Below, in pieces: positions 1 to 64,000 of a stretch of 64,000 nucleotides of DNA. The notes under the pieces are model-generated. The model ran no database searches. It was not told where the DNA came from and saw only the letters and a program-made list of their open reading frames with translations. The DNA lies in NCBI GenBank assembly GCA_963750165.1, contig CAVVPN010000003.1, forward strand, positions 1,952,001-2,016,000, written 5' to 3'. The stretch is from an uncultured Gemmataceae bacterium. GTDB taxonomy: Bacteria; Planctomycetota; Planctomycetia; Gemmatales; Gemmataceae. Position numbers and translations under genes: made by a program. Every line of letters starts with the position of its first letter. Position 1 is the stretch's first letter.

Positions 1-1536
1 CTGGACGTCTATGTGGACCTGGTGGAGCACCACCGGGGCGGTGGCATTGGCCACGAAGGCAAGACCTTCCGCTACGCGGATGCAGAAGGCAGGCCCAGCG
101 GCGGGCGCTTTCCCAAGGACACGTCCAGTTTCACTGGCGGCGACATCCCGCGCGAGCCGAGGATCATCGAGGATTTATCCTTCGGCTCCGTCCTGGCTCC
201 GGTCAACGGCAGGCCGCATGCCTACGTCTTCGGCGGACTACTTGCCAGCGCCGACTGGATGACGCGGGCCCTGGACATCCAGGGCTTTCGTCTGGACTTC
301 GTCAAGGGGATGTCCACGGACTTCGTCTTCCCCCTACTGCAACACGGCGCGCTTGAAGGCAAGTTCGGAGTGGCGGAATTCTTCGACGGTGACCTTGGCC
401 TGGTGCGCGATTGGGTTTCCAACCCCAGTGGCATGCGCGGCCGCGTCAGTGCCTTCGACTTCCCGCTCCGTGGCCTCCTTGTCCAGATGTGCAACAACGC
501 CGGCTCCTTTGACATGTCCCAGCTGGACCACGCGGGCCTGGCCGGGATCGACCCTCAGCACGCCGTCACCTTCGTGGAGAACCACGATACGGACACCGGG
601 CACGGGCCGATCTTCTGGAACAAGGCCCAGGCCTATGCGTATATCCTGACCTCCGAGGGTTATCCGTGCGTCTATTACAAGGATTACAGCACGGACCCTG
701 GTTGCTATGGGTTGAAAAAGGTCATCGACAACCTGGTCTGGATCCACGAGAAACTGGCGAACGGCCCGACCCAGCGGCGCTGGAAGGACTACGACGTGTA
801 CGCCTACGAGCGACTGGCCGGCGCCCATCTGCTGGTCGGTCTAAACAATCATGGTGAAGCGCAGCGATCTATCACGGTGGACACGGGCTTCGGGCCGAAT
901 GCGATACTGCACGACTACACGGGGCATGGCGGCGACGTGCGGACCGATGACCGCGGGCGCGTGACGATCACCATCCCCCGGAACGACAGCGGTCGGGGCT
1001 ACGTCTGCTATTCGCGGGCCGGGATCAGCGGGGACTTCGCCATCAAGGGCCACAGTGTCACCCAGGACTACGAAGGCGCCCTGGACCTGGACATCAAGCC
1101 TGCCGACAGCACGCGGTTCGTGCAGGTTTGTCGGGTGTGGGTGGCGCAGGACAAGCCCATTCGCGCATCGCTGCGTTACGACACGTCCTCCTGGGCGGAT
1201 GCAACGAGCATGGTTTTGGAACTGGCCGATCCAATGGGAAATCGGATCGCGAGCCGAACCTACACGCTGAAAGCACAGGGCGAGGCGCTGGATGCCACCG
1301 CCGCAACGCCGAGCTGGTATACGTTCCGTATTCGCTCGGTGAACCCTCCCGCTGCCAACCCGAAGACGAGTTACAAGCTGACCGTCACGTACCAGGCGCC
1401 TCAGCAAATGGTCGAGAGCAAGAACTCCGTCGAGTCGGAGTGCCACTCGGGTACGACACTGGAGAGCACACACGACGAACGCCAGGAGGCCGCGTCCTCC
1501 ACCCGGTCGAACGCTGAGCAGGCCACGGCCGTGTAG
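1..1536 (+). CDS. GH13 alpha-amylase family protein (5' end outside window)
   Basis: Frame open from base 1 (LDVYVDLVEHH, region I-like); GFRLDFVKG nucleophile, VAEFFD acid/base and FVENHDTD motifs. Confidence 0.9.
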   Translation: MDVYVDLVEHHRGGGIGHEGKTFRYADAEGRPSGGRFPKDTSSFTGGDIPREPRIIEDLSFGSVLAPVNGRPHAYVFGGLLASADWMTRALDIQGFRLDFVKGMSTDFVFPLLQHGALEGKFGVAEFFDGDLGLVRDWVSNPSGMRGRVSAFDFPLRGLLVQMCNNAGSFDMSQLDHAGLAGIDPQHAVTFVENHDTDTGHGPIFWNKAQAYAYILTSEGYPCVYYKDYSTDPGCYGLKKVIDNLVWIHEKLANGPTQRRWKDYDVYAYERLAGAHLLVGLNNHGEAQRSITVDTGFGPNAILHDYTGHGGDVRTDDRGRVTITIPRNDSGRGYVCYSRAGISGDFAIKGHSVTQDYEGALDLDIKPADSTRFVQVCRVWVAQDKPIRASLRYDTSSWADATSMVLELADPMGNRIASRTYTLKAQGEALDATAATPSWYTFRIRSVNPPAANPKTSYKLTVTYQAPQQMVESKNSVESECHSGTTLESTHDERQEAASSTRSNAEQATAV

Positions 1537-1644
1537 CGCAAACGAGACATGAAGGCAATTAGAGGAGAGCCAGGTTTTCATAGAATGGCAAGACCAAGCG
1601 GTTTCCAGGTCGCTCGGGTTCCCAAACACGAGGGGGCTTTGCCA

Positions 1645-2503
1645 ATGGCCGGACCGTTCCTGTTGAAGTTTGGGATTAGGCACGCCTGGAGGCCCCGAGT
1701 GTGCCAAATCGCTCTTTTCTGCATCAGTCTTTCCGCGGGATTGGCCGGTTTCGGATGCGAGTTCCCGGGCGGCGCGGAGAGCGTAGGAGAAGGTCCCGGT
1801 CACCGCGCAGACGTTGGCGTTGAGCCCCCAGCAGGAATTGGCGCTCGGCCGGCAGGCCTACAAGGAAGTCCTGAGCAACCCGAGAAAGTACGGGGCCGTG
1901 ATACCGGCTGACCGGCCCGAATGCCAGCGCGTCCGCGCGATCGCCCAGCGTATCATCCACGCGGCGGGTATCGAGCCTCTGCAGCGAGAAATCAACCTGC
2001 GGAAGGGCTACCGGTTCGAGTGGGAGATCAACGTGCTCGACAAGGATCAAGTCAACGCGTTCTGCTTGCCCGGCGGCAAGATGGTCGTCTTTCATGGGCT
2101 TCTTCGGGTGGTCCAGAACGATGACCAGCTGGCCACCGTGATTTCCCATGAGATCGCACACGCGCTGGCCCATCACTCCAGCGAGCGCGTTGCTCGCAAG
2201 GAAATGAACCAGGGGGGGCTCGGGGTCATCTGGAGCAAAGCCTACGATCGCAAGGAAGAATCGGAGGCGGACCACATCGGCTTGTTCTTGATGACCTTCG
2301 CGGGCTACGACCCTGATGAAGCGGTTCGTTTCTGGGAACGGATGCAACGGGCCACCGGCGACCAAAAGCGTCTTCCGGAGATCCTCTCCGATCACCCGAG
2401 CGACGCTCACCGCATTCAGGCGATGAAGGGCTGGGTTCCAAAAGCAAAGGCAGCCCGGCGGGCCTTCGACGAAGGGCGGATTGCACCGGCACCGGGCCGG
2501 TAA
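1645..2503 (+). CDS. M48 family zinc metallopeptidase, frameshift at ~1807
   Basis: VNAFCLPGGK, HEIAH, EADHIGL and LSDHPS motifs; N-terminal part (..GEGPGHR) is in another frame from QTLALSPQQE; start uncertain (1549 or 1645). Confidence 0.85.
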
Positions 2504-2569
2504 GCGATACCAGAGTTTGCGGAGGAAGCCGGGATCGAGTTCTTATTCCACGTCAAGGGAGAGTGTCCT

Positions 2570-2743
2570 ATGAGCACGGGTGGAGGTTTGGGCGGAGGGG
2601 GTTTCTTCGGGCAAGTGCAGGAGGGCATGCGGCCAGGGGGTCCTTACGGTGCCTGGCCCAGCTGCGGCTGTAGCAGTCTGTTTATTATCCTGGCCGGGAT
2701 CTTGCTGGTTTGCGGCGGCTTTCTCAGGATGTTTGGCCAATAG
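2570..2743 (+). CDS. small Gly-rich membrane protein (57 aa)
   Basis: AAGGGAG before ATG; MSTGGGLGGGGFFGQ...LFIILAGILLVCGGFLRMFGQ; too short for the ORF track. Confidence 0.65.
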   Translation: MSTGGGLGGGGFFGQVQEGMRPGGPYGAWPSCGCSSLFIILAGILLVCGGFLRMFGQ

Positions 2744-2830
2744 GTACGGGCGAGACGTTTCACCCGACGGGCCGGGAATCGGACAATGAATGGGGCCTCG
2801 AACTTTACACGTTCAGCGGGAGGGTCATCG

Positions 2831-3139
2831 ATGCGAGCACTTTGCGGGGCGATTATCACGGCCGGAGCCCTCATCGGGCTGGGCCTGACGGCCATGGCGT
2901 TTGGCACACGCTACGGGCAAACCGTCGGCCTTGATCGCAACAGCCAGGGGGAGATTATCCAGTTGCACCTGTCGCAGATGGATAAGCCGTTGGTTTTCAT
3001 TCTCGTGTTCTTGACGGCGACGGCAATCATCGGGCTCGGCATTGCCTTCCTGGGGCTGGCCTACCACCACCACCGCCGCCACCACGAGTTCCTCCGGGAA
3101 AAGGGGGCGGCCGCGAATGGGCAGCGCGTCACGGTCTGA
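2831..3139 (+). CDS. two-TM membrane protein with His/Arg-rich tail
   Basis: GGGAGG RBS, two hydrophobic segments, YHHHRRHHE. Confidence 0.7.
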   Translation: MRALCGAIITAGALIGLGLTAMAFGTRYGQTVGLDRNSQGEIIQLHLSQMDKPLVFILVFLTATAIIGLGIAFLGLAYHHHRRHHEFLREKGAAANGQRVTV

Positions 3140-3245
3140 GTAGGAGAACAATTGCGACCCTGACGCGACGACCGGGCAAGCGGCCGCCGCGGGGAGCGAC
3201 GCCGCGCCCGCGAGACACGAGGCAATTTCCAAGGAGAGCCAAGTC

Positions 3246-3647
3246 ATGCTGCACTTGAAAGAAATCGAACAGGCCATCCTTGCGAACGGGCGGGTCGATG
3301 GCCCCGAGCTAGAGGCGCTGCGCCGGCAGCTGTACGCCGCCGGCAAGATCGAACGACCGGAGGCCGACTTCCTCGTCGAGCTGCACAAACGGGTGCAACA
3401 CCGCACGCCGGCCTTCGAGCAGTTCTTCTACCAGGCCATCAAGGACCACATCCTGGCGGACGGCCGGATCGACGCCGAGGAAACCGCCTGGCTGCGGCGG
3501 ATGCTCTTCGCCGACGGCAAGATCGATGACGAAGAGCGCAAGTTCCTGCACGAACTCAAGGGCGAGGCCAGGCAGTTCGGCACGGAGTTTGAAGGGTTGT
3601 TCCACGAGTGCATGAAGCCGCCGCCGGAGCAGCGCACCTGTGGATAG
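3246..3647 (+). CDS. TerB-like protein
   Basis: Repeated ADGxID-E helical motifs; AAGGAG RBS. Confidence 0.75.
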   Translation: MLHLKEIEQAILANGRVDGPELEALRRQLYAAGKIERPEADFLVELHKRVQHRTPAFEQFFYQAIKDHILADGRIDAEETAWLRRMLFADGKIDDEERKFLHELKGEARQFGTEFEGLFHECMKPPPEQRTCG

Positions 3648-3711
3648 CGAGGCTGCCCCAGGCCCGGCGCCGGCATGACCTGACCGCTGTCTACTGGTAG
3701 AGAGGGTACGA

Positions 3712-4523
3712 ATGTCTCGAGTAAGCGGCAGATACATCCCTGTCAGTTATTTTCGGCGCCTGGTCACCGACCTGATGCATTTCAGCGCCAGGGTCCCCAG
3801 CGTGACCATCGAACGGCGCATGGACCTGGCCCGCCTCGTCGCGGCCCGGCAGGAGTGTACACCCCCACCTACCTGGTCGGCCATTTTCACCAAGGCGTAC
3901 GCCCTGGTGGCTGCTCGCACCCCGGTGCTGCGCACTTCGTATCTGACCTTCCCCTGGCCTCGGTTCTACGAACACTCCACCAACATCGCAACACTTAATA
4001 TCGATCGCCAGCTCGAGGACGAACGCGTCGTCCTCTATGCCCACATCAGCAGCCCGGAAAACTGCACCCTCCGGGAAATCGACGCGATCATCCACGACCA
4101 TCAGCACGAACCGCCGGGGAACATCCCGTCCTACCGCCGGGCCGTCCGCTTGAGCCGCGTCCCTTGGCCCTTCAGGCGACTGTTGTGGTGGGCCGGACTC
4201 AACATCCGCGGCCCGCTCCGCTGCCGTTTCTTTGGCACCTTCGGTATTACCTCCCTCGGCTCTCAGGGCGCCGGCATTACGCACCTGGTGCCGCTGCTGA
4301 CGTCCCAACTCCACTACGGCATGTTCGATCCAGCAGGGCGACTGGAGATGCGGCTGTCGTTCGATCACCGCGTTCTGGACGGGGTCACGGCTGCCCGGCG
4401 CTTGGCGATCTGGAAGGTGTTCTGCTTGGCGAGATCCTGCACGAATGCAGCGAGTCCGCAGGGACCGGAGCGCTTGCCGGGGCGGAAGTCCATCCGGCCC
4501 GCGCCACGGAACGCGGCCGGTAG
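3712..4523 (+). CDS. 2-oxoacid dehydrogenase E2-like acyltransferase catalytic domain, frameshift at ~4397
   Basis: GTFGITSLG and FDHRVLDG motifs; C-terminus ALGDLEGVLLGEI continues in another frame; no lipoyl domain. Confidence 0.75.
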
Positions 4524-4559
4524 CCTTCAAAAAGATTGCCATCGACGAGGAGATACCGT

Positions 4560-5255
4560 ATGCCCCAGACCCCTCACATCGAGAAGCACTTCACGTCATC
4601 GGAGACGGTCCGTGATGTCGTCATCGGCATGGCGGACGGCCTAACGGTGCCGTTCGCTCTCGCCGCCGGACTGTCGGGCGCCGTGGATTCTACGGCAGTG
4701 ATCATCACCGCGGGCCTCGCCGAAGTCGCGGCCGGAGCGATCGCGATGGGCCTGGGCGGCTACCTGGCAGCGCGAACCGATGCTGAACACTTTGCAGCAG
4801 AACAGGCTCGAGAAGAACGCGAAACCCATGAGATACCTGAAGCCGAAGCGGCCGAGGTTGCCCAGGTCTTCCGCGGTTACGGCCTCTCCGAGGCTACGGT
4901 GACCGCCGTGGTAGGCGCGATCCGTTCGGATCGCAAGCGCTGGGTGGATTTCATGATGAAGTTTGAACTCGGCATGGAAGAGCCGGACCCCCGCCGGGCC
5001 CGGAACAGTGCCCTCACGATTGCCCTGTCCTACGTGGCCGGGGGCCTGGTGCCTCTGGCTCCCTACTTCTTCTTGCGGTCGATTCATGTGGCTCTGTTGG
5101 GGTCCGTGATTGTCACCTTGCTCGCTTTGTTCTTGTTTGGCTTCATCAAGGGACGATTCACCACACATCGCCCGCTGCGCAGTGCCTGGCAAACCGTGCT
5201 GGTCGGCGGGCTCGCGGCTTCAGCGGCATTCGCCATCGCCAAACTCATTGGATGA
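4560..5255 (+). CDS. VIT1/CCC1 family Fe/Mn transporter
   Basis: RDVVIGMADGL, AGAIAMGLGGYL and MMKFELG motifs; GAGGAG RBS. Confidence 0.92.
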   Translation: MPQTPHIEKHFTSSETVRDVVIGMADGLTVPFALAAGLSGAVDSTAVIITAGLAEVAAGAIAMGLGGYLAARTDAEHFAAEQAREERETHEIPEAEAAEVAQVFRGYGLSEATVTAVVGAIRSDRKRWVDFMMKFELGMEEPDPRRARNSALTIALSYVAGGLVPLAPYFFLRSIHVALLGSVIVTLLALFLFGFIKGRFTTHRPLRSAWQTVLVGGLAASAAFAIAKLIG

Positions 5256-5313
5256 CCCCGCGGGCCTCCAGGAACCTTCTGCGTTGCTCTCCGGCAGTGA
5301 AACGAGGTGAATC

Positions 5314-7950
5314 ATGCCCGCCTTGCCTACTATTGTGCTTCCCAGGCGGATCCCGCCCCGGCCTGGCAAGCCGGCGTCGGCCATCCAGGTCTCGCCGCTG
5401 CTTCTCGAAGCCGCCGGGAGTGAAGCCGAAGAGGTCTTGCAGAAACTGCATACCTCGAAGGACGGCCTTTCGACCGCGGAGGCCGAGCAGCGCCGGCGTG
5501 AATACGGCCCCAACGTGGTGGCACAGGAAGATCGCCACCCGCGGATGCACCTGCTGGGCAAGGCCCTGATCAACCCCCTCGTGATCCTGCTGGTCGTGCT
5601 CGCGGCCTCCTCGTTTTTCACCGGCGACTACCGGGCCGGGAGCGTCATTCTTCTCATGGTGGTCCTCGGCGTCGTTCTGCGCTTCGTTCAGGAAGCCCGG
5701 GCCGATACCGCGGCCGCCAAGCTCCGGGCGATGATCAGCGTCCACGCGACCGTCCTCCGCGACGGCCGGGCGCAAGAAGAGCCGATCGGAAGCCTGGTCC
5801 CCGGCGACCTGGTGGAACTCTCGGCGGGGGACATGATTCCCGCCGACGTGCGGCTGATCTCGTGTAGGGACCTGTTCCTCACCCAGGCCAGCCTGACCGG
5901 GGAGGCGTTCCCCGTCGAGAAATTCGCCGCCCGGGAAGAGGCCGCCGGCCGATCGCCCCTGGAATGGACCAACGTCTGCTACCTGGGCACCAGCGTCGAG
6001 AGCGGGGCCGCCACGGCGGTCGTCGTCGCCACCGGTCTGAAAACCTATCTCGGCGGCATGTCCAGCGCCATCGTGGACCAGCACGCCGCCACCAGTTTCG
6101 ACAAGGGCATGAGCCGGTTCACCTGGCTGATGATTTACTTCATTCTCGTCATGGTCCCCCTGGTCCTTGTCATCAACGGGCTGACCAAGGGGGACTGGAA
6201 AGAAGCGTTCTTCTTCGCCATGGCGGTGGCGGTGGGGCTGACGCCGGAGATGCTGCCCATGATCGTGGCGGTCTGCCTCTCCAAGGGCGCGATGGCCATG
6301 TCCCGCAAAAAGGTGATTGTCAAGCGCCTGAACTCGATCCAGAACCTCGGCGCCATGGACGTCCTCTGCACGGACAAGACCGGCACGCTCACCATGGACC
6401 GGATCATTCTGGAGAAGCATTGTGACGTGGTCTTGAAAGAGGACGAAGAGGTGCTGGCACTGGCCTACCTCAACAGCCATTTCCAGACCGGCCTGAAGAA
6501 CGTGCTGGACCGGGCCATCCTGAAGCATACAGAGGTTCACGAGCACCCTGCTTTTCCGGAGTACGCCAAGGTCGATGAGATCCCCTTCGACTTTTCAAGG
6601 CGTTTGATGTCCGTCGTGGTCAAAACACCTGCCAACGCTCACCGCCTCATTTGTAAGGGCGCGCCGGAGGAGGTTTACAAGCGTTGCGGCAGCTTCGCAC
6701 TGGACGGCCAAATCCACCCGATGGAGCAGATGAGCCCCGCCGATCTGAAAGAGGAGTTTGACAAGCTCAGTTCCGACGGCTTCCGGGTCCTCGCGCTGGC
6801 GTACCGGGACCTGGAGCCCAAAGCAGCCTACTCCAAGGAAGACGAGCGCGACCTGATCTTACGCGGCTATGTGGCCTTCCTCGACCCACCCAAGGACACG
6901 GCCCGGTCAGCGATTGCCGCACTTCAGGGAGACGGCGTCTCGGTCAAGGTGCTCACGGGGGACAACGAGCTGGTGAGCCGCAAGATTTGCCGGGAGGTCG
7001 GCATCGCCACCGACCAGGTGCTGCTGGGCAGCCAGGTGGAGGGGATGTCCGACGCGGAACTGGCGGAGGCCGCCATCCAGGCGACCCTGTTCGCCCGATT
7101 GTCCCCGGCCCACAAGCAGCGCATAATCAAGATCCTGCAAGGCGCAAATCATGCCGTGGGGTTCATGGGCGACGGCATCAACGACGCGCCAGCCCTCCGC
7201 GCCGCCGACGTGGGGATTTCCGTGGATACGGCGGTCGATATCGCCAAGGAATCGGCGGATATCATCTTGCTGGAGAAAGACCTGCTGGTGCTGGAGCAAG
7301 GTGTTCGGGAAGGGCGGAAGGTCTTCGCCAACATCCTCAAATACATCCGGATGGGGGCCAGCTCCAACTTCGGCAACATGTTCAGCGTCCTGGGCGCCAG
7401 CATCTTCCTGCCGTTCGTACCGATGGCCCCGCTCCAGATCCTGACCAACAACCTGCTTTACGACTTCTCCCAGGTCCCCATCCCCACCGACGAAGTGGAC
7501 CCCGAACAAATCGCCCGGCCGCGCCCCTGGTCGATGAACGCCATCTCGCGGTTTATCCTGCTCATCGGCCCGTGCAGCTCGGTCTTCGATTACACCACTT
7601 TTTTCATCATGCTCTACGTCTTCGGTTGCTGGGACCCGGCTCGGGCGTCACTGTTCCAGACCGGCTGGTTCGTCGAGTCGCTCTTGACGCAGACCCTGAT
7701 CATTCACGTCATCCGGACAAACCGGATTCCCTTCCTCCAGAGCTGGGCGAGCTGGCCGCTGATCGTGACCACCGCGGTCATCATGGCATTCGGTGCCTGG
7801 TTGCCCTTCTCTCCCCTTGGGCCGGCGTTCGGATTCACCCCATTGCCGCCGCTCTATTGGCCGCTGATTGCCGTGACACTGCTGGGTTATGTCGTGCTGA
7901 CCCAGGTGGTGAAGACCTGGCTCTTTCGGAAGGGCTGGGTTTCCGAATAG
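5314..7950 (+). CDS. mgtA: magnesium-translocating P-type ATPase
   Basis: TGE, TPEMLP, DKTGT, GDGIND and ASSNFGN motifs of P3B ATPases. Confidence 0.95.
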   Translation: MPALPTIVLPRRIPPRPGKPASAIQVSPLLLEAAGSEAEEVLQKLHTSKDGLSTAEAEQRRREYGPNVVAQEDRHPRMHLLGKALINPLVILLVVLAASSFFTGDYRAGSVILLMVVLGVVLRFVQEARADTAAAKLRAMISVHATVLRDGRAQEEPIGSLVPGDLVELSAGDMIPADVRLISCRDLFLTQASLTGEAFPVEKFAAREEAAGRSPLEWTNVCYLGTSVESGAATAVVVATGLKTYLGGMSSAIVDQHAATSFDKGMSRFTWLMIYFILVMVPLVLVINGLTKGDWKEAFFFAMAVAVGLTPEMLPMIVAVCLSKGAMAMSRKKVIVKRLNSIQNLGAMDVLCTDKTGTLTMDRIILEKHCDVVLKEDEEVLALAYLNSHFQTGLKNVLDRAILKHTEVHEHPAFPEYAKVDEIPFDFSRRLMSVVVKTPANAHRLICKGAPEEVYKRCGSFALDGQIHPMEQMSPADLKEEFDKLSSDGFRVLALAYRDLEPKAAYSKEDERDLILRGYVAFLDPPKDTARSAIAALQGDGVSVKVLTGDNELVSRKICREVGIATDQVLLGSQVEGMSDAELAEAAIQATLFARLSPAHKQRIIKILQGANHAVGFMGDGINDAPALRAADVGISVDTAVDIAKESADIILLEKDLLVLEQGVREGRKVFANILKYIRMGASSNFGNMFSVLGASIFLPFVPMAPLQILTNNLLYDFSQVPIPTDEVDPEQIARPRPWSMNAISRFILLIGPCSSVFDYTTFFIMLYVFGCWDPARASLFQTGWFVESLLTQTLIIHVIRTNRIPFLQSWASWPLIVTTAVIMAFGAWLPFSPLGPAFGFTPLPPLYWPLIAVTLLGYVVLTQVVKTWLFRKGWVSE

Positions 7951-7986
7951 CATACATACACAACGCCCAGTTTGGAGGTCCCGAAC

Positions 7987-9516
7987 ATGAGTGTACCGAG
8001 AGAACAGCAACGGGCTTTGCTGCTGCGCGTGGCGCGGCAGGCGATGAGCGGGCGTGGCTTCGAGGCCGACTTCCCGGCCGCGGCGCTCGCCGCGGTACAG
8101 GGGCTCACGCCCCCGGTCGGCCCGTACGGCGCCGGGGTGCGCGACCTGCGGAACCTGCCGTGGTGCTCGATCGACAACATCGATTCGCGCGACCTCGATC
8201 AGCTCACCGTGGCCGAGGCGCTGGCTGGTGGCGGCACCAGGCTGCTGGTGGCGGTGGCCGACGTCAGCGCCGTGGTCGCGCCGGGCTCGGCGCTCGACAG
8301 GCATGCGGCTGTCAACACCACCTCGATCTACACCCCGCCGCAGAACTTTCCCATGTTGCCCGATCGGCTCAGCACGGACCTTACCTCCCTGGTCCGTGCC
8401 GAGGACCGGCTCGCCGTCGTGATCGATATGGTGATGGACGACGAGGGCGCGGGCGGAGCGTCGAGCGTCTACCTTGCGGTGGTACGCAACCAGGCCAAGC
8501 TCGCCTACCCGAGCGTGGGCGCATGGCTCGAGGGCGGGGGTGAAATGCCGGCGGCGGTCCAGGCGATCCCCGGACTGGCCGACAACCTCCAGCTCCAGGA
8601 CCGGGTGGCCCAGCGCCTCAAGGCCCGCCGTCACGAGCGCGGGGCGTTGGAACTCGAGACGGTCGAGGTCCGGACCCAGTTCGACGGCAATGCGGTGAGC
8701 GGGCTAACTGCCGAGAAACGCAATCGCGCCAAGGAGATCATCGAGGACTTCATGATCGCGGCCAACGGCGCGATCGCCCGCTTCCTTGAAGAGCGCCGTT
8801 TTCCGGTCTTGCGCCGCGTGGTGCGCTCGCCCGAGCGCTGGCAGCGCATCGTCGAGATCGCGCTCGGCCACGGGGAGAAACTGCCGCCCGCGCCCGACGC
8901 GAAGGCGCTGAACGACTTTCTCCTCAAGCAACGGTCGGCGGACCCGCTCCGCTTTGCCGACCTCTCGCTGTCAGTCATCAAGCTGCTCGGCCGGGGCGAA
9001 TACGCGGCCAGCTTCCCCGATCAGGCGGTAACCGGACATTTCGGCCTGGCCGTGAGCGAGTACACCCATTCGACCGCTCCCAACCGCCGCTACCCGGACC
9101 TCATCACGCAGCGGCTGCTCAAGGCGGCGCTGGCCGGGCGTGAAGTCCCTTACGCGCGCGACCAGCTCACCGCGCTGGCTGCCCACTGCACTCAGAAGGA
9201 GGACGACGCCCAGAAGGTCGAGCGGTTGATGCGCAAGGCCGCGGCGGCGTGCCTCCTCAGCGATCGGATCGGCCAGGAGTTCGACGGCATCGTCACCGGC
9301 GCATCACCCAAGGGAACGTGGGTGCGCGTCTTCGACCCACCCGTGGAGGGCCGCATCGAGCGGGGTGTGGAAGGGCTCGACGTCGGTGACCGGGTGCGAG
9401 TGAAACTCCTCCGCGCGGACCCGGAGCGCGGCTTCATCGACTTCGCCCGAAGTGGCCACAGCCGAGTCGGCCCCGGGAGCAGCGCCCAGACTGGTCCCGC
9501 AGCACAGCGACGGTAG
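7987..9516 (+). CDS. RNB-domain exoribonuclease (RNase II/R family) with C-terminal S1 domain
   Basis: SIDNIDSRDLDQ, IIEDFMIAAN, HFGLA and YTHSTAPNRRYPDL motifs. Confidence 0.9.
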   Translation: MSVPREQQRALLLRVARQAMSGRGFEADFPAAALAAVQGLTPPVGPYGAGVRDLRNLPWCSIDNIDSRDLDQLTVAEALAGGGTRLLVAVADVSAVVAPGSALDRHAAVNTTSIYTPPQNFPMLPDRLSTDLTSLVRAEDRLAVVIDMVMDDEGAGGASSVYLAVVRNQAKLAYPSVGAWLEGGGEMPAAVQAIPGLADNLQLQDRVAQRLKARRHERGALELETVEVRTQFDGNAVSGLTAEKRNRAKEIIEDFMIAANGAIARFLEERRFPVLRRVVRSPERWQRIVEIALGHGEKLPPAPDAKALNDFLLKQRSADPLRFADLSLSVIKLLGRGEYAASFPDQAVTGHFGLAVSEYTHSTAPNRRYPDLITQRLLKAALAGREVPYARDQLTALAAHCTQKEDDAQKVERLMRKAAAACLLSDRIGQEFDGIVTGASPKGTWVRVFDPPVEGRIERGVEGLDVGDRVRVKLLRADPERGFIDFARSGHSRVGPGSSAQTGPAAQRR

Positions 9517-9910
9517 TGCGGCCGCCTCGGCATCTCGACCCGGGCGCGGAACGGCGACGTCCAATGAGCCGGACACGACCTCATGGGGGTGTCAGCCGAA
9601 CTCCTCCGTTGCCACTCTCTTCCTCGGGGATCGTCATCCAGGCACGGCCCGAGTGAGGGCACTCTGGCGACCACGCTGCATGAGGACTTGTAGCCGGCCG
9701 ACGAGGGCAACAGCGAGGGACGTCCGTGGAGCCATACCCACGTCTGACTGCAAGTCAAGCACATGGGTGTGACCGCGACGGCCGTGGCATTGTTCTTCAC
9801 AGAAGTAGCCGCGGCACCCGCGGTGTGCGTTTTCGCCCACCACCGTTGGCCACTCCAGTGGGCGTAAGTCTGGCCAACGGGCATGCAGCGGTGACAGCAC
9901 GACGCAAGCC

Positions 9911-9938
9911 TTGACAGAACAATATCTTGTGACATTCT
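9911..9938 (+). promoter_or_regulatory. possible sigma70-type promoter upstream of DUF2294 gene
   Basis: TTGACA-N16-CATTCT in an AT-rich patch with TGACA/TGTCA repeats. Confidence 0.3.
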
Positions 9939-10123
9939 ATCTTGTTTGTCTGTCATTTGGCATGCGACGTGCCCACCAACAGTTGACAAGTGACAAGGAG
10001 CGACCGTCCCTGTGGATGTGTTACCGGCACGGAGATTACCTGATGACCCAGGTTGTATCACAACGTATAGCCTACCGCCCGTGTAGGCCTGCGACTGCGC
10101 ATTGGGACAGTTCTGAGGTCCCC

Positions 10124-10504
10124 ATGAAAACCCAGGGCGAGATCGAAGCCGCCATATGCGACGGGATCAGCCGCTTCCAGCAAGACTACATGGGCCGCGG
10201 CCCCAAAGACATCCGCGCCTACTTGATAGGTGACTTCCTCGTGGTCCGCCTCCGGGGCGTTCTGACCGTGCCCGAACAGCAACTGGGCAAGTCGCTGCCG
10301 GCCGAGAAGGGACGGGACCTGGTCAAACAGGTACGCACGCAGCTGATCGAACTGACGCGGCCGGTCCTGGAGGCGATGATCCAGGAGGTCACAGGCGTCA
10401 AGGTGGTGAGCCTGCACCACGACATCAGCACCGTGACTGGAGAAGAGGTCGTGGTCTTCACCCTGGCCCAGTCGCCTGATTACCGGCGGCCGAAGAAACA
10501 CTAG
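10124..10504 (+). CDS. DUF2294 (MpsC-like) family protein
   Basis: MKTQGEIEAAI...YMGRGP...SLHHDISTVTGE signature. Confidence 0.88.
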   Translation: MKTQGEIEAAICDGISRFQQDYMGRGPKDIRAYLIGDFLVVRLRGVLTVPEQQLGKSLPAEKGRDLVKQVRTQLIELTRPVLEAMIQEVTGVKVVSLHHDISTVTGEEVVVFTLAQSPDYRRPKKH

Positions 10505-10532
10505 GCATCGCCCCAAAGGGAGAGACCAGACC

Positions 10533-10817
10533 ATGTGGAACCTTCTCGTCTTCGCCGTCATCGGCGTGCTCACTGGCGCCGCTGCCCGGGTGTTGTACCC
10601 GGGACGGCAATCCATGCACATCCTGGGCACCATGCTCATTGGCATCATCGGCGCCGTGGCCGGCGGTGTGACTTCCTGGATTTGGTGGCCGGCCGTGGAG
10701 GGTGTCTTTCTTACCGGCAACCTCGTCCTGTCGCTCCTTGGGGCCACGATGGTGATTGTTCTGTGGGCCGGTGTCGTTTACAAGCGAAGCCTCCGAGGGG
10801 TGAGGAACTCGTCCTAA
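10533..10817 (+). CDS. GlsB/YeaQ/YmgE (transglycosylase-associated) stress membrane protein
   Basis: IGVLTGAAARVLYPG...GIIGAVAGG...SLLGA pattern. Confidence 0.85.
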   Translation: MWNLLVFAVIGVLTGAAARVLYPGRQSMHILGTMLIGIIGAVAGGVTSWIWWPAVEGVFLTGNLVLSLLGATMVIVLWAGVVYKRSLRGVRNSS

Positions 10818-10879
10818 TGACGAACGGGTTTAGTTCAGGGCCGAAATCGGCCTGGTTTTCGCCCAGGGAGGGAAAGATC

Positions 10880-10972
10880 ATGGGTACTCTCGAGATCGTC
10901 CTCTTGATCGTCGTGCTGCTGGTTCTGTTCGGCGGCGGTGGCGGCTATTATTGGAGCCGCCGTGGGCGGTAA
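10880..10972 (+). CDS. 30 aa single-TM protein (DUF3309-like)
   Basis: GGGAGG RBS; MGTLEIVLLIVVLLVLFGGGGGYYWSRRGR. Confidence 0.7.
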   Translation: MGTLEIVLLIVVLLVLFGGGGGYYWSRRGR

Positions 10973-11107
10973 GGATTCTCTGGCCTGTCGCAGGTTTTCC
11001 TGCGACAGGCAACCTGCACAGCAGGACCAGGCACGTGCATTCGCCAAAGTAAACTCCCGGCTACCACCAGGCTGCCGGGTGATCTCAGGATCAAAAGGAG
11101 CGAAATA

Positions 11108-11515
11108 ATGACCAAACACCACGACAAACATTCAACCGGAGCGCACGCTGGCCCAGGCAAACCGACGACCCCAACGCAGGCCGCCGCCGCCTTCAGCGAC
11201 AACGTCCACACCGGAAAGCGGGTTTCGGACGAGGACATTCGGCTTCGTGCCTACCAGAGATGGGAGGCCGCTGGAAAGCCGGCCGGGGACGGTATCCAGT
11301 TCTGGCTGGAAGCGGAGCAAGAGCAGGTGGAAGGTCAGAATGAGAAGTTCGTCCAGCGGGGCAGCTGGCCCGGACATCGCGAGCGGGAAAGGCTGGAGGC
11401 CGAGAGGGCGGCGGTCAACGAGCGCAATGTGAGCGAGGACAGTCACTACCGGGACAACAACAGGATGTTCCAGAGCCACGGGGAACGGGGCCATCGACGC
11501 GGTGGCAGCGGCTGA
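11108..11515 (+). CDS. DUF2934 domain protein
   Basis: IRLRAYQRWEAAGKPAGDGIQFWLEAE motif; AAGGAG RBS. Confidence 0.85.
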   Translation: MTKHHDKHSTGAHAGPGKPTTPTQAAAAFSDNVHTGKRVSDEDIRLRAYQRWEAAGKPAGDGIQFWLEAEQEQVEGQNEKFVQRGSWPGHRERERLEAERAAVNERNVSEDSHYRDNNRMFQSHGERGHRRGGSG

Positions 11516-11622
11516 GCCACGCAATGGAAGAAGCGGAGGCGGGGTTGCGGCCGCGCCTCTCGCTGATGTCCACAATCTCGGAGGAAGGCGCCCAACTTCA
11601 CGCGAAGCAGACTTCTTGGAAA

Positions 11623-11822
11623 CTGATCTTCGCCCAGTTGTACGATCTGCCACGCAAGAAGGGTGCGGCCCGCATCGACAAGGCGTTGACCCCGGCAGGC
11701 CCTCAAGACGCGGCACACCACCTGGTGAACACCTACTCGGGGTGGATTTCCTCGTGATGGTCGCCACCACCGGCATCCTCACGCTCATCGGCGCCTGGTT
11801 CTACCCGCGCCTGGCCCAGTAA
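11623..11822 (+). pseudogene. fused remnants of an ABC-2 ATP-binding gene and a permease C-terminus
   Basis: LIFAQLYDLPRK...HHLVNTYSG stops at the ABC signature, then GVDFLVMVATTGILTLIGAWFYPRLAQ* follows in another frame. Confidence 0.55.
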
Positions 11823-11833
11823 GCGCAACGATT

Positions 11834-11847
11834 ATGGGTGTTGCTGG
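11834..11847 (-). repeat. putative att site (degenerate copy of tRNA-Val 3' end)
   Basis: ATGGGTGTTGCTGG vs ATGGGCGTTGCTGG at 13394-13407 (13/14 identical, same orientation). Confidence 0.55.
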
Positions 11848-11929
11848 TAACGTGTTGCATCATGCCCAAGGGAGACGACCTGAGCCAGACGCCGAATCCC
11901 GACCCGGTCGCCGGGCAGCCTCAGGGGGC

Positions 11930-12145
11930 ACGGCGTGTGGAACCGGTTGACGAGGCCCTCGCAGAAGCTCTGAGCCAGAATTAGTCCAATCGTCGTGGGC
12001 CCCGAGACGCCGCCGAACGCAATCAGGGCCAGAAGCCCGACTTCGACCATGAAGAGCGTCTGGGTAACGACAAGCAGCCTGTGCCGGTCCCACCGATCGA
12101 CCACGATGCCGGCAAACGGGGCGAGGAAGAATGCCGGGGCGGCGG
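11930..12145 (-). pseudogene. MFS transporter internal fragment
   Basis: PAFFLAPFAGIVVDRWDRHRLLVVTQ (motif A region), with no start or C-terminal half. Confidence 0.7.
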
Positions 12146-12196
12146 GCGCGCCTGAATCCAGGTCAGGCGCGCTAGCCCTCGACTGCCTTCCTCGGT

Positions 12197-13285
12197 CTAA
12201 CTGGTCGGCCCCTGTCCGTTCACCCGCCTCATGGCGTCCGCGAGGTGCGATCGCTGCCCCGCGAGATGGACGTAATGCTCGGTGATGCGCGTGGTCGTGT
12301 GGCCCATCAGCTCGGCCAGCGTCTTGATGTCCACCCCGCTCACCACCGCGCGCGTGCCGAAAGCGTGACGCAACCCGTAGAGCTTCACCTCCTCCGGAAT
12401 GCCCGCCTTCTCCCGCGCCCGCTGCATCCGTAGCGACAGGCTGCACCGGTTCCAAGGCGTGCCTCGGTGATTGTGGAACACGTGATCGCCGGGCTCGCAC
12501 CTCTTCCGGATGGCGATTAGCAGGTCCACCAGTTCGGGGACCAGCGGGATCACCCGGGGTTTCGGCTCGCGCTGCATCCGGGAGGTCTTGTGCCGCTTCA
12601 AGACGATGAGCGCGTTGTCGAGGTCGATGTCAGGCCAGGTCAGCCGACTCGCTTCGCATGTCCTTGCGCCCGAGAGGCGAAGGAACCGCAGCAGCTCGCG
12701 GAAGCGGTCGGCGGGGGAGGGGGTTTGGCGGCTCTTTCGCCCCTCGCAGCCGACCAGCAGCTTCTCGAACTCGTCGTCGGTCATGGGCCTACGCGGCTCC
12801 CCGACGCGGTGGGAGACGCCGCGGAAGGGGTTGGCCGCGATGAGCCGTTGACGCACGGCCCAGTTGAACGGCCGATGCACGATGGCGACGACATGGGCCT
12901 TGGTCCAATCGCTCTTCAGCGTGTCGCAGGATTGGAGCCACGAGGTGAGGTGGAAGGGCTTTGCGTCGAGGTCGTTCGCCTTCCTGAAGCCGTGGGCCTC
13001 GGCGAAGGACTGGAGGTAGAGTTTCCGCTCATAGAGCGTCCGCTCGTCCAGGAGCTTCCCCGCGTGGCGCAGGTAAAGCTCGATGACGCCGGCGACGGTC
13101 AGTTCTTCAGAGTCGGGCGTGGGGGACTTATCCCGCACGGCCTGAAGTTCGCGGAGAAGGCGTTTCGCCTCTTCGCGGTGGGCAGAGTCTTTGGGACCCT
13201 TCACGAGCTTGTGACGGACGCCGTCGAGGACGGCCATCCACCAGCCGGTCTGTTTTCTGTACCAGGGCTTCGGATCGCGAGCCAC
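12197..13285 (-). CDS. tyrosine recombinase/integrase
   Basis: SGART (R), KRHKT (K), YGLRH, MGH and EHY catalytic residues; immediately downstream of a tRNA 3' end. Confidence 0.95.
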   Translation of the reverse strand: MARDPKPWYRKQTGWWMAVLDGVRHKLVKGPKDSAHREEAKRLLRELQAVRDKSPTPDSEELTVAGVIELYLRHAGKLLDERTLYERKLYLQSFAEAHGFRKANDLDAKPFHLTSWLQSCDTLKSDWTKAHVVAIVHRPFNWAVRQRLIAANPFRGVSHRVGEPRRPMTDDEFEKLLVGCEGRKSRQTPSPADRFRELLRFLRLSGARTCEASRLTWPDIDLDNALIVLKRHKTSRMQREPKPRVIPLVPELVDLLIAIRKRCEPGDHVFHNHRGTPWNRCSLSLRMQRAREKAGIPEEVKLYGLRHAFGTRAVVSGVDIKTLAELMGHTTTRITEHYVHLAGQRSHLADAMRRVNGQGPTS

Positions 13286-13348
13286 GGCAGCACCTCCAGT
13301 TCCCTTGGGAAACCATGAGTGCGGGAGACCGAAAGGTCTGCCGTGCTT

Positions 13349-13386
13349 GGCCCCGGTGATTCGCAGTCACCGGGGCCTTTTTCTTT
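13349..13386 (+). terminator. hairpin with T-tract between tRNA and integrase
   Basis: GGCCCCGGTGA-7 nt-TCACCGGGGCC followed by TTTTTCTTT on the + strand. Confidence 0.65.
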
Positions 13387-13394
13387 GACGCGAA

Positions 13395-13467
13395 TGGGCG
13401 TTGCTGGATTTGAACCAGCGACTCCCGCCGTGTGAGGACGGTACTCTAGCCACTGAGTTAAACGCCC
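13395..13467 (-). tRNA. tRNA-Val(CAC)
   Basis: GGGCGTTTAACTCAGTGGCTAGAGTACCGTCCTCACACGGCGGGAGTCGCTGGTTCAAATCCAGCAACGCCCA folds as a cloverleaf with anticodon CAC; CCA not encoded. Confidence 0.95.
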
Positions 13468-13758
13468 GACGGCGAAGTGTGCATTATTCTGTGCATGCCT
13501 CGCCGTAACTTCTTACTGTTTCTATCCTTACGCTCGGCGCTTAACATTGTGGGAGGATAGCAATTGCAGAGAGGAGATGACGATGCCTAATCGACCGCCT
13601 AAACCCCATTCAGGAGAGTGCAGTCGCGAATTCGCCGGAAAAGACCCCGGAGACTCAGGTTGCGTTATTCTATAGATTCCAGGCAGTCCATGGAAAGGGC
13701 AGTTTTCCAGGGATTTCCGTGCAATTCAGTGCAAAGACGGCGAGCCGGGTACTCCGCT

Positions 13759-13860
13759 GCCCAAAAAAGGGTTGGCCTGGTGGGACGTGCCGAGGTAGGG
13801 GACGTGCTTGCCGCCCCTGATGTCCAGCGTGCGGATCGTCACGGTGCGGTTCGGCACGTT
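13759..13860 (-). pseudogene. PTS enzyme I (PtsI)-like remnant
   Basis: Translates to NVPNRTVTIRTLDIRGGKHVPYLGTSHQANPFLG, resembling IRTLDIGGDK...EANPFLG. Confidence 0.7.
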
Positions 13861-13979
13861 CGGGCACGTTCGGCCCTCGCCCTCTGCTCGGCAAGCCTCT
13901 CGTCGCGTCTCTCATATCAGGCGGGAAGAGGAGTAGAAATCGAGAACCGGAATGGGCAAGGGGCATTTTGCGGGAGTCT

Positions 13980-16235
13980 TTACGTCCGGCCGCGGACCAA
14001 TCCGACGACCGACCGAGAGCGGACGACGTAAAATGCAGACCCCACGCATGGCCCGTCCGCCGGTTCATGAAAGTCGTCCGGGCTGGCCAACGCCGTGTCG
14101 AAGATCTGCTGCCATTCGCCGGGCTGCCCTTCCTGGATCTGGAAGGTTTCTTCCCTGTCCGAAGCATTGATCATCACGTACAGATCGGCGTCTTGCTGCG
14201 AAGCCCCGTACAGGTAAACCGCCAGCGTGCGCGAACCAGGTCCCATGTCTGTCAGAAGCGGTTTGAAAGTATACCACTTTCGCGGAGCCAGTTGAGCCAC
14301 CCTCGGAGAGGGTGTGGTCGCCGTAAGTCCAAGTACGGGTTCCTCTTCTCTGTTGCCGGTCGCTGGAAAAGGGCCTGCGGGGTGGCTCACTTCTGGCCGC
14401 GAAAATGGTACACTTTCTGGCCGCGATTGACACATGTCTACTGCAGGGCCGGTGCCAAACCAGCGCACGTCATCGCGCCAGAACCGGCTCCGGCCCAGCG
14501 AGGGGTGGGCCTTGCGGAAGCCGATCATGCAGCGGAAGAATCGAAAGACATCCCGGTTGACGTGGAGCCGGTCCCAGTCCAGCCAGCTGGTCGCATTGTC
14601 CTGGTTGTACGGATTGTTGTTGCCGCCCTGCGTTTGCAGAAACTCGTCGCCGGCGCGGAGCATCGGCGTGCCGTTTGCCAAGAGCAAGAGGCAGCAGAAG
14701 TTCTTGGCTTGGCGCTGACGCAGTTGCTGAACCTCGGCCGGGGTTCTGTCGTTTCCCTCCCACCCGCAGTTCCAGCTGTAGTTTTGCTCCGGGCCGTCCG
14801 TGTTGTCGTGGCCGTTGGCCTGGTTGCGTTTCCGGTCGTAGGACACGAGGTCGTGCAGGGTGAAGCCGTCGTGGGACGTGACATAGTTGACGCTCTGGTA
14901 GGGATGGAATGCATGCATGCGGTCGTCCGGGAACAGGTCATCGCTGCCATAGAGCCGCTGCATGAGGGCCGGCACGAGGCCGGGATCACCCCGCATGAAG
15001 CGGCGCACGTCGTCACGGAACCGGCCGTTCCACTGGAACCACCGCGTGGCGGGGAAACTGCGGCCCAGTTGGTAGGCCCCCGCGGCGTCCCACGGTTCGG
15101 CGATCAGACGGATGTCCGCCAGATCGGGGTCCGAGAGGATGTCGCCGAAGATCGGCGGGTCCTTCAGATTGAGCGAGCCGTCTTCGTTGCGGGCGAAGAC
15201 CGAGGCAAGGTCAAACCGAAAGCCATCGACGTGCATTTCTTTGACCCAGTAGCGCAAGCTGTCCACGATCATCTTGCGCACAAACCGGTTGGCACAGTGC
15301 AGGGTGTTCCCAGCTCCAGAGAAGTTCTCGTAAGGGCTTTCTGGCCTGCCTGACATAAGGTAGTAGGTGCTGTTGTCGATTCCCTTGTAGCTGTAGACCG
15401 GGCCGGTCTGGTCGCCTTCCGCCGTGTGGTTATAGACCACATCGAGGATGACCTCGATGTCCGCGGCGTGGAGCGCCTTGACCATTGTGCGGAACGCGTT
15501 GTGCTGGTCGCAATCTTCCGGTTGGCTACCGTAGGCGTGGTGCGGGGCGAAAAAGCTCAGCGGCATGTAACCCCAGTAGTTGCCCTCCTGGGGATCGAAT
15601 TGAAAGATGGGCATAAGTTCGACCGCGGTGACGCCTAGGTCTTTGAGATACGGAATCTTCTCGACCAGCCCCGCGAAGGTGCCGCGCCGCTCTGGACGCA
15701 CGCCGGAGTTCGGGTTGTTCGTGAACCCGCGAACGTGCAACTCGTAAATGATGGTATCCGACTCGTGTCGGGGTCGCCAGTCCTCGCCCCAGTCGAACAC
15801 CTCGCCGGCGCGAGCGAGCAGGCCCAGCGGTGCCTTGCCCGCGTTTGACCCGGGATGCGAGGCCGCTGCCCGATCAAAGGCCGGGGGGAAGAAGACTGAC
15901 TTCGCGTAGGGGTCCAGGAGGATCTTGTCCGGATCGAAGCAATGCCGCGCGAAGCCGCCCTGGGGGGCGGGACCTCCTAGCAAGTAGGCGTAGAAGCGAG
16001 CGCCGTGGAGGTCGGCCCGCGCGAGTCGGCAGTGCCAAACCCTGCCTGACTTGTTGCGGAGGTAGTCGAAGGGGAAAGTGAAGACGGGAGTGACTAGGTC
16101 CGCTTCCGCATAGAGCAGCAGCGTAACGCTTTCCGCGTGCTTGGAATACAGGGCGAAGTTCCACGCCTGGGCGCTTTCGATCCAGGTGGCACCCAGCGGA
16201 ACAGGAGACCCTTCCGCCGCGCTCCAGTCCGACAT
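13980..16235 (-). CDS. glgX: glycogen debranching enzyme/isoamylase with in-frame MITE insertion
   Basis: NYWGY, DVVYNHT, DGFRFDLAS, AEPWD and HDGFTL motifs; GGGAGG RBS before MSDW. Confidence 0.92.
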   Translation of the reverse strand: MSDWSAAEGSPVPLGATWIESAQAWNFALYSKHAESVTLLLYAEADLVTPVFTFPFDYLRNKSGRVWHCRLARADLHGARFYAYLLGGPAPQGGFARHCFDPDKILLDPYAKSVFFPPAFDRAAASHPGSNAGKAPLGLLARAGEVFDWGEDWRPRHESDTIIYELHVRGFTNNPNSGVRPERRGTFAGLVEKIPYLKDLGVTAVELMPIFQFDPQEGNYWGYMPLSFFAPHHAYGSQPEDCDQHNAFRTMVKALHAADIEVILDVVYNHTAEGDQTGPVYSYKGIDNSTYYLMSGRPESPYENFSGAGNTLHCANRFVRKMIVDSLRYWVKEMHVDGFRFDLASVFARNEDGSLNLKDPPIFGDILSDPDLADIRLIAEPWDAAGAYQLGRSFPATRWFQWNGRFRDDVRRFMRGDPGLVPALMQRLYGSDDLFPDDRMHAFHPYQSVNYVTSHDGFTLHDLVSYDRKRNQANGHDNTDGPEQNYSWNCGWEGNDRTPAEVQQLRQRQAKNFCCLLLLANGTPMLRAGDEFLQTQGGNNNPYNQDNATSWLDWDRLHVNRDVFRFFRCMIGFRKAHPSLGRSRFWRDDVRWFGTGPAVDMCQSRPESVPFSRPEVSHPAGPFPATGNREEEPVLGLTATTPSPRVAQLAPRKWYTFKPLLTDMGPGSRTLAVYLYGASQQDADLYVMINASDREETFQIQEGQPGEWQQIFDTALASPDDFHEPADGPCVGSAFYVVRSRSVVGLVRGRT
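14250..14432. mobile_element. 183 bp non-autonomous IS21-family-like MITE
   Basis: TGTCA...TGACA ends, ~52 bp imperfect inverted repeats with internal subrepeats, flanked by CATGTC duplication (14244-14249, 14433-14438). Confidence 0.9.
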
Positions 16236-16308
16236 AGTCCCTCCCGCTTCTGCTTTGGCCGCGCGTGACCGTGAACCCATCCAATCCGAATGAAGCGGCC
16301 CTCGCTTT

Positions 16309-17322
16309 TCAAGCCGCATTTCCCGCCTTCGCCCTTGTCTCAACAGCCTTTAACAAGCAGCAATGCTTGTACTTCTTCCCGCTCCCACAGGGACATGGAG
16401 CGTTCCGGCCATATCGCTGGCGAACCAACGACGGCAGCTTCAGCAACGATCCGGTGTCCTGGTGGAACATCTCCCGAAGCATCGCGTACAATTGAGGGTC
16501 ATTTCTCTGTAGTAAATCCGGCGACTTAAAGAAATACTCGGCCAGCACCGCGAGGAATTCGTGTTCGTTCGTATATGCGTAGCTGTTGATGTAGGCATGA
16601 TTCTTGGGGGGATGGGAAAGTTCTTGTGCCACGTATTGCACCCAATGCTTGACTGCCTGCCAGGGAACTTCAGACGGGAGCCCGTGTTCGGCCTCTTCAT
16701 TTTCCACCAGGTGAACGAACTCATGTACACCCACGTTGTCCTTGCTCGACGGGTTATCGAAGCCCCCGAGGAGAGACGGCATGGAAAGAATCATCACACC
16801 GCTGAGGTGCTTCAGGCCGACCATGCCAAGTATGTTTTCGTCGGCGTTCCCGGTTGATTGATACTTCTCCCCGAATGAACCAGGGTAGACAAGCACTTCA
16901 CCCAGTCGATGGTATTCCCAATCGTGGAACCCGAAGATGGGGATTGCGGCACTGGCGGCAACGAGAACCCGAACGGTGTCATCGACCTCCGTCCGGATCC
17001 CCGTGATGCGGACTTCATCGAGAAATACGTTGACGATCTGTCGGAAGCGCTCCTTCTCCGGGTCTGGCAGCGCTCGAAAAAACGCGACATGAGATTGCAA
17101 GACTTGTTCCCACGGAGCGGGGAACGGTTGTTTCATTATCCGCAACCGCCGGAGGCAGCGCTTGCGCACCAACCAGTAGATGAGTGGACAGAGGCCAAGA
17201 GAGAGAAGCACCGGAGGTAAAAACCAGCCCGCAACTGCGGCCGTGACTGCCATCACGCCAACAATCGTGAGGGCATCATTACAGTTTCGACGATTGTTTG
17301 CGGCGGTCACCAGCATTGTCAT
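16309..17322 (-). CDS. M90 (MtfA-like) zinc peptidase with C-terminal SEC-C motif
   Basis: NVGVHEFVH, YAYTNEHEFLAV and GRNAPCPCGSGKKYKHCC. Confidence 0.88.
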   Translation of the reverse strand: MTMLVTAANNRRNCNDALTIVGVMAVTAAVAGWFLPPVLLSLGLCPLIYWLVRKRCLRRLRIMKQPFPAPWEQVLQSHVAFFRALPDPEKERFRQIVNVFLDEVRITGIRTEVDDTVRVLVAASAAIPIFGFHDWEYHRLGEVLVYPGSFGEKYQSTGNADENILGMVGLKHLSGVMILSMPSLLGGFDNPSSKDNVGVHEFVHLVENEEAEHGLPSEVPWQAVKHWVQYVAQELSHPPKNHAYINSYAYTNEHEFLAVLAEYFFKSPDLLQRNDPQLYAMLREMFHQDTGSLLKLPSLVRQRYGRNAPCPCGSGKKYKHCCLLKAVETRAKAGNAA

Positions 17323-17391
17323 GTGCTCCTGGCAAGAAGGCCCCCTTCCCTTTCCGCAAAGGGCTCGGTAATTTGCGATCCTCCGCAGTCG

Positions 17392-18222
17392 CTAGGCTTC
17401 CTTCGCCGCATGATACTCCCGGCGAATATGTTCAAGGTCCACGGAGGGCGGGGGGAATTTCATGTCCAACGCTTCCAAGTGTTCCACGACGATCCGTGCG
17501 ATCGCGAGGTTCCGGAACCACTTGTGGTCGGACGGGATGATGAACCAAGGGGCGTGTTTGGTACTACAGCGGGACAGGACATCCTCGTAAGCCGCCGTGT
17601 AGTTGTCCCAGAACTTGCGCTCCTTGTAGTCGGACTCGCTGATCTTCCATTGCTTGGCAGGATCGTCAAGCCGGTCCTTGAAACGACTCAGTTGTTCTTC
17701 TTTGGAAATGTGGAGGTAGAACTTGAGGATGTGCGTGTTGTCCTCGACGAGTTCCTTCTCGAACGCGTTGATCTCGTCGTATCGGCGGGACCAGACCTTT
17801 TCCGGGACCAGATTGTGGACACGGACGACGAGCACGTCCTCATAGTGGGAGCGGTTGAAGATGACCACTTCTCCTTTTGCAGGAGTAGGCTGATGAATTC
17901 GCCAGAGGAAGTCGTGGGCCAATTCCTTGGCAGTAGGCTGTTTGAACGCCGCCACACGGCAGCCCTGGGGGTTCATCGCGCCCAGGAAATGGTTAATCGT
18001 CCCGTCCTTGCCCCCCGTGTCCATCCCTTGCAGGCAGATCAGAAGTGAGCACCGTCGATCCGCGTAGAGCAACTCTTGCAGCTGGCGCAGCTTGGTCCGG
18101 TCTTGCTCCATTTCCGCGGCCGCATCCTTGTGGCTCTCGTGGTGGCGCTTGAACCCCGGATCGATGTCCTTGAGCTTTACTTTGCTGCCGGCCGCCACTC
18201 CGAACCGATTGACATATTTCAT
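17392..18222 (-). CDS. ppk2: polyphosphate kinase 2 family (class III-like)
   Basis: [11 protein letters not shown]alker [11 protein letters not shown] and HDFLWR motifs. Confidence 0.92.
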
Positions 18223-18301
18223 CTTGACCCTCCTATCCCTATCTGCATGCCACCGCCGTGCCCTCGACGAGACCGCTTCGACCAGCGGAGGCCGAGTCGG
18301 T

Positions 18302-21029
18302 TCATTTGGGGGACTCGCCATGCCGAGTCTCTCGCTCCGCCTCAAGCCAGTCTTGATCTGCCTGGCTTTGACCTTGGACTCGCTCCTGGTAGAGTTCATA
18401 GGCCCGTGCTGCGATCTGCGGCGTCAAATCGGACGGCGTCTGCGCTTTGGCTTCAGGCTTACGCTGGGCTCTGGCTTCCGGTGTGGCCCCAGCTTTGGTG
18501 TGATCCAAAATCCAATAGGCGAGCAGTTTCACACGGTCATTCACAAGGAACCAGGCCAGAGCATAGCCCCAAACGAACAGCGCCCATTCCCAGGGGAGAG
18601 CTTCCATGAAGACCCCACAAACCGCGATCAGAGTCGCTATGATCTGCGTGCCGAGCACAGCTATCCAAAGGATCCGCGCGGGGCGTATGGACCAGAACGG
18701 GCCGCGCGTGCGCGTCAGGAAGATCGTCAGGTGGCCAGCCACGGACAGCTTCAAGTACATCAGGGTCTGGATGTGCGCGCGGTCGAGCCGGGGGAGGAAG
18801 CTGTTAAGCAGATTCTCCTCGGCCAGATAGAACAGGCCAAACGCAGCCACGACCCCAACGACCCCGAGCACCGTGGAAATCCCCAGCACCATGCGCATGT
18901 TCCAGGCTTCGGGTTGGTTCCTGTAATGAACGTTGTCGTAGGCGATGGACAGGATGGCGCCGTCATTGAGCAACGCGATCATCACGATCATTACCGCGGT
19001 CACCGGATAGAACTTGAAGATCAGGATCGCCAGCGTCATGAAGAACAGCACGCGCAGCGTCTCGGCGATGCGGTAGATCGCATAGCTGTTCATCCGCTGG
19101 AAGATTTTCCGGCTCTCCTTGATCGCGTCGATGATCACCGACAGGCCGGGCGCCACCAGCACGATGGACGCCGCCGCGCGTGCCGCGTCCGTCGCGCCGG
19201 AAACGGCGATGCCGCAGTCGGCCTTCTTCAGCGCGGGAGCGTCATTGACCCCGTCGCCCGTCATGCCGACGATGTGGCCGCGTTTTTGCAGAACGTCAAT
19301 AATGTGGAACTTGTGTTCGGGGAATACCTGGGCAAAACCGTCGGCCTTGTCAATGGACTCGGCCACCTCCGCGGTCTCTTGCTTTTTCGAGTCGCCCAGA
19401 CTGGCGGCATCAAGGATATTGGCGCCCATGTCCAGCTTTTTGGCGGTCTCCTTGGCGATGGCCAGTTGATCGCCCGTCACCATCTTGACTTTCACGCCCA
19501 TCTTGCCAGCGGTTGCGATGGTTGCCTTGGCATCGTCACGCGGCGGATCGAACAAGGGCAAGACACCGAGAAACTGCCATTGCCCGTTTCCCTCGGTCCG
19601 CGCCACGCCCAAGGAACGAAATCCGCTCGCCGCGAATTCGGCGACCGCTTTGTCGACGGCGGGTTTCACCTGCCCGGCATTGGCCGACATTGCGATAATT
19701 ACCTGGGGTGCCCCCTTGGTTACCTTGAACTCCGTGCCGTCCGCGCCCTTGACGGTGGCTTCGGTGCGTTTATGCACCGGGTCGAATGGGAGGAAATGAA
19801 CCGCCTGATAGCTCTTCAAGGTTTTGTCGTCCTTCACGCCGCCGAGCACGGCCAGATCAATGGTGTCGTTGTCTTCCGCGCGCGACGCCAGGGCACCGGC
19901 AAGGATGACTTGGTCGGCAGGGATACCGTTGACCGTGAACGGATCGCCCAGCGTCAGCTTGTTCTGCGTCAGGGTGCCGGTCTTGTCCGCGCACAGCACA
20001 TCCACGCCGGCCAATTCCTCGATGGCCACCAACTTGCTCACAATCGCTTGCTTCTTGGCGAGCAGACGCGCGCCGACGGCCATCGTCACCGACAACACCG
20101 TCGGCATGGCCACGGGAATGGCCGCGACCGTGAGGATGAGGGCGAATAAGAGGACAGGATCCCTGGGAGGTGTGCGCGTAGAGCATCGGTTCGCCGCGGA
20201 GGATACCGACCGTAATAATGACCGCCACCAAAGCCAGCGCGAGAATGATCAGGTACTTGCCGATCTTCAGTACGGCCTGTTGAAAATGACTGACGGTGTG
20301 CGCCTCCTGCACCAGTTTCGCCGTCTCGCCGAAGTAAGTGTTGGTGCCGGTGGCATAGACCAGGGCGCCGATTTCACCACGACGCATGATCGAACCGGAA
20401 AACACCGCGTCGCCCGGTTTGCGCGTGGCGGGCAGGGACTCTCCCGTCAGCGCGGACTGATCCACCGACACCTCGTCGCCTTCCAGAAGGCGAGCATCCG
20501 CTGGTACGATGTCTCCCAGCCGCAGGCGGATGACGTCGCCCGGCACCAACTCGCTTGCCGCCGGGTTGATCCACTTGCCATCGCGCTTCACTCGGGCCTT
20601 GACCGCCAGCCTGGCCTTCAGGGCGTCGATGGCGTTGCCGGCCTGGCGTTCTTCCCAGAATCCCACCACGGCGTTGCAAATAAGCAAGAAGAGGATGATG
20701 CCGAAATCCTCCCAGTGCCCGACCGCGGCCGACAGAATCACCGCCACTTCAATCATCCACGGGATGGGGCCCCAGAAGTAGGTGAGGAATTTCAGGATCG
20801 GATTGGTCTTCTCTTCTTTGATCTCGTTCGGCCTATATTGGGTCAGCCGCTTCAGCGCCTCGGCTTGAGTGAGGCCGTCAGGCGACGACCCCAATTTCTT
20901 CTCCACTTCCGGCATGGGCAGGGTTTTCAGATCGTCCTTCGCATCGGGCTTCGATTCGGGAGCCTTCCCATTGGGCCCCGACACCGGCTTCGAGTCGGGT
21001 GTCTTGGGCTGATCGACATGGGTTGCCAT
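18302..21029 (-). CDS. Pma1-type (P3A) proton-efflux P-type ATPase, frameshift at ~20155
   Basis: [41 protein letters not shown] and ALLNDG motifs split over two frames. Confidence 0.9.
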
Positions 21030-21135
21030 GATGGGTATCCTTTCTCTTTCGTCTTTGCCACAGGTCTTGTGAGTTGGGGGATACTGGCTCCCGCGCACTG
21101 ATTTGGAGTGCCAGTTCCGGCTGGTGCGATTGCTG

Positions 21136-21924
21136 TCATGCTGGTTGCCCTCCGGTTTTCGGCTCGCTGATCCCAGCCCGGACGATGGCCAGAAACTGGT
21201 CGGCATGCAGGCTGGCGCCGCCGATGAGGGCGCCGTCCACGCCGGGCCGGCCAAGCAGCGCGGCGGCGTTGTCCGGCTTCACGCTGCCGCCGTACTGTAT
21301 GGCAAGCGTCTGAGCCGATTTCTCGTCGAACATCTGGCCATAGCGGCGCCGAATAACGGCGTGCGCCTCTTGAGCCTGCTGGGGGGTGGCGCCGTGTCCG
21401 GGTTTACCGATCGCCCAGACCGGCTCGTAGGCGATGGTCAGGCGCGGCAAGGCATCCGCCGGCACCCCGGCCAATCCCTGAATGAGTTGCCGATCGAGCA
21501 CCGTTTTGGTCTGGTCTGCCTCACGTTGGTCCAGCGTTTCGCCGACGCATAAGATCACGTCGAGGCCGGCGGCCAAGGCAACCCTTACCTTTTGGTTGAT
21601 GAACGTATCGGTTTCGCCCAGAATGTGCCGGCGCTCGCTGTGTCCGAGGATAACGTACTTGCAGCCGAGATCGAGCAGCATCATCGGGCTGACCTCGCCG
21701 GTGAACGCGCCTTCCTTCTCGGGATAGAGATTCTGCGCGCCCAGCGCGACGCGGGTGCCTTTGAGAATCGCCCCGACAACGGCCAGATAAGGGAAGGGCG
21801 GACAGACAGCAACGGATACGCGGCCCTCAATGCCCACGCCGTCCACGACCCCCTTGGCTAGCCGCCTGGCTTCGGCGGCGGTGGTATACATTTTCCAGTT
21901 CCCGGCGACGAGTTTCTGGCGCAT
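21136..21924 (-). CDS. tpiA: triosephosphate isomerase
   Basis: AGNWKM, GHSERR, AYEPVWAIG and YGGSV motifs. Confidence 0.97.
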   Translation of the reverse strand: MRQKLVAGNWKMYTTAAEARRLAKGVVDGVGIEGRVSVAVCPPFPYLAVVGAILKGTRVALGAQNLYPEKEGAFTGEVSPMMLLDLGCKYVILGHSERRHILGETDTFINQKVRVALAAGLDVILCVGETLDQREADQTKTVLDRQLIQGLAGVPADALPRLTIAYEPVWAIGKPGHGATPQQAQEAHAVIRRRYGQMFDEKSAQTLAIQYGGSVKPDNAAALLGRPGVDGALIGGASLHADQFLAIVRAGISEPKTGGQPA

Positions 21925-21989
21925 GTTTGGTTTCCCTTGGGTGCTCAAAGAGGCTTTCGGCAGATGCGCCGCCACGCGGCGCGCTCTCC

Positions 21990-23015
21990 CTACCGATCCA
22001 TCTCCAACGCGGCATCGTACTTTCCTCGGCGCGCCGCCATGTTGCACCTCGCCCGGTGATATAGAGCTTTCTGTGCCGCTACCACATTGGCTTCCTTGCC
22101 TTGCCAGATCTCTAATGCCGGTTGCTGAATGGCGCGGGCAAATGAAAACCCGACCGCCCAAGGCAGGCGCGCCTTGAATCGAACATTCATCGCATTCAAA
22201 CGGGCCGAGGCCAGTTCACCTGCTTGGCCGCCCGACAAGAACGCAATCCCCGGAACGGCAGCGGGGACGGCTCGCATGAGACACCTGACCGTGGCGTCGG
22301 CTACCTCGTCTACCGTTTCTTGCTTGGAGCACTTCAATCCTGGAAGCACCATGTTGGGCTTCAGCAGCAAACCCTCCAGCATCACCCGTTGAGTGTACAG
22401 CTGGTTGAACAGCGTTCGCAGTACGTCCTCCGTTACCTCGCGGCACCTCGCCAGGGTATGCTCGCCGGCCATCAGGACTTCCGGCTCGACGACGGGAACC
22501 AGTCCGGCTTCCTGGCACAGCGCGGCATAGCGAGCCAACGCCTGCGCGTTGGCCTCGATGCAACCCCGGCTCGGAATGCCACCCCCCAACGTAATCACCG
22601 CGCGCCACTTGGCAAAACGGGCACCCATTTGAGAGTATTCAGCCAGGCGCTTACGCAAGCCGTCCAGGCCTTCGGTTACCTTCTCTCCCGGATGACCTGC
22701 CAGATCCTTGGCACCGGTGTCAACTTTGATGCCGGGAATGATTCCCGCATCAGTGATGACTTTCAGAAAGGGAGTGCCATCTTTCTTCTGCTGGCGGATC
22801 GTCTCGTTGTAGAGAATCACGCCACTGATGCACTCACCGAGATCGGGCGTGGTCACAATCATCTCACGATAGGCACGGCGGGCCTCCTCGGTCTGGGGAA
22901 TCCCAACCTTGGCAAACCGTTTGTTGCACGTTGGATTGCTTTCATCCATGGCCAGGAGGCCCTTGTTGTCGGCAACCAACGTTTTCGCTGTATCGATCAG
23001 GTCTTGTGTTTTCAT
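21990..23015 (-). CDS. class I fructose-bisphosphate aldolase
   Basis: KGLLAMDES, FAKWR, VEPEVL, LLKPNMV and FLSGGQ motifs. Confidence 0.95.
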   Translation of the reverse strand: MKTQDLIDTAKTLVADNKGLLAMDESNPTCNKRFAKVGIPQTEEARRAYREMIVTTPDLGECISGVILYNETIRQQKKDGTPFLKVITDAGIIPGIKVDTGAKDLAGHPGEKVTEGLDGLRKRLAEYSQMGARFAKWRAVITLGGGIPSRGCIEANAQALARYAALCQEAGLVPVVEPEVLMAGEHTLARCREVTEDVLRTLFNQLYTQRVMLEGLLLKPNMVLPGLKCSKQETVDEVADATVRCLMRAVPAAVPGIAFLSGGQAGELASARLNAMNVRFKARLPWAVGFSFARAIQQPALEIWQGKEANVVAAQKALYHRARCNMAARRGKYDAALEMDR

Positions 23016-23051
23016 TCGGGTTACTCCACTTTCAGTTGGAATATCCGGCAC

Positions 23052-23309
23052 TCAGCGGCCTCGGGAAGCTACGTCCATCGGCCGCCACCATTTTGGCGGC
23101 GGGTACACGGCCCTGGCGATCGTGGCCGAGAGCCAACCGATCACCCATCCGAGGAAGACCAAGAGGAAGGTGTGCGCAGTATCTTTGCTGGCTACAGACA
23201 CCACAACAGCCAAAATGAAAGCCCATACAACAGCACAGCCGATGCTGTAGACCGTATAGGTCCGTAGTGACAGCTTCATTCCGTCGTCCTTTTTCGTATT
23301 GAGTTTCAT
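23052..23309 (-). CDS. small two-TM protein (paralog of 51399-51617)
   Basis: ATGA overlap with phosphoketolase stop; [10 protein letters not shown]...[15 protein letters not shown]. Confidence 0.75.
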
Positions 23310-25718
23310 TTGGCCCCGCTCCATTTCCAGTGGCGGATTTCCGGCAAGTCTTGGCCGTGCTGGTCGATGTAATGCTTGTGCTCGATGAGCTTGTCCTGCA
23401 CCAACTGCTTCAGGTAGGCACCCTTGGTGCCCAGGTTCGGCAGCCGATCCACCACGTCTTGCACGAGGTGGAATCGGTCCAGGTCGTTCTGCACCCGCAT
23501 GTCGAAGGCCGTCGTGATGGTGCCCTCTTCCTTGTAGCCCCGGACGTGGAGGTTGCGGTTGGTCCGGCGGTAGGTCAGGCGGTGGACCAGCCAGGGGTAT
23601 CCGTGAAACCCAAAGACGATGTGCTTATCTTTGGTGAACAGGGAATCGTAATCCGTCTCGCTCAGCCCGTGGGGGTGTTCGCTCGCAGATTGCAGCTTCA
23701 TCAGATCGACGACGTTGACCACGCGGATTTTCAGATCGGGCAGGTGCTGACGCAGAATGGAAACGGCGGCCAGGATCTCCAGCGTGGGCGTGTCGCCGCA
23801 GCAGGCCATCACCACGTCCGGTTCAGCGTTCTGGTCATTACTGGCCCACTGCCAGATGCCGATGCCTTCGGTGCAATGGACGACCGCGGCGTCCATGCTC
23901 AGCCATTGCGGGAGGGCGTGCTTGCCGGCCACCACCACGTTGACGTAGTTCCGGCTGCGCAGGCAGTGATCGAAGACCGACAGCAGACAGTTCGCATCGG
24001 GCGGCAAGTAGACGCGCACGACGTCGGCCTTCTTGTTGATAACATGGTCGAGGAAACCGGGATCCTGGTGGGTGAAGCCGTTGTGATCCTGCTGCCAGAC
24101 GTGGGAGGCGAGCAGATAGTTCAGCGACGAAATCTTTCGGCGCCAGGGTAGCTCCAAACACACCTTCAGCCACTTGGCGTGCTGGCTGAACATCGAATCG
24201 ACGATGCGAATGAATGCCTCATAGCTGTTGAACAGCCCATGCCGCCCGGTCAGCAGATAGCCTTCCAACCAACCCTCGCACTGGTGTTCGCTGAGCATCG
24301 AGTCCAGCACCCGCCCGGTGGGCGCGAGGAATTCATCATTCTTTTGTTCCCGGGCGTCCCACTGACGGTTGGTGACTTCAAACACCGCGCCCAGGAGGTT
24401 CGAGAGAGTCTCATCGGGACCGAAGATGCGGAAATTACGCTGCTCCTGATTCAGCTTGGCCACGTCGCGCAGGAACTTGCCCAATACGAGTGTATCCTGA
24501 CCGTTCACGGCACCGGGCGAAGGCACATTGACCGCGTGGTCGTGGAAATCCGGCATGCGGAGGTCGCGCAGCAGAATGCCGCCGTTGGCGTGCGGGTTGG
24601 CGCCCATCCGTCGATCGCCCTTCGGCGCCAGCTCGGCCAATTCCGGCATGAGCCGGCCCTTTTCATCGAACAGCTCTTCCGGCTTGTAGCTCTTCAACCA
24701 GGTCTCCAGGAGCTGGACATGATCGGGATGGTCGGCATCAACCAGGATCGGCACCTGGTGCGCTCGGAAGGTGCCCTCGATTTGCAGGCCATCGACGACT
24801 TTCGGCCCCGTCCAGCCCTTGGGCGACCGCAGGACGATCATGGGCCAGCGCGGCCGCATGTTGTCCTTCTTGGTCCGCGCATTCGCTTGGATTTTCCGGA
24901 TGTCCTCGATGGCCTTCTCCACCGTGGCGGCCATGAGTTGATGCATTGTTTCCGGCTCATCCCCCTCCACAAAGTAAGGCGTCCAGCCGCAGCCGCGGAG
25001 AAATTGCTCCAATTCCTCAGGCTCGATGCGGGCCAGGACGGTGGGGTTGCTGATCTTGTAGCCATTGAGGTGCAGGATCGGCAGCACGGCTCCATCGGTA
25101 ATGGGGTTGAGCAACTTGTTGGACTGCCAGGCGGTCGCCAGGGGGCCGGTTTCCGCTTCACCGTCGCCGATCACGCAGGCGACGATCAACTCGGGATTGT
25201 CGAACGCGGCTCCGAAGGCATGGCTGAGCGAGTAGCCCAGCTCGCCGCCTTCGTGAATAGATCCGGGCGTCGTTGGCGCAACGTGGCTGGAAATCCCGCC
25301 GGGAAACGAGAATTGCGTACACAGCTTTTTCAGCCCGGCTTCGTCCTGGCTGACGTTCGGATAGATCTCACTCCAGGTGCCTTCGAGGTAGACGTTGCCC
25401 ACAATCGCCGGGCCGCCGTGACCGGGACCGGCGATGTAGATCATGTCCAGGTCATACTTCTTGATGACCCGGTTCAAATGCACGTAGATGAAGTTCTGGC
25501 CCGGCGTCGTGCCCCAGTGTCCGACCACCAGCGGCTTCACGTGCGACAGCTTCAGCGGCTCGCGGAGCAACACATTGTCGTACAGATAGATCTGCGCACG
25601 ACAGATAGTTGGCGGCGCGCCAGTAGGCGTTCATCTTGTGGAGCAGGTCCGGGGACAGCGCTTGGGGCTTCGGCGTTTTCGTCTTCGTGGTTTCGGTCTT
25701 CAGGGTTTCTGTCTTCAT
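23306..25718 (-). CDS. xfp: phosphoketolase, frameshift at ~25597
   Basis: YWRAANYLS / QIYLYDN split across frames; [24 protein letters not shown] and [12 protein letters not shown] motifs. Confidence 0.93.
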
Positions 25719-25736
25719 GATCCTGGTCTCCTTCTT

Positions 25737-26930
25737 TTAGCCAAGGCCGAGAACGCGGTAAACCGTCTTGGCTATCATGAGTTCTTCGTCCGTGCGAATG
25801 ACACGGACGCCAACCCGGCTGGCCGGCGCGGAAATCACGCCCTCAGTCGCCGCGTTTCGCTTTTCGTCGAGTCCGATTCCAAGGAACCCCATCCCAGCGC
25901 AAATCCGGGCGCGAACCGTGGGCGCGTTCTCTCCGATGCCGCCAGCGAACACCAACGTGTCCAGTCCGCCCAAGGCCGCCGCGAATGCTCCGATCCATTT
26001 CTTGACCTGGTAGCAAAAAAGCGAGACTGCTTCAGCCGCCCTCACGTCCTTCGTTTCGCACTTCAGCAAGTCGTGCATGTCGGAACTGGTTTCAGAAATC
26101 CCCAGCAAACCGGATTGGAAATTGACCATCTCGTTGAATTGCTTCGCGCTCATGTTTTCCGTGCGCGCCAGATACCAAACCAGTCCGGGATCGAGATCGC
26201 CCGAGCGGGTGCTCATCGGCACTCCGGCTGTCGGGGTGAAACTCATGCTCGTGTCCATGGATTTGCCGTCCTGCACGGCCGCCAGGCTCGCGCCATTGCC
26301 GAGGTGGGCGAGGATGACCCGGCCTTGTGCCACTTCCGCACCGTCCAGGCGAGCCAGTTCTCCCATGAGAAACGCATACGACAATCCGTGGAACCCGTAG
26401 CGCCGCACCCCCTTCGCTTCGTAGCGGCGTGGGATCGGCAACATGCGGGCAACGCGCGGCAGATCATGGTGAAAGGCCGTGTCGAAACACGCTACCTGGG
26501 GCAGATCAGGAAATCGGCGCTGAAACGCTTCGATCAACAACAGCTCCTCCGGCATATGCTCAGGATCGAATGGACTCAGTCGGTGCAACTCCTGTACCAT
26601 TTCCACGGTGATTTTCTGCGGTTTGCTATACTTCGGACCGCCATGCACCACGCGATGCCCCACCGCGGTCAACGCCTCGCGCCCGCTGCGCTCCTCGATC
26701 CAATCCATCAGAGCGCCCACCGCCGCCGTGTGATCCGGCGCTGTCACCGACCGCGAAAAGTTGTCCGCCTGGTTCAAGCCTTTCACCCGCAAAGCGGCCT
26801 CGGGCAATCCAATCCGCTCAATCGCGCCCGCCAGAATCCGCGGGAGCGAGTCGCTGTCCTCGAACAGCGCGAACTTGATGCTCGACGAGCCGCCATTGAT
26901 CGTCAGGATGCGTGGGCTAGCTGGGTTCAT
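25737..26930 (-). CDS. ackA: acetate/propionate kinase
   Basis: INGGSSSIK, GHRVVHGG, YGFHGLS, HLGNGAS and GGIGEN motifs. Confidence 0.95.
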   Translation of the reverse strand: MNPASPRILTINGGSSSIKFALFEDSDSLPRILAGAIERIGLPEAALRVKGLNQADNFSRSVTAPDHTAAVGALMDWIEERSGREALTAVGHRVVHGGPKYSKPQKITVEMVQELHRLSPFDPEHMPEELLLIEAFQRRFPDLPQVACFDTAFHHDLPRVARMLPIPRRYEAKGVRRYGFHGLSYAFLMGELARLDGAEVAQGRVILAHLGNGASLAAVQDGKSMDTSMSFTPTAGVPMSTRSGDLDPGLVWYLARTENMSAKQFNEMVNFQSGLLGISETSSDMHDLLKCETKDVRAAEAVSLFCYQVKKWIGAFAAALGGLDTLVFAGGIGENAPTVRARICAGMGFLGIGLDEKRNAATEGVISAPASRVGVRVIRTDEELMIAKTVYRVLGLG

Positions 26931-27564
26931 GGATGACTCCTTCTTCAAGCTGCAATCCTAACGACGCCAGTTTCGCGCACGTGGACTCGTAATCCGTGTG
27001 CAGTATGCTTTGAATCCCCAAACCTTCCGCGATCTGCACGAACATCGGCGTGTTTTCGATATAGAGGATCTGCTCGACTGGCGTCTGGGCGATGTCCAGC
27101 GCGAGCCGAAAGATGTCCACGTCCGGTTTGCGCAGGTGGACAAAGCAGGACGAAATAAAGAAATCCACGAATCCGCTCAGCTTGAACTTCCCAATCCGAT
27201 ACGCATTCACTTCGCGCGCCTCGTTACTAACCACGGCGATCTTCAGCTTGTGCCGGACTTTAAGCTCAGTGAAGAGTTCGATCATTTCAGGATACGGGCG
27301 CAACTGCGCGAACATGAATTCCCGGTACTGATCCCGTGTGAACGGTCGCTCCTCGTAAAAAACCGCCCGGCTCAGGTATTCCTCCAGCGTGAGTTTGCCC
27401 GTTTCATAAGTGTCGAACATCAGGTGATGCAGAATCTCTTCCTCATCCCACTCCAGCTTGAAATACGTCGCCGCCCGTTTCCGCGCTTGATGATCCCACC
27501 CGTTGGTGAGCAGGACACCGCCGATATCCAGAAACAACGTCGTGATCGGGATCGTGTTTGTCAT
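26917..27564 (-). CDS. HAD family phosphatase
   Basis: FLDIGGVL, VSN and RKPD motifs; overlaps both neighbours. Confidence 0.88.
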   Translation of the reverse strand: MTNTIPITTLFLDIGGVLLTNGWDHQARKRAATYFKLEWDEEEILHHLMFDTYETGKLTLEEYLSRAVFYEERPFTRDQYREFMFAQLRPYPEMIELFTELKVRHKLKIAVVSNEAREVNAYRIGKFKLSGFVDFFISSCFVHLRKPDVDIFRLALDIAQTPVEQILYIENTPMFVQIAEGLGIQSILHTDYESTCAKLASLGLQLEEGVIHEPS

Positions 27565-29750
27565 GTGGCCTCCGTCAACGTCTTGTGCGACGTTTGTTCG
27601 TTCGTCCTTCGACCCAGAAGTATGGCGCTGCATCGGGGGCTGAGGTGGTACGTTTTGGTGTCTTCCCACAGGGGCTCCTCGCCCACCGCAAATACGTCAT
27701 GTGGCGATTCGCGAGCAGTGTCCACAGCGAGGTGCCAATGAGCCTCAGGCGGTGCGGGAGGCAAAGCGAAATCGACCCCATCGGTGCCGGCATTGAACAT
27801 CAGGTAAAGTGCGTTTGGGTCGCCTTCCTGGATCAGACAGGCAAACTGTCTTTCGTTCGGGTCGGCCCAGTTGGGCAAGCATCCCTGCGGGCTGAACCAA
27901 TGGATGTCGGCGTCCGTGTAGAATTGCTCATCACTCAGAATCGGATGGGCGCGACGAAAGGCGATCATGCCGCGAGTGAATCGGAAAAACGCCCGGTGCT
28001 GTTCCAGGCAGGTCCAATCGTACCAGTTGGTTTCGTTGTCCTGGCAGTACGCGTTGTTGTTGCCGCCTTGCGTCCGCCGGAATTCGTCGCCGCCGAGCAG
28101 CATTGGCACGCCGCGCGAAATGAAAAGTGTCAGCAGAAAGTTCTTGATCTGGACCTTTCTCAGGGCCTCGATCGCGGCATCCGTCGTCGCTCCTTCCGCG
28201 CCACAGTTCTGGCTGAAGTTGGCGTCGGTCCCATCGTGGTTGTTTTCCCCGTTGGCCGCATTGTGCTTGCCGCGGTAGCTCACCAGATCGTTCAGCGTCA
28301 GGCCATCGTGGCAGGTGACGAAGTTGATGCTGGCCTCGGGGCCTTTGCCGGACCGGGCATAGATGTCGGCACTGCCGCAGATGCGGCTTGCGAACAACCC
28401 GAGCATCCCCTCATCGCCGCGCCAGAAGCGCCGGACGTCATCCCGGTATCGGCCGTTCCACTCCGCCCAGCGCCGCTCGGAAAAACTCCCCACCTCGTAC
28501 GCACCGGCGGTGTCCCACGCCTCGGCGATGATCTTGACGTCTCGCAAGACCGGGTCCTCGGCAATCCGCTCGAGGAGCGGGGCGTTGGCGAGCAACTTGC
28601 CGGCACCATCCCGGCCGAGGACCGACGCCAGGTCGAACCGGAACCCGTCCACGTGCATCTCGACCATCCAGTACCGGAGCGCGGCCAGGATGTGGTCCCG
28701 CACCACGGGATGGTTGGCGTTGACGGTGTTGCCCGTGCCCGTATAGTCCTGGTAGTGGCGTTTGTCGCCCGCCAACATATAGAAGATCGCGTTATCCATG
28801 CCGCGGAAACAGAGGGTCGGCCCCAGTTCGTCCCCCTCCGCCGTGTGATTGAACACCACGTCCAGGATCACTTCGATGCCGGCATTGTGAAGGGCCCGGA
28901 CCATTTCCTTGAACTCCAGCTTCTGCTGGCCCAGACCTCCCGAACTGCTGTAGGAAGCTTTCGGCGCAAAGAAGGCCACGGGGTCGTAGCCCCAGTAATT
29001 GCTGAGTGGCTGGCCGGGTTGCGGATTCCGGCGCGTGACGGAGGTTTCGTTGAACTCCTGCACGGGCATCAGTTCGACGGCCGTCACCCCGAGGTCCACG
29101 AGATACGGGATCTTCTCCATGACGCCGCGGTACGTCCCGGTATGCTCCACACCCGAGCTGGGATGGATCGTGAGGCCGCGAACATGCGTTTCGTAAATCA
29201 CGGTCTCCGACCACGGATGCCGGGGAGGTCGGTCCTCCTCCCACTCGAAAGACTCGTTGACGAACACGCATTTCGGCATCGCCCCGGAATTGTCCCGCGT
29301 CGAGAGCGCCAGGTCCTGCTCCGGTGCCGACGGGTCGAATCCACGTGCCGACGCAAAATCCCAATGGGGCAGTCGCGAAATCGCGGAGGCGAAGGGATCG
29401 AGGAGCAGCCGGTTGAAATTGAAGCGGTGTCCCTCACTGGGTTCGTAAGGGCCGTCAACGCGGTACGCATAGAGTTGACCGGGACCGATCCCCCCCACCC
29501 ACACGTGCCAAACGTCGCCAGTGCGGTGGCGCGCGGAATCGAGATCGATGACCCGGGAGGGCGCTGCGTCTTCGGGATGGTCAAACAACTCGAGTCGAAC
29601 ACGGCTGGCATGACGGCTGAAGATCGCAAAATTCGCCCCGCCACCCCGTTCCAGGGTTCCCAACGGCAACGGAGAGCCTGCCCGAACGTCGGCGCGCTCG
29701 GAGACCTCCTGGAGGTAATCGCGTAATTCGTGTTGAGACGTTTTCATCAT
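27561..29750 (-). CDS. glgX: glycogen debranching enzyme
   Basis: NYWGY, DVVFNHT, DGFRFDLAS and AEAWD motifs; ATGA overlap with the glgP stop. Confidence 0.93.
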   Translation of the reverse strand: MMKTSQHELRDYLQEVSERADVRAGSPLPLGTLERGGGANFAIFSRHASRVRLELFDHPEDAAPSRVIDLDSARHRTGDVWHVWVGGIGPGQLYAYRVDGPYEPSEGHRFNFNRLLLDPFASAISRLPHWDFASARGFDPSAPEQDLALSTRDNSGAMPKCVFVNESFEWEEDRPPRHPWSETVIYETHVRGLTIHPSSGVEHTGTYRGVMEKIPYLVDLGVTAVELMPVQEFNETSVTRRNPQPGQPLSNYWGYDPVAFFAPKASYSSSGGLGQQKLEFKEMVRALHNAGIEVILDVVFNHTAEGDELGPTLCFRGMDNAIFYMLAGDKRHYQDYTGTGNTVNANHPVVRDHILAALRYWMVEMHVDGFRFDLASVLGRDGAGKLLANAPLLERIAEDPVLRDVKIIAEAWDTAGAYEVGSFSERRWAEWNGRYRDDVRRFWRGDEGMLGLFASRICGSADIYARSGKGPEASINFVTCHDGLTLNDLVSYRGKHNAANGENNHDGTDANFSQNCGAEGATTDAAIEALRKVQIKNFLLTLFISRGVPMLLGGDEFRRTQGGNNNAYCQDNETNWYDWTCLEQHRAFFRFTRGMIAFRRAHPILSDEQFYTDADIHWFSPQGCLPNWADPNERQFACLIQEGDPNALYLMFNAGTDGVDFALPPAPPEAHWHLAVDTARESPHDVFAVGEEPLWEDTKTYHLSPRCSAILLGRRTNEQTSHKTLTEAT

Positions 29751-32293
29751 CGTTGCCACAGGATTCGAGTGAATTCCAACGGAACCGCCACTCCGGAGCG
29801 CTGGGGGATCGCACGGGCCGTATAGTCGCTCGTGGAACGTGTCGTGGAAACCGTTGCCCGATAGGTGTAGCATCGGGATGCGCCAGACAGCGGTCCGGTA
29901 CGTTTCATCTCCTGCCGAACGGGCTCGCCGCCGTTGATTCCGTCCGCATAAAGCTCGACTCGCACTGCATTCGGGTCGAGATCATTCAGAAGGAGTTCGA
30001 CTTCAAACACGTGGTGGTCCGCGCTGGTTTGGACCCGAGAGTCTCCGAACCGTAATGTCCCCCACGCCCGATCGACCGCATGCTGCCAATCGACCACTTG
30101 CCTGCCGATGGCTCCTTTCTCGGCAGCGCGCTCCCGGTAGGCGGCTGCCGCCGGTAGGTAGTGTTGCGCGGTATATTCGCGCACCGCGCGGTTGGCAGAG
30201 AAGTGCGGTGTCAACCGCGCCATGCTTTCCCGCATTCGCTTGACCCATGCGGTAGGAATGCCGCTTTCGTCTCGAGTATAATACTCCGGGATCACCTCCC
30301 GTTCGAGCAGGTCGTAGAGCGCGTCAGCTTCGACAGCGTCCCAGGCGGGATCGTCGCCATGCTCCCGGCCGTCCCCCAACGCCCAGCCCACGTCAGGCGC
30401 GTAGGCTTCCGCCCACCAGCCGTCCAGTTCTGAGAGATTGATGCCTCCATTGACGAGCACCTTCATGCCGCTCGTTCCGCTCGCCTCCCAGGGTCGCCGT
30501 GGCGTGTTGATCCAGACGTCCACCCCCTGCACGAGGTGTTCGGTCAAGAGCATGTCATAGTCGCTGATAAAGACCACATGAGGACAGGCTTCGGGCCGCT
30601 GAATGAACTGCGTCCACTGCTTGATCAGCGCCTGCCCCGCCTGGTCCGCCGGATGCGCCTTGCCAGCGAGGACGAGCTGCACGGGGCGTTCGGAATTGGT
30701 CAACAGACGCAGTAACCGCTCTGGGTTTTGCAGCAGCAGGTTCGGTCTCTTGTATGTCGCGAAGCGGCGTGCAAACCCCAGCGTCAACGCGTCGGGATCA
30801 AACAGATGCTTCGCGCTGTCAACCTCCTTGGGAGACGCACCGGATTCGGCACGTTGCAGGGCGACACGCTGCCGGACGTATTCAACGAAACACTTGCTGC
30901 CAGTGGTGCGAAAGTGCCAGAGTCTGGCGTCGGAAACGCGGCGAATGTCCTGGTCCAGGGTTGTCGTTGTCCCCAGCCAGCGGTCTTTTCCACAGGTTTC
31001 CGTCCAAAGATCATCGGCCGGGGCCGAGTCCCAGGTGGGCATGTGAACTCCGTTGGTCACGTGTCCGACCGGTACTTCGTCCTCCGGCCAGTGAGGAAAG
31101 AGCGGCTCGAAGATGTGCCGGCTCACCTGCCCGTGCAAGCGACTCACGCCGTTGACCGCCCCGCTCCCGCGGATGGCCAGATAGGCCATGTTGAAAGTCT
31201 CCGACGAGTCGTTCGGGTTCTGGCGGCCCAGGGCCAGCAAATCGTGAACGGAAATGCCCAGCTTTTCCTGGGCGTACCGACCGAGATACTGCTCGACGAG
31301 TTCCGGAGCGAAGCGGTCAAAGCCGGCGGCCACCGCCGTGTGGGTGGTGAACAGGTTCCCTGCCCGCGTGACGACCAGTGCGACTTCAAAGGGCTGCCCG
31401 GCCTCGTTCATGAAGGTCCGCGCTCGCTCCAAAATGGCGAACGCCGCATGCCCTTCATTCAGGTGGCAGACTTCCGGCTGGATGCCAAGCGCGTGGAGCA
31501 ACCGCCAGCCGCCGATCCCGAGCAGCAGTTCTTGCTTGAGGCGCAGCTCCGGCCCGCCGCCATACAACTCGCTGGTAATCCCTCGATGAATGGGGATGTT
31601 AACCGCGTCATTGCTGTCCAGCAGGTAGAGCTTCACTCTGCCGACCTGGACCTGCCAGGCACGCAGCCAGACCGAATAACCAGGCAAGGCGATCTCCAAC
31701 CGCAACCACTCGCCGTCCGCCTGGCGCAACGGCGCGATCGGCAACTGTCCGGGATCGTTGTACGGGTAGAGGGCCTGCTGCTCTCCGTTCCTGTCGATGA
31801 TCTGGCGAAAATAGCCTTGCTGGTACAACAATCCCACTCCGACCACGGGCACGCCCAGATCGCTGTCGGCTTTGAGCTGATCGCCGGCCACATTGCCAAG
31901 CCCGCCTGAATAGATGGGCAAAGCTTCGCTCAACATGAACTCCATGCTGAAATACGCGACGCAGGTCAGGGAACTCTGCGCATGATTCTGCTGAAACCAT
32001 GCGGGCGCCTTCACCGCTTGCCGCCTGGTATGCACCAGGCCATCAACATCCTTGCGAAAAACGGGATCGGCCAACAATCGCTTGATCCGGTCGCGCGAGG
32101 CCGTCTGTAGGACAACCCAAGGGTTATGAGTGATCTCCCACAGTTCGGGATCAAGCTGCCGCCAGACTTGGTCGGTAGCATGATTCCACGACCAGCGAAG
32201 ATTCAGGGCCAGTTCCGCCAGGGAATCGAATCCGTCGATTTCCGTGGACCGAAGGCTGTATATCGGCTGGTGGTCACGCGTTTGTTTGCTCAT
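29747..32293 (-). CDS. glgP: alpha-glucan (glycogen) phosphorylase
   Basis: YSGGLGNVAGD, HLNEGH, FARRFATYKR and EASGTSGMK (PLP lysine) motifs; GAAGG RBS. Confidence 0.95.
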   Translation of the reverse strand: MSKQTRDHQPIYSLRSTEIDGFDSLAELALNLRWSWNHATDQVWRQLDPELWEITHNPWVVLQTASRDRIKRLLADPVFRKDVDGLVHTRRQAVKAPAWFQQNHAQSSLTCVAYFSMEFMLSEALPIYSGGLGNVAGDQLKADSDLGVPVVGVGLLYQQGYFRQIIDRNGEQQALYPYNDPGQLPIAPLRQADGEWLRLEIALPGYSVWLRAWQVQVGRVKLYLLDSNDAVNIPIHRGITSELYGGGPELRLKQELLLGIGGWRLLHALGIQPEVCHLNEGHAAFAILERARTFMNEAGQPFEVALVVTRAGNLFTTHTAVAAGFDRFAPELVEQYLGRYAQEKLGISVHDLLALGRQNPNDSSETFNMAYLAIRGSGAVNGVSRLHGQVSRHIFEPLFPHWPEDEVPVGHVTNGVHMPTWDSAPADDLWTETCGKDRWLGTTTTLDQDIRRVSDARLWHFRTTGSKCFVEYVRQRVALQRAESGASPKEVDSAKHLFDPDALTLGFARRFATYKRPNLLLQNPERLLRLLTNSERPVQLVLAGKAHPADQAGQALIKQWTQFIQRPEACPHVVFISDYDMLLTEHLVQGVDVWINTPRRPWEASGTSGMKVLVNGGINLSELDGWWAEAYAPDVGWALGDGREHGDDPAWDAVEADALYDLLEREVIPEYYTRDESGIPTAWVKRMRESMARLTPHFSANRAVREYTAQHYLPAAAAYRERAAEKGAIGRQVVDWQHAVDRAWGTLRFGDSRVQTSADHHVFEVELLLNDLDPNAVRVELYADGINGGEPVRQEMKRTGPLSGASRCYTYRATVSTTRSTSDYTARAIPQRSGVAVPLEFTRILWQR

Positions 32294-32295
32294 GC

Positions 32296-32404
32296 TGTTT
32301 CCTTCACCATCGTCTTGGCCGGCGTCCTCACTTGCTGCATCCCTTACGTCAAAGCCTAACCGATGATGGCCTGGGCTTCCTCGGTGATGCGCCGCAAATG
32401 ATCC
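32296..32404 (-). repeat. diverged copy of pgm 3' end (direct repeat with 36336-36444)
   Basis: 109 bp ungapped alignment, 92/109 identical by manual count, 4040 bp apart. Confidence 0.9.
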
Positions 32405-32420
32405 TTGCTCTCCCACTCGG

Positions 32421-35400
32421 TTAGCCGAGCACGACTCGCACGTCGTGCGCCTGCGCGTCGTCCCGCAGCAGCACCCTGCTGCCCGGCTCCGGCTGCCCGT
32501 CCACCGTGACCGACTGGACGTGGCAGCCGGCACCAGTTGGCTTGTCCACCCGTATTCGATACGTCGCTGACCGGTGGCGGTAGGTAACCTCATACCCCGG
32601 CCAGCCCGCGGGGACGCACGGCTCGATGCGGAGCGTGTCCCCCGCCGGGCGGAGTCCGAGGATCGCCTCCAGGGCGACCCGATACATCCAGCCCGCCGAG
32701 CCGGTGTACCACGTCCAGCCCCCGCGGCCGGTGTGCGGCGGAGCGCCGTAGACATCGCCACAGACGACGTATGGCTCGACCTTGTAATGCTCCACTTCCG
32801 CCGGCGTGGTGGCGTGGTGGACTGGGTTGATCAGGTTCCACAGCTCCAGCGCCCGGTCGCCGCGCCCTTGCAGTGCCGTTGCCAGCACGACCCAGGTGGC
32901 GGCGTGCGTGTACTGGCCACCGTTCTCCCGGATGCCCGGCACGTAGCCCTTGATGTAGCCTGGCTGGAGCACCCCCTTGTCGAAGGGCGGCTCGAATAGC
33001 TGGATGAGTTTGCTGTCGGTGTGAACCAGGTGGTCTTCGACAGCAGCCATGGCCTGACTCGATCGCGCCGGGTCCGCGGCGCCGGAGATCACCGCCCAGG
33101 CCTGGGGGATGGCGGTGATCTGGCACTCGTCGTTCTGGGCTGAGCCGAGAGGCGTGCCGTCGTCGAAGTACGCGCGGCGATACCATCCGCCGTCCCAGGC
33201 ATGCGCCTCCAGCGCGGCCCGCAGGGCCTCGGCCCGGTCTCGGCACCAGGCCGCACGCGCCGCGTCGCCGCGCGCCGTGGCCAATTCCGAGAATGCCTTC
33301 AGCACCGTGATGAAGAACCAGCCGTTCCAAACGCTCTCGCCCTTGCCGGCGACGCCGACCTTGTTCATGCCATCGTCCCAGTCCCCGGTGCCCATCAGGG
33401 GCAGGCCGTGCGACCCGAGCTGGTAGCCGTGCTCCAGCGCGCGGACGCAATGCTCGTAGACGGTCCCCGTTTGCTCGCTGACCGCCGGCAGGCCGTAGTC
33501 ATCCTCCTGGTCGGGCCGGAGCACGGGGGACTTCAAGAACGCCACGCGCTCCTCGATCAGTGCCGTGTCGCCTGTCGCGGTGACGTAGTGGTGAACCGCC
33601 AGCGGCAGGAAGTACAGGTCGTCGGTGATGCGGGTACGCACGCCGCGGCCGGACGGCGGGTGCCACCAATGTTGCACGTCACCCTCCTCGAACTGCCGTG
33701 CGGCCGAGCGCAGGATCTGCGCCCGCGTCTCCTGCGGGGCGCTGGTGACAAGGGCCATGACGTCCTGGAGCTGGTCGCGAAAGCCGTAGGCGCCGCTGGA
33801 CTGGTAGAAGGCCGACCGCCCCCAGACCCGGCAGGCCAGCACCTGGTAGGGCAGCCAGCGGTTGAGCATCAGGTCCAGCGCAGGGTCGGGTGTCCGCACC
33901 TGGACGGCCCCCAGGATTTGGTCCCACAGGCCCTCAACCGCCAGCAACGCCTCTCCGGCCTTGCCTGGGATGGTATAGGTCGTGACCAGGTGGCGCACCT
34001 GGTCCATCGTGTCTGCCTGTCCCAGGACGAAGACAACTTCCTCCGCCTGGCCAGGTGCCAGTGTGAGCAGCGTCATCAGTGCGGCACAGGGGTCGAGCAG
34101 CGGCCCAGCGCGACCGGACAGGCCGGAGCGCTTGAGGCCCGCGGGAGCGGACGGCGAGCCGTTCCGGCCCAGGAATTCAGTCCGGTCGGCGGTAGCGGAG
34201 TGCGGCCGCGGGCCGACGCCGGCGAACGCGACCCGGCCGGCAAAGTCACCCGCCCAGGCGCTGCGGGCAAGGACGGCGCCGATTCCCGCGTCGTACTCGC
34301 ACACGACTTGCAAAGGGGCGTTGTTCCGGACGGTGCCCAGCACCCATTCGGCGTAGAAAGTCGCCGACAGCCGCCGGGGGCGGTCGCCGTTATTGCGCAC
34401 GCTCAGGCGCACCAGCTTCACCGGGTCGTCGGGCGGCACCAACACCAGCAGCTCCAGCTCCAGCCCGTGGCTGTGGCGGGCGTAGCGAGTGTAACCCTGA
34501 CCGTGTCGAACGCACACCGGCGAGCCGGTGCCGGCCGGCAGTGGGGTCGGCGACCAGAACTCGCCACTCTCCTCGTCGCGCAGGTAGACCGCCTCGGCGG
34601 GCGGGTCGGAGACCGGGTCGTTGTTCCAGGGAGTCAGGCGGTTCAGCTGGCTGTTGCCCGCCCAGGAGCAGCCCAGGCCGGCCTCCGTCACCAGACAGCC
34701 GAAGCCGGGATTGGCGAGTACGTTGGCCCACGGTGCCGGCGGCAGGGCCGGGCCGCGGGAGGTCGCGCCGTCGATCACGATCACGTACTCACGGCCGACC
34801 GGCGTGAAGCCGCCGAGGCCGTTCCAGAACAACAGGTCTTCGGGCGGAGAGGCCGCCGGGCACCCGATTTCCGGGGTCGCGGATTGCGCGGTCACGGCCA
34901 GCGGCGGCGGCAGCGAAATCGGTTCCGGCCAGCGCATGAGCTGGTCGGCCAACGTGCCGCGGCCACCGCCGAGGACCGCCCGAGCCGCAGCGGTAAGCAG
35001 CACGGCTTCGTCCTTGGAAACCTTTGCTGTGGCCAGGATGAACAGTCCGCCGGCCTTGCCGAGCAAGGGTCCCCCGCAGCCGGCCTGGAGGTCGGCCTTG
35101 AGCCGAGCGACGGCATCGCCGGCGGCGCTCATCCAGGATGACCAGGTCCAGGTCCAGGCCACGGCGGCGCGCGTAGGCGTGCCAGCGCACGAGGTGGTGG
35201 ACCAGGGGTTCGTCGCCGGCGGTGGCGACGAGCGCCAGCACGATGGGGCGGTCGCCGGATATGGCGTGCCGCCACAAGCCCGACTGCCCCAGCCGGTTGG
35301 CAGCGACGGCGTCTGGCCGGCGCAGCGCGGGTCCGGTGAAGATCACGGCCCCTGCCAGGCGATTGAAGAGGGCGACATCGTTCGTTGTCAGACCCAGCTC

Positions 35401-36333
35401 CCGCAACTCCTTACGCCCCCACTCGCGGGCGCGGTCGAATGCACGGTCTGCGGCGTCCAGCTCCCGAAAGTGCTCGGTCAAGGCGGTCGCCGCTTCGCGC
35501 GTCTCCACCGCCCCTGTGACGAACGCGACGCGCGCCGTACCCCGTGGGGCGAGGCGGACGCGCCGCCGCAGGCTAAAGACTGGATCGAGCACTGGGCCGG
35601 TTGTGCCGGACAGGCAGGACCCCGTGTCCAGTGCCGCGGGGTTGGCCGAGGTCCGACCGCGGCCCAGGAAGCGGGCCCGGTCGGTCTCGTACTCCACCGA
35701 TCCGTTGACTGAGCCGTCCGCCGCCGAAACGTGGATCGCCCAGACAGGCTTTTCATCAGCGTCCCGCGGCCGGCGGCGAGCACTCAGAGCACCTGGGCCA
35801 TTCAGGAACTCCGTCTCCAGGAACAGCTTTGCAAAAGCCGGCGCGGCCTGATCCGTGCGGCGGTTGTTCAGACACACCTCCGCATAGCTGGTCAGATCGA
35901 ACTCCCGGGGCCGGGCATCGTGGTTGACCAGCGTGACCAGGCGCACTTCCGCGTCCTGGTCCGGTGCAACGCAGATGGCCAGACGGGTCTCGATATCGGC
36001 GTCCCGGCGGCGGAACTCGGCCCGGTCGGCGTGGAACGCGACTTCGTATCCATCGACCGACCGGCACAGGGGTTGGTGCCCGATCGACCAAAGCGTACCG
36101 TCGCTGAGATCGCGGACGCAGGCGAATTGCCCCCAGCAGTCGCGGGTCGCGTCCTCCCGCCACCGCGTCACGTCCAGGTCTCGCCAGGAGCTGGTCCCTG
36201 CCCCGGAGGCGGTGATCATGACGCTATACCGCCCGTTGGACAGGAGAGCAACTTGGGGCACCGGCGTGTCGGCTTTCGGACTGCCCACCCTCTGTGTCGG
36301 GAAGGCTCGGCGGCTGGGTTTGTCGGTAATCAC
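32421..36333 (-). CDS. GH94 glycoside phosphorylase (resembles the C-terminal part of cyclic beta-1,2-glucan synthase), frameshift at ~35125
   Basis: LLSNGRY, TRWRED, FYQSSGAYGFRDQLQD, GTGDWDDGMN, RENGGQYTH and GGWTWYTGSA motifs across two frames. Confidence 0.88.
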
Positions 36334-38024
36334 GGTGTTTCCTTCACATTCGTCTTGGCCGGGGCCTTCACTTGCTGCGTTCCCATCGTCAAAGCCTTGT
36401 TGACGATGGCCTGGGCTTCCTCGGTGATGCGGCGCAGATGATCCGCTCCCCGGAAGCTCTCCGCATAGATCTTGTAGATACTCTCGGTCCCTGACGGACG
36501 GGCCGCGAACCAGCCGCTCTCGGCTATGACTTTCAACCCACCGATCGGGGCGCCGTTGCCCGGCGCGTGGGTGAGGACTGTCTGGATTTTTTCGCCCGCC
36601 AACTCGGTGCTCTTGACCTGATGGGGCGAGAGTTTCGCCAACAGTTCCTTTTGCTCCGGCGTGGCCGGCGCCTGAACGCGGTCATAGAAAGGCTCACCGA
36701 ACTCGCGCGTGAGGTCGCGGTAGATCTCGCCGAGATCGCTGCCCATCCGGGCTGTGATCTCCGCCGACAGCAAGGCCGGGACAATGCCGTCCTTGTCCGT
36801 CGTCCAGACGCTCCCATCCAGACGGACGAAAGACGCTCCCGCGCTCTCCTCTCCGCCAAAGCCAAGCGAGCCGTCAAGCAAGCCAGGAACGAACCATTTG
36901 AAGCCGACCGGCACCTCGTAGAGCTTTCGGCCAAGCTTGGCGGTCACGCGATCGATCATCTGGGTGCTCACGAGCGTCTTGCCAACCGCAGCATCCTTGC
37001 GCCATTTCGGCCGGTGCTGGAAGAGGTAGAAGATGGCGACCGAAAGGTAGTGATTGGGCGGAAGCAAGCCCGCGCTCCTGGTGACAATGCCGTGCCGGTC
37101 ATGGTCGGTATCGCAGGCAAAGGCGATCTCGAATTTGTCCTTTAGGCCGATCAACCTCTGCATCGCATAGGGTGAAGACGGATCCATGCGGATCTGGCCA
37201 TCCCAATCGACCGTCATGAAGCGGAAGGTCGGATCGACGGCCTTGTTGACGACCGTGAGGTCCAGCCCATAGCGCTCGGCAATCGGCTCCCAGTAGTGGA
37301 CGCCAGCTCCGCCGAGCGGATCGACCCCCAGGTGGATCTTGGCGCCGCGAATAATCTCCATGTCGATCACATTGCCGAGGTCTTTGGTGTAGGCGTCGAG
37401 GTAGTTGTGCCGGTGAGTTGTGGAGGCCCGAAGTGCTTTTTCGTACGGAATCCTGTTAACGCCGCGCAGGCCACTTGCGAGAAACTCGTTCGCCCTCACC
37501 TCGATCCAGCCAGTGACGGCTAGCTCCGCCGGGCCGCCGTGTGGGGGATTGTATTTGAAGCCGCCGTCATGGGGCGGATTATGCGAAGGCGTGATCACGA
37601 TGCCATCGGCAAGACCTGTCTTCCGCCCGCGGTTGTACGTCAGAATCGCGTGGGAAACGGCAGGGGTCGGGGTATACTCGTCTCCCTCCGCGATCATGAC
37701 TTCCACGCCGTTGGCAGCCAGTACTTCCAACGCGCTGGCATCAGCCGGCACCGAGAGTGCATGCGTATCCATGCCGAGGAACAACGGGCCGTTGATCTTC
37801 TGCTGCGCCCGGTACTGGCAGATGGCCTGACTGATGGCCAGTATATGCCACTCGTTGAAAGCCTTGTCGAACGCGGAACCGCGGTGCCCGGATGTGCCAA
37901 ACGTGACCCGTTGCGCTGGCACCGAAGGATCAGGCCTCTCGGTGTAATAGGCCGTGACCAGTTTGGGCACCTTGACGAGCATCGATGGCTCCGCCGGCTT
38001 TCCCGCAAACGGGCTCACTTTCAT
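36330..38024 (-). CDS. pgm: phosphoglucomutase (alpha-D-glucose phosphate-specific)
   Basis: FGTSGHRG, TPSHNPP, DTDHDRH and GGEESAG motifs. Confidence 0.96.
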   Translation of the reverse strand: MKVSPFAGKPAEPSMLVKVPKLVTAYYTERPDPSVPAQRVTFGTSGHRGSAFDKAFNEWHILAISQAICQYRAQQKINGPLFLGMDTHALSVPADASALEVLAANGVEVMIAEGDEYTPTPAVSHAILTYNRGRKTGLADGIVITPSHNPPHDGGFKYNPPHGGPAELAVTGWIEVRANEFLASGLRGVNRIPYEKALRASTTHRHNYLDAYTKDLGNVIDMEIIRGAKIHLGVDPLGGAGVHYWEPIAERYGLDLTVVNKAVDPTFRFMTVDWDGQIRMDPSSPYAMQRLIGLKDKFEIAFACDTDHDRHGIVTRSAGLLPPNHYLSVAIFYLFQHRPKWRKDAAVGKTLVSTQMIDRVTAKLGRKLYEVPVGFKWFVPGLLDGSLGFGGEESAGASFVRLDGSVWTTDKDGIVPALLSAEITARMGSDLGEIYRDLTREFGEPFYDRVQAPATPEQKELLAKLSPHQVKSTELAGEKIQTVLTHAPGNGAPIGGLKVIAESGWFAARPSGTESIYKIYAESFRGADHLRRITEEAQAIVNKALTMGTQQVKAPAKTNVKETP

Positions 38025-38117
38025 GGCATTTCCCTCCCTCGCCGTGACGACATTTTCGCCAAGCTCTCCCTCAGCGTGCCGAACGGCTTGTTTTGTTTCT
38101 CGACGCCTTCGTCCGCA

Positions 38118-38294
38118 CTACGTCAGGCAGATCCAAAGGAGCATTGCGGTGCCAATCAACATCACCCCCACCACCACATACCAGGCGGGGTGAAGGGAGC
38201 CGAGGCGCCTCCCCGGTTCGGAGAGCGCGTGCTCCTCTTTCTTGTGCTCGCGCTTTTGTCGATGGGAGAGATCATGTTCGCGGTGGTGGTCCAT
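38118..38294 (-). CDS. small His-rich single-TM protein
   Basis: AGGAG RBS; MDHHREH...HPAWYVVVGVMLIGTAMLLW. Confidence 0.6.
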   Translation of the reverse strand: MDHHREHDLSHRQKREHKKEEHALSEPGRRLGSLHPAWYVVVGVMLIGTAMLLWICLT

Positions 38295-38398
38295 GTCGTC
38301 TCCTGATTGCTGGCGTTCCTGGGAAACCGCCGTTGCCCGTAACGGGGGGAAGACGGGCCGGTACTCGTTGCGGCCGAGCCGCCTGGCCTGCCTGGCGA

Positions 38399-38842
38399 TC
38401 AGCGCAGCGCTTTGAGCAGGTCTTGCAACTGGTCGAAGGCGCGGGCGATATCTCGCAGCGCCTGCTTCTTGTTCCCCTCGAAATCGCTCCTGGCCGTTTC
38501 CAGCTCGCGCCTGGCCTCCCGCAGATCCTCCAGCGCTGCCCGGATGTTGGGATTGTCCTTCCACTTCTTGTAGAAGTCCTTGTCGCGCCGGATCGGGGAC
38601 GGGTCATCGACCCCGACGGCGAGGATCAGCCGGACGGACCGTACGGCATCGTCGATGGCGGAGAGGGATTTCTCTTTCCTGCCGCCGAGGTCGTCCTTGA
38701 GGCCGCTCACCACCTTACGGGCCTGCCGCAGTTCGTACAGCGCGGCGTGCATTTTCGGGTGCTGGATCTTTTTCTGCGCCTGCGAGGGCGCGGCCATCAC
38801 GGCCAGGGCGAGGACGGGAAGAACAAGGAGCTTGCGGAACAT
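38399..38842 (-). CDS. exported helical protein with two internal repeats
   Basis: Signal peptide; HPKMHAALYELRQAR / NPNIRAALEDLREAR repeats. Confidence 0.7.
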   Translation of the reverse strand: MFRKLLVLPVLALAVMAAPSQAQKKIQHPKMHAALYELRQARKVVSGLKDDLGGRKEKSLSAIDDAVRSVRLILAVGVDDPSPIRRDKDFYKKWKDNPNIRAALEDLREARRELETARSDFEGNKKQALRDIARAFDQLQDLLKALR

Positions 38843-38999
38843 CGAGGACTCCCGACGAATGACGGGCGTGGCCTCACGGCCGCGCTTTCTGTACTATTTG
38901 ACTGACGCAATAGGCTTAATTGTCCGGCCAGTCCTGGCCGAGTGGGCTCGCTGGCTGGCTGTGATCGCGGCGGGCAGTACCACGGTTGCGGCAGGCTTC

Positions 39000-40397
39000 T
39001 CATCCGGCCCCCTCCTTGGGCCTGGGGTTATGCCAGAAACCGTCTGCCGCGATCAGGTCGTCCGCCTCTTTCGGCCCCCAACTGCCTTTCGGATAGGGGC
39101 GGGTCAAGTGGTGGGTCTTCAGGACTGGCTCGACCACCGCCCAGGCGGCCTCAACCGCGTCCTCACGAGTGAAGAGCGCTCCGTCGCCGGCCATGGCATC
39201 GCCCAGGAGTCGCTCGTAGGGTGATTCCTCGCCGTGTTGTTCTTCGACCAGGTAGAGTTCTCGCTGGTCGCCAACGAACTCCTTCCCTGCGCGCTTGACG
39301 CGAGCGGCAAGGGCGACGGCGGAACTGGGAGCGAGCCGGAATCGCAGATAGTTGGCCAGCCCGGTCGCCGGCGCTGAGTCGGCGAAAAGCTTCTGTGGCG
39401 GAGGCTTCAACTCCACCAAGACCTCGTGCGCTGTTTCGGCCAGGCATTTGCCGGAGCGCAGATACCAGGGCACTCCCTCCCATCGCCACGAGTCGATGAA
39501 GAGCCGCAGGGCGCAGAACGTCTCGACGTCGGAGTCCTTCGCCACGTTTGGTTCCTTCCGGTAGTCGGTATACTGGCCGCGCACCACGTCATCGGGCATT
39601 AGCGGGCGCATGGCCTGGAAGATCCTGGCTTTCTCCCCATGCACGGCTCCAAAACCCCTATAGGCCGGCGGCTCCATGGCCAGCAGTGCGACGACCTGGA
39701 AGAGGTGGTTCTCGATCACGTCACGCAGACAGCCGGCGGTTTCGTAAAACGCGCCGCGGTTCTCCACGCCGAAGTTCTCGGACAGGGTTATCTGCACGCA
39801 GGCCACGTAGTTGCGGTTCCAGATCGGCTCCAGGAACGAGTTGGCGAAACGGAAATAGAGGATGTTCATGATCGCTTCCTTCCCGAGGAAGTGATCGATG
39901 CGGAAGATCGAGTCTTCCGGGAACACCGACCGCGCGACGCGGTTGAGTTCACGCGCCGAGGCCAGGTCGCGGCCGAAAGGCTTTTCGACGATGACTCTCG
40001 CATGGTCGGCCAAGTCCGCGGCGCCGAGCCCGGTGATCACCGTCGCGAAGAGCGCGGGCGGAATGGCGAGATAGTGTGCCGGGCGTCGAGCGCGCCCCAG
40101 TGTCTCTTTGATCTTCGTGAACGTGCCCTGGTCCTTATAATCCCCGCTCACATAGCTGAGCAGGGACAGAAGCTGGTCGAAGGCACGTCGGTCATCGATG
40201 CCGGCCGATCGCGTTATGCTGTCCTGTACGCGGTCGCGCAACTGCGCAAGGCTCCACTTCGGTGAGGCGACGCCGATGACCGGGACCTTCAGCGCGTCCC
40301 GTTTCACCATTGCATAGAGAGCCGGGAAGATCATCTTGTGGGCGAGATCGCCCGTCGCACCGAAGAGCACCAGAGCGTCCGAATGGGAGGCGGTCAT
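39000..40397 (-). CDS. zwf: glucose-6-phosphate 1-dehydrogenase
   Basis: [22 protein letters not shown] and RWEGVP motifs. Confidence 0.95.
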
Positions 40398-40699
40398 CGG
40401 GCATCTCCTTTTGGGGCAGCAGCCTTTTCCTCGTGGCCTTTCAAGGTAAACCCTCCGTGGTCCGCGGCGATGCCCACGCGCATCATGGGATGAAACTCGC
40501 CTTCCCGCAGCGGGGCCCCGGGGTCGAACCCTGCCATCGCCTGCTCGACGGTGGGACTGTACTCGGGCTGGCACGTCCATTCGCGTAAGAGCGGGTGCCA
40601 GTACCAGTGCTCGCCTGCGTTCCCTGTCAGCATCCAGACGAACCCCTGTTCTGACTGAACGAGGTTGTACGGGCCGCTCTGCCTGACCTGCGTCTCCAT
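40394..40699 (-). pseudogene. chimeric remnant: RpiB N-terminus joined to probable Gnd C-terminus
   Basis: [15 protein letters not shown] followed directly by [14 protein letters not shown], with ATGA overlap into zwf. Confidence 0.7.
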
Positions 40700-40726
40700 G
40701 TGACTTCTCCTGCTCCTGGAAGACGA

Positions 40727-42175
40727 TCAACGACGAGCCAGGGCATGCTCGTGATGGGCTTCGTTTCCTCTGTCGATACACAGCTCATCCAGACCGGGCT
40801 CCGCGGCACCGTGCGCGTCCAGCCAGCCACCTGAAAATCCTGCCCGACACAGCCCGCGAACAAGGTAAGGACATTGCCGCATGAGACGCCACAGCAAGCC
40901 CGAACGGTAGTTCTCGATCATCAGAACGATAGGCCCCTGATTGAGGCCCAGGTGCCAGGGGGACACCCAGCCCGGCGCATCCGCGGACTCGCTCGGGAAG
41001 GTCGGATTGAAGGTGGCCTTGTAGCCGTACGTGTTGGCCACCCGCAGGTTCAGGTTGTCAAAATACTGGAGGGTCGGCAGCACGATCTCCGGCGCAAAGG
41101 GGAGCGAGGCGACAACGCCCCAGGGCGCTATGGTGCCGTCGTCGGGGCCGTCGGGTACGCCACGCGCCAGGTAGCCGAAGAAGTGCCTCTCTCTGCCTTT
41201 GATGTTCCGGGTCACCCAGCCGGGGCCATCGCAGGCTGTGATTCCCCAGCAGTTTTCACCATACGCGCTGAATTGGCCCGGATTGCGGATGGCGTATTGC
41301 TGCTGCACGTAAGTCGCCCGGCGGCTGTTTTCAAAGTAATCGATGCCCTTGCCGCGCATGTACCCGTCCTGAATCCTCCGAAAGTCAACCCACAAGTGGG
41401 AAACCTGATGGGTAAAGAGCGGGCCGGAATGCAACAACTCGTGGTCGTAGACCTTCTTCCACTGGTAGGACGCGGTCCAGGCGGCGTAGCTTTCCTCGGG
41501 TAGCGGGTGAGTCGGCGAACCCAGGCCGAGCAAGTAGAGGAACAGCGCCTCGTCATAGCCCTGCCACCGGTACGGCAGAAAGCCGCTCTCCGGCTTCCAA
41601 CCGTGCGTGATGGTCGCCCCGCCGTCCTGGGCCCACTGCCAGTCGGCGCGCCGGTACAGTTCGTCGGCCAGTGTGCGGATTTCGCGCTCGTCCGCCGATT
41701 CGTTGGCGAAATAGGCAGCCGCGAGCAGCATGCCCGCGAGCAGAAAGGCCGAATCGACGGTGGACAATTCGCAGTTCCAAACACGCCTTCCGGTCTTCAT
41801 GTCGAGAAAGTGATAATAAAAGCCCTTGTAGCCCGTTGCCTCCGCTCCCTTGCCCTGCGAACTATTCCGGAAAAACCGCAAGGTCGTGAGCGTTCGTTCA
41901 ACGGCCTCCGCGCGGGTGATGAAACCGCGCTCCACACCAACCGGGTAGGCCGACAGGGCCAACCCGATTGCAGCGATGCTGGCGGGCGTGCCCTCCTGGG
42001 TTTTGTCCACAACCAGCCCGTTGAGAGGATTGACCTCGTAAACGAAATAGTCGAAGGTTTGGCGCTGGAGTGCGTCCAGCGGCTCCGAAGGTAGCCTGCG
42101 CTGGTTCATGTACAGGGGCCTCTCGGTTTGGGCCGCATCGAATCCCTGATCCACTGTTGCAATTCCTGTGCCCAT
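40727..42175 (-). CDS. GH144 / glucoamylase-like family protein (putative beta-1,2-glucanase)
   Basis: [28 protein letters not shown] and GLNQGP motifs. Confidence 0.8.
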
Positions 42176-42213
42176 CTCGATCTCCCGTTTCAGAGTGGCA
42201 CAGCTGGGCTTGC

Positions 42214-42780
42214 TCAGGGCAATGGGACGAAGACGCTGCCGGTGCCGCTATCACCTGCCAGTTCGTACGTCCGGTGCCGGGTGTGATGGTGTTCCGGTTG
42301 TTCCGCGACGCGGCGCAAGATGGCGACGGCTTCGTCGTAGCGGTCGCCGGCCTGGACTGTCACCAGGGAGTGGCCCGAGTGAAACTGCTGCTCGCAGTGA
42401 CGAGCCTCTGCCTCCGGAACGTTCAGGCCGATCAAGGCGCCGAGGATCCCTCCGCTCGCCCCACCCGTCACCGCCCCACCCAGGGCCCAGGCCAGCAGTC
42501 CGCCCACGATCACTGGGCCTGCTACCGGGAGGACGACCGCGGCCACCCCCAGTCCCAGGGCAGCACCGAGAACCCCACCGACGGTGGCCCCAACGGCCGC
42601 GTCCTTCCCCGCCTCTGTGCCCGACTCCACCGGAGGAGCCTCCTTCGTTGCCGGATCTTCCGCAATGAACCCGATCTGGTCGGACGCGAATCCGCTACTC
42701 CGCAACTCCTCGATGGCCTGCTCGGCGTGCGAGAAGTCCGTGAAGACGCCCACCGCCGTGTCTCGATCCGTTGTAGCCAT
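42214..42780 (-). CDS. general stress protein (YflT/17M-like, glycine zipper)
   Basis: AVGVF..AEQAIEEL..GF..DQI, Gly-zipper TM region, GLNVPEAEA. Confidence 0.8.
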   Translation of the reverse strand: MATTDRDTAVGVFTDFSHAEQAIEELRSSGFASDQIGFIAEDPATKEAPPVESGTEAGKDAAVGATVGGVLGAALGLGVAAVVLPVAGPVIVGGLLAWALGGAVTGGASGGILGALIGLNVPEAEARHCEQQFHSGHSLVTVQAGDRYDEAVAILRRVAEQPEHHHTRHRTYELAGDSGTGSVFVPLP

Positions 42781-42866
42781 AGATCACCGCCCTTTCTTTC
42801 GTGAGCAAGCTGTGCGGTCGTTGGTATCCCCACAGGGGGAGGCGTCCGGCTGCGAGAACGTGGAAC

Positions 42867-43130
42867 TTACGGGTTTTCCTCCGGCTGAGCTGCCTCTTCG
42901 GAACGGTTTCGATGTTGACGGAGGATCTCTTCGGCGCGGGCCAGGTCCGCGGCCGCGACCCAGACCTCGGCCGAGAAGCCCGGAATGTCGCCGATACCGG
43001 CGTCCAGGTAATCGCCGAGCACCTGACAGCTAATGCCCTCTTGCTCGAGCGCTTGCTGCCAGACGTGGGCCTGAAAGGGTGTCGCGGCCGCGGCAAGGCG
43101 AACAACGTCGTGCTGATCTTTTGGGTTCAT
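42867..43130 (-). CDS. DUF2007 putative signal-transducing protein
   Basis: QAHVWQQALEQEGI..V.G...EVWV...D..RA pattern. Confidence 0.75.
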   Translation of the reverse strand: MNPKDQHDVVRLAAAATPFQAHVWQQALEQEGISCQVLGDYLDAGIGDIPGFSAEVWVAAADLARAEEILRQHRNRSEEAAQPEENP

Positions 43131-43152
43131 GACATCTCCTCGTTCACGCCGA

Positions 43153-43908
43153 TCAAGCCTGTCCAGGAACATCGGGTTTGGTCGCGATTAACCGCTGGAT
43201 CCTGGAAAGTTTGCCGAGTACAAACAAGACATTCGCCAGGGTCTGTTCCTGTCCCTGGCCACCCATCGTTTGCATGATCAGATCGCCTGACCCGAGGCCG
43301 ATGACCCAGTGACGAAAGAGGTCGTCTTGCCGTTTCTGAAAGACCATGTTATCGGTGTCATAACTCTTATCCACGATACCCCCAAAGTATTCATGCGTGA
43401 CCTGCCCCGGCCGAAATCTCCAGAAGCTCATATGGTCAATGACAAAAACGCTGACGAGCCAGGTCACACAAAGCACTGTGGAAGAGAAGAGGTAAAAGCC
43501 AAGGCTCAGGCAAATCGATTGGTTGCCGAGCCAGCTCAGTATTGTTCCCCACCAATCCAGGTGGACGAACAAGAGGGTGAAGAAAGCCAGGCCGGCGAGG
43601 ATTAGTGCCGCTTTCATGCCGCGAACGCGGGCACTCGTAACCACGATCAGCAAGAGGAAAAGCAAGGTGTAAATCACCCCCAGGTCTTTGCTGGGATTGA
43701 ACAACTCCGGCTTGCCGCCGATAATCACCTGTTCAGAGTGCAGCCAGCTCAGCAAAGCCATGACGTACCCCACCACCCAGAGCGGCCACCAGTAGAACAA
43801 CGCGGAATGGCCGTAGACGATCACCTGGAGGACTTTCGCGGGCTGGTCGACTTCCGCCCGATCGGGATGGCTCGAATGGCCGGGTGCCTGCTGTATGTGA
43901 GTGGACAT
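43153..43908 (-). CDS. multi-TM hypothetical protein
   Basis: YGHSALFYWWP...DDLFRHWVIGLGSGDL; AGGAG RBS. Confidence 0.75.
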   Translation of the reverse strand: MSTHIQQAPGHSSHPDRAEVDQPAKVLQVIVYGHSALFYWWPLWVVGYVMALLSWLHSEQVIIGGKPELFNPSKDLGVIYTLLFLLLIVVTSARVRGMKAALILAGLAFFTLLFVHLDWWGTILSWLGNQSICLSLGFYLFSSTVLCVTWLVSVFVIDHMSFWRFRPGQVTHEYFGGIVDKSYDTDNMVFQKRQDDLFRHWVIGLGSGDLIMQTMGGQGQEQTLANVLFVLGKLSRIQRLIATKPDVPGQA

Positions 43909-43938
43909 CGTAAAGATCTCCTGAACATTGGATATGTA

Positions 43939-44003
43939 CCCGTAGGACGGATTTGCAATCTGTCCGCACTGAACTCGGACGGATTGCAAATCCGTCCTAC
44001 GGG
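43939..44003. repeat. inverted pair of GTAG-type REP sequences (REPIN-like)
   Basis: CCCGTAGGACGGATTTGCAATCTGTCCG-9 nt-CGGACGGATTGCAAATCCGTCCTACGGG. Confidence 0.85.
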
Positions 44004-44053
44004 GAAACCAGCTTCTGCAGCCCGCCTTTCCTGGGTATCTCCCTGGCTTCCCG

Positions 44054-44590
44054 TTACACGCCGACGGCGGCCTGTTCGGCATGAACCGTGGTCGTCTTCG
44101 CTCGCGTCTGACGCAGCAGGTCCCTAGCCCGTTCCACCTCGTCGGCCGTTCCGTGGGCGACCAGGAGGAGTTTGCCGTTCTTGACCTCGGTCTCGTATTG
44201 CAGGACACTGTTCTTCGGAATGCCGATACTGGCCAGCGCGGCGCCGAGGGCGCTGACCCCGCCCACGACGGCGGCGCCTTCGAGGGCGCCGACGAACCAG
44301 GCCACCATGGGTCCCGCCACGAGCAGCGGACCAATGCCCGGCACCCAGAAGAACGCGGAGCCGAACAGCAGCCCCCAGAAGCCGCCCCAGAACGCCCCCA
44401 CCTTGCCCCAGTACAGCATGCGATCGCCGGTAGTGTAGTAGCCCACGACGTGTTCTTCCGTGTGGTAATCCTTGCCGACGATCGACAGCCTTTTCATGTC
44501 GAAGCCGTCCCTCTGAAGTTCGCGGATGGCTTCTTCAGCCCGGTCGTGCGATTCAAAGACGGCGACGACGGAGTTCGTGTTGGACATCAT
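44054..44590 (-). CDS. DUF1269-like general stress membrane protein (copy 1)
   Basis: KRLSIVGKDYHTEEHVVGYY...WGGFWGLLFGSAFF. Confidence 0.85.
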   Translation of the reverse strand: MMSNTNSVVAVFESHDRAEEAIRELQRDGFDMKRLSIVGKDYHTEEHVVGYYTTGDRMLYWGKVGAFWGGFWGLLFGSAFFWVPGIGPLLVAGPMVAWFVGALEGAAVVGGVSALGAALASIGIPKNSVLQYETEVKNGKLLLVAHGTADEVERARDLLRQTRAKTTTVHAEQAAVGV

Positions 44591-44634
44591 CTGATTCCTT
44601 GCCTTTCGTTGCAGAGCGATATGGTTCCTCAAGC

Positions 44635-45138
44635 TCAGCGCTCGTCCCAGCCGGCGAGAACGCGTTCGATCTCCTCCTTGTGCCGCGTCTCATCCGCGAC
44701 CTGGTTTTCCAGGCTCACCTTCAGGCCGACGTCCCCGATGGCATCCGCCTGACGCAGCCGCTGGTCGTAGTCCGCGATCGCTTGTTTCTCGGCGGCGAGC
44801 GCGTGCTCCAGCATTTCCCTCGGCTGCTCGGCGGGGGGGACCGGGCGCGGTTGGGTCGTCGGTTCGCCTCCGAGGGCGGCGATCTTGTCCGCCAGGAACT
44901 GAGCATGTCCCTGCTCATCGACAATCTCGGCCTGGAAGAGGGCGCGCAGTTCCCTGCGGTACGGCCCCGTCAGCTTGGCCGAGTATTGGATGTACATCAC
45001 GATGGCCTGGTATTCGCCGGCCAGGTCGTGGTTGAGGCCCTCGATAAGGGCCTTGCGATCCGCTCCTGGCGGGGTCGGCTTGTTATTCCCCGCGACGCGG
45101 GTGTTCGGCTCGCCTTTTGTCGGTGTTCCTACAGACAT
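44635..45138 (-). CDS. ferritin-like (bacterioferritin-type) protein
   Basis: LNHDLAGEYQAI, DEQGHA, EKQAI and DETRH di-iron ligands; GAGGAGG RBS. Confidence 0.88.
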   Translation of the reverse strand: MSVGTPTKGEPNTRVAGNNKPTPPGADRKALIEGLNHDLAGEYQAIVMYIQYSAKLTGPYRRELRALFQAEIVDEQGHAQFLADKIAALGGEPTTQPRPVPPAEQPREMLEHALAAEKQAIADYDQRLRQADAIGDVGLKVSLENQVADETRHKEEIERVLAGWDER

Positions 45139-45180
45139 GGTTCGGACCTCCTCGTGGTTGTTGATCTTCTCGACACGCGA

Positions 45181-45219
45181 ATTACGTGCCGGGCATGAGC
45201 ATCCTACCCGCCGTTTCCT
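45181..45219 (-). promoter_or_regulatory. 39 bp upstream motif shared with 59884-59922
   Basis: AGGAAACGGCGGGTAGGATGCTCATGCCCGGCACGTAAT; 36/39 identical to the second copy. Confidence 0.6.
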
Positions 45220-45254
45220 TCACCGTTGCACGATCTCCTCACCCATCGCGAACG

Positions 45255-45305
45255 AAAAAAAAGCCGGCGTGGACGAACACCCTTGGTATTCGTCCACGCC
45301 GGCTT
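45255..45305 (-). terminator. intrinsic terminator of leader copy 1
   Basis: 17 bp perfect stem, 11 nt loop and T8 tract on the - strand. Confidence 0.9.
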
Positions 45306-45417
45306 ACTCGTCTAATGGGCCCCCCTGGCATGGCAGGGTTGCCCTTTAGTTAGTCTTCCGACGACTTCATAATGAAGTCTGTAGCGGAGCCGGTTGAAAG
45401 TTCACCAAGGCCCCGCA
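45255..45417 (-). ncRNA. candidate cis-regulatory leader RNA/riboswitch (copy 1)
   Basis: Lies between a promoter and a terminator; several stems; near-identical second copy at 62467-62630. Confidence 0.65.
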
Positions 45418-45423
45418 GTTTTT

Positions 45424-45451
45424 AATATACGCCTCTGACCAGGGAATGCAA
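45424..45451 (-). promoter_or_regulatory. sigma70-type promoter of leader copy 1
   Basis: TTGCAT-N16-TATATT; homology with copy 2 ends at the -35 box. Confidence 0.7.
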
Positions 45452-45506
45452 GGGGCAGCCGGGATCGCTACGCCGACAGCGTGCCGCCGGGCCGCAGCAG
45501 GGGTGC

Positions 45507-45888
45507 CTACTCCGGGTCATAGACGCGGTAGGCGAGCAGTTTCACCTGGTCGTTCACCAGGAATCAGGCCCGGGCATACCCCCACACCAGCAGCGTCCAC
45601 TTCCAGCCTATTGGCGTCATCAGGTCCAGCACCCGATACACCGCGATCAGGGTCGCCAGAACCTGCGTGCCGACCCCCGCCACAAACAGGATGGGCGCCG
45701 GTGGAATCGACCAGAACGGGCCGCGAGTGTGCGTGACGAAGATGGTAATGCGCCCGGCGACCGACAGTTTCAAGTACATGAAGGTCAGGAGTGTCTCCCG
45801 GTCGAGGTGCAAAACGCGCTCCCCCAGGTAGAAGAGGCCAAACAAAACGAACACACCAGTGATGCCGAGGACGGTCGCCAGCCCTAGT
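45507..45888 (-). pseudogene. C-terminal remnant of a second Pma1-type H+-ATPase
   Basis: [25 protein letters not shown]...WGYARA*FLVNDQVKLLAY matches 18302-21029; internal stop and no 5' part. Confidence 0.88.
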
Positions 45889-45889
45889 C

Positions 45890-46597
45890 TCAGCCGCCGC
45901 TGGCTTCCTTGACCGCCAGGACGACCTCGACCGGGACCCAGATGCTACGGTGCTCTTGGTTGACGACTCGGAACCCCGCCGCTTCGAGTGCCCGGGCGAT
46001 GAAGATGGGCCGGCAGTCCACGAAGTTGGGGAAGTGCTTGTGCGTCCACTCGTAAAGGTGGAAGATCATGCCGTGCCCCTGCTCCTTCGACATGCCGACG
46101 ACCGCGATAGGGCCGCCCGGCCGGAGCACGCGCTTGCACTCCGCCAGGACGAGCGGGATCTCCGGGGTGTCGAACAGTTCCAGGGTAAAGCTCATGAAGA
46201 TCGCGTCGAGCGTCCCGGCGGGGTAGGGCAGGTGCAGAGCGTCGCCACACGTCAACTCGGCCCGGCCGCTCAGCCCGGCCTTTTGCAGGTTCTCGTCGGC
46301 GTGCTGGCGCATGGCGTCGGAGAGGTCGATGCCGTACACCTTGCCGGCCGGTCCGACCGCCTGGCCCAGGGCCACCAGGCAGTGGCCGGTGCCGAAGCCG
46401 ATCTCCAGCACCTTCTGGCCTGGCCGGACCGCGAGCAGATCGAGCCCGGCCTGGCGGGCCGGCGCCTCGCTGTGGTCGGCCATCAGGTCATAAATCCGCG
46501 CGATGCGGTCGTAATACTTCCTCGTCTCTTCCCGCGAGTTGAAGACGCGCAAGACGGCCGGCTCGACCGGGTCTTGGATCGATGCTTCTGTTGACAT
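45890..46597 (-). CDS. class I SAM-dependent methyltransferase (UbiE-like)
   Basis: VLEIGFGTG, GIDLS, GDALHLP and RVLRPGG motifs. Confidence 0.88.
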   Translation of the reverse strand: MSTEASIQDPVEPAVLRVFNSREETRKYYDRIARIYDLMADHSEAPARQAGLDLLAVRPGQKVLEIGFGTGHCLVALGQAVGPAGKVYGIDLSDAMRQHADENLQKAGLSGRAELTCGDALHLPYPAGTLDAIFMSFTLELFDTPEIPLVLAECKRVLRPGGPIAVVGMSKEQGHGMIFHLYEWTHKHFPNFVDCRPIFIARALEAAGFRVVNQEHRSIWVPVEVVLAVKEASGG

Positions 46598-46646
46598 GGA
46601 CTTGCCCTCGAAACACGCATTCCGGGCGAACACCCGAGTTGTTAGC

Positions 46647-48869
46647 TCACCGCTTCTGCGACGGGCGAGACAGTTTTTGCAGTTGCCTCTCCAGTTCGTC
46701 CCATTTGTGCTCCAGCTGCTGAAAGCGTTGATCGAAGTCGCTCGCGGGTGGCGAGGCCACCCTGGGTTCCGGCGGGCCGAACGCGCGTATGTAAGCAATC
46801 AGGTCACGAGCCTGGTCTGTGCTAAGCCGACCGCGGAAGGATGGCATGAATACCCCCTTGCCATCCAGGATGCTGGCCAGCAACTGCGGATCAGCCTGCC
46901 TTTCCTGCCAGGCGCGCTCGGTGAAATCGGGGATGGGGGGCATGCTGGGCCGCATCGCCGTGCCTCGCCCGTCGGGACCGTGGCAAGTTATGCAGTACTG
47001 CCGGAAAAGCCCCGTCGCCACGCGCAGTCTCGCTTCGACCTCGGCCGATGGTGTCGCCGGGCCCGATCGCGGGGTACGAATCTTCGGGCCCGGAATGACC
47101 GCCGGGTGTGCCGGCCCTGGCGGGATCGGATGGTGTTGTGGCTCCAGGGTAACCACATGCTTCCCCCCACGGAACGCCCTCACGTATGCGACCATTTGCT
47201 GCGCCTCGGTCTCGGGGACCTTGTCTTTCATGGGCAGCATGAACTTCCCTTTTCCATCCAGGATTGAGTGGCGGAGTTCGGCATCCGTGCGGGACTCCTG
47301 CCATTTGGCCCTGGTAAAATCCGGGATTTCGGCCATCGCCTTACGCACCGTTTCACCACGCCCGTCCGCGTCATGGCACGCCAGGCAGTAAGCGCGGTAG
47401 ATTTGGACCGGGGTCATTTGGGACGCGGCCGGAGCGGGCGGTGGTTGTTTCGGCTTCGGACCGATCGGCGCACTTGGGTGGACCGCAAATGCCCGGACGT
47501 ACACCGCCAGGCCGAGAATCTCTTGCCTGGAAAGCTTGTCCCGATACGCAGGCATCAACGGCTCTTTCCCGGAGAGGATTTGGTGAGTGATCTCGAGATC
47601 GGTCTGCGACATTTGCCAGGCAAGGCTGGTAAAGTTCGGAATGGTCGGCATTCCTTTGCGAACCTGGTTTGCCGTGCCATCCACCCCGTGGCATGCGGCA
47701 CAGTTGGTATTGAAAACCCTGGCAATGTCCAGCTTCTGAACCGGTCCGGCCGGTTCAGCGGGCAAAGTCTTGGCGGCAGCGGAGGCCGGCTCCTCCATCC
47801 GCACGTCGGTAGTAATGGCGAAAATCGTCAGGCCCACCAATCCAACCGTTCCGAAGCCCAGAAGGGTCATGGCCAGCGGCCGGCGGCGCGGGTCACAGTG
47901 CGGATTGCGGTCCATGAGTGGCCAGAAAAACAGTAGCAAAAAGAAGACGGCAGGCAGCACGAAGGTGCCCACAATTTCGTAGGGTCCTTCAAAATACCGC
48001 AGGAGCCGGAAAAGGAACATGAAGTACCACTCTGGACGTGCCTCGTAGGGCTGGGCGGGGTCGGCCCTGGCCGCCAGGGGAGCTGGCCGATAGTAGCACC
48101 ACACTCCCAGCCCGACCAGAAGGACAAGAGCGAGCACGCCATCTTTCCACGCCTGGCACGGCCAGAATGGCTCAGCCTCCGCTTCGAGTTGGCCGTGGGA
48201 TTCCCACCAAGGAGGAGTAACACCGTGCAGGCGGAACAGATAGAGATGCACCACCACGAGCAGAATTAGGAGGCCAGGGAGTATAAAGGCATGCAGACTG
48301 AAAAACCGAGTCAGAGTCAGGTTGCCCATCTCGGGCCCGCCTTGCAGGAACGTGTGCAGGCCATCCCCGATGACCGGCACCGTGCTGACTATGTCCAGCC
48401 CCACCTTCGACGCCCAGTACGCCTTCTGATCCCAGGGCAACAGGTAACCCGTAAAGGCAAGTCCGAGGGTGCAGAAGAGCAACACCACGCCAACCATCCA
48501 GGTAAGCTCGCGGGGGCGCTTGCAGGCGCCCCAGACGAACACCTGCACCATGTGAAACAGCAACAGGATCACCATGGCGCTGGCACCCCAGTGGTGCAGA
48601 GCCCGGATAAACCAGCCGAAGGGTACATCTTCCTGGATGAACTTCACACTCGGGTAAGCAGTTTCCACCGACGGAGCATAGTTCATCGTCATCAGAATGC
48701 CCGTGATCACTTGGAGCGCGATCGTGAACAAGAGGAGGCTGCCGAAAGCTGCGGCCCAGCGCGAGCCTCCCGGAAGGGGTTCAAGGAGCAGTGCGCGTTT
48801 CAGCCAACTCCATGAGGTTCGCGATTCCCAGAATCCAGGTGCTTTCTGCTGGACAGGTCCTGTACTCAT
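46647..48869 (-). CDS. cytochrome b fused to three cytochrome c domains
   Basis: HHWGA..H, GYLLPWDQ, H..H and PEWY motifs, then CAACH, CLACH and CITCH. Confidence 0.92.
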   Translation of the reverse strand: MSTGPVQQKAPGFWESRTSWSWLKRALLLEPLPGGSRWAAAFGSLLLFTIALQVITGILMTMNYAPSVETAYPSVKFIQEDVPFGWFIRALHHWGASAMVILLLFHMVQVFVWGACKRPRELTWMVGVVLLFCTLGLAFTGYLLPWDQKAYWASKVGLDIVSTVPVIGDGLHTFLQGGPEMGNLTLTRFFSLHAFILPGLLILLVVVHLYLFRLHGVTPPWWESHGQLEAEAEPFWPCQAWKDGVLALVLLVGLGVWCYYRPAPLAARADPAQPYEARPEWYFMFLFRLLRYFEGPYEIVGTFVLPAVFFLLLFFWPLMDRNPHCDPRRRPLAMTLLGFGTVGLVGLTIFAITTDVRMEEPASAAAKTLPAEPAGPVQKLDIARVFNTNCAACHGVDGTANQVRKGMPTIPNFTSLAWQMSQTDLEITHQILSGKEPLMPAYRDKLSRQEILGLAVYVRAFAVHPSAPIGPKPKQPPPAPAASQMTPVQIYRAYCLACHDADGRGETVRKAMAEIPDFTRAKWQESRTDAELRHSILDGKGKFMLPMKDKVPETEAQQMVAYVRAFRGGKHVVTLEPQHHPIPPGPAHPAVIPGPKIRTPRSGPATPSAEVEARLRVATGLFRQYCITCHGPDGRGTAMRPSMPPIPDFTERAWQERQADPQLLASILDGKGVFMPSFRGRLSTDQARDLIAYIRAFGPPEPRVASPPASDFDQRFQQLEHKWDELERQLQKLSRPSQKR

Positions 48870-48890
48870 AGCTTCCCCCTCTCGCAAGCA

Positions 48891-49427
48891 TCAAACCTCA
48901 ACGGGGATACGCCGGGCCACGCCGATCTTGAAGTCTTCCCATTTGACCCACAATTGACCATCGTGAATCTCGTAAGGCAGCGGGTCCATCGAGCGGGGCG
49001 GCGGCCCGGCGATATGCTGTCCCTTGGCGTCAAAGGTACCCCCGTGACAGGGGCAAATAAACTCTTTCACGTCGGGGTGCCAGTTGACCGGGCATCCCAG
49101 GTGAGGACATATCGGTGACAGCACGGTCAACTCTGCATCGGAATTGCCGTCCCTCCGTACCCAGACCGCGTGTCGTTGGCGGGCTTTTTCCCAGCCGTCC
49201 TCGCGAACCACTTCCAGCGACAGGAGCCGCCATTCACCGACCGAGAGGTCGTTGATGGGCCCTAATTCCACGTAAGCTGTCCCCCCGCTGCCGCCGCGCC
49301 GCTTTCTCAAGAAGGGGGCACTCATGTAGCCGAAGACCGGAATTGCCAGCAGCAGGCCGATAACTGCCAACAGTGCATCTGTGCATAGACGCAGGAAACG
49401 CCTGCGATTCGTTGTCGAGTCTGCCAT
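48891..49427 (-). CDS. Rieske 2Fe-2S subunit of a bc-type complex
   Basis: NRRRFL Tat motif with TM anchor; CPHLGC and CPCHG. Confidence 0.93.
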   Translation of the reverse strand: MADSTTNRRRFLRLCTDALLAVIGLLLAIPVFGYMSAPFLRKRRGGSGGTAYVELGPINDLSVGEWRLLSLEVVREDGWEKARQRHAVWVRRDGNSDAELTVLSPICPHLGCPVNWHPDVKEFICPCHGGTFDAKGQHIAGPPPRSMDPLPYEIHDGQLWVKWEDFKIGVARRIPVEV

Positions 49428-49492
49428 GAAGTTGTACCCTCCGATTGCCGAGAGCTGTTTTGCCTGGAGCGGCGGAGCCTGGCCGAGTGGGC

Positions 49493-49816
49493 TCACTGCC
49501 AGACCACCGGCGGAATTTGGGCCAGCGCTGGGGCAATCTGGTCCGCTGCCGTAAGCCGCTCGGCAGGAAAGCTGGTGGTCAAGGCCAGGCAACGGCAACC
49601 GGCCGCCTTTGCCGCCTCCACCCCGGCGACAGTATCCTCGACGACCAGGCAGTCGGCCGGGGGGAGCCCCGGCCGCTGTGCCGCCGTCGGGAACAGGTCG
49701 GGATGCGGCTTTTTACGGTGGACGTCACACTTGATGCCTTCACCTTCAAGGACATTCTTGAGGATCTCCGCTTCGGCGGGGTTGGTGGTTGTCTGAATCT
49801 CCACAGGCTCGTTCAT
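49493..49816 (-). pseudogene. chimera of DUF2007 N-terminus and HAD phosphatase C-terminus
   Basis: NPAEAEILKNVLEGEGIKC-DV-HRKKPHPDLF...CLVVEDTVAGVEAAKAAG. Confidence 0.7.
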
Positions 49817-50007
49817 GTCCACGAATCAGTCTCCTTTTCGGGATGGATCGTATTCGCCACGTTCCCGAGCGCGACTGGCGACCTCGCCTTTTCGCTGCAA
49901 CACGTTCTCTCCAGAATCCTTGCGGCGCAGAGAAAAAGCGAGGTCGCCAGTTCGCCATGTGCCGGGTGACTCTGCCGGGCTCTGATTGACCATGCGACAA
50001 AGTCATC

Positions 50008-51228
50008 TTAGTGATGCAGAAGCGCATCTTCGTGCATGCTCTCGCTGGCGTGGTCCTCGTGCTGCGGGGGACCATCGTCTGGACCTTCGAGATCGACCTT
50101 CAGGTTCAAGAAACGAAGCAAGTCCTTGAGGCAGACGATCCCCACCAGCCGCCCACCTTCGTTGACGAGCAGGCGGCTGGAGCTGGTCTGCTGCATCTTG
50201 CTCAAGGCCTCCATCGCGTCGGCGTCTGGGGCGATGGTGACGGCCCCGAGGTCAGACGACATCACCTCGCCGACGGAGCGGTGGGCCCACTCGTCGCGGG
50301 GAATTTGCAGGATGGCCTGAGTCGTGACAACGCCCTCCAGCCGTCCGTTTGCAACCACGGGGAACGCGCGGTGGTGGTAGCGATAGACGTAGCCCTCGAC
50401 CCATTGAAGCAGGTCCAGCGACGGTGAGACGACAATCGGGTCGGGGTTCATGAACCGGCGCACCGGCTCGCCCTCGAGAGCCTGCCGGATCAGCACCTGC
50501 TGGTAGCCACTCTTGGCCGCTCCGTTCAGGAACATCCCGATCAGGACGCTCCAGATTCCGCCCACCCAGTTGTGGGAGAAAAACTGGATCACGCCCCAGC
50601 CGATCAGCACCCAGGCGAAGACCTGGCCGGCGTTGGAGGCCCAGCGCGTCGCCCGCCGCACGTTGCCGGTTGCGCCCCAGAGGATCGAGCGCAGCACGCG
50701 GCCCCCGTCGAGCGGGAAGGCGGGAACCATGTTGAAGACGAGCACCACCGCGTTGATGGTGGCCAGGTAGCCGAGGACGATCACGACAGGATGCGGCCAG
50801 TTGCCGTGGTAACCAACCTCGGCCACGACCCAGAAAACAACGGCCAGGACGGCACTGACGAGGGGACCCGCGATGGCCATGAGGAACTCAGTCCCGGCGG
50901 ACTTGGGCTCTTCACCAAGCTCGGAAACCCCGCCGAACAGAAAGAGAGTGATGCCGCTGATAGGCATCCCGCGGGACCGGGCCACGAGGGCATGTCCGAA
51001 CTCGTGCAAGACGATGCAGGTGAAGAAGGCCAGTGCCGTTATCAGGCCCATGATCCAGTAATCGGCCTGCGCCAGTTGCTGCGTGTCCCCGGGGAAGTAT
51101 TCGTGCAGGATGACCGGGAAGCCCTCGGCAAAGCTCAGCGTGAGCAGGGCGAGGATCAGCAACCAGCTCACGTCCACGCTGACCGGAATTCCCAGAAGGC
51201 GAAACAACCGCCAACGCATGCCAAACAT
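50008..51228 (-). CDS. site-2 protease (M50) with CBS pair
   Basis: HEFGH and FNMVPAFPLDGGR motifs; two CBS domains. Confidence 0.93.
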   Translation of the reverse strand: MFGMRWRLFRLLGIPVSVDVSWLLILALLTLSFAEGFPVILHEYFPGDTQQLAQADYWIMGLITALAFFTCIVLHEFGHALVARSRGMPISGITLFLFGGVSELGEEPKSAGTEFLMAIAGPLVSAVLAVVFWVVAEVGYHGNWPHPVVIVLGYLATINAVVLVFNMVPAFPLDGGRVLRSILWGATGNVRRATRWASNAGQVFAWVLIGWGVIQFFSHNWVGGIWSVLIGMFLNGAAKSGYQQVLIRQALEGEPVRRFMNPDPIVVSPSLDLLQWVEGYVYRYHHRAFPVVANGRLEGVVTTQAILQIPRDEWAHRSVGEVMSSDLGAVTIAPDADAMEALSKMQQTSSSRLLVNEGGRLVGIVCLKDLLRFLNLKVDLEGPDDGPPQHEDHASESMHEDALLHH

Positions 51229-51398
51229 AAGTTCCCTCCAATCACCCAAGCTCAGCAGTGGCGGCCTGCTGCGCCGAAACTTGCGAGAGCCAATGAAGCG
51301 GCCCCCGTCTGCTTTATCGATTGGTTCAGCGAGGCAGACTTGGATGCACCGAGGTCAGAGTACCGAGCCCGGTGGCCCGTCTTTGATTTTCCCAATCC

Positions 51399-51617
51399 TC
51401 AGGGAGCTTTGTCCACCGGCCGCCGCGATTTAGGCGGCGGGTAAACGGCCCTGGCGATCGTGGCTGAGAGCCACCCGAGCACCCATCCAAGGAAGAGCAA
51501 GAGGAAGGTGTGCGCAGTGTCTTTGCTGGCTACGGACGCAACACCCGCCAGGATGATAGCCCATACAACTGCACAGCCGATGCTGTATGCCGCGTAGGTA
51601 TTGAACGACAGTTTCAT
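51399..51617 (-). CDS. small two-TM protein (paralog of 23052-23309)
   Basis: AAGGAGG RBS; near-identical core sequence. Confidence 0.75.
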   Translation of the reverse strand: MKLSFNTYAAYSIGCAVVWAIILAGVASVASKDTAHTFLLLFLGWVLGWLSATIARAVYPPPKSRRPVDKAP

Positions 51618-51725
51618 TCCATCATCCTCCTTCACCAAGCCGCCGAAGATGTGATCTGATCCGGCCTCAGCCTCTCCTGCCGTCACAGGTGATGGCGATC
51701 TCGTAGGCCAGCATCGGCAGAATGG

Positions 51726-52307
51726 TTAGCTCCGTTTCGGGCCAGGAGACGTCTTGCCTCCAAACCACCGGCCCAGGCGAGACGACAAGCTGAAGAACGG
51801 AGCCGCCGCCTTCGCATCAATTGCCTTGAGGCTGCGAGCAGCTTGCTTGCGAACGGCTCCGTGCTCGTCGCTCAGCAATTCGCTCAGTGCCGAGAACGCC
51901 GCATTTGCGTCCGGACCGAAGCAGCCCAGGGCTTCGGCGGCATTCCGGCGCACGTCTTCTTCTTTATCCTTCAGCGCGTTCGCGAGAGCAGGGACGACGG
52001 CGTTCGCATCCCGCGCGATTTGTCCGAGGGCCGTGGCCGCGTTACCGCGGAGGTATTTATCCTCATCCCGGAGGGCAGCAATCAGGGCCGATGTCGCGGT
52101 CGCCGCTGCCGGCCCGATGGTCCCCAGCGCGACGACCGCTTGATTGCGGACTTGCCATTCCGACGTCTTCAGCAGCTCCATCACGCTTGGGACCGCGGCC
52201 ACGCCGATGCGAGCCAACGCCTGGATCGCTCGCTGTCGCGCTGTTCTGTCCTCGTTCGCCAGCTCCTTCATCCAGTATTCCTTTTTCCCCAGATCCTCAG
52301 CGGACAT
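51726..52307 (-). CDS. HEAT repeat protein
   Basis: Repeated L.D....VR..A..ALG.IG units. Confidence 0.88.
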   Translation of the reverse strand: MSAEDLGKKEYWMKELANEDRTARQRAIQALARIGVAAVPSVMELLKTSEWQVRNQAVVALGTIGPAAATATSALIAALRDEDKYLRGNAATALGQIARDANAVVPALANALKDKEEDVRRNAAEALGCFGPDANAAFSALSELLSDEHGAVRKQAARSLKAIDAKAAAPFFSLSSRLGRWFGGKTSPGPKRS

Positions 52308-52421
52308 GATGAGGTCCTCCCTTCTCAGTGGTTGCTTTTCTTTAGCCGGAAGTCACATGCTTGCTTTCTGCATTGGGCAGCGGAGTTACTCGCTCGGCGG
52401 CCCCCTTGGTCCGGGCCACGT

Positions 52422-52550
52422 TCAGGTGGATGTACTGTCCGGGAACGCAGTTTTCACGACGAGCACCGGACAGGTCGCCTTGCGCAACACCTGTTCGGCG
52501 ACGCTGCTCATCAGCAAGCGCGACAACCTGGTGCGGCCGTGAGGGCCCAT
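52422..52550 (-). pseudogene. universal stress protein C-terminal remnant
   Basis: MGPHGRTRLSRLLMSSVAEQVLRKATCPVLVVK, a degenerate MGxHGR..LLxGSV..V....CPVL motif. Confidence 0.8.
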
Positions 52551-52558
52551 TCCTCGGT

Positions 52559-53335
52559 TCACGAAGATGGCGGCAGCGATGTCTTCTCCGTCCCAGGAGC
52601 TTGCAGGCGATGAAGCGTCTCGACAATCAACTCGGCAACCTGGGTGACAGACAGACGCATGGCGTTAAGGACGAGATCGTAATGCGAGGGATCGAGCGTG
52701 TCCTTGAAAAAATGGTCCCAGACGAAGTCTTTGCGCTCGCGGTCGATGGTCCGCACCTGCTGGGCTGCTTCACGTTCGGTAATGCCGCGCTGGCGGGCCA
52801 GCGCCGCGATGCGTTCGCGCGCTGAACCCACGAGGCGAACGCGCAAGGTCGTTGCGGCGGGCAGGATGAAGGCGGCGGCGCGACCAACGATCACGCATTC
52901 ACCGTGGACGCCGAGAGCGTGTACGGTCTCGATCAGCTCGTGAACGTAGGCGGCTTCGCTCGCCCAGGGGGACACACCGCCCGTCACGAGAGAAGCCAGG
53001 GAAGCCTCGATGGATTCGCGCAGCCAGCTCTGCTGGCGCTTATCCACGCTCTCCAGCAAGGCCGTCCGCAGGCCCATCGCCTGGGCGATCTGCTCGAGAA
53101 GTTCGTGATCGTAAACGTGCCAGCCCAACAGTCTGCCCACCTCTTTGGCGACCAAAGTGCCCTGCGTCCCCGCTTCGCGCGACAGGGTAATGGTGAAGGC
53201 ATGAGACGTCCGCGGCTGGACGTTCTGCTGCGCAGTGGTAGCCTGGCGCCGCGCCTCCCAGTGCCGGTAAGCCTTTTCGACCGGTTGCGACGAAGTGCTG
53301 TCGTGTGACAGTGCGGACGATCGGTCGTGGTTCAT
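52559..53335 (-). CDS. cytidylate kinase-like family protein
   Basis: ITLSREAGTQG, CVIVGRAA and YDLVLN motifs. Confidence 0.85.
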   Translation of the reverse strand: MNHDRSSALSHDSTSSQPVEKAYRHWEARRQATTAQQNVQPRTSHAFTITLSREAGTQGTLVAKEVGRLLGWHVYDHELLEQIAQAMGLRTALLESVDKRQQSWLRESIEASLASLVTGGVSPWASEAAYVHELIETVHALGVHGECVIVGRAAAFILPAATTLRVRLVGSARERIAALARQRGITEREAAQQVRTIDRERKDFVWDHFFKDTLDPSHYDLVLNAMRLSVTQVAELIVETLHRLQAPGTEKTSLPPSS

Positions 53336-53365
53336 GTCAACCTCCTGAGTCTTGCCGTTTCGTCG

Positions 53366-53668
53366 TTACCACCCGAACGTCACGCTTTGCAGTCCCAGAT
53401 AGGCGATGACCAGGTCCAGAGCGAGGGCGGCGACAGATACGAGCATCGCGACGATGGAGAGCCGGTAGTCCAGGGACCGCCGGCGCGCCATCGTGCAATC
53501 AACGAAACCGAGCACCAGCCCGGTAAGACCCCAAACGATTCCCAGGGGAACCCACCAATAGAACACCCCTCCAAGGACCCCAAAAACGAGCGAAGCGACA
53601 CTCAGACCGCGGAGGTTCTGTGTGGTTTTTTCGGCGGTCACCTTGTCGTCTTTGATTTCCGTGTTCAC
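53366..53668 (-). CDS. three-TM membrane protein
   Basis: AGGAG RBS, GTGA overlap with the upstream stop, hydrophobic helices. Confidence 0.65.
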   Translation of the reverse strand: MNTEIKDDKVTAEKTTQNLRGLSVASLVFGVLGGVFYWWVPLGIVWGLTGLVLGFVDCTMARRRSLDYRLSIVAMLVSVAALALDLVIAYLGLQSVTFGW

Positions 53669-54426
53669 GTTGTTCTCCTGGTTAGAGAAGCTTGCAGGCG
53701 ATGGAGCGCCTCGACAATTAGTTCGGCGCTTTCGGCGACGGACAGACGCGACGTATTGAGGACGAGATCGTAGTTCCGCGGATCGACCGGGGCCTTGCCA
53801 AAATGGTCCTGGACGAAGTCGGTCCGCTCTCGATCGATGTTCCGGACACGGCGTGCCGCGTCACGTTCGGTGATGCCGAGCTTCCGGCTCAGCGCCGCGA
53901 TACGCTCTCGCACCGGGCCCACAAGACGAACGCGTAGGGTCGTTGCGGGAGGTAGAATGAAGCCGGCGCCACGACCGACGATCACGCATTCGCCGTGGAT
54001 CCCAAGGGCAAGGACGGTTTCAACCAGTTGATGAAAGTAGGCACCCTCGCTTACCAGGGGACTCCATTCGCTCTTCAGAGGTGCCGACCTGAAGGCCTCG
54101 ACGGATTCCAGCAGCCGGCTCTGCGCTGGATCATCCACACTTTCCAGCAAGGCGGTTCGTAAACCCATTTCCTGGGCGATCCACTCCAGGAGTTCGTGAT
54201 CGTAGACGTGCCAGCCCAACAGGCTTCCCACCTCCCGTGCGACCGCAGTGCCTTGCGTCCCAAACTCGCGCGACAGCGCAACAGTGAAGGCGTGGCAAGC
54301 CGGGGATGAGAGGTCTCGTTGAACAGAGCCAGGCTGCCTCAGTGCCTCCCAGTGCCGGCGGGCGTTTTCTGCCATCTGCGACAAAGAGCTTTCGCGGGTG
54401 TGCGCTGCGGGACTTTCGTGATTCAT
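53665..54426 (-). CDS. cytidylate kinase-like family protein (paralog)
   Basis: VALSREFGTQG, CVIVGRGA and YDLVLNT motifs. Confidence 0.85.
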   Translation of the reverse strand: MNHESPAAHTRESSLSQMAENARRHWEALRQPGSVQRDLSSPACHAFTVALSREFGTQGTAVAREVGSLLGWHVYDHELLEWIAQEMGLRTALLESVDDPAQSRLLESVEAFRSAPLKSEWSPLVSEGAYFHQLVETVLALGIHGECVIVGRGAGFILPPATTLRVRLVGPVRERIAALSRKLGITERDAARRVRNIDRERTDFVQDHFGKAPVDPRNYDLVLNTSRLSVAESAELIVEALHRLQASLTRRTT

Positions 54427-54458
54427 GGCAACCTCTTGGCTCATACTGTCGATCACTG

Positions 54459-54662
54459 TCAAGATCGGCTAAGTTTGGCAATCACCTTTTCGATGATTGC
54501 CTCCTGGTGAAGGACATACTTCCTGTAGTCAGCGTGATCGGTGCGGTGCTCCTCGACGAGCGTGTTTCGACGCCTTTGCTGGAGCCAGTTCAGCAATTCC
54601 GCGCGTTCCCCCTCAGTCAGGGTCAGAGTAAACTCGGTGGACAGATCATTGAGTGTTGACAT
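54459..54662 (-). CDS. small helical hypothetical protein
   Basis: GGAGG RBS; LTLTEGERAELL...VEEHRTD...YRK. Confidence 0.65.
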   Translation of the reverse strand: MSTLNDLSTEFTLTLTEGERAELLNWLQQRRRNTLVEEHRTDHADYRKYVLHQEAIIEKVIAKLSRS

Positions 54663-54741
54663 CAGTAACCTCCGACAGATGGGTACCCTAAACTGATGTC
54701 CCTCACGCAGAGAGACCTCAAGCAACACGCATGCAGAGGCA

Positions 54742-55796
54742 TTACGGCCGATTGAGGTGGTGTTCCCGATACCATCGGGACGGGTCCGCCTTCAACGCCG
54801 CTACCATGTTCGGGAGCGTTTCACGCAGCGACCGCCTGGGCACCCACCCGAGCAGCTTTGCGCCCGGCTTATGTCGAGCGCGTAATGGTCCTCCGCCCGG
54901 TCAATCATCCAAGGGCGTAGAAACGGATCGTTATGTTTCAGAAGCATCGTCTCCGCCCACATCCCTGCCCTGGCAAGCACCTTGGGGACGCCATAAGTCG
55001 CCCATTCGTGTCCATGAATGAGGATTCCGAGATCGTGCTGGATTTCCCTGTAGCTGAGCGTCTCCGGCTCACCAATCAGCAGCGTCAACTCAGGCGGCAA
55101 TTCTGTCCGGCGCTCGATAAGCCGGCGGAACACATCGACAAGATCATCGAGGTGGATGAACGCCTGGCCGTGTGACGCGTGGCCCGGAAAGACATGACCG
55201 TGGAGCTGGTGCTCGTAGATGCGCTGGATCTGATGAGCAAGCGGAAGCGAATGGCAATAGTCGTCGTACACGCCGGCCACGCGCAACAGAACAACGGGGG
55301 TGTCTCCATGATGCTTCCGAATGGTGTTCTCCGTCTTCAAGCACGAGCGCGGATGCTCCCACTGGGGCTTCAGGGGTGAATCCTCGTTAATGCGTTCGCC
55401 AGGCTGGCACGGGGCGTAGACGAGCATGGTGCTGGAGTAAATGATCTGCTCAACCATCACGCGCCGCAATTCGGCCAGAAACCGAGCGGTCCCCTCGATG
55501 TTGATCTCTTCATAGCGAGGGCTTTCCTCCCCTGAAAAGTCATAATAAGCTGCCAGGTGAATCACCGACGCGATCGGCGCGTGGTGGCTCTCGCGGAGGT
55601 ATTTGACCGCAAGCTGGATATTCTCCTTGCAACCGAGATTCAGGTACACTTCTTCGGTTCCACCCGGGCGCTGGAGCAGAGGTTGATCGACGTCACAACC
55701 TACCACGTCAAAGCGCATGGAAAGTTGATTCGTGAGCGTGGAACCAATCAGCCCGTTGCTCCCTGTGACCAACACAACTTCTCGTATAGAACTCAT
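54742..55796 (-). CDS. NAD-dependent epimerase/dehydratase, frameshift at ~54858
   Basis: VTGSNGLIG and HLAAYYDF motifs; C-terminus KLLGWVPRRSLRETLP in another frame; YxxxK appears degenerate (HPRSC). Confidence 0.8.
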
Positions 55797-55862
55797 GAAA
55801 AGCCCTTTCATCCAGGGACTACTCCCTCCGGTCCCGCAGCCAGCTGGCTCTCATTTCTAGAC

Positions 55863-56381
55863 CTATGCAGGCATATTCGCCGTCCTGGCGTTGTCCATCG
55901 ACTCCTGGTGCTCGCGGTTGGGGAGTGCCTCACGCTTGCCAAGCACCTCGATGGCGAGGGGAATGGTGCTGAGCGCTCCCACCACGGCAAGAGCCCAGCC
56001 TGCGGCCCTCCGCTGACTGTCGGTCAGCCTGCCGGCCAGCAGGAGGCCGAGCCCCGCACCGAGCACCACGCGGGTGCCGGCCAGCAGGGCCAGTTCGGGC
56101 AGCGTCACTCTTCGCTCTTGCATGTTGAATCCCTCCGAATGAGATGGGAACAAGTCCTGCTCACGCTGTGATGAGTCTTCCACATGGGCTGGAGGTCCCA
56201 GCCCCTTGACAGACGACCAGGCCGGAGCATCGCTGGCCGGGAACGACTCCTCGGAAGCCTCCTGCACCGGGTCATGGACCGTCGGCGACCCGCTTCTCTC
56301 TGTTCCGCCCGGTGCTCCAACCGCCGACGCGTCCGAGAGACGGTCGGCCGTTGGAGTCAGATCCGATTCACGCGCGCCCAT
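55863..56381 (-). CDS. membrane protein, with upstream in-frame EASEESFPASD-motif segment
   Basis: Internal GGAGG RBS and ATG at 56123 (MQERRVTLPELALLAGTR); upstream part carries VQEASEESFPASDAPAW. Confidence 0.6.
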   Translation of the reverse strand: MGARESDLTPTADRLSDASAVGAPGGTERSGSPTVHDPVQEASEESFPASDAPAWSSVKGLGPPAHVEDSSQREQDLFPSHSEGFNMQERRVTLPELALLAGTRVVLGAGLGLLLAGRLTDSQRRAAGWALAVVGALSTIPLAIEVLGKREALPNREHQESMDNARTANMPA

Positions 56382-56594
56382 TCTGCATCTCCGCAGCGAT
56401 CGGTTTTTTTCACCCGTCGGACGTTGTCACTGGTTACTGAAGTGCAACTCTCGTGCCGCCTCGTGCTCTGCTCACGTCGTCTCCATATCGTTCGTCCGGA
56501 TTGGCGCAGGGCCATTTTTCAGAAGCAGCCCTTCTCGATTTCCTCGGCGACGAGTTGCTTGATGCAAGCCACACCGGCACACTCCTTGCCCGAG

Positions 56595-56777
56595 TCAATA
56601 GTGGCAGGGGACCGAAGCAATGGCCGAGATCACCTCCTCGTCCGAGACATCGTCCGCTGTGCCCGTGAAGGACGTGTCCTTCCGATCCATGACGATGGCC
56701 TGCCCAGAGCAGGCATTCCCCCGCAATGCCTCGATCAGTTGCCCGCGCTCCGTCTCACTCAACGGTCTGTGGTCCAT
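56595..56777 (-). CDS. small hypothetical protein (may extend to 56519 across a frameshift)
   Basis: AAGGAG RBS before MDHRPLSETER. Confidence 0.45.
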   Translation of the reverse strand: MDHRPLSETERGQLIEALRGNACSGQAIVMDRKDTSFTGTADDVSDEEVISAIASVPCHY

Positions 56778-57488
56778 GATTCCTCTCCTTTGGAAGTTGT
56801 CCAGCCTGGGAGGGGGAAGCACGATTCGCACCGCGCGATCTACCACTCACCCTGCCATTGCTGGGAATCACTCATTTGCCTTCCAGCAGCTCCTTCTGCG
56901 CCTCCTGTTCACGTCACCTCGATAACAGGGCGTTCGCACAGGGCCAACCACCTTGCCGGGCCTCGAACCCGGACCATCGACCGATGGCATATCCCCAAAC
57001 GGACAAGGCAGAGAGTCGTTTTGCTTCAGGCACGACACAGCCTGTTTGACCTCGCGTTGACTTCAACCGCCAGCCCGCACTGTCGCTGCGGGTCTGGGAG
57101 ACGTGCAGACTATCTTCCCGTCTGCAAGGGGTCGGTAGACCTGTCTGTCTGCCCGGACATGCCCTTGCCCGGAACTGGCGGCAAACAGTACGTTCGCGTG
57201 TCACCCCCCGATCTACTTGGAGGAGCACCCATCCCCGAGAGGCAGCACGCTGCGTGCGTGCATTCCCCACATAGGGATTCCGGCGTCTCAGCCGGATGCT
57301 AGATTGTCGGCCATCAGCAGACGAGCATTCGCCGGCCCGCGTGCGTGTGTCAGTTTGTGTCGCGTTCTCCCTTCGAGTTTGCCGTGATCGGTGTCGAATT
57401 CGCGCCGTCACGCGAGCGCGAACGCGATGTCAGTCCGCACGCTGTTGACGCCCAGGCGTGCCAAGCGGAGTATCTCCGTGGCTTCCCG

Positions 57489-58025
57489 TTACACGCCAAC
57501 GGCGGCCGGTTCGGCATGGACCGTTGTCGTCTTCGCTCGACTCTGATGCAGGAGGCCTCTGGCCCTCTCCACCTCGTCGGCCGTTCCGTGGGCGATCAGG
57601 AGGAGCTTGCCGCTCTTCACCTCGGTCTCGTACTGCACGATGCTCTTCTTCGGAATTCCGATGCTGTACAATCCGGCGCCGAGGGCGCTGACCCCTCCCA
57701 CCAAGGCAGCCTCTTCGAGCGCGCCGACGATCCACATGACGAGCGGCCCCGCGACGAGCACCTGGCCAATGCCCGGCACCCAGAAGAACGCGGAGCCGAA
57801 CAGTAGCCCCCAGAAACCACCCCAAAAGGCTCCCAGCTTGCCCCAGTACAGCATGCGATCGCCGGTGGTGTAGTAGCCGACGACGTGCTCGTCCGTGTGG
57901 TAATCCTTGCCGACGATCGACAGCTTCTTCATGTCGAAGCCGTCCTTCTGAAGCTCGCGGATGGCGTCTTCAGCCCTGTCGTGCGATTCAAAGACGGCGA
58001 CGACGGAATTCGTGTTGGACATCAT
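57489..58025 (-). CDS. DUF1269-like general stress membrane protein (copy 2)
   Basis: Same length as and highly similar to 44054-44590. Confidence 0.85.
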   Translation of the reverse strand: MMSNTNSVVAVFESHDRAEDAIRELQKDGFDMKKLSIVGKDYHTDEHVVGYYTTGDRMLYWGKLGAFWGGFWGLLFGSAFFWVPGIGQVLVAGPLVMWIVGALEEAALVGGVSALGAGLYSIGIPKKSIVQYETEVKSGKLLLIAHGTADEVERARGLLHQSRAKTTTVHAEPAAVGV

Positions 58026-58178
58026 CTGGTTCCTTACCTTTCGTTGCAGAGTTACGTGGATCCTCAAACAGAAGCACTGTGCTCCTGTTTCCCTTTCGGT
58101 TCATCCCTCGCAAGCGCGCCTCTCCCTCAGCTGACCGAGAATGCGGAGGCGAGTCGGCCGGCCTCAGTACGTCGCGAA

Positions 58179-58532
58179 CTAGAACGCGGCCATGTACTGC
58201 CCGCCGTAGCGGTGGAGGATGTCCATCGCCTCGGGGTAGCGGTCCCCCGCACGGACCATCACCAGCGTGCGGCCTTCCTGGAGGGCCTCCTCGTAGTAGC
58301 GGACCTCGTCATCGGGGATTTCCACTCCGATCAGCGAGCGAAACATCGCGCCAGCCCACAACGCGGTCGGCGCGGCCCCCGCCGTCCCCGCGACGGGGGC
58401 CACGGCGTCGGGAAGCACGATACCGACCTGGTCCGACCCGAACGCCGCCCCTAGCAGGCCGCTGACCGCCTGCTCGGCCTCGGCCCGTGACGGGAACGCC
58501 CCGATCGTCGTTGACCGTATGGCAATGACCAT
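58179..58532 (-). CDS. short general stress protein (YflT-like)
   Basis: IGAFPSRAEAEQAV..F..DQV..IPDDEVRYYE..GRTLV; shorter paralog of 42214-42780. Confidence 0.75.
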   Translation of the reverse strand: MVIAIRSTTIGAFPSRAEAEQAVSGLLGAAFGSDQVGIVLPDAVAPVAGTAGAAPTALWAGAMFRSLIGVEIPDDEVRYYEEALQEGRTLVMVRAGDRYPEAMDILHRYGGQYMAAF

Positions 58533-58599
58533 GATTCTCCTCCAATCTGCACTCCTCGTTGTCCTCGCCATTCTCCGTCCGAGAAACGGGAAGGATCTT

Positions 58600-59048
58600 T
58601 CAGCTTCGCTCAGCCAAGGCACCTTCGGCTTGCCCTTTGGGGTCCTTCCTGTGCCCGATGAACAGCCAGATAGCCCAGGCGATCCCACCTACCAATCCAC
58701 CGGCGAATTGGCCGCCGATTTGACCGACATCTCCCCAGGGGAGCTGTCCGGCAACACCACCGGCGGAGGCGCCGGCGAACATCGCCATCAGAAGCACCAA
58801 GAAGCGCGGGTTCTTTATCAAGCCCAGGAGCGCCCCGCCAGTACTCCCACCGCGCCTCCGACCGGTAACGCAATAGTAAACTCCCCTACCGCGACGCCTC
58901 GGACGCGCCAAATGCTCTCCATGATCTTGATCCCGGCGGCTCCACCGAGGAGCATCCAGAAAACCATCATGAGTACGGGCGCCAAGACCGGAGGAATGGG
59001 CGCGGTTGACGTCGCGGCATCCGTAACCGCTTGCTGCGTGTCTTGCAT
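58600..59048 (-). CDS. Gly-rich multi-TM protein, frameshift at ~58835
   Basis: ...GGAVGVLAG / ALLGLIKNPRFL joins across a G-run. Confidence 0.6.
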
Positions 59049-59198
59049 GAAGGAAATCCCTCCACGAGCCTTGGGGCAAGGCGACTCCCAACTCGCCCGG
59101 TCCGACGCCGGAGCCTCTGCCCGGCGTCTCATTGTTTTTCCCCTTCGCCGACGGGCGGGGGGAGTGTTCCTTCACCCCCCACTCTCATTGCCTGACGA

Positions 59199-59780
59199 CT
59201 ACTTGCGGACCGGCTTCTTTGCGGAAGCCGACTCGTCTTTCTTCTTTATCTTGGTGATCTTGCCCTCGCGCTCGACGACCAGCACCAGGTCACCCGAAGT
59301 GAAGAGATCGACGGTCGCCACCCTGCCCGTGCTGTCCATGTACTCGATGTCCTCGGCGAGCTTGAAGGTCTTCTCGACCTCCTTGCCCTCGTACTGCATC
59401 TTGACGGTCACGGTGCCCGTCTTGGCATCCACCCTGATGATCTTGGCTTCGTTGGCTTCCTTCTTCATCTTGGTGATCTCGCCTGCGTGCTCGTTGATCA
59501 GCACCAGGTCACCCGCAGTGAAGATGCCGGCGGTCGCCACCTTGCCCGTGCTGTCCGAGTACTCGATGTCCGCGGCGAGCTTGAACGTCTTCTCGACCTC
59601 CTTGCCCTTGCTCTGCATCTTGACCGTCACGGTGCCCTTCTTGGCATCCATCTTGGTGATCTGGGCTTCCTTGGCATCCTTGCCGGTGTCGTCCTTGCTA
59701 ACGCTCTTCACCTTGTCAGCAACCACGAAGCACGCGCACGCGCCCAGAATCACCACGGAACACAGCATCGAACGGAACAT
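59199..59780 (-). CDS. exported protein with two ~60 aa tandem repeats
   Basis: Signal peptide; EAxI..D.K.GTVTVKMQ..GKEVEKTFKLA.DIEY.DSTG occurs twice. Confidence 0.75.
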   Translation of the reverse strand: MFRSMLCSVVILGACACFVVADKVKSVSKDDTGKDAKEAQITKMDAKKGTVTVKMQSKGKEVEKTFKLAADIEYSDSTGKVATAGIFTAGDLVLINEHAGEITKMKKEANEAKIIRVDAKTGTVTVKMQYEGKEVEKTFKLAEDIEYMDSTGRVATVDLFTSGDLVLVVEREGKITKIKKKDESASAKKPVRK

Positions 59781-59883
59781 GAAACATTCTCCTTTGCTGC
59801 TCCATGCAGCTATCAGATTCCGGCCAAGTAACGCACTCGGCCGCTGAATCTCACAACACATCAGACCAACTTGTCGCTCTCGC

Positions 59884-59922
59884 ATTACGCGCCGGGCATG
59901 AGCATGCTACCGGCCGTTTCCT
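59884..59922 (-). promoter_or_regulatory. 39 bp upstream motif shared with 45181-45219
   Basis: AGGAAACGGCCGGTAGCATGCTCATGCCCGGCGCGTAAT. Confidence 0.6.
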
Positions 59923-60012
59923 CCCACCGCCGCGGGTGTTGCTTCGATGCCGTTGGGCTTCTCTGATTGGGCCGGCTCCCTCACGCCCGGGGATGCCGGC
60001 TCGGGTCGCCCA

Positions 60013-60795
60013 TCAGCCTGGGCACCCGCGGTGCCGGCCGGGCTTGAGGAACGCCCCCAACAATTCGAGCGGCAACGGGAAGATGATGGTGGAATTCTGA
60101 TCCGAGGCCACGTCGGCGAGGGCCTGGAGATAGCGCATCTGCATCGCCATCGGATAGGGCGTCATGATCTCGGCGGCTTGCCGGAGCTTGTCCGCGGCCT
60201 GGAACTCCCCCTGCGCGTTGATCACCTTCGCGCGCCGCAATCGTTCAGCTTCCGCCTGAGCGGCCATGGACCGCTTCATCGGCTCGGGAAGGTCCACGTC
60301 CTTGACTTCCACGACGGAGACTTTCACACCCCACGGCTCGGTGTGCCCATCGATGATCTCTTGCAAGCGGCGGTTCACTTTATCCCGCTCCGTCAAGAGG
60401 TCATCGAGTTCCGCCTGACCCAGCGTGCTGCGCAAGGTCGTCAAGGCCACCTGCGCGGTGGCGTACAGGGAATTCTCCACCTCCAACACGGACCGCATCG
60501 GATCCACGATCCGGAAATAAAGCACGGCATTGACACGGACCGAGACGTTGTCCTTGGTGATGATGTCCTGGGGCTCGATGACCTTCGTCACCGTTCGTAA
60601 GCCAACGCGCATCATCGTGTCAACCGGCCAGAAGACCATGATCAGCCCCGGTCCCTTGGGTTTGGGCATGGCCCGGCCCAGGCGGAAGATAACACCCCGC
60701 TCGTATTCGTTCAGAACACGGATGCAGGTCAACAGGTAGAGGGCGAACAGTGCCAAGGCGATCCCCAGACCGATTGCCGTTTCGATCATCCACAT
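60013..60795 (-). CDS. SPFH/band 7 (stomatin-like) protein
   Basis: EYERGVIFRLGR, QDIITKDNV and QAEAER..RAKVI motifs. Confidence 0.93.
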   Translation of the reverse strand: MWMIETAIGLGIALALFALYLLTCIRVLNEYERGVIFRLGRAMPKPKGPGLIMVFWPVDTMMRVGLRTVTKVIEPQDIITKDNVSVRVNAVLYFRIVDPMRSVLEVENSLYATAQVALTTLRSTLGQAELDDLLTERDKVNRRLQEIIDGHTEPWGVKVSVVEVKDVDLPEPMKRSMAAQAEAERLRRAKVINAQGEFQAADKLRQAAEIMTPYPMAMQMRYLQALADVASDQNSTIIFPLPLELLGAFLKPGRHRGCPG

Positions 60796-60858
60796 GACTG
60801 AACCTCCCAAGGTGGTTTTCCGGAAAGGTGGTTCGCCTCGCCGAATCTCAATCTCTCG

Positions 60859-61071
60859 TCACTTGTTGTTGTCGAGCATCTTCTGTGCCGCGACGCCGTA
60901 GGAAACACCGAACGGCACATGGAGCCTTCCGTGCTGGCAATAGCCCGCGGGCAACTCGTCGGTGCAGGAGCGCAGTTCCTTCAACTTGGCGACGGCCTCG
61001 TCGTCCATTTGCCCGTTGTCGCCGTCGAGCCACTCGAGAAACCATTGGCGAAGTTCGGAGCTGGCGTGCAT
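60859..61071 (-). CDS. small hypothetical protein
   Basis: AAAGGG before MHASSELRQWFLEWL...CTDELP..YC. Confidence 0.5.
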   Translation of the reverse strand: MHASSELRQWFLEWLDGDNGQMDDEAVAKLKELRSCTDELPAGYCQHGRLHVPFGVSYGVAAQKMLDNNK

Positions 61072-61148
61072 TGTGGTGCCCCTTTCTGCTGTGGTAAGAG
61101 AACCAGGTAACCTCAGGGATCCATCCGTATCGCCCCCCCGGCTCCGAT

Positions 61149-61979
61149 TCACGTCAAGTACGTTCCCGCGTGCTGTTGTTGACCACGGTAGCCGAAATTC
61201 TCCAACACCTCCGAATGTGCGGGTAAGCGCACGACGAACTCGCTGCCGCGGCCCAGTCCCGCGCTATACGCGCTCGCGCTGCCGCCGTGCATCTCCGCCA
61301 GCTTGCGAACCAGCGCCAGGCCGATGCCCAGTCCGCCCTGCGAATGATCGAACGTGCGCTCCACCTGCCAAAAGGGATCGAAAATATGCGGGAGCATCTC
61401 CGGATGGATACCGATCCCGCTATCCCGGACCCGCAACACAACATCGGCGCCCTGCACCTCCGCCGTCACCCAGATGCGGCCGCCTGTCGCCATGTACTTG
61501 GCTGCATTGTTCAAGAGGTTCGTGAGCACCTGCTCCAAGCGGACGGGATCCGCATCAAAGACCACGGACTCCGCCGGCAGGGTAACTTCAATCTTGTGGC
61601 CGCGCCCTTCGGCGGACGCGCGTATCGTCTCGACCGCTCGGGTCACGGTTTGGGCCAGATCCAGCGGCTGTCTGCGCAACTGGATCTTGCCGTGTTCGAT
61701 ACGGGAAACCTCCAGCATGTCTTCGACCAGGCGGCCGATGGATTGCGTTTGCCGTTCCATCAAGCTCCGGACCCATTCCCGCGTAGCCGTATCGTCCCCC
61801 TGCTGTTCGAGGATGCGCAGGGCGTTACGGATCGCGGTCAAAGGGCTGCTCAACTCGTGTCCCAGTAAGGCCAGGAACTCGTGCATGTGCCGGTTGGCTT
61901 CGCGGAGTTCTCCGTCGGACCGAGCATCCCCTTTCGCTTCTTGAGTTCGTTCACGTCTCCTCATAACTGGGCTCGCCAT
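61149..61979 (-). CDS. histidine kinase (HisKA + HATPase only)
   Basis: LGHELSSPL H-box, NLLNNAAKY N-box, DSGIG and GLGIGL boxes. Confidence 0.9.
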   Translation of the reverse strand: MASPVMRRRERTQEAKGDARSDGELREANRHMHEFLALLGHELSSPLTAIRNALRILEQQGDDTATREWVRSLMERQTQSIGRLVEDMLEVSRIEHGKIQLRRQPLDLAQTVTRAVETIRASAEGRGHKIEVTLPAESVVFDADPVRLEQVLTNLLNNAAKYMATGGRIWVTAEVQGADVVLRVRDSGIGIHPEMLPHIFDPFWQVERTFDHSQGGLGIGLALVRKLAEMHGGSASAYSAGLGRGSEFVVRLPAHSEVLENFGYRGQQQHAGTYLT

Positions 61980-62168
61980 TGAAGACTCCTTTCCAAAGAG
62001 ATGCCCCTTCTCGTTCCAGCCCCGATTCGTCTCGTCTCTTTTTTCGCGTCCCGTTTCCGGATCCTTTTACGCCCGCCGTTGTCCGTCTCGATGGCCGCCG
62101 GCCAAGCCGCCGTTGTGCCTCTCCGCGTCGGCACGTCCTGGTTCTCGCACTTGCCCCGCGAGTGGGCT

Positions 62169-62420
62169 TCAGTCCAATCTCGCGAGATAGATCGAGATCA
62201 AGCGACGAAGCAATTCTCCCGTTGTCAGACCCACATGCGAAGCCGCCATTTCCAGTTCCATCAGCTGCCAGCTGGGCAAGAGCAAATCTAACTCCTTGAA
62301 AGATTCTTCTTCTTGCCCGTACGAGGTTCCGTTGGTAAGCCCGCGGCCCGTGCGCCGCAGTTCAAAAGCACGCACCGATTGGGCGTTCCGGTGGACCATG
62401 GCAGCATCCGATTCATCCAT
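62169..62420 (-). CDS. small protein with RHH-like C-terminus
   Basis: ELDLLLPSWQLMELEMAASHVGLTTGELLRRLI; start uncertain. Confidence 0.55.
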   Translation of the reverse strand: MDESDAAMVHRNAQSVRAFELRRTGRGLTNGTSYGQEEESFKELDLLLPSWQLMELEMAASHVGLTTGELLRRLISIYLARLD

Positions 62421-62466
62421 GGGATTCGTCCAAGTGCTTTGTGGCCTTGCCGCGCCATCGCGAGCG

Positions 62467-62518
62467 AAAAAAAAGCCGGCGTGGACGAAGACCCTGAGGT
62501 ATTCGTCCACGCCGGCTT
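62467..62518 (-). terminator. intrinsic terminator of leader copy 2
   Basis: Same 17 bp stem as copy 1, different 12 nt loop, T8 tract. Confidence 0.9.
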
Positions 62519-62630
62519 ACTCGTCTAACGGGCCCCCCCTGGCACGGCAGGGTTGCCCTCTAGTTAGTCTTCCGACGACTTCAAATGAAGTCTATAGCGG
62601 AGCCGGTTGAAAGTTCACCAAGGCTCCCAA
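62467..62630 (-). ncRNA. candidate cis-regulatory leader RNA/riboswitch (copy 2)
   Basis: Near-identical to copy 1; differences fall mainly in predicted loops. Confidence 0.65.
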
Positions 62631-62636
62631 TTTTTC

Positions 62637-62664
62637 AGTGTACGCCTCTGACCAGGGAATGCAA
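62637..62664 (-). promoter_or_regulatory. sigma70-type promoter of leader copy 2
   Basis: TTGCAT-N16-TACACT. Confidence 0.7.
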
Positions 62665-62900
62665 GCGGAGTTTAGCCGGAATCGCTCCCAATCCGACGCG
62701 AACCACGACGCGGCAATCACTTGCGGCAATTCCAAGGTGCGAGGATTATCTCACTTCGCGTCGCTGAGGTGGATTGCCCACCCGCGCGCGCTATCATAAT
62801 CTCCTGATGGACCACGAACCCCCACGAACCCTGGCTCCTGCCGTGCCTAAATGGCACCGTGCGGGCACCGACCGGGTCTGGAAACACTTTCGAGGTCACC

Positions 62901-63277
62901 ATGAAAACACGAGGCGAAATCGAAGCCGCCATCTGCGAAGGGATGGCACGCCTTCAACAGGAGTACATGGGCCGGGGACCCAAGGACATTCACGCCCACC
63001 TGTTTGGTGACCTTTTCCTGGTTCGCTTGCAGGGTGTCCTGACCCAGGCCGAAAAGCAACTGGTAAAGTCGGAGTCTGCCGAAAAGGTCGGGATCTGCTC
63101 AAAGAAGTCCGGGCGCAGCTAATCGAGACGGCGCGGCCGGTCCTGGAAGCAATGATCCAGGAGGCCACAGGCGTCAAGGTGTTGAGCCTGCACCACGACA
63201 TAAGCACCGTTACCGGCGAAGAGGTCGTGCTCTTCACCTTGGTTGCAACCCCTCCCTTCCGCGATGCAAAGAAGTAA
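62901..63277 (+). CDS. DUF2294 (MpsC-like) protein, frameshift at ~63087
   Basis: Paralog of 10124-10504; one G missing at EK-GRDLL restores the full frame. Confidence 0.85.
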
Positions 63278-63300
63278 TAGGCCCTTCCGGGCGGCGTCGC

Positions 63301-64000
63301 TTACGGGCTTTTCGCCGGCAGGGCAGGTCGCGGTCCCCACCCCTGTCCTTCCAGCCACGATAGCCCAAGGAAGAGCACCAGGCACCCGGCCACGTACTCC
63401 ACGAAGACTTCCGTCAACAACTGTTCGCGCGACCAGACCACGCTGAATCCGATGAGGAGGGCGAGGGTGACCGCCAGGGCCCCGATCGTGCGACCCCACG
63501 CCGGACGCGCCCGCTCCAAGAGATGGGCCATCATCCCGTAGACCGCCGCCCCCCGAAGCGGGGCCAACCCGGCGAAGCCAAAGGGCCAGGCCAAGGCCTT
63601 GGCCGGCTCGATGTCCTCGTGCCGGAGCAGGCCGAGGAGAACAAGTCCCACCCCTTCGCTGGCCACGAGGGCCCAGAGCAGCGCGGCGGCTTCTCGCCAC
63701 GGGCGGCCGTCGTACCACAATCGCAGCATGAAAAGAGCCACGACCGCAACCACGGCGGGGAGGCTTCCCAGATAGCTCCCACCGGTCGCCACGGCGTCGA
63801 GCCACGGGACGTGACGGTCCGCGATCCATTCCTTGACGTGCCGGTCCTCATTCGACGGCTCGGCGTGACGCTCGGCCACGATCACGACCACCGCCAGGCA
63901 GACCACGACGAGGACTGCCGCGACGACCCCTTGCCAGACCTGGGAGCGGAGCAGGCCATCCCACGAGCCTGCCGGCAGCCGCCGGACACGCCGCCACAGG
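63301..64000 (-). CDS. membrane protein C-terminus with degenerate PAP2-like region (5' end outside window)
   Basis: Multiple TM helices with PAP2-like layout (IGFSVVW...TEV..Y.AG), but catalytic His/Arg residues not visible. Confidence 0.5.
   Translation of the reverse strand, partial: LWRRVRRLPAGSWDGLLRSQVWQGVVAAVLVVVCLAVVVIVAERHAEPSNEDRHVKEWIADRHVPWLDAVATGGSYLGSLPAVVAVVALFMLRLWYDGRPWREAAALLWALVASEGVGLVLLGLLRHEDIEPAKALAWPFGFAGLAPLRGAAVYGMMAHLLERARPAWGRTIGALAVTLALLIGFSVVWSREQLLTEVFVEYVAGCLVLFLGLSWLEGQGWGPRPALPAKSP

Follow-up and report, generated by a model that had tools for sequence, protein, structure and literature searches.

The stretch of DNA analysed here (64,000 nt from an uncultured Gemmataceae bacterium, hereafter the window) carries two copies of a non-coding element on the minus strand, at 45243-45469 and 62455-62686, which share 209 of 233 nt (~90% identity by BLAST). 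As the first-pass annotation of this DNA had it, each copy heads a long minus-strand gene block, the boxes of a TTGCAT-N16-TA(T/C)A(T/C)T promoter are present (TATATT in copy 1, 45451-45424; TACACT in copy 2, 62664-62637), and every stem it listed can be found, the copies differing in loops, in bulges or by G-U/A-U swaps. Two details needed adjustment: homology said to stop at the -35 box nearly does so, but similarity continues for ~18 nt beyond the box over a 4-nt gap, and the 17-bp terminator stem followed by T8 is indeed common to both copies but extends to 21 bp in copy 1. The features of the two copies and their surroundings are listed below.

45424..45451, minus strand: predicted sigma70-type promoter of copy 1, TTGCAT-N16-TATATT (sequence)
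45384..45416, minus strand: accessory 5' hairpin of copy 1, GCGGGGCC...GGCUCCGC (MFE fold)
45363..45379, minus strand: second accessory hairpin, GACUUC-loop-GAAGUC, local (fold; 0 of 139 homologues)
45297..45363, minus strand: conserved antiterminator rod of copy 1, candidate MpsC-binding site (fold, covariation)
45255..45305, minus strand: intrinsic terminator of copy 1, 21-bp stem plus T8 (fold; top match of the terminator scan)
62637..62664, minus strand: predicted promoter of copy 2, TTGCAT-N16-TACACT (sequence)
62510..62577, minus strand: antiterminator rod of copy 2 (101.9 bits on the RNA covariance model; fold)
62467..62518, minus strand: terminator of copy 2 (fold, sequence)
44635..45138, minus strand: ferritin/Dps-like gene, first behind copy 1 (PF00210, E 1e-24)
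13980..45138, minus strand: co-directional block behind copy 1 (Pfam/NCBIfam)
45564..62300, minus strand: block behind copy 2 (Pfam)
62901..63241, plus strand: MpsC/DUF2294 gene (clade A), divergent from copy 2 (PF10057 in two pieces)
10124..10504, plus strand: intact MpsC/DUF2294 gene (clade A; PF10057, E 8.5e-37)

The block behind copy 1 encodes the ferritin, two YflT proteins, glycoamylase, G6PD, PGM, GH94, phosphorylase, isoamylases and a HAD protein, together with acetate kinase, phosphoketolase, aldolase, an H+-efflux P-ATPase (in two frames) and PPK2; the terminator scan found only short, chance-level terminator-like sites inside it. Behind copy 2 lie a short ORF, a histidine kinase (61149-61979), SPFH, two YflT, an epimerase and two cytidylate-kinase-like genes, as well as HEAT, M50-CBS, Rieske, cytochrome b/c and methyltransferase genes. 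The MpsC gene divergent from copy 2 stands 321 nt from it and is split by a frameshift near 63080 (either real or a sequencing indel), and the MpsC gene nearest to copy 1 is 17.5 kb away. The intact MpsC gene is the last of a plus-strand block behind a third copy of the element, which lies 1.6 kb to the left of the window (contig C3, 1950238-1950359); an MgtA gene (5314-7950, TIGR01524 above cut-off) stands ~7 kb into the same block.

BLAST and profile searches revealed six copies beyond the window pair, that is, eight in the genome, all on contig C3 and gathered in two islands (1.94-2.02 Mb and 0.539-0.553 Mb) that contain an integrase beside a tRNA; a duplicated tRNA-Val 3' end (att site) marking an island border was not found. 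The covariance model recovers exactly those eight copies at 99-107 bits, the rest of the genome scoring at most 35 bits except for the copies' own antisense terminators. When the eight copies are aligned, only the 3' ~110 nt are held in common; the first-pass annotation missed that the family-conserved portion is confined to this 3' part. The conserved unit is ~110 nt long and consists of a rod hairpin closed by CGG-ANG-AC...GU-AAG-CCG and a strong terminator. In copy 1 the rod is laid out as CGUCGG/AAG/ACU...inner hairpin...AGU/AAG/CCGGCG, with a 3x3 purine-rich internal loop (ANG/AAG).

A search of GTDB genomes with a pattern that combined the two anchors with the end of the terminator (CGGANGAC...GTAAGCCG...CGGYTTTT) matched at least 136 loci, and 134 of the 136 titles among the matches listed are from Planctomycetota, including Gemmatales, Pirellulales, Planctomycetales, Isosphaerales and Phycisphaerae. 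Because eight copies in one genome score 99-107 bits and at least 136 GTDB loci match the pattern, the element lies far beyond chance. Up to ~15 copies occur in one genome among 61 relatives, and phage contigs carry the element as well, with no MpsC gene within 1.5 kb. A strong sigma70-like promoter stands upstream in 93 of 139 homologues (20 in the reversed control), its -10 box mostly 40-70 nt ahead of the conserved core.

Covariation was assessed on 145 sequences—130 pattern matches (trimmed from 133), the genome's own eight copies and seven from relatives, with long-insert rows excluded. The covariation that the first-pass annotation had proposed to look for is there: the score is 0.394 as against 0.189 for shuffled alignments (0 of 500 shuffles reaching it) and at most 0.12 with slid partners, and the named structure has 91.4% of cells paired (80.6% when shuffled). 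The strongest covarying columns delimit the inner rod and the terminator, with changes on both sides in 9/9 pairs of the two innermost helices and in 14/14 inner terminator pairs; a weak helix below the innermost ones shows them in one of three pairs. Tandem purine pairs inside the rod covary too (A.G/G.A at columns 37/60), and nothing in the scan of the 145 sequences pointed to a junction or pseudoknot. Both the length and the sequence of the inner rod differ freely across lineages, and the conserved bases, ~14 in number, are confined to one internal loop of what is a simple rod. Its base reads (U)CGG/CCG(R), followed by the 3x3 loop ANG/AAG and AC(U)/(A)GU, and beyond UCGG/CCGR the basal helix pairs no more than expected by chance.

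The basal invariants of this alignment were set by the search pattern and hence are not independent evidence, and separate tests were run. A metagenome scan that barred C before GG gave at least 124 loci and 112 distinct matches, 90 of which passed the terminator filter. Among the matches listed, the basal pair is U-A in 21, U-G in two and unpaired in 15 of 38 low-GC contigs, and U-G in 39 of 52 high-GC contigs. Variants adjoining MpsC genes read GG-CAG-AU...AU-AGG-CC or GG-UCG-AU...AU-AAA-CC, and in five of eight of them the second-helix C-G has become U-A. In a model-fitted alignment of 93 matches, some antisense rows included, the first pair is C-G in 36, U-A in 27, U-G in six and other in 24, and the second is C-G in 68 and U-A in seven.

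Because the terminator begins with the 9 nt that form the 3' strand of the rod base, the two folds are mutually exclusive. When the RNA is cut before the terminator 3' arm, as in a nascent transcript, the basal helix forms with P>0.5 in 137 of 145 sequences; in the full-length RNA the terminator forms with P>0.9 in all 145. For copy 1 the computed energies are -33.3 kcal/mol for the rod, and -41.1 kcal/mol for the terminator plus -21.9 kcal/mol for the inner hairpin. The folding model thereby describes a default-OFF switch that would need something to hold the rod. The GUC-GGAA-GAC stem reported earlier does exist, but as an OFF-state by-product, for in the nascent RNA the CGG pairs with the CCG of the terminator arm; as a functional hairpin, GUC-GGAN-GAC was discarded, as it shows no covariation, can form in only 73 of 140 homologues and has P ~0 in the nascent RNA.

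The first-pass annotation had likened the element to the M-box (ykoK) Mg2+ riboswitch, and this likeness did not survive comparison. Like the M-box, the element is a terminator-coupled leader, and a few short look-alikes of M-box motifs do occur in the two window copies; moreover, the MgtA gene lies ~7 kb behind another copy. However, the M-box family (RF00380) has no match genome-wide at E<=10 (44-bit family threshold; a B. subtilis control was positive). The M-box has a conserved 5' core of the GGUGAGGCUCC type, and the supposed counterpart, GGUGA-N0-12-GGCUCC, is present in 0/139 homologues in the 130 nt upstream that were examined, where GGUGA alone occurs in 12/139 (nine in a control stretch), GGCUCC in 16/139, CCGGCU in 7/139, and CCUUGGUG and GACUU..AAGUC in none. 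The GGUGA/GGCUCC bases, together with those of CCUUGGUG and CCGGCU, belong to the accessory hairpin at 45384..45416, which is not family-wide; by eye, a resembling 5' hairpin can be made out in some close relatives. The antiterminator pairings suggested earlier, CCUUGGUG with the terminator loop and the upstream CCGGCU with AGCCGG, draw on bases in this 5' accessory hairpin of both copies and are local only, because the motifs are not conserved in homologues; what genuinely competes with the terminator is the basal helix, made up of (U)CGG/CCG(R) and AC(U)/(A)GU. No Mg2+ transporter is found among the family-named downstream ORFs, and the fold is smaller and simpler. The M-box shuts genes off when bound, so its logic is opposite to that of an element predicted to be OFF by default. 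A shortened M-box variant is therefore highly improbable, and of the earlier proposal of a variant or new attenuator for ferritin, stress and storage-carbon genes, it is the new attenuator that stands. A comparison with all of Rfam 15, which the first-pass annotation had also called for, returned only tRNA for the window and only tRNAs for 14 homologous loci at the gathering score; at E<=10, copy 1 gave six matches, all of 18 bits or less. The rod-like Na+-I/DUF1646 riboswitches (RF03071) are likewise small ON switches that overlap a terminator, and their model gave three chance matches, none of which coincides with an element; the best reached 18.3 bits against a cut-off of 40.5.

Elements stand at the 5' end of co-oriented genes, and these genes form two coherent sets. 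For GTDB elements without MpsC behind them, 67 of 115 candidate downstream ORFs were scanned, of which 32 could be named and 35 had no family; the named ones comprise CsbD, YflT, ferritin/Dps, Hsp20, BON, DUF1328, DUF2383, TspO and PRC-barrel proteins, as well as glycosyltransferase, CsrA, Crp, PAS sensors, P-type ATPases and others. Planctomycetia elements thus head general-stress genes, with the same gene content as SigB- or EcfG-type regulons elsewhere. The low-GC elements, many of which are close relatives of one another, gave 24 downstream ORFs: four PEPCK(GTP), two PurK, PurE, carbonic anhydrase and two SulP/BicA-like carriers, the remainder being three aminotransferases, FolC, an ATP synthase subunit and nine unnamed ORFs (two of them DUF4914). 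Their organisms include Acidaminobacter, Ca. Scalindua and Acetoanaerobium; in Clostridia, anammox bacteria and others, the element follows an MpsC gene and precedes genes for PEPCK, PurK/E, carbonic anhydrase and bicarbonate carriers, and SbtA also belongs to this CO2-linked set. At a Ca. Scalindua-like locus (L262), four metatranscriptome runs are represented by contigs. Three of these stop close to the element's 5' edge and another runs past the end of the terminator; contigs of this kind reveal neither termination nor its level. The stress and CO2-linked sets are unrelated, and MpsC is the sole item that they share.

The tie to MpsC/DUF2294 (PF10057) was found at several levels. All eight PF10057 loci of the 9.6-Mb genome sit in the two element islands, five of them 60-321 nt from an element and the others at 2.4, 8.4 and 11.8 kb. 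Among the matches listed for GTDB elements found by RNA pattern alone, MpsC lies within ~1.5 kb (a ~3-kb locus) in 43/84, being the first downstream gene in 21/84 and divergent in 27/84, and is not on the locus in 41/84. Among low-GC metagenome loci likewise found by RNA alone, MpsC is directly upstream on the same strand in 23 of the 36 matches listed. In Acetoanaerobium noterae the motif begins 6 nt past the stop codon of the single MpsC gene, and in Anoxybacillus a variant element lies between DUF2294 and a bicarbonate permease; the sole staphylococcal leader seen, that of S. pettenkoferi, has a terminator and no motif. Searching from the gene side, a strict generalised pattern was found at 7/41 MpsC domains (five distinct elements) and in 0/994 background windows.

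Co-distribution across genomes points the same way. MpsC is present in 27 of 61 relatives, and the RNA model matches 21 of the 61 at E<=0.01 and 16 at >50 bits, a cut chosen after seeing a gap in the scores. Fifteen of the 16 genomes with a >50-bit element have MpsC, and one of 34 MpsC-free genomes has the element (Fisher p 3e-6, inflated by kinship among the relatives); in the exception, G034 (94% complete), the element is present and MpsC gave no match. Weak matches of 24-35 bits occur in four MpsC-free genomes, and the one inspected is without the inner rod. The 12 MpsC-positive relatives without a full element mostly carry clade C genes, usually with a different terminator-bearing leader, and these genes stand before carbonic anhydrase, SulP, SbtA, DabB-like or isocitrate dehydrogenase genes. 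Across 201 genomes of the phylum, the strict pattern occurs in three, all among the 18 that are MpsC-positive, and in 0/183 others; of the other 15 MpsC-positive genomes, seven have a clear variant beside the gene, two a partial one, two another leader and four none.

The protein itself falls into clades: clade A is conserved, carries GRGP and is encoded divergently, clade B is fast-evolving and is the first regulated gene, and the RNA subtype follows the MpsC clade by eye. In this genome, a receiver-MpsC fusion is encoded 2.4 kb from a third copy of the element, following the gene of a hybrid kinase (CheB-CheR-PAS-GAF); another lies behind an HWE kinase in a relative (G055), and further fusions occur in two phylum genomes (P0037 and P0108). 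MpsC thus takes the place of an output domain. Five basic residues are invariant or nearly so (R25, R42, K68, R71 and R79), and GRGP is also kept. A confident model (pLDDT 92) predicts an alpha-beta-beta-alpha-alpha-beta-beta fold for which Foldseek returned no match at E<=0.001 and the ESM Atlas only MpsC clusters; in fold comparison the best Z was 6.5, and RbfA (KH type II; Z 6.1, rmsd 3.5, 86 aligned) ranked level with unrelated folds. A predicted clade A-clade B heterodimer scored 0.01 (mark 0.32, no controls run) and is evidence neither for nor against such a pair.

Two hallmarks of protein-dependent antitermination are thus found together, namely exclusive conserved folds and a linked, co-distributed regulator gene, G034 and the phage contigs being the exceptions. 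We consider it probable, at about 0.6, that MpsC is an RNA-binding antiterminator working in the manner of HutP or ANTAR proteins, a reading that starts from the computed element, its folds and their exclusion, its gene sets and the MpsC tie and fusions. Under this reading, polymerase would make a ~60-nt rod whose base (CGG-ANG-AC/GU-AAG-CCG) uses the first bases of the terminator 5' arm. Unaided, the terminator would invade and win, and transcription would stop; active MpsC would probably bind the purine-rich 3x3 loop together with the pairs on either side, hold the rod and allow read-through. One protein family could in this way control a whole set of leaders as a regulon; in this genome there are eight, which stand ahead of general-stress and storage-carbon operons. 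In Planctomycetia the input would probably be phosphorylation, delivered to receiver-MpsC fusions by hybrid or HWE sensor kinases, and for stand-alone MpsC the signal is probably CO2/bicarbonate or a linked C3/C4 metabolite. An antiterminator of this kind would explain the co-distribution, the regulator-first layout, the receiver fusions and the presence of one RNA ahead of two unrelated gene sets.

Several known systems resemble this arrangement. In B. subtilis the order hutP-terminator-hutH also places the regulator gene first (PMC12591593, accessible part). The likeness extends to a small regulator gene, a terminator and regulated metabolic genes, with a ligand-activated protein that would allow read-through; HutP, however, binds NAG triplets and melts the terminator, whereas here a separate covarying rod competes with it (PMC12591593, same portion). 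Pfam and PDB sequence searches gave no match between MpsC and HutP. The RAT of BglG/SacY/LicT is likewise a hairpin made irregular by internal loops, with a 3' strand that shares bases with the 5' arm of the terminator, and it too is OFF by default until protein binding holds the hairpin, as is proposed for the element (PMC5393181, accessible part, in combination with general background). It is ~30 nt long, has other loops and serves sugar PTS genes, whereas the rod measures ~45-65 nt, has the ANG/AAG loop and precedes stress or CO2 genes; no CAT or PRD domain occurs among the scanned neighbours. ANTAR proteins (EutV, AmiR, NasR) share with MpsC an output domain that occurs alone or receiver-fused beside a sensor kinase, and many leaders per genome forming a regulon. 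The ANTAR domain is all-helical and binds two small hexaloop hairpins, whereas MpsC is predicted to be alpha-beta and its presumed RNA is one rod. In Pfam searches the linked protein shows no CAT, ANTAR or HutP domain and only PF10057, plus the receiver in fusions. The element is uncatalogued; it would work like RAT, HutP and ANTAR systems and belongs to none of them by RNA model or protein domain. No account of this RNA or of an RNA-binding MpsC was found in the literature, with subscription journals covered in part and a 50-genome motif catalogue (PMC11109978, seen in part) that may bear on novelty.

The same protein family, as MpsC/YbcI/DUF2294, is encoded in S. aureus mpsABC and B. subtilis ndhF-ybcCFHI, where it is linked to inorganic-carbon uptake. 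The B. subtilis genes form an independently modulated, poorly characterised set (bioRxiv 2020.04.26.062638, accessible part). In S. aureus, mpsA mRNA falls 1.7-2.5-fold in 5% CO2, and MpsC is said not to be a functional component of MpsAB; in air, growth is normal in delta-mpsC but not in delta-mpsA or delta-mpsB, and mpsC is dispensable for complementation (PMC6689103, accessible part). Normal growth of delta-mpsC argues against a required activator in S. aureus. Also against MpsC as antiterminator, many MpsC genes have no nearby element, and the element is present in G034, which has no MpsC match, and on phage contigs with no MpsC nearby; the related genomes do not count as independent cases, and the gene neighbourhood equally fits a riboswitch with MpsC in its regulon.

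Such a riboswitch is a serious alternative, if a rather unlikely one: a small ligand (CO2/bicarbonate, oxaloacetate, PEP or another C3/C4 acid, or a monovalent ion) would sit in the internal loops and stabilise the rod against the terminator, and MpsC would handle the same ligand and be merely a member or neighbour of the regulon. The two-state anatomy would be the same, and in low-GC lineages the genes form a coherent CO2-linked set (PEPCK, PurK, PurE, carbonic anhydrase, SulP/BicA-like, SbtA). Many leaders are served by a promoter of their own, placed between MpsC and the element. Clade B MpsC is itself the first regulated gene (21/84 of the matches listed), and in two loci it is joined to PEPCK or BON domains, the sort of fusion that a ligand-binding domain might form. 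The rod also contains additional covarying tandem purine pairs, and the S. aureus delta-mpsC strain is without a growth defect (PMC6689103, same part). Yet ~14 conserved bases at a single internal loop, no junction or pseudoknot signal, and an inner rod free in length and sequence between lineages argue against a riboswitch, which also leaves unexplained the near-absence of the element from MpsC-free genomes (1/34; 0/183), the usual position of MpsC upstream, outside the element's control, and the REC-MpsC fusions.

Two further explanations appear improbable. One holds that there is no switch, only a promoter-terminator cassette or small RNA gene spread by island duplication and read through by leakage, in keeping with copies clustered in islands with an integrase by a tRNA, up to ~15 copies per genome, a terminator that is much the stronger fold, and regulation so far predicted from sequence and folds only. 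Against it stand the occurrence of the element in different classes and phyla, where compensatory changes preserve the overlap helix, its place 5' of co-oriented genes of two coherent sets, the lack of a duplicated tRNA end at the island border, and the strict MpsC tie. The other, which we rate a shade lower still, gives the switch to a different RNA-binding protein, CsrA being the obvious candidate, since csrA genes lie directly behind an element in this genome (L034), at another locus (L118) and on a phage contig, and GGA on the 5' strand is invariant. CsrA recognises GGA in a hairpin loop, but in the ON fold this GGA is either base-paired or part of an internal loop; the hairpin that would present it, the 3-bp GUC-GGAN-GAC, is available in only 73/140 homologues and has P ~0 in nascent RNA, the variants read GGCAG or GGUCG, and CsrA bound at GGA would favour termination.

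Returning to MpsC as antiterminator, a far-reaching extension may be offered tentatively, and as one joint claim we think it somewhat less probable than not: MpsC/DUF2294 proteins might be unrecognised, cross-phylum RNA-binding antiterminators that sense inorganic carbon directly and form the first CO2/bicarbonate-gated attenuation in bacteria, multiplied in Planctomycetia and wired to kinases through REC-MpsC fusions into a stress regulon run by antitermination and not by an alternative sigma factor, with some large phages hanging csrA on the host signal.

With a 60-nt RNA and a 120-residue protein, these ideas are cheap to test, and if the RNA itself proved to bind a ligand, a new riboswitch class would be of equal interest. 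The antiterminator reading gives a testable role to MpsC/YbcI/DUF2294, a neighbour of the staphylococcal and bacillar bicarbonate pump to which no function was assigned in the literature found. It also offers a mechanism by which heterotrophs and anammox bacteria may adjust their carboxylation genes (PEPCK, purK/purE, carbonic anhydrase and bicarbonate carriers) to the CO2 available, and it points to a general stress regulon in Planctomycetia that would be controlled at the level of RNA.

The element also occurs in tandem or at close spacing, in the following loci.
L101:1489-1729: two elements back to back
L035 (G002:C1035): four elements inside 3.1 kb in genome G002
L217, L215 and L287: up to three elements per 3 kb in Scalindua-like loci

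Within the window, the surroundings of the element copies include a magnesium transporter gene, an integrase and several gene duplications internal to the island, which were detected by BLAST and involve YflT, a cytidylate-kinase-like gene, an ATPase C-terminal fragment and MpsC.
5314-7950, + strand: true MgtA Mg2+-ATPase, in the block behind the element copy at G000:C3:1950238
12197-13467: tyrosine integrase beside tRNA-Val(CAC), mid stress island
44035-44632 and 57470-58067: duplicate pair
52595-53347 and 53686-54438: duplicate pair
23059-23290 and 51397-51628: duplicate pair
18516-18787 and 45529-45806: duplicate pair, ATPase C-terminal fragment (one copy just upstream of element copy 1)
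10107-10466 and 62884-63242: duplicate pair, MpsC

No duplicated tRNA-Val end was found elsewhere, and the second island of this genome (G000) also holds a tRNA (L033:1000-1072). A 42-nt repeat lies between the copy 1 terminator and the ferritin gene (45178-45219); its other occurrence (59881-59922), 90% identical, precedes the ORF at 59199-59885. The genes for MpsC (62901-63241), an H+-ATPase (18302-21254) and GH94 (32421-36333) are each split over two frames, reflecting either a real lesion or a sequencing indel.

MpsC itself occurs both as a domain of larger proteins and, in clade C, in association with a leader that differs from the element.
L031:9314-14728 (G000:C3 2023.3-2028.7 kb): CheB-CheR-PAS-GAF hybrid kinase followed by a receiver-MpsC fusion
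L205:5007-6687: second receiver-MpsC fusion, behind an HWE kinase
L352:469-2898: clade-B-like MpsC domain fused to PEPCK(GTP)
L353:1940-3148: clade-B-like MpsC domain fused to three BON domains
L188:5251-5316, L190, L192, L194, L195, L196, L203 and L204: clade C MpsC loci with the different leader

The clade C leader, which often comprises two short GCCC-N2-3-GGGAU units followed by a GGCCGG terminator, heads genes for carbonic anhydrase, SulP, SbtA, a DabB-like protein or isocitrate dehydrogenase, and it is probably a sister RNA family. A second long hairpin overlapping a terminator was seen by eye upstream of the Anoxybacillus DUF2294 gene (L208:7826-7977); the S. pettenkoferi mpsA leader (L209:3448-3488) places a terminator immediately 5' of the start codon and lacks the ANG/AAG motif.

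The element is also present on large phage-type contigs, namely the viral L360, L355 and L361 (112-192 kb) and the 572-kb L357, where MpsC is absent within 1.5 kb of it.
L360:1501-1849: element directly 5' of a CsrA-family gene (PF02599)

Through this element, phage-carried csrA may be coupled to the host switch.
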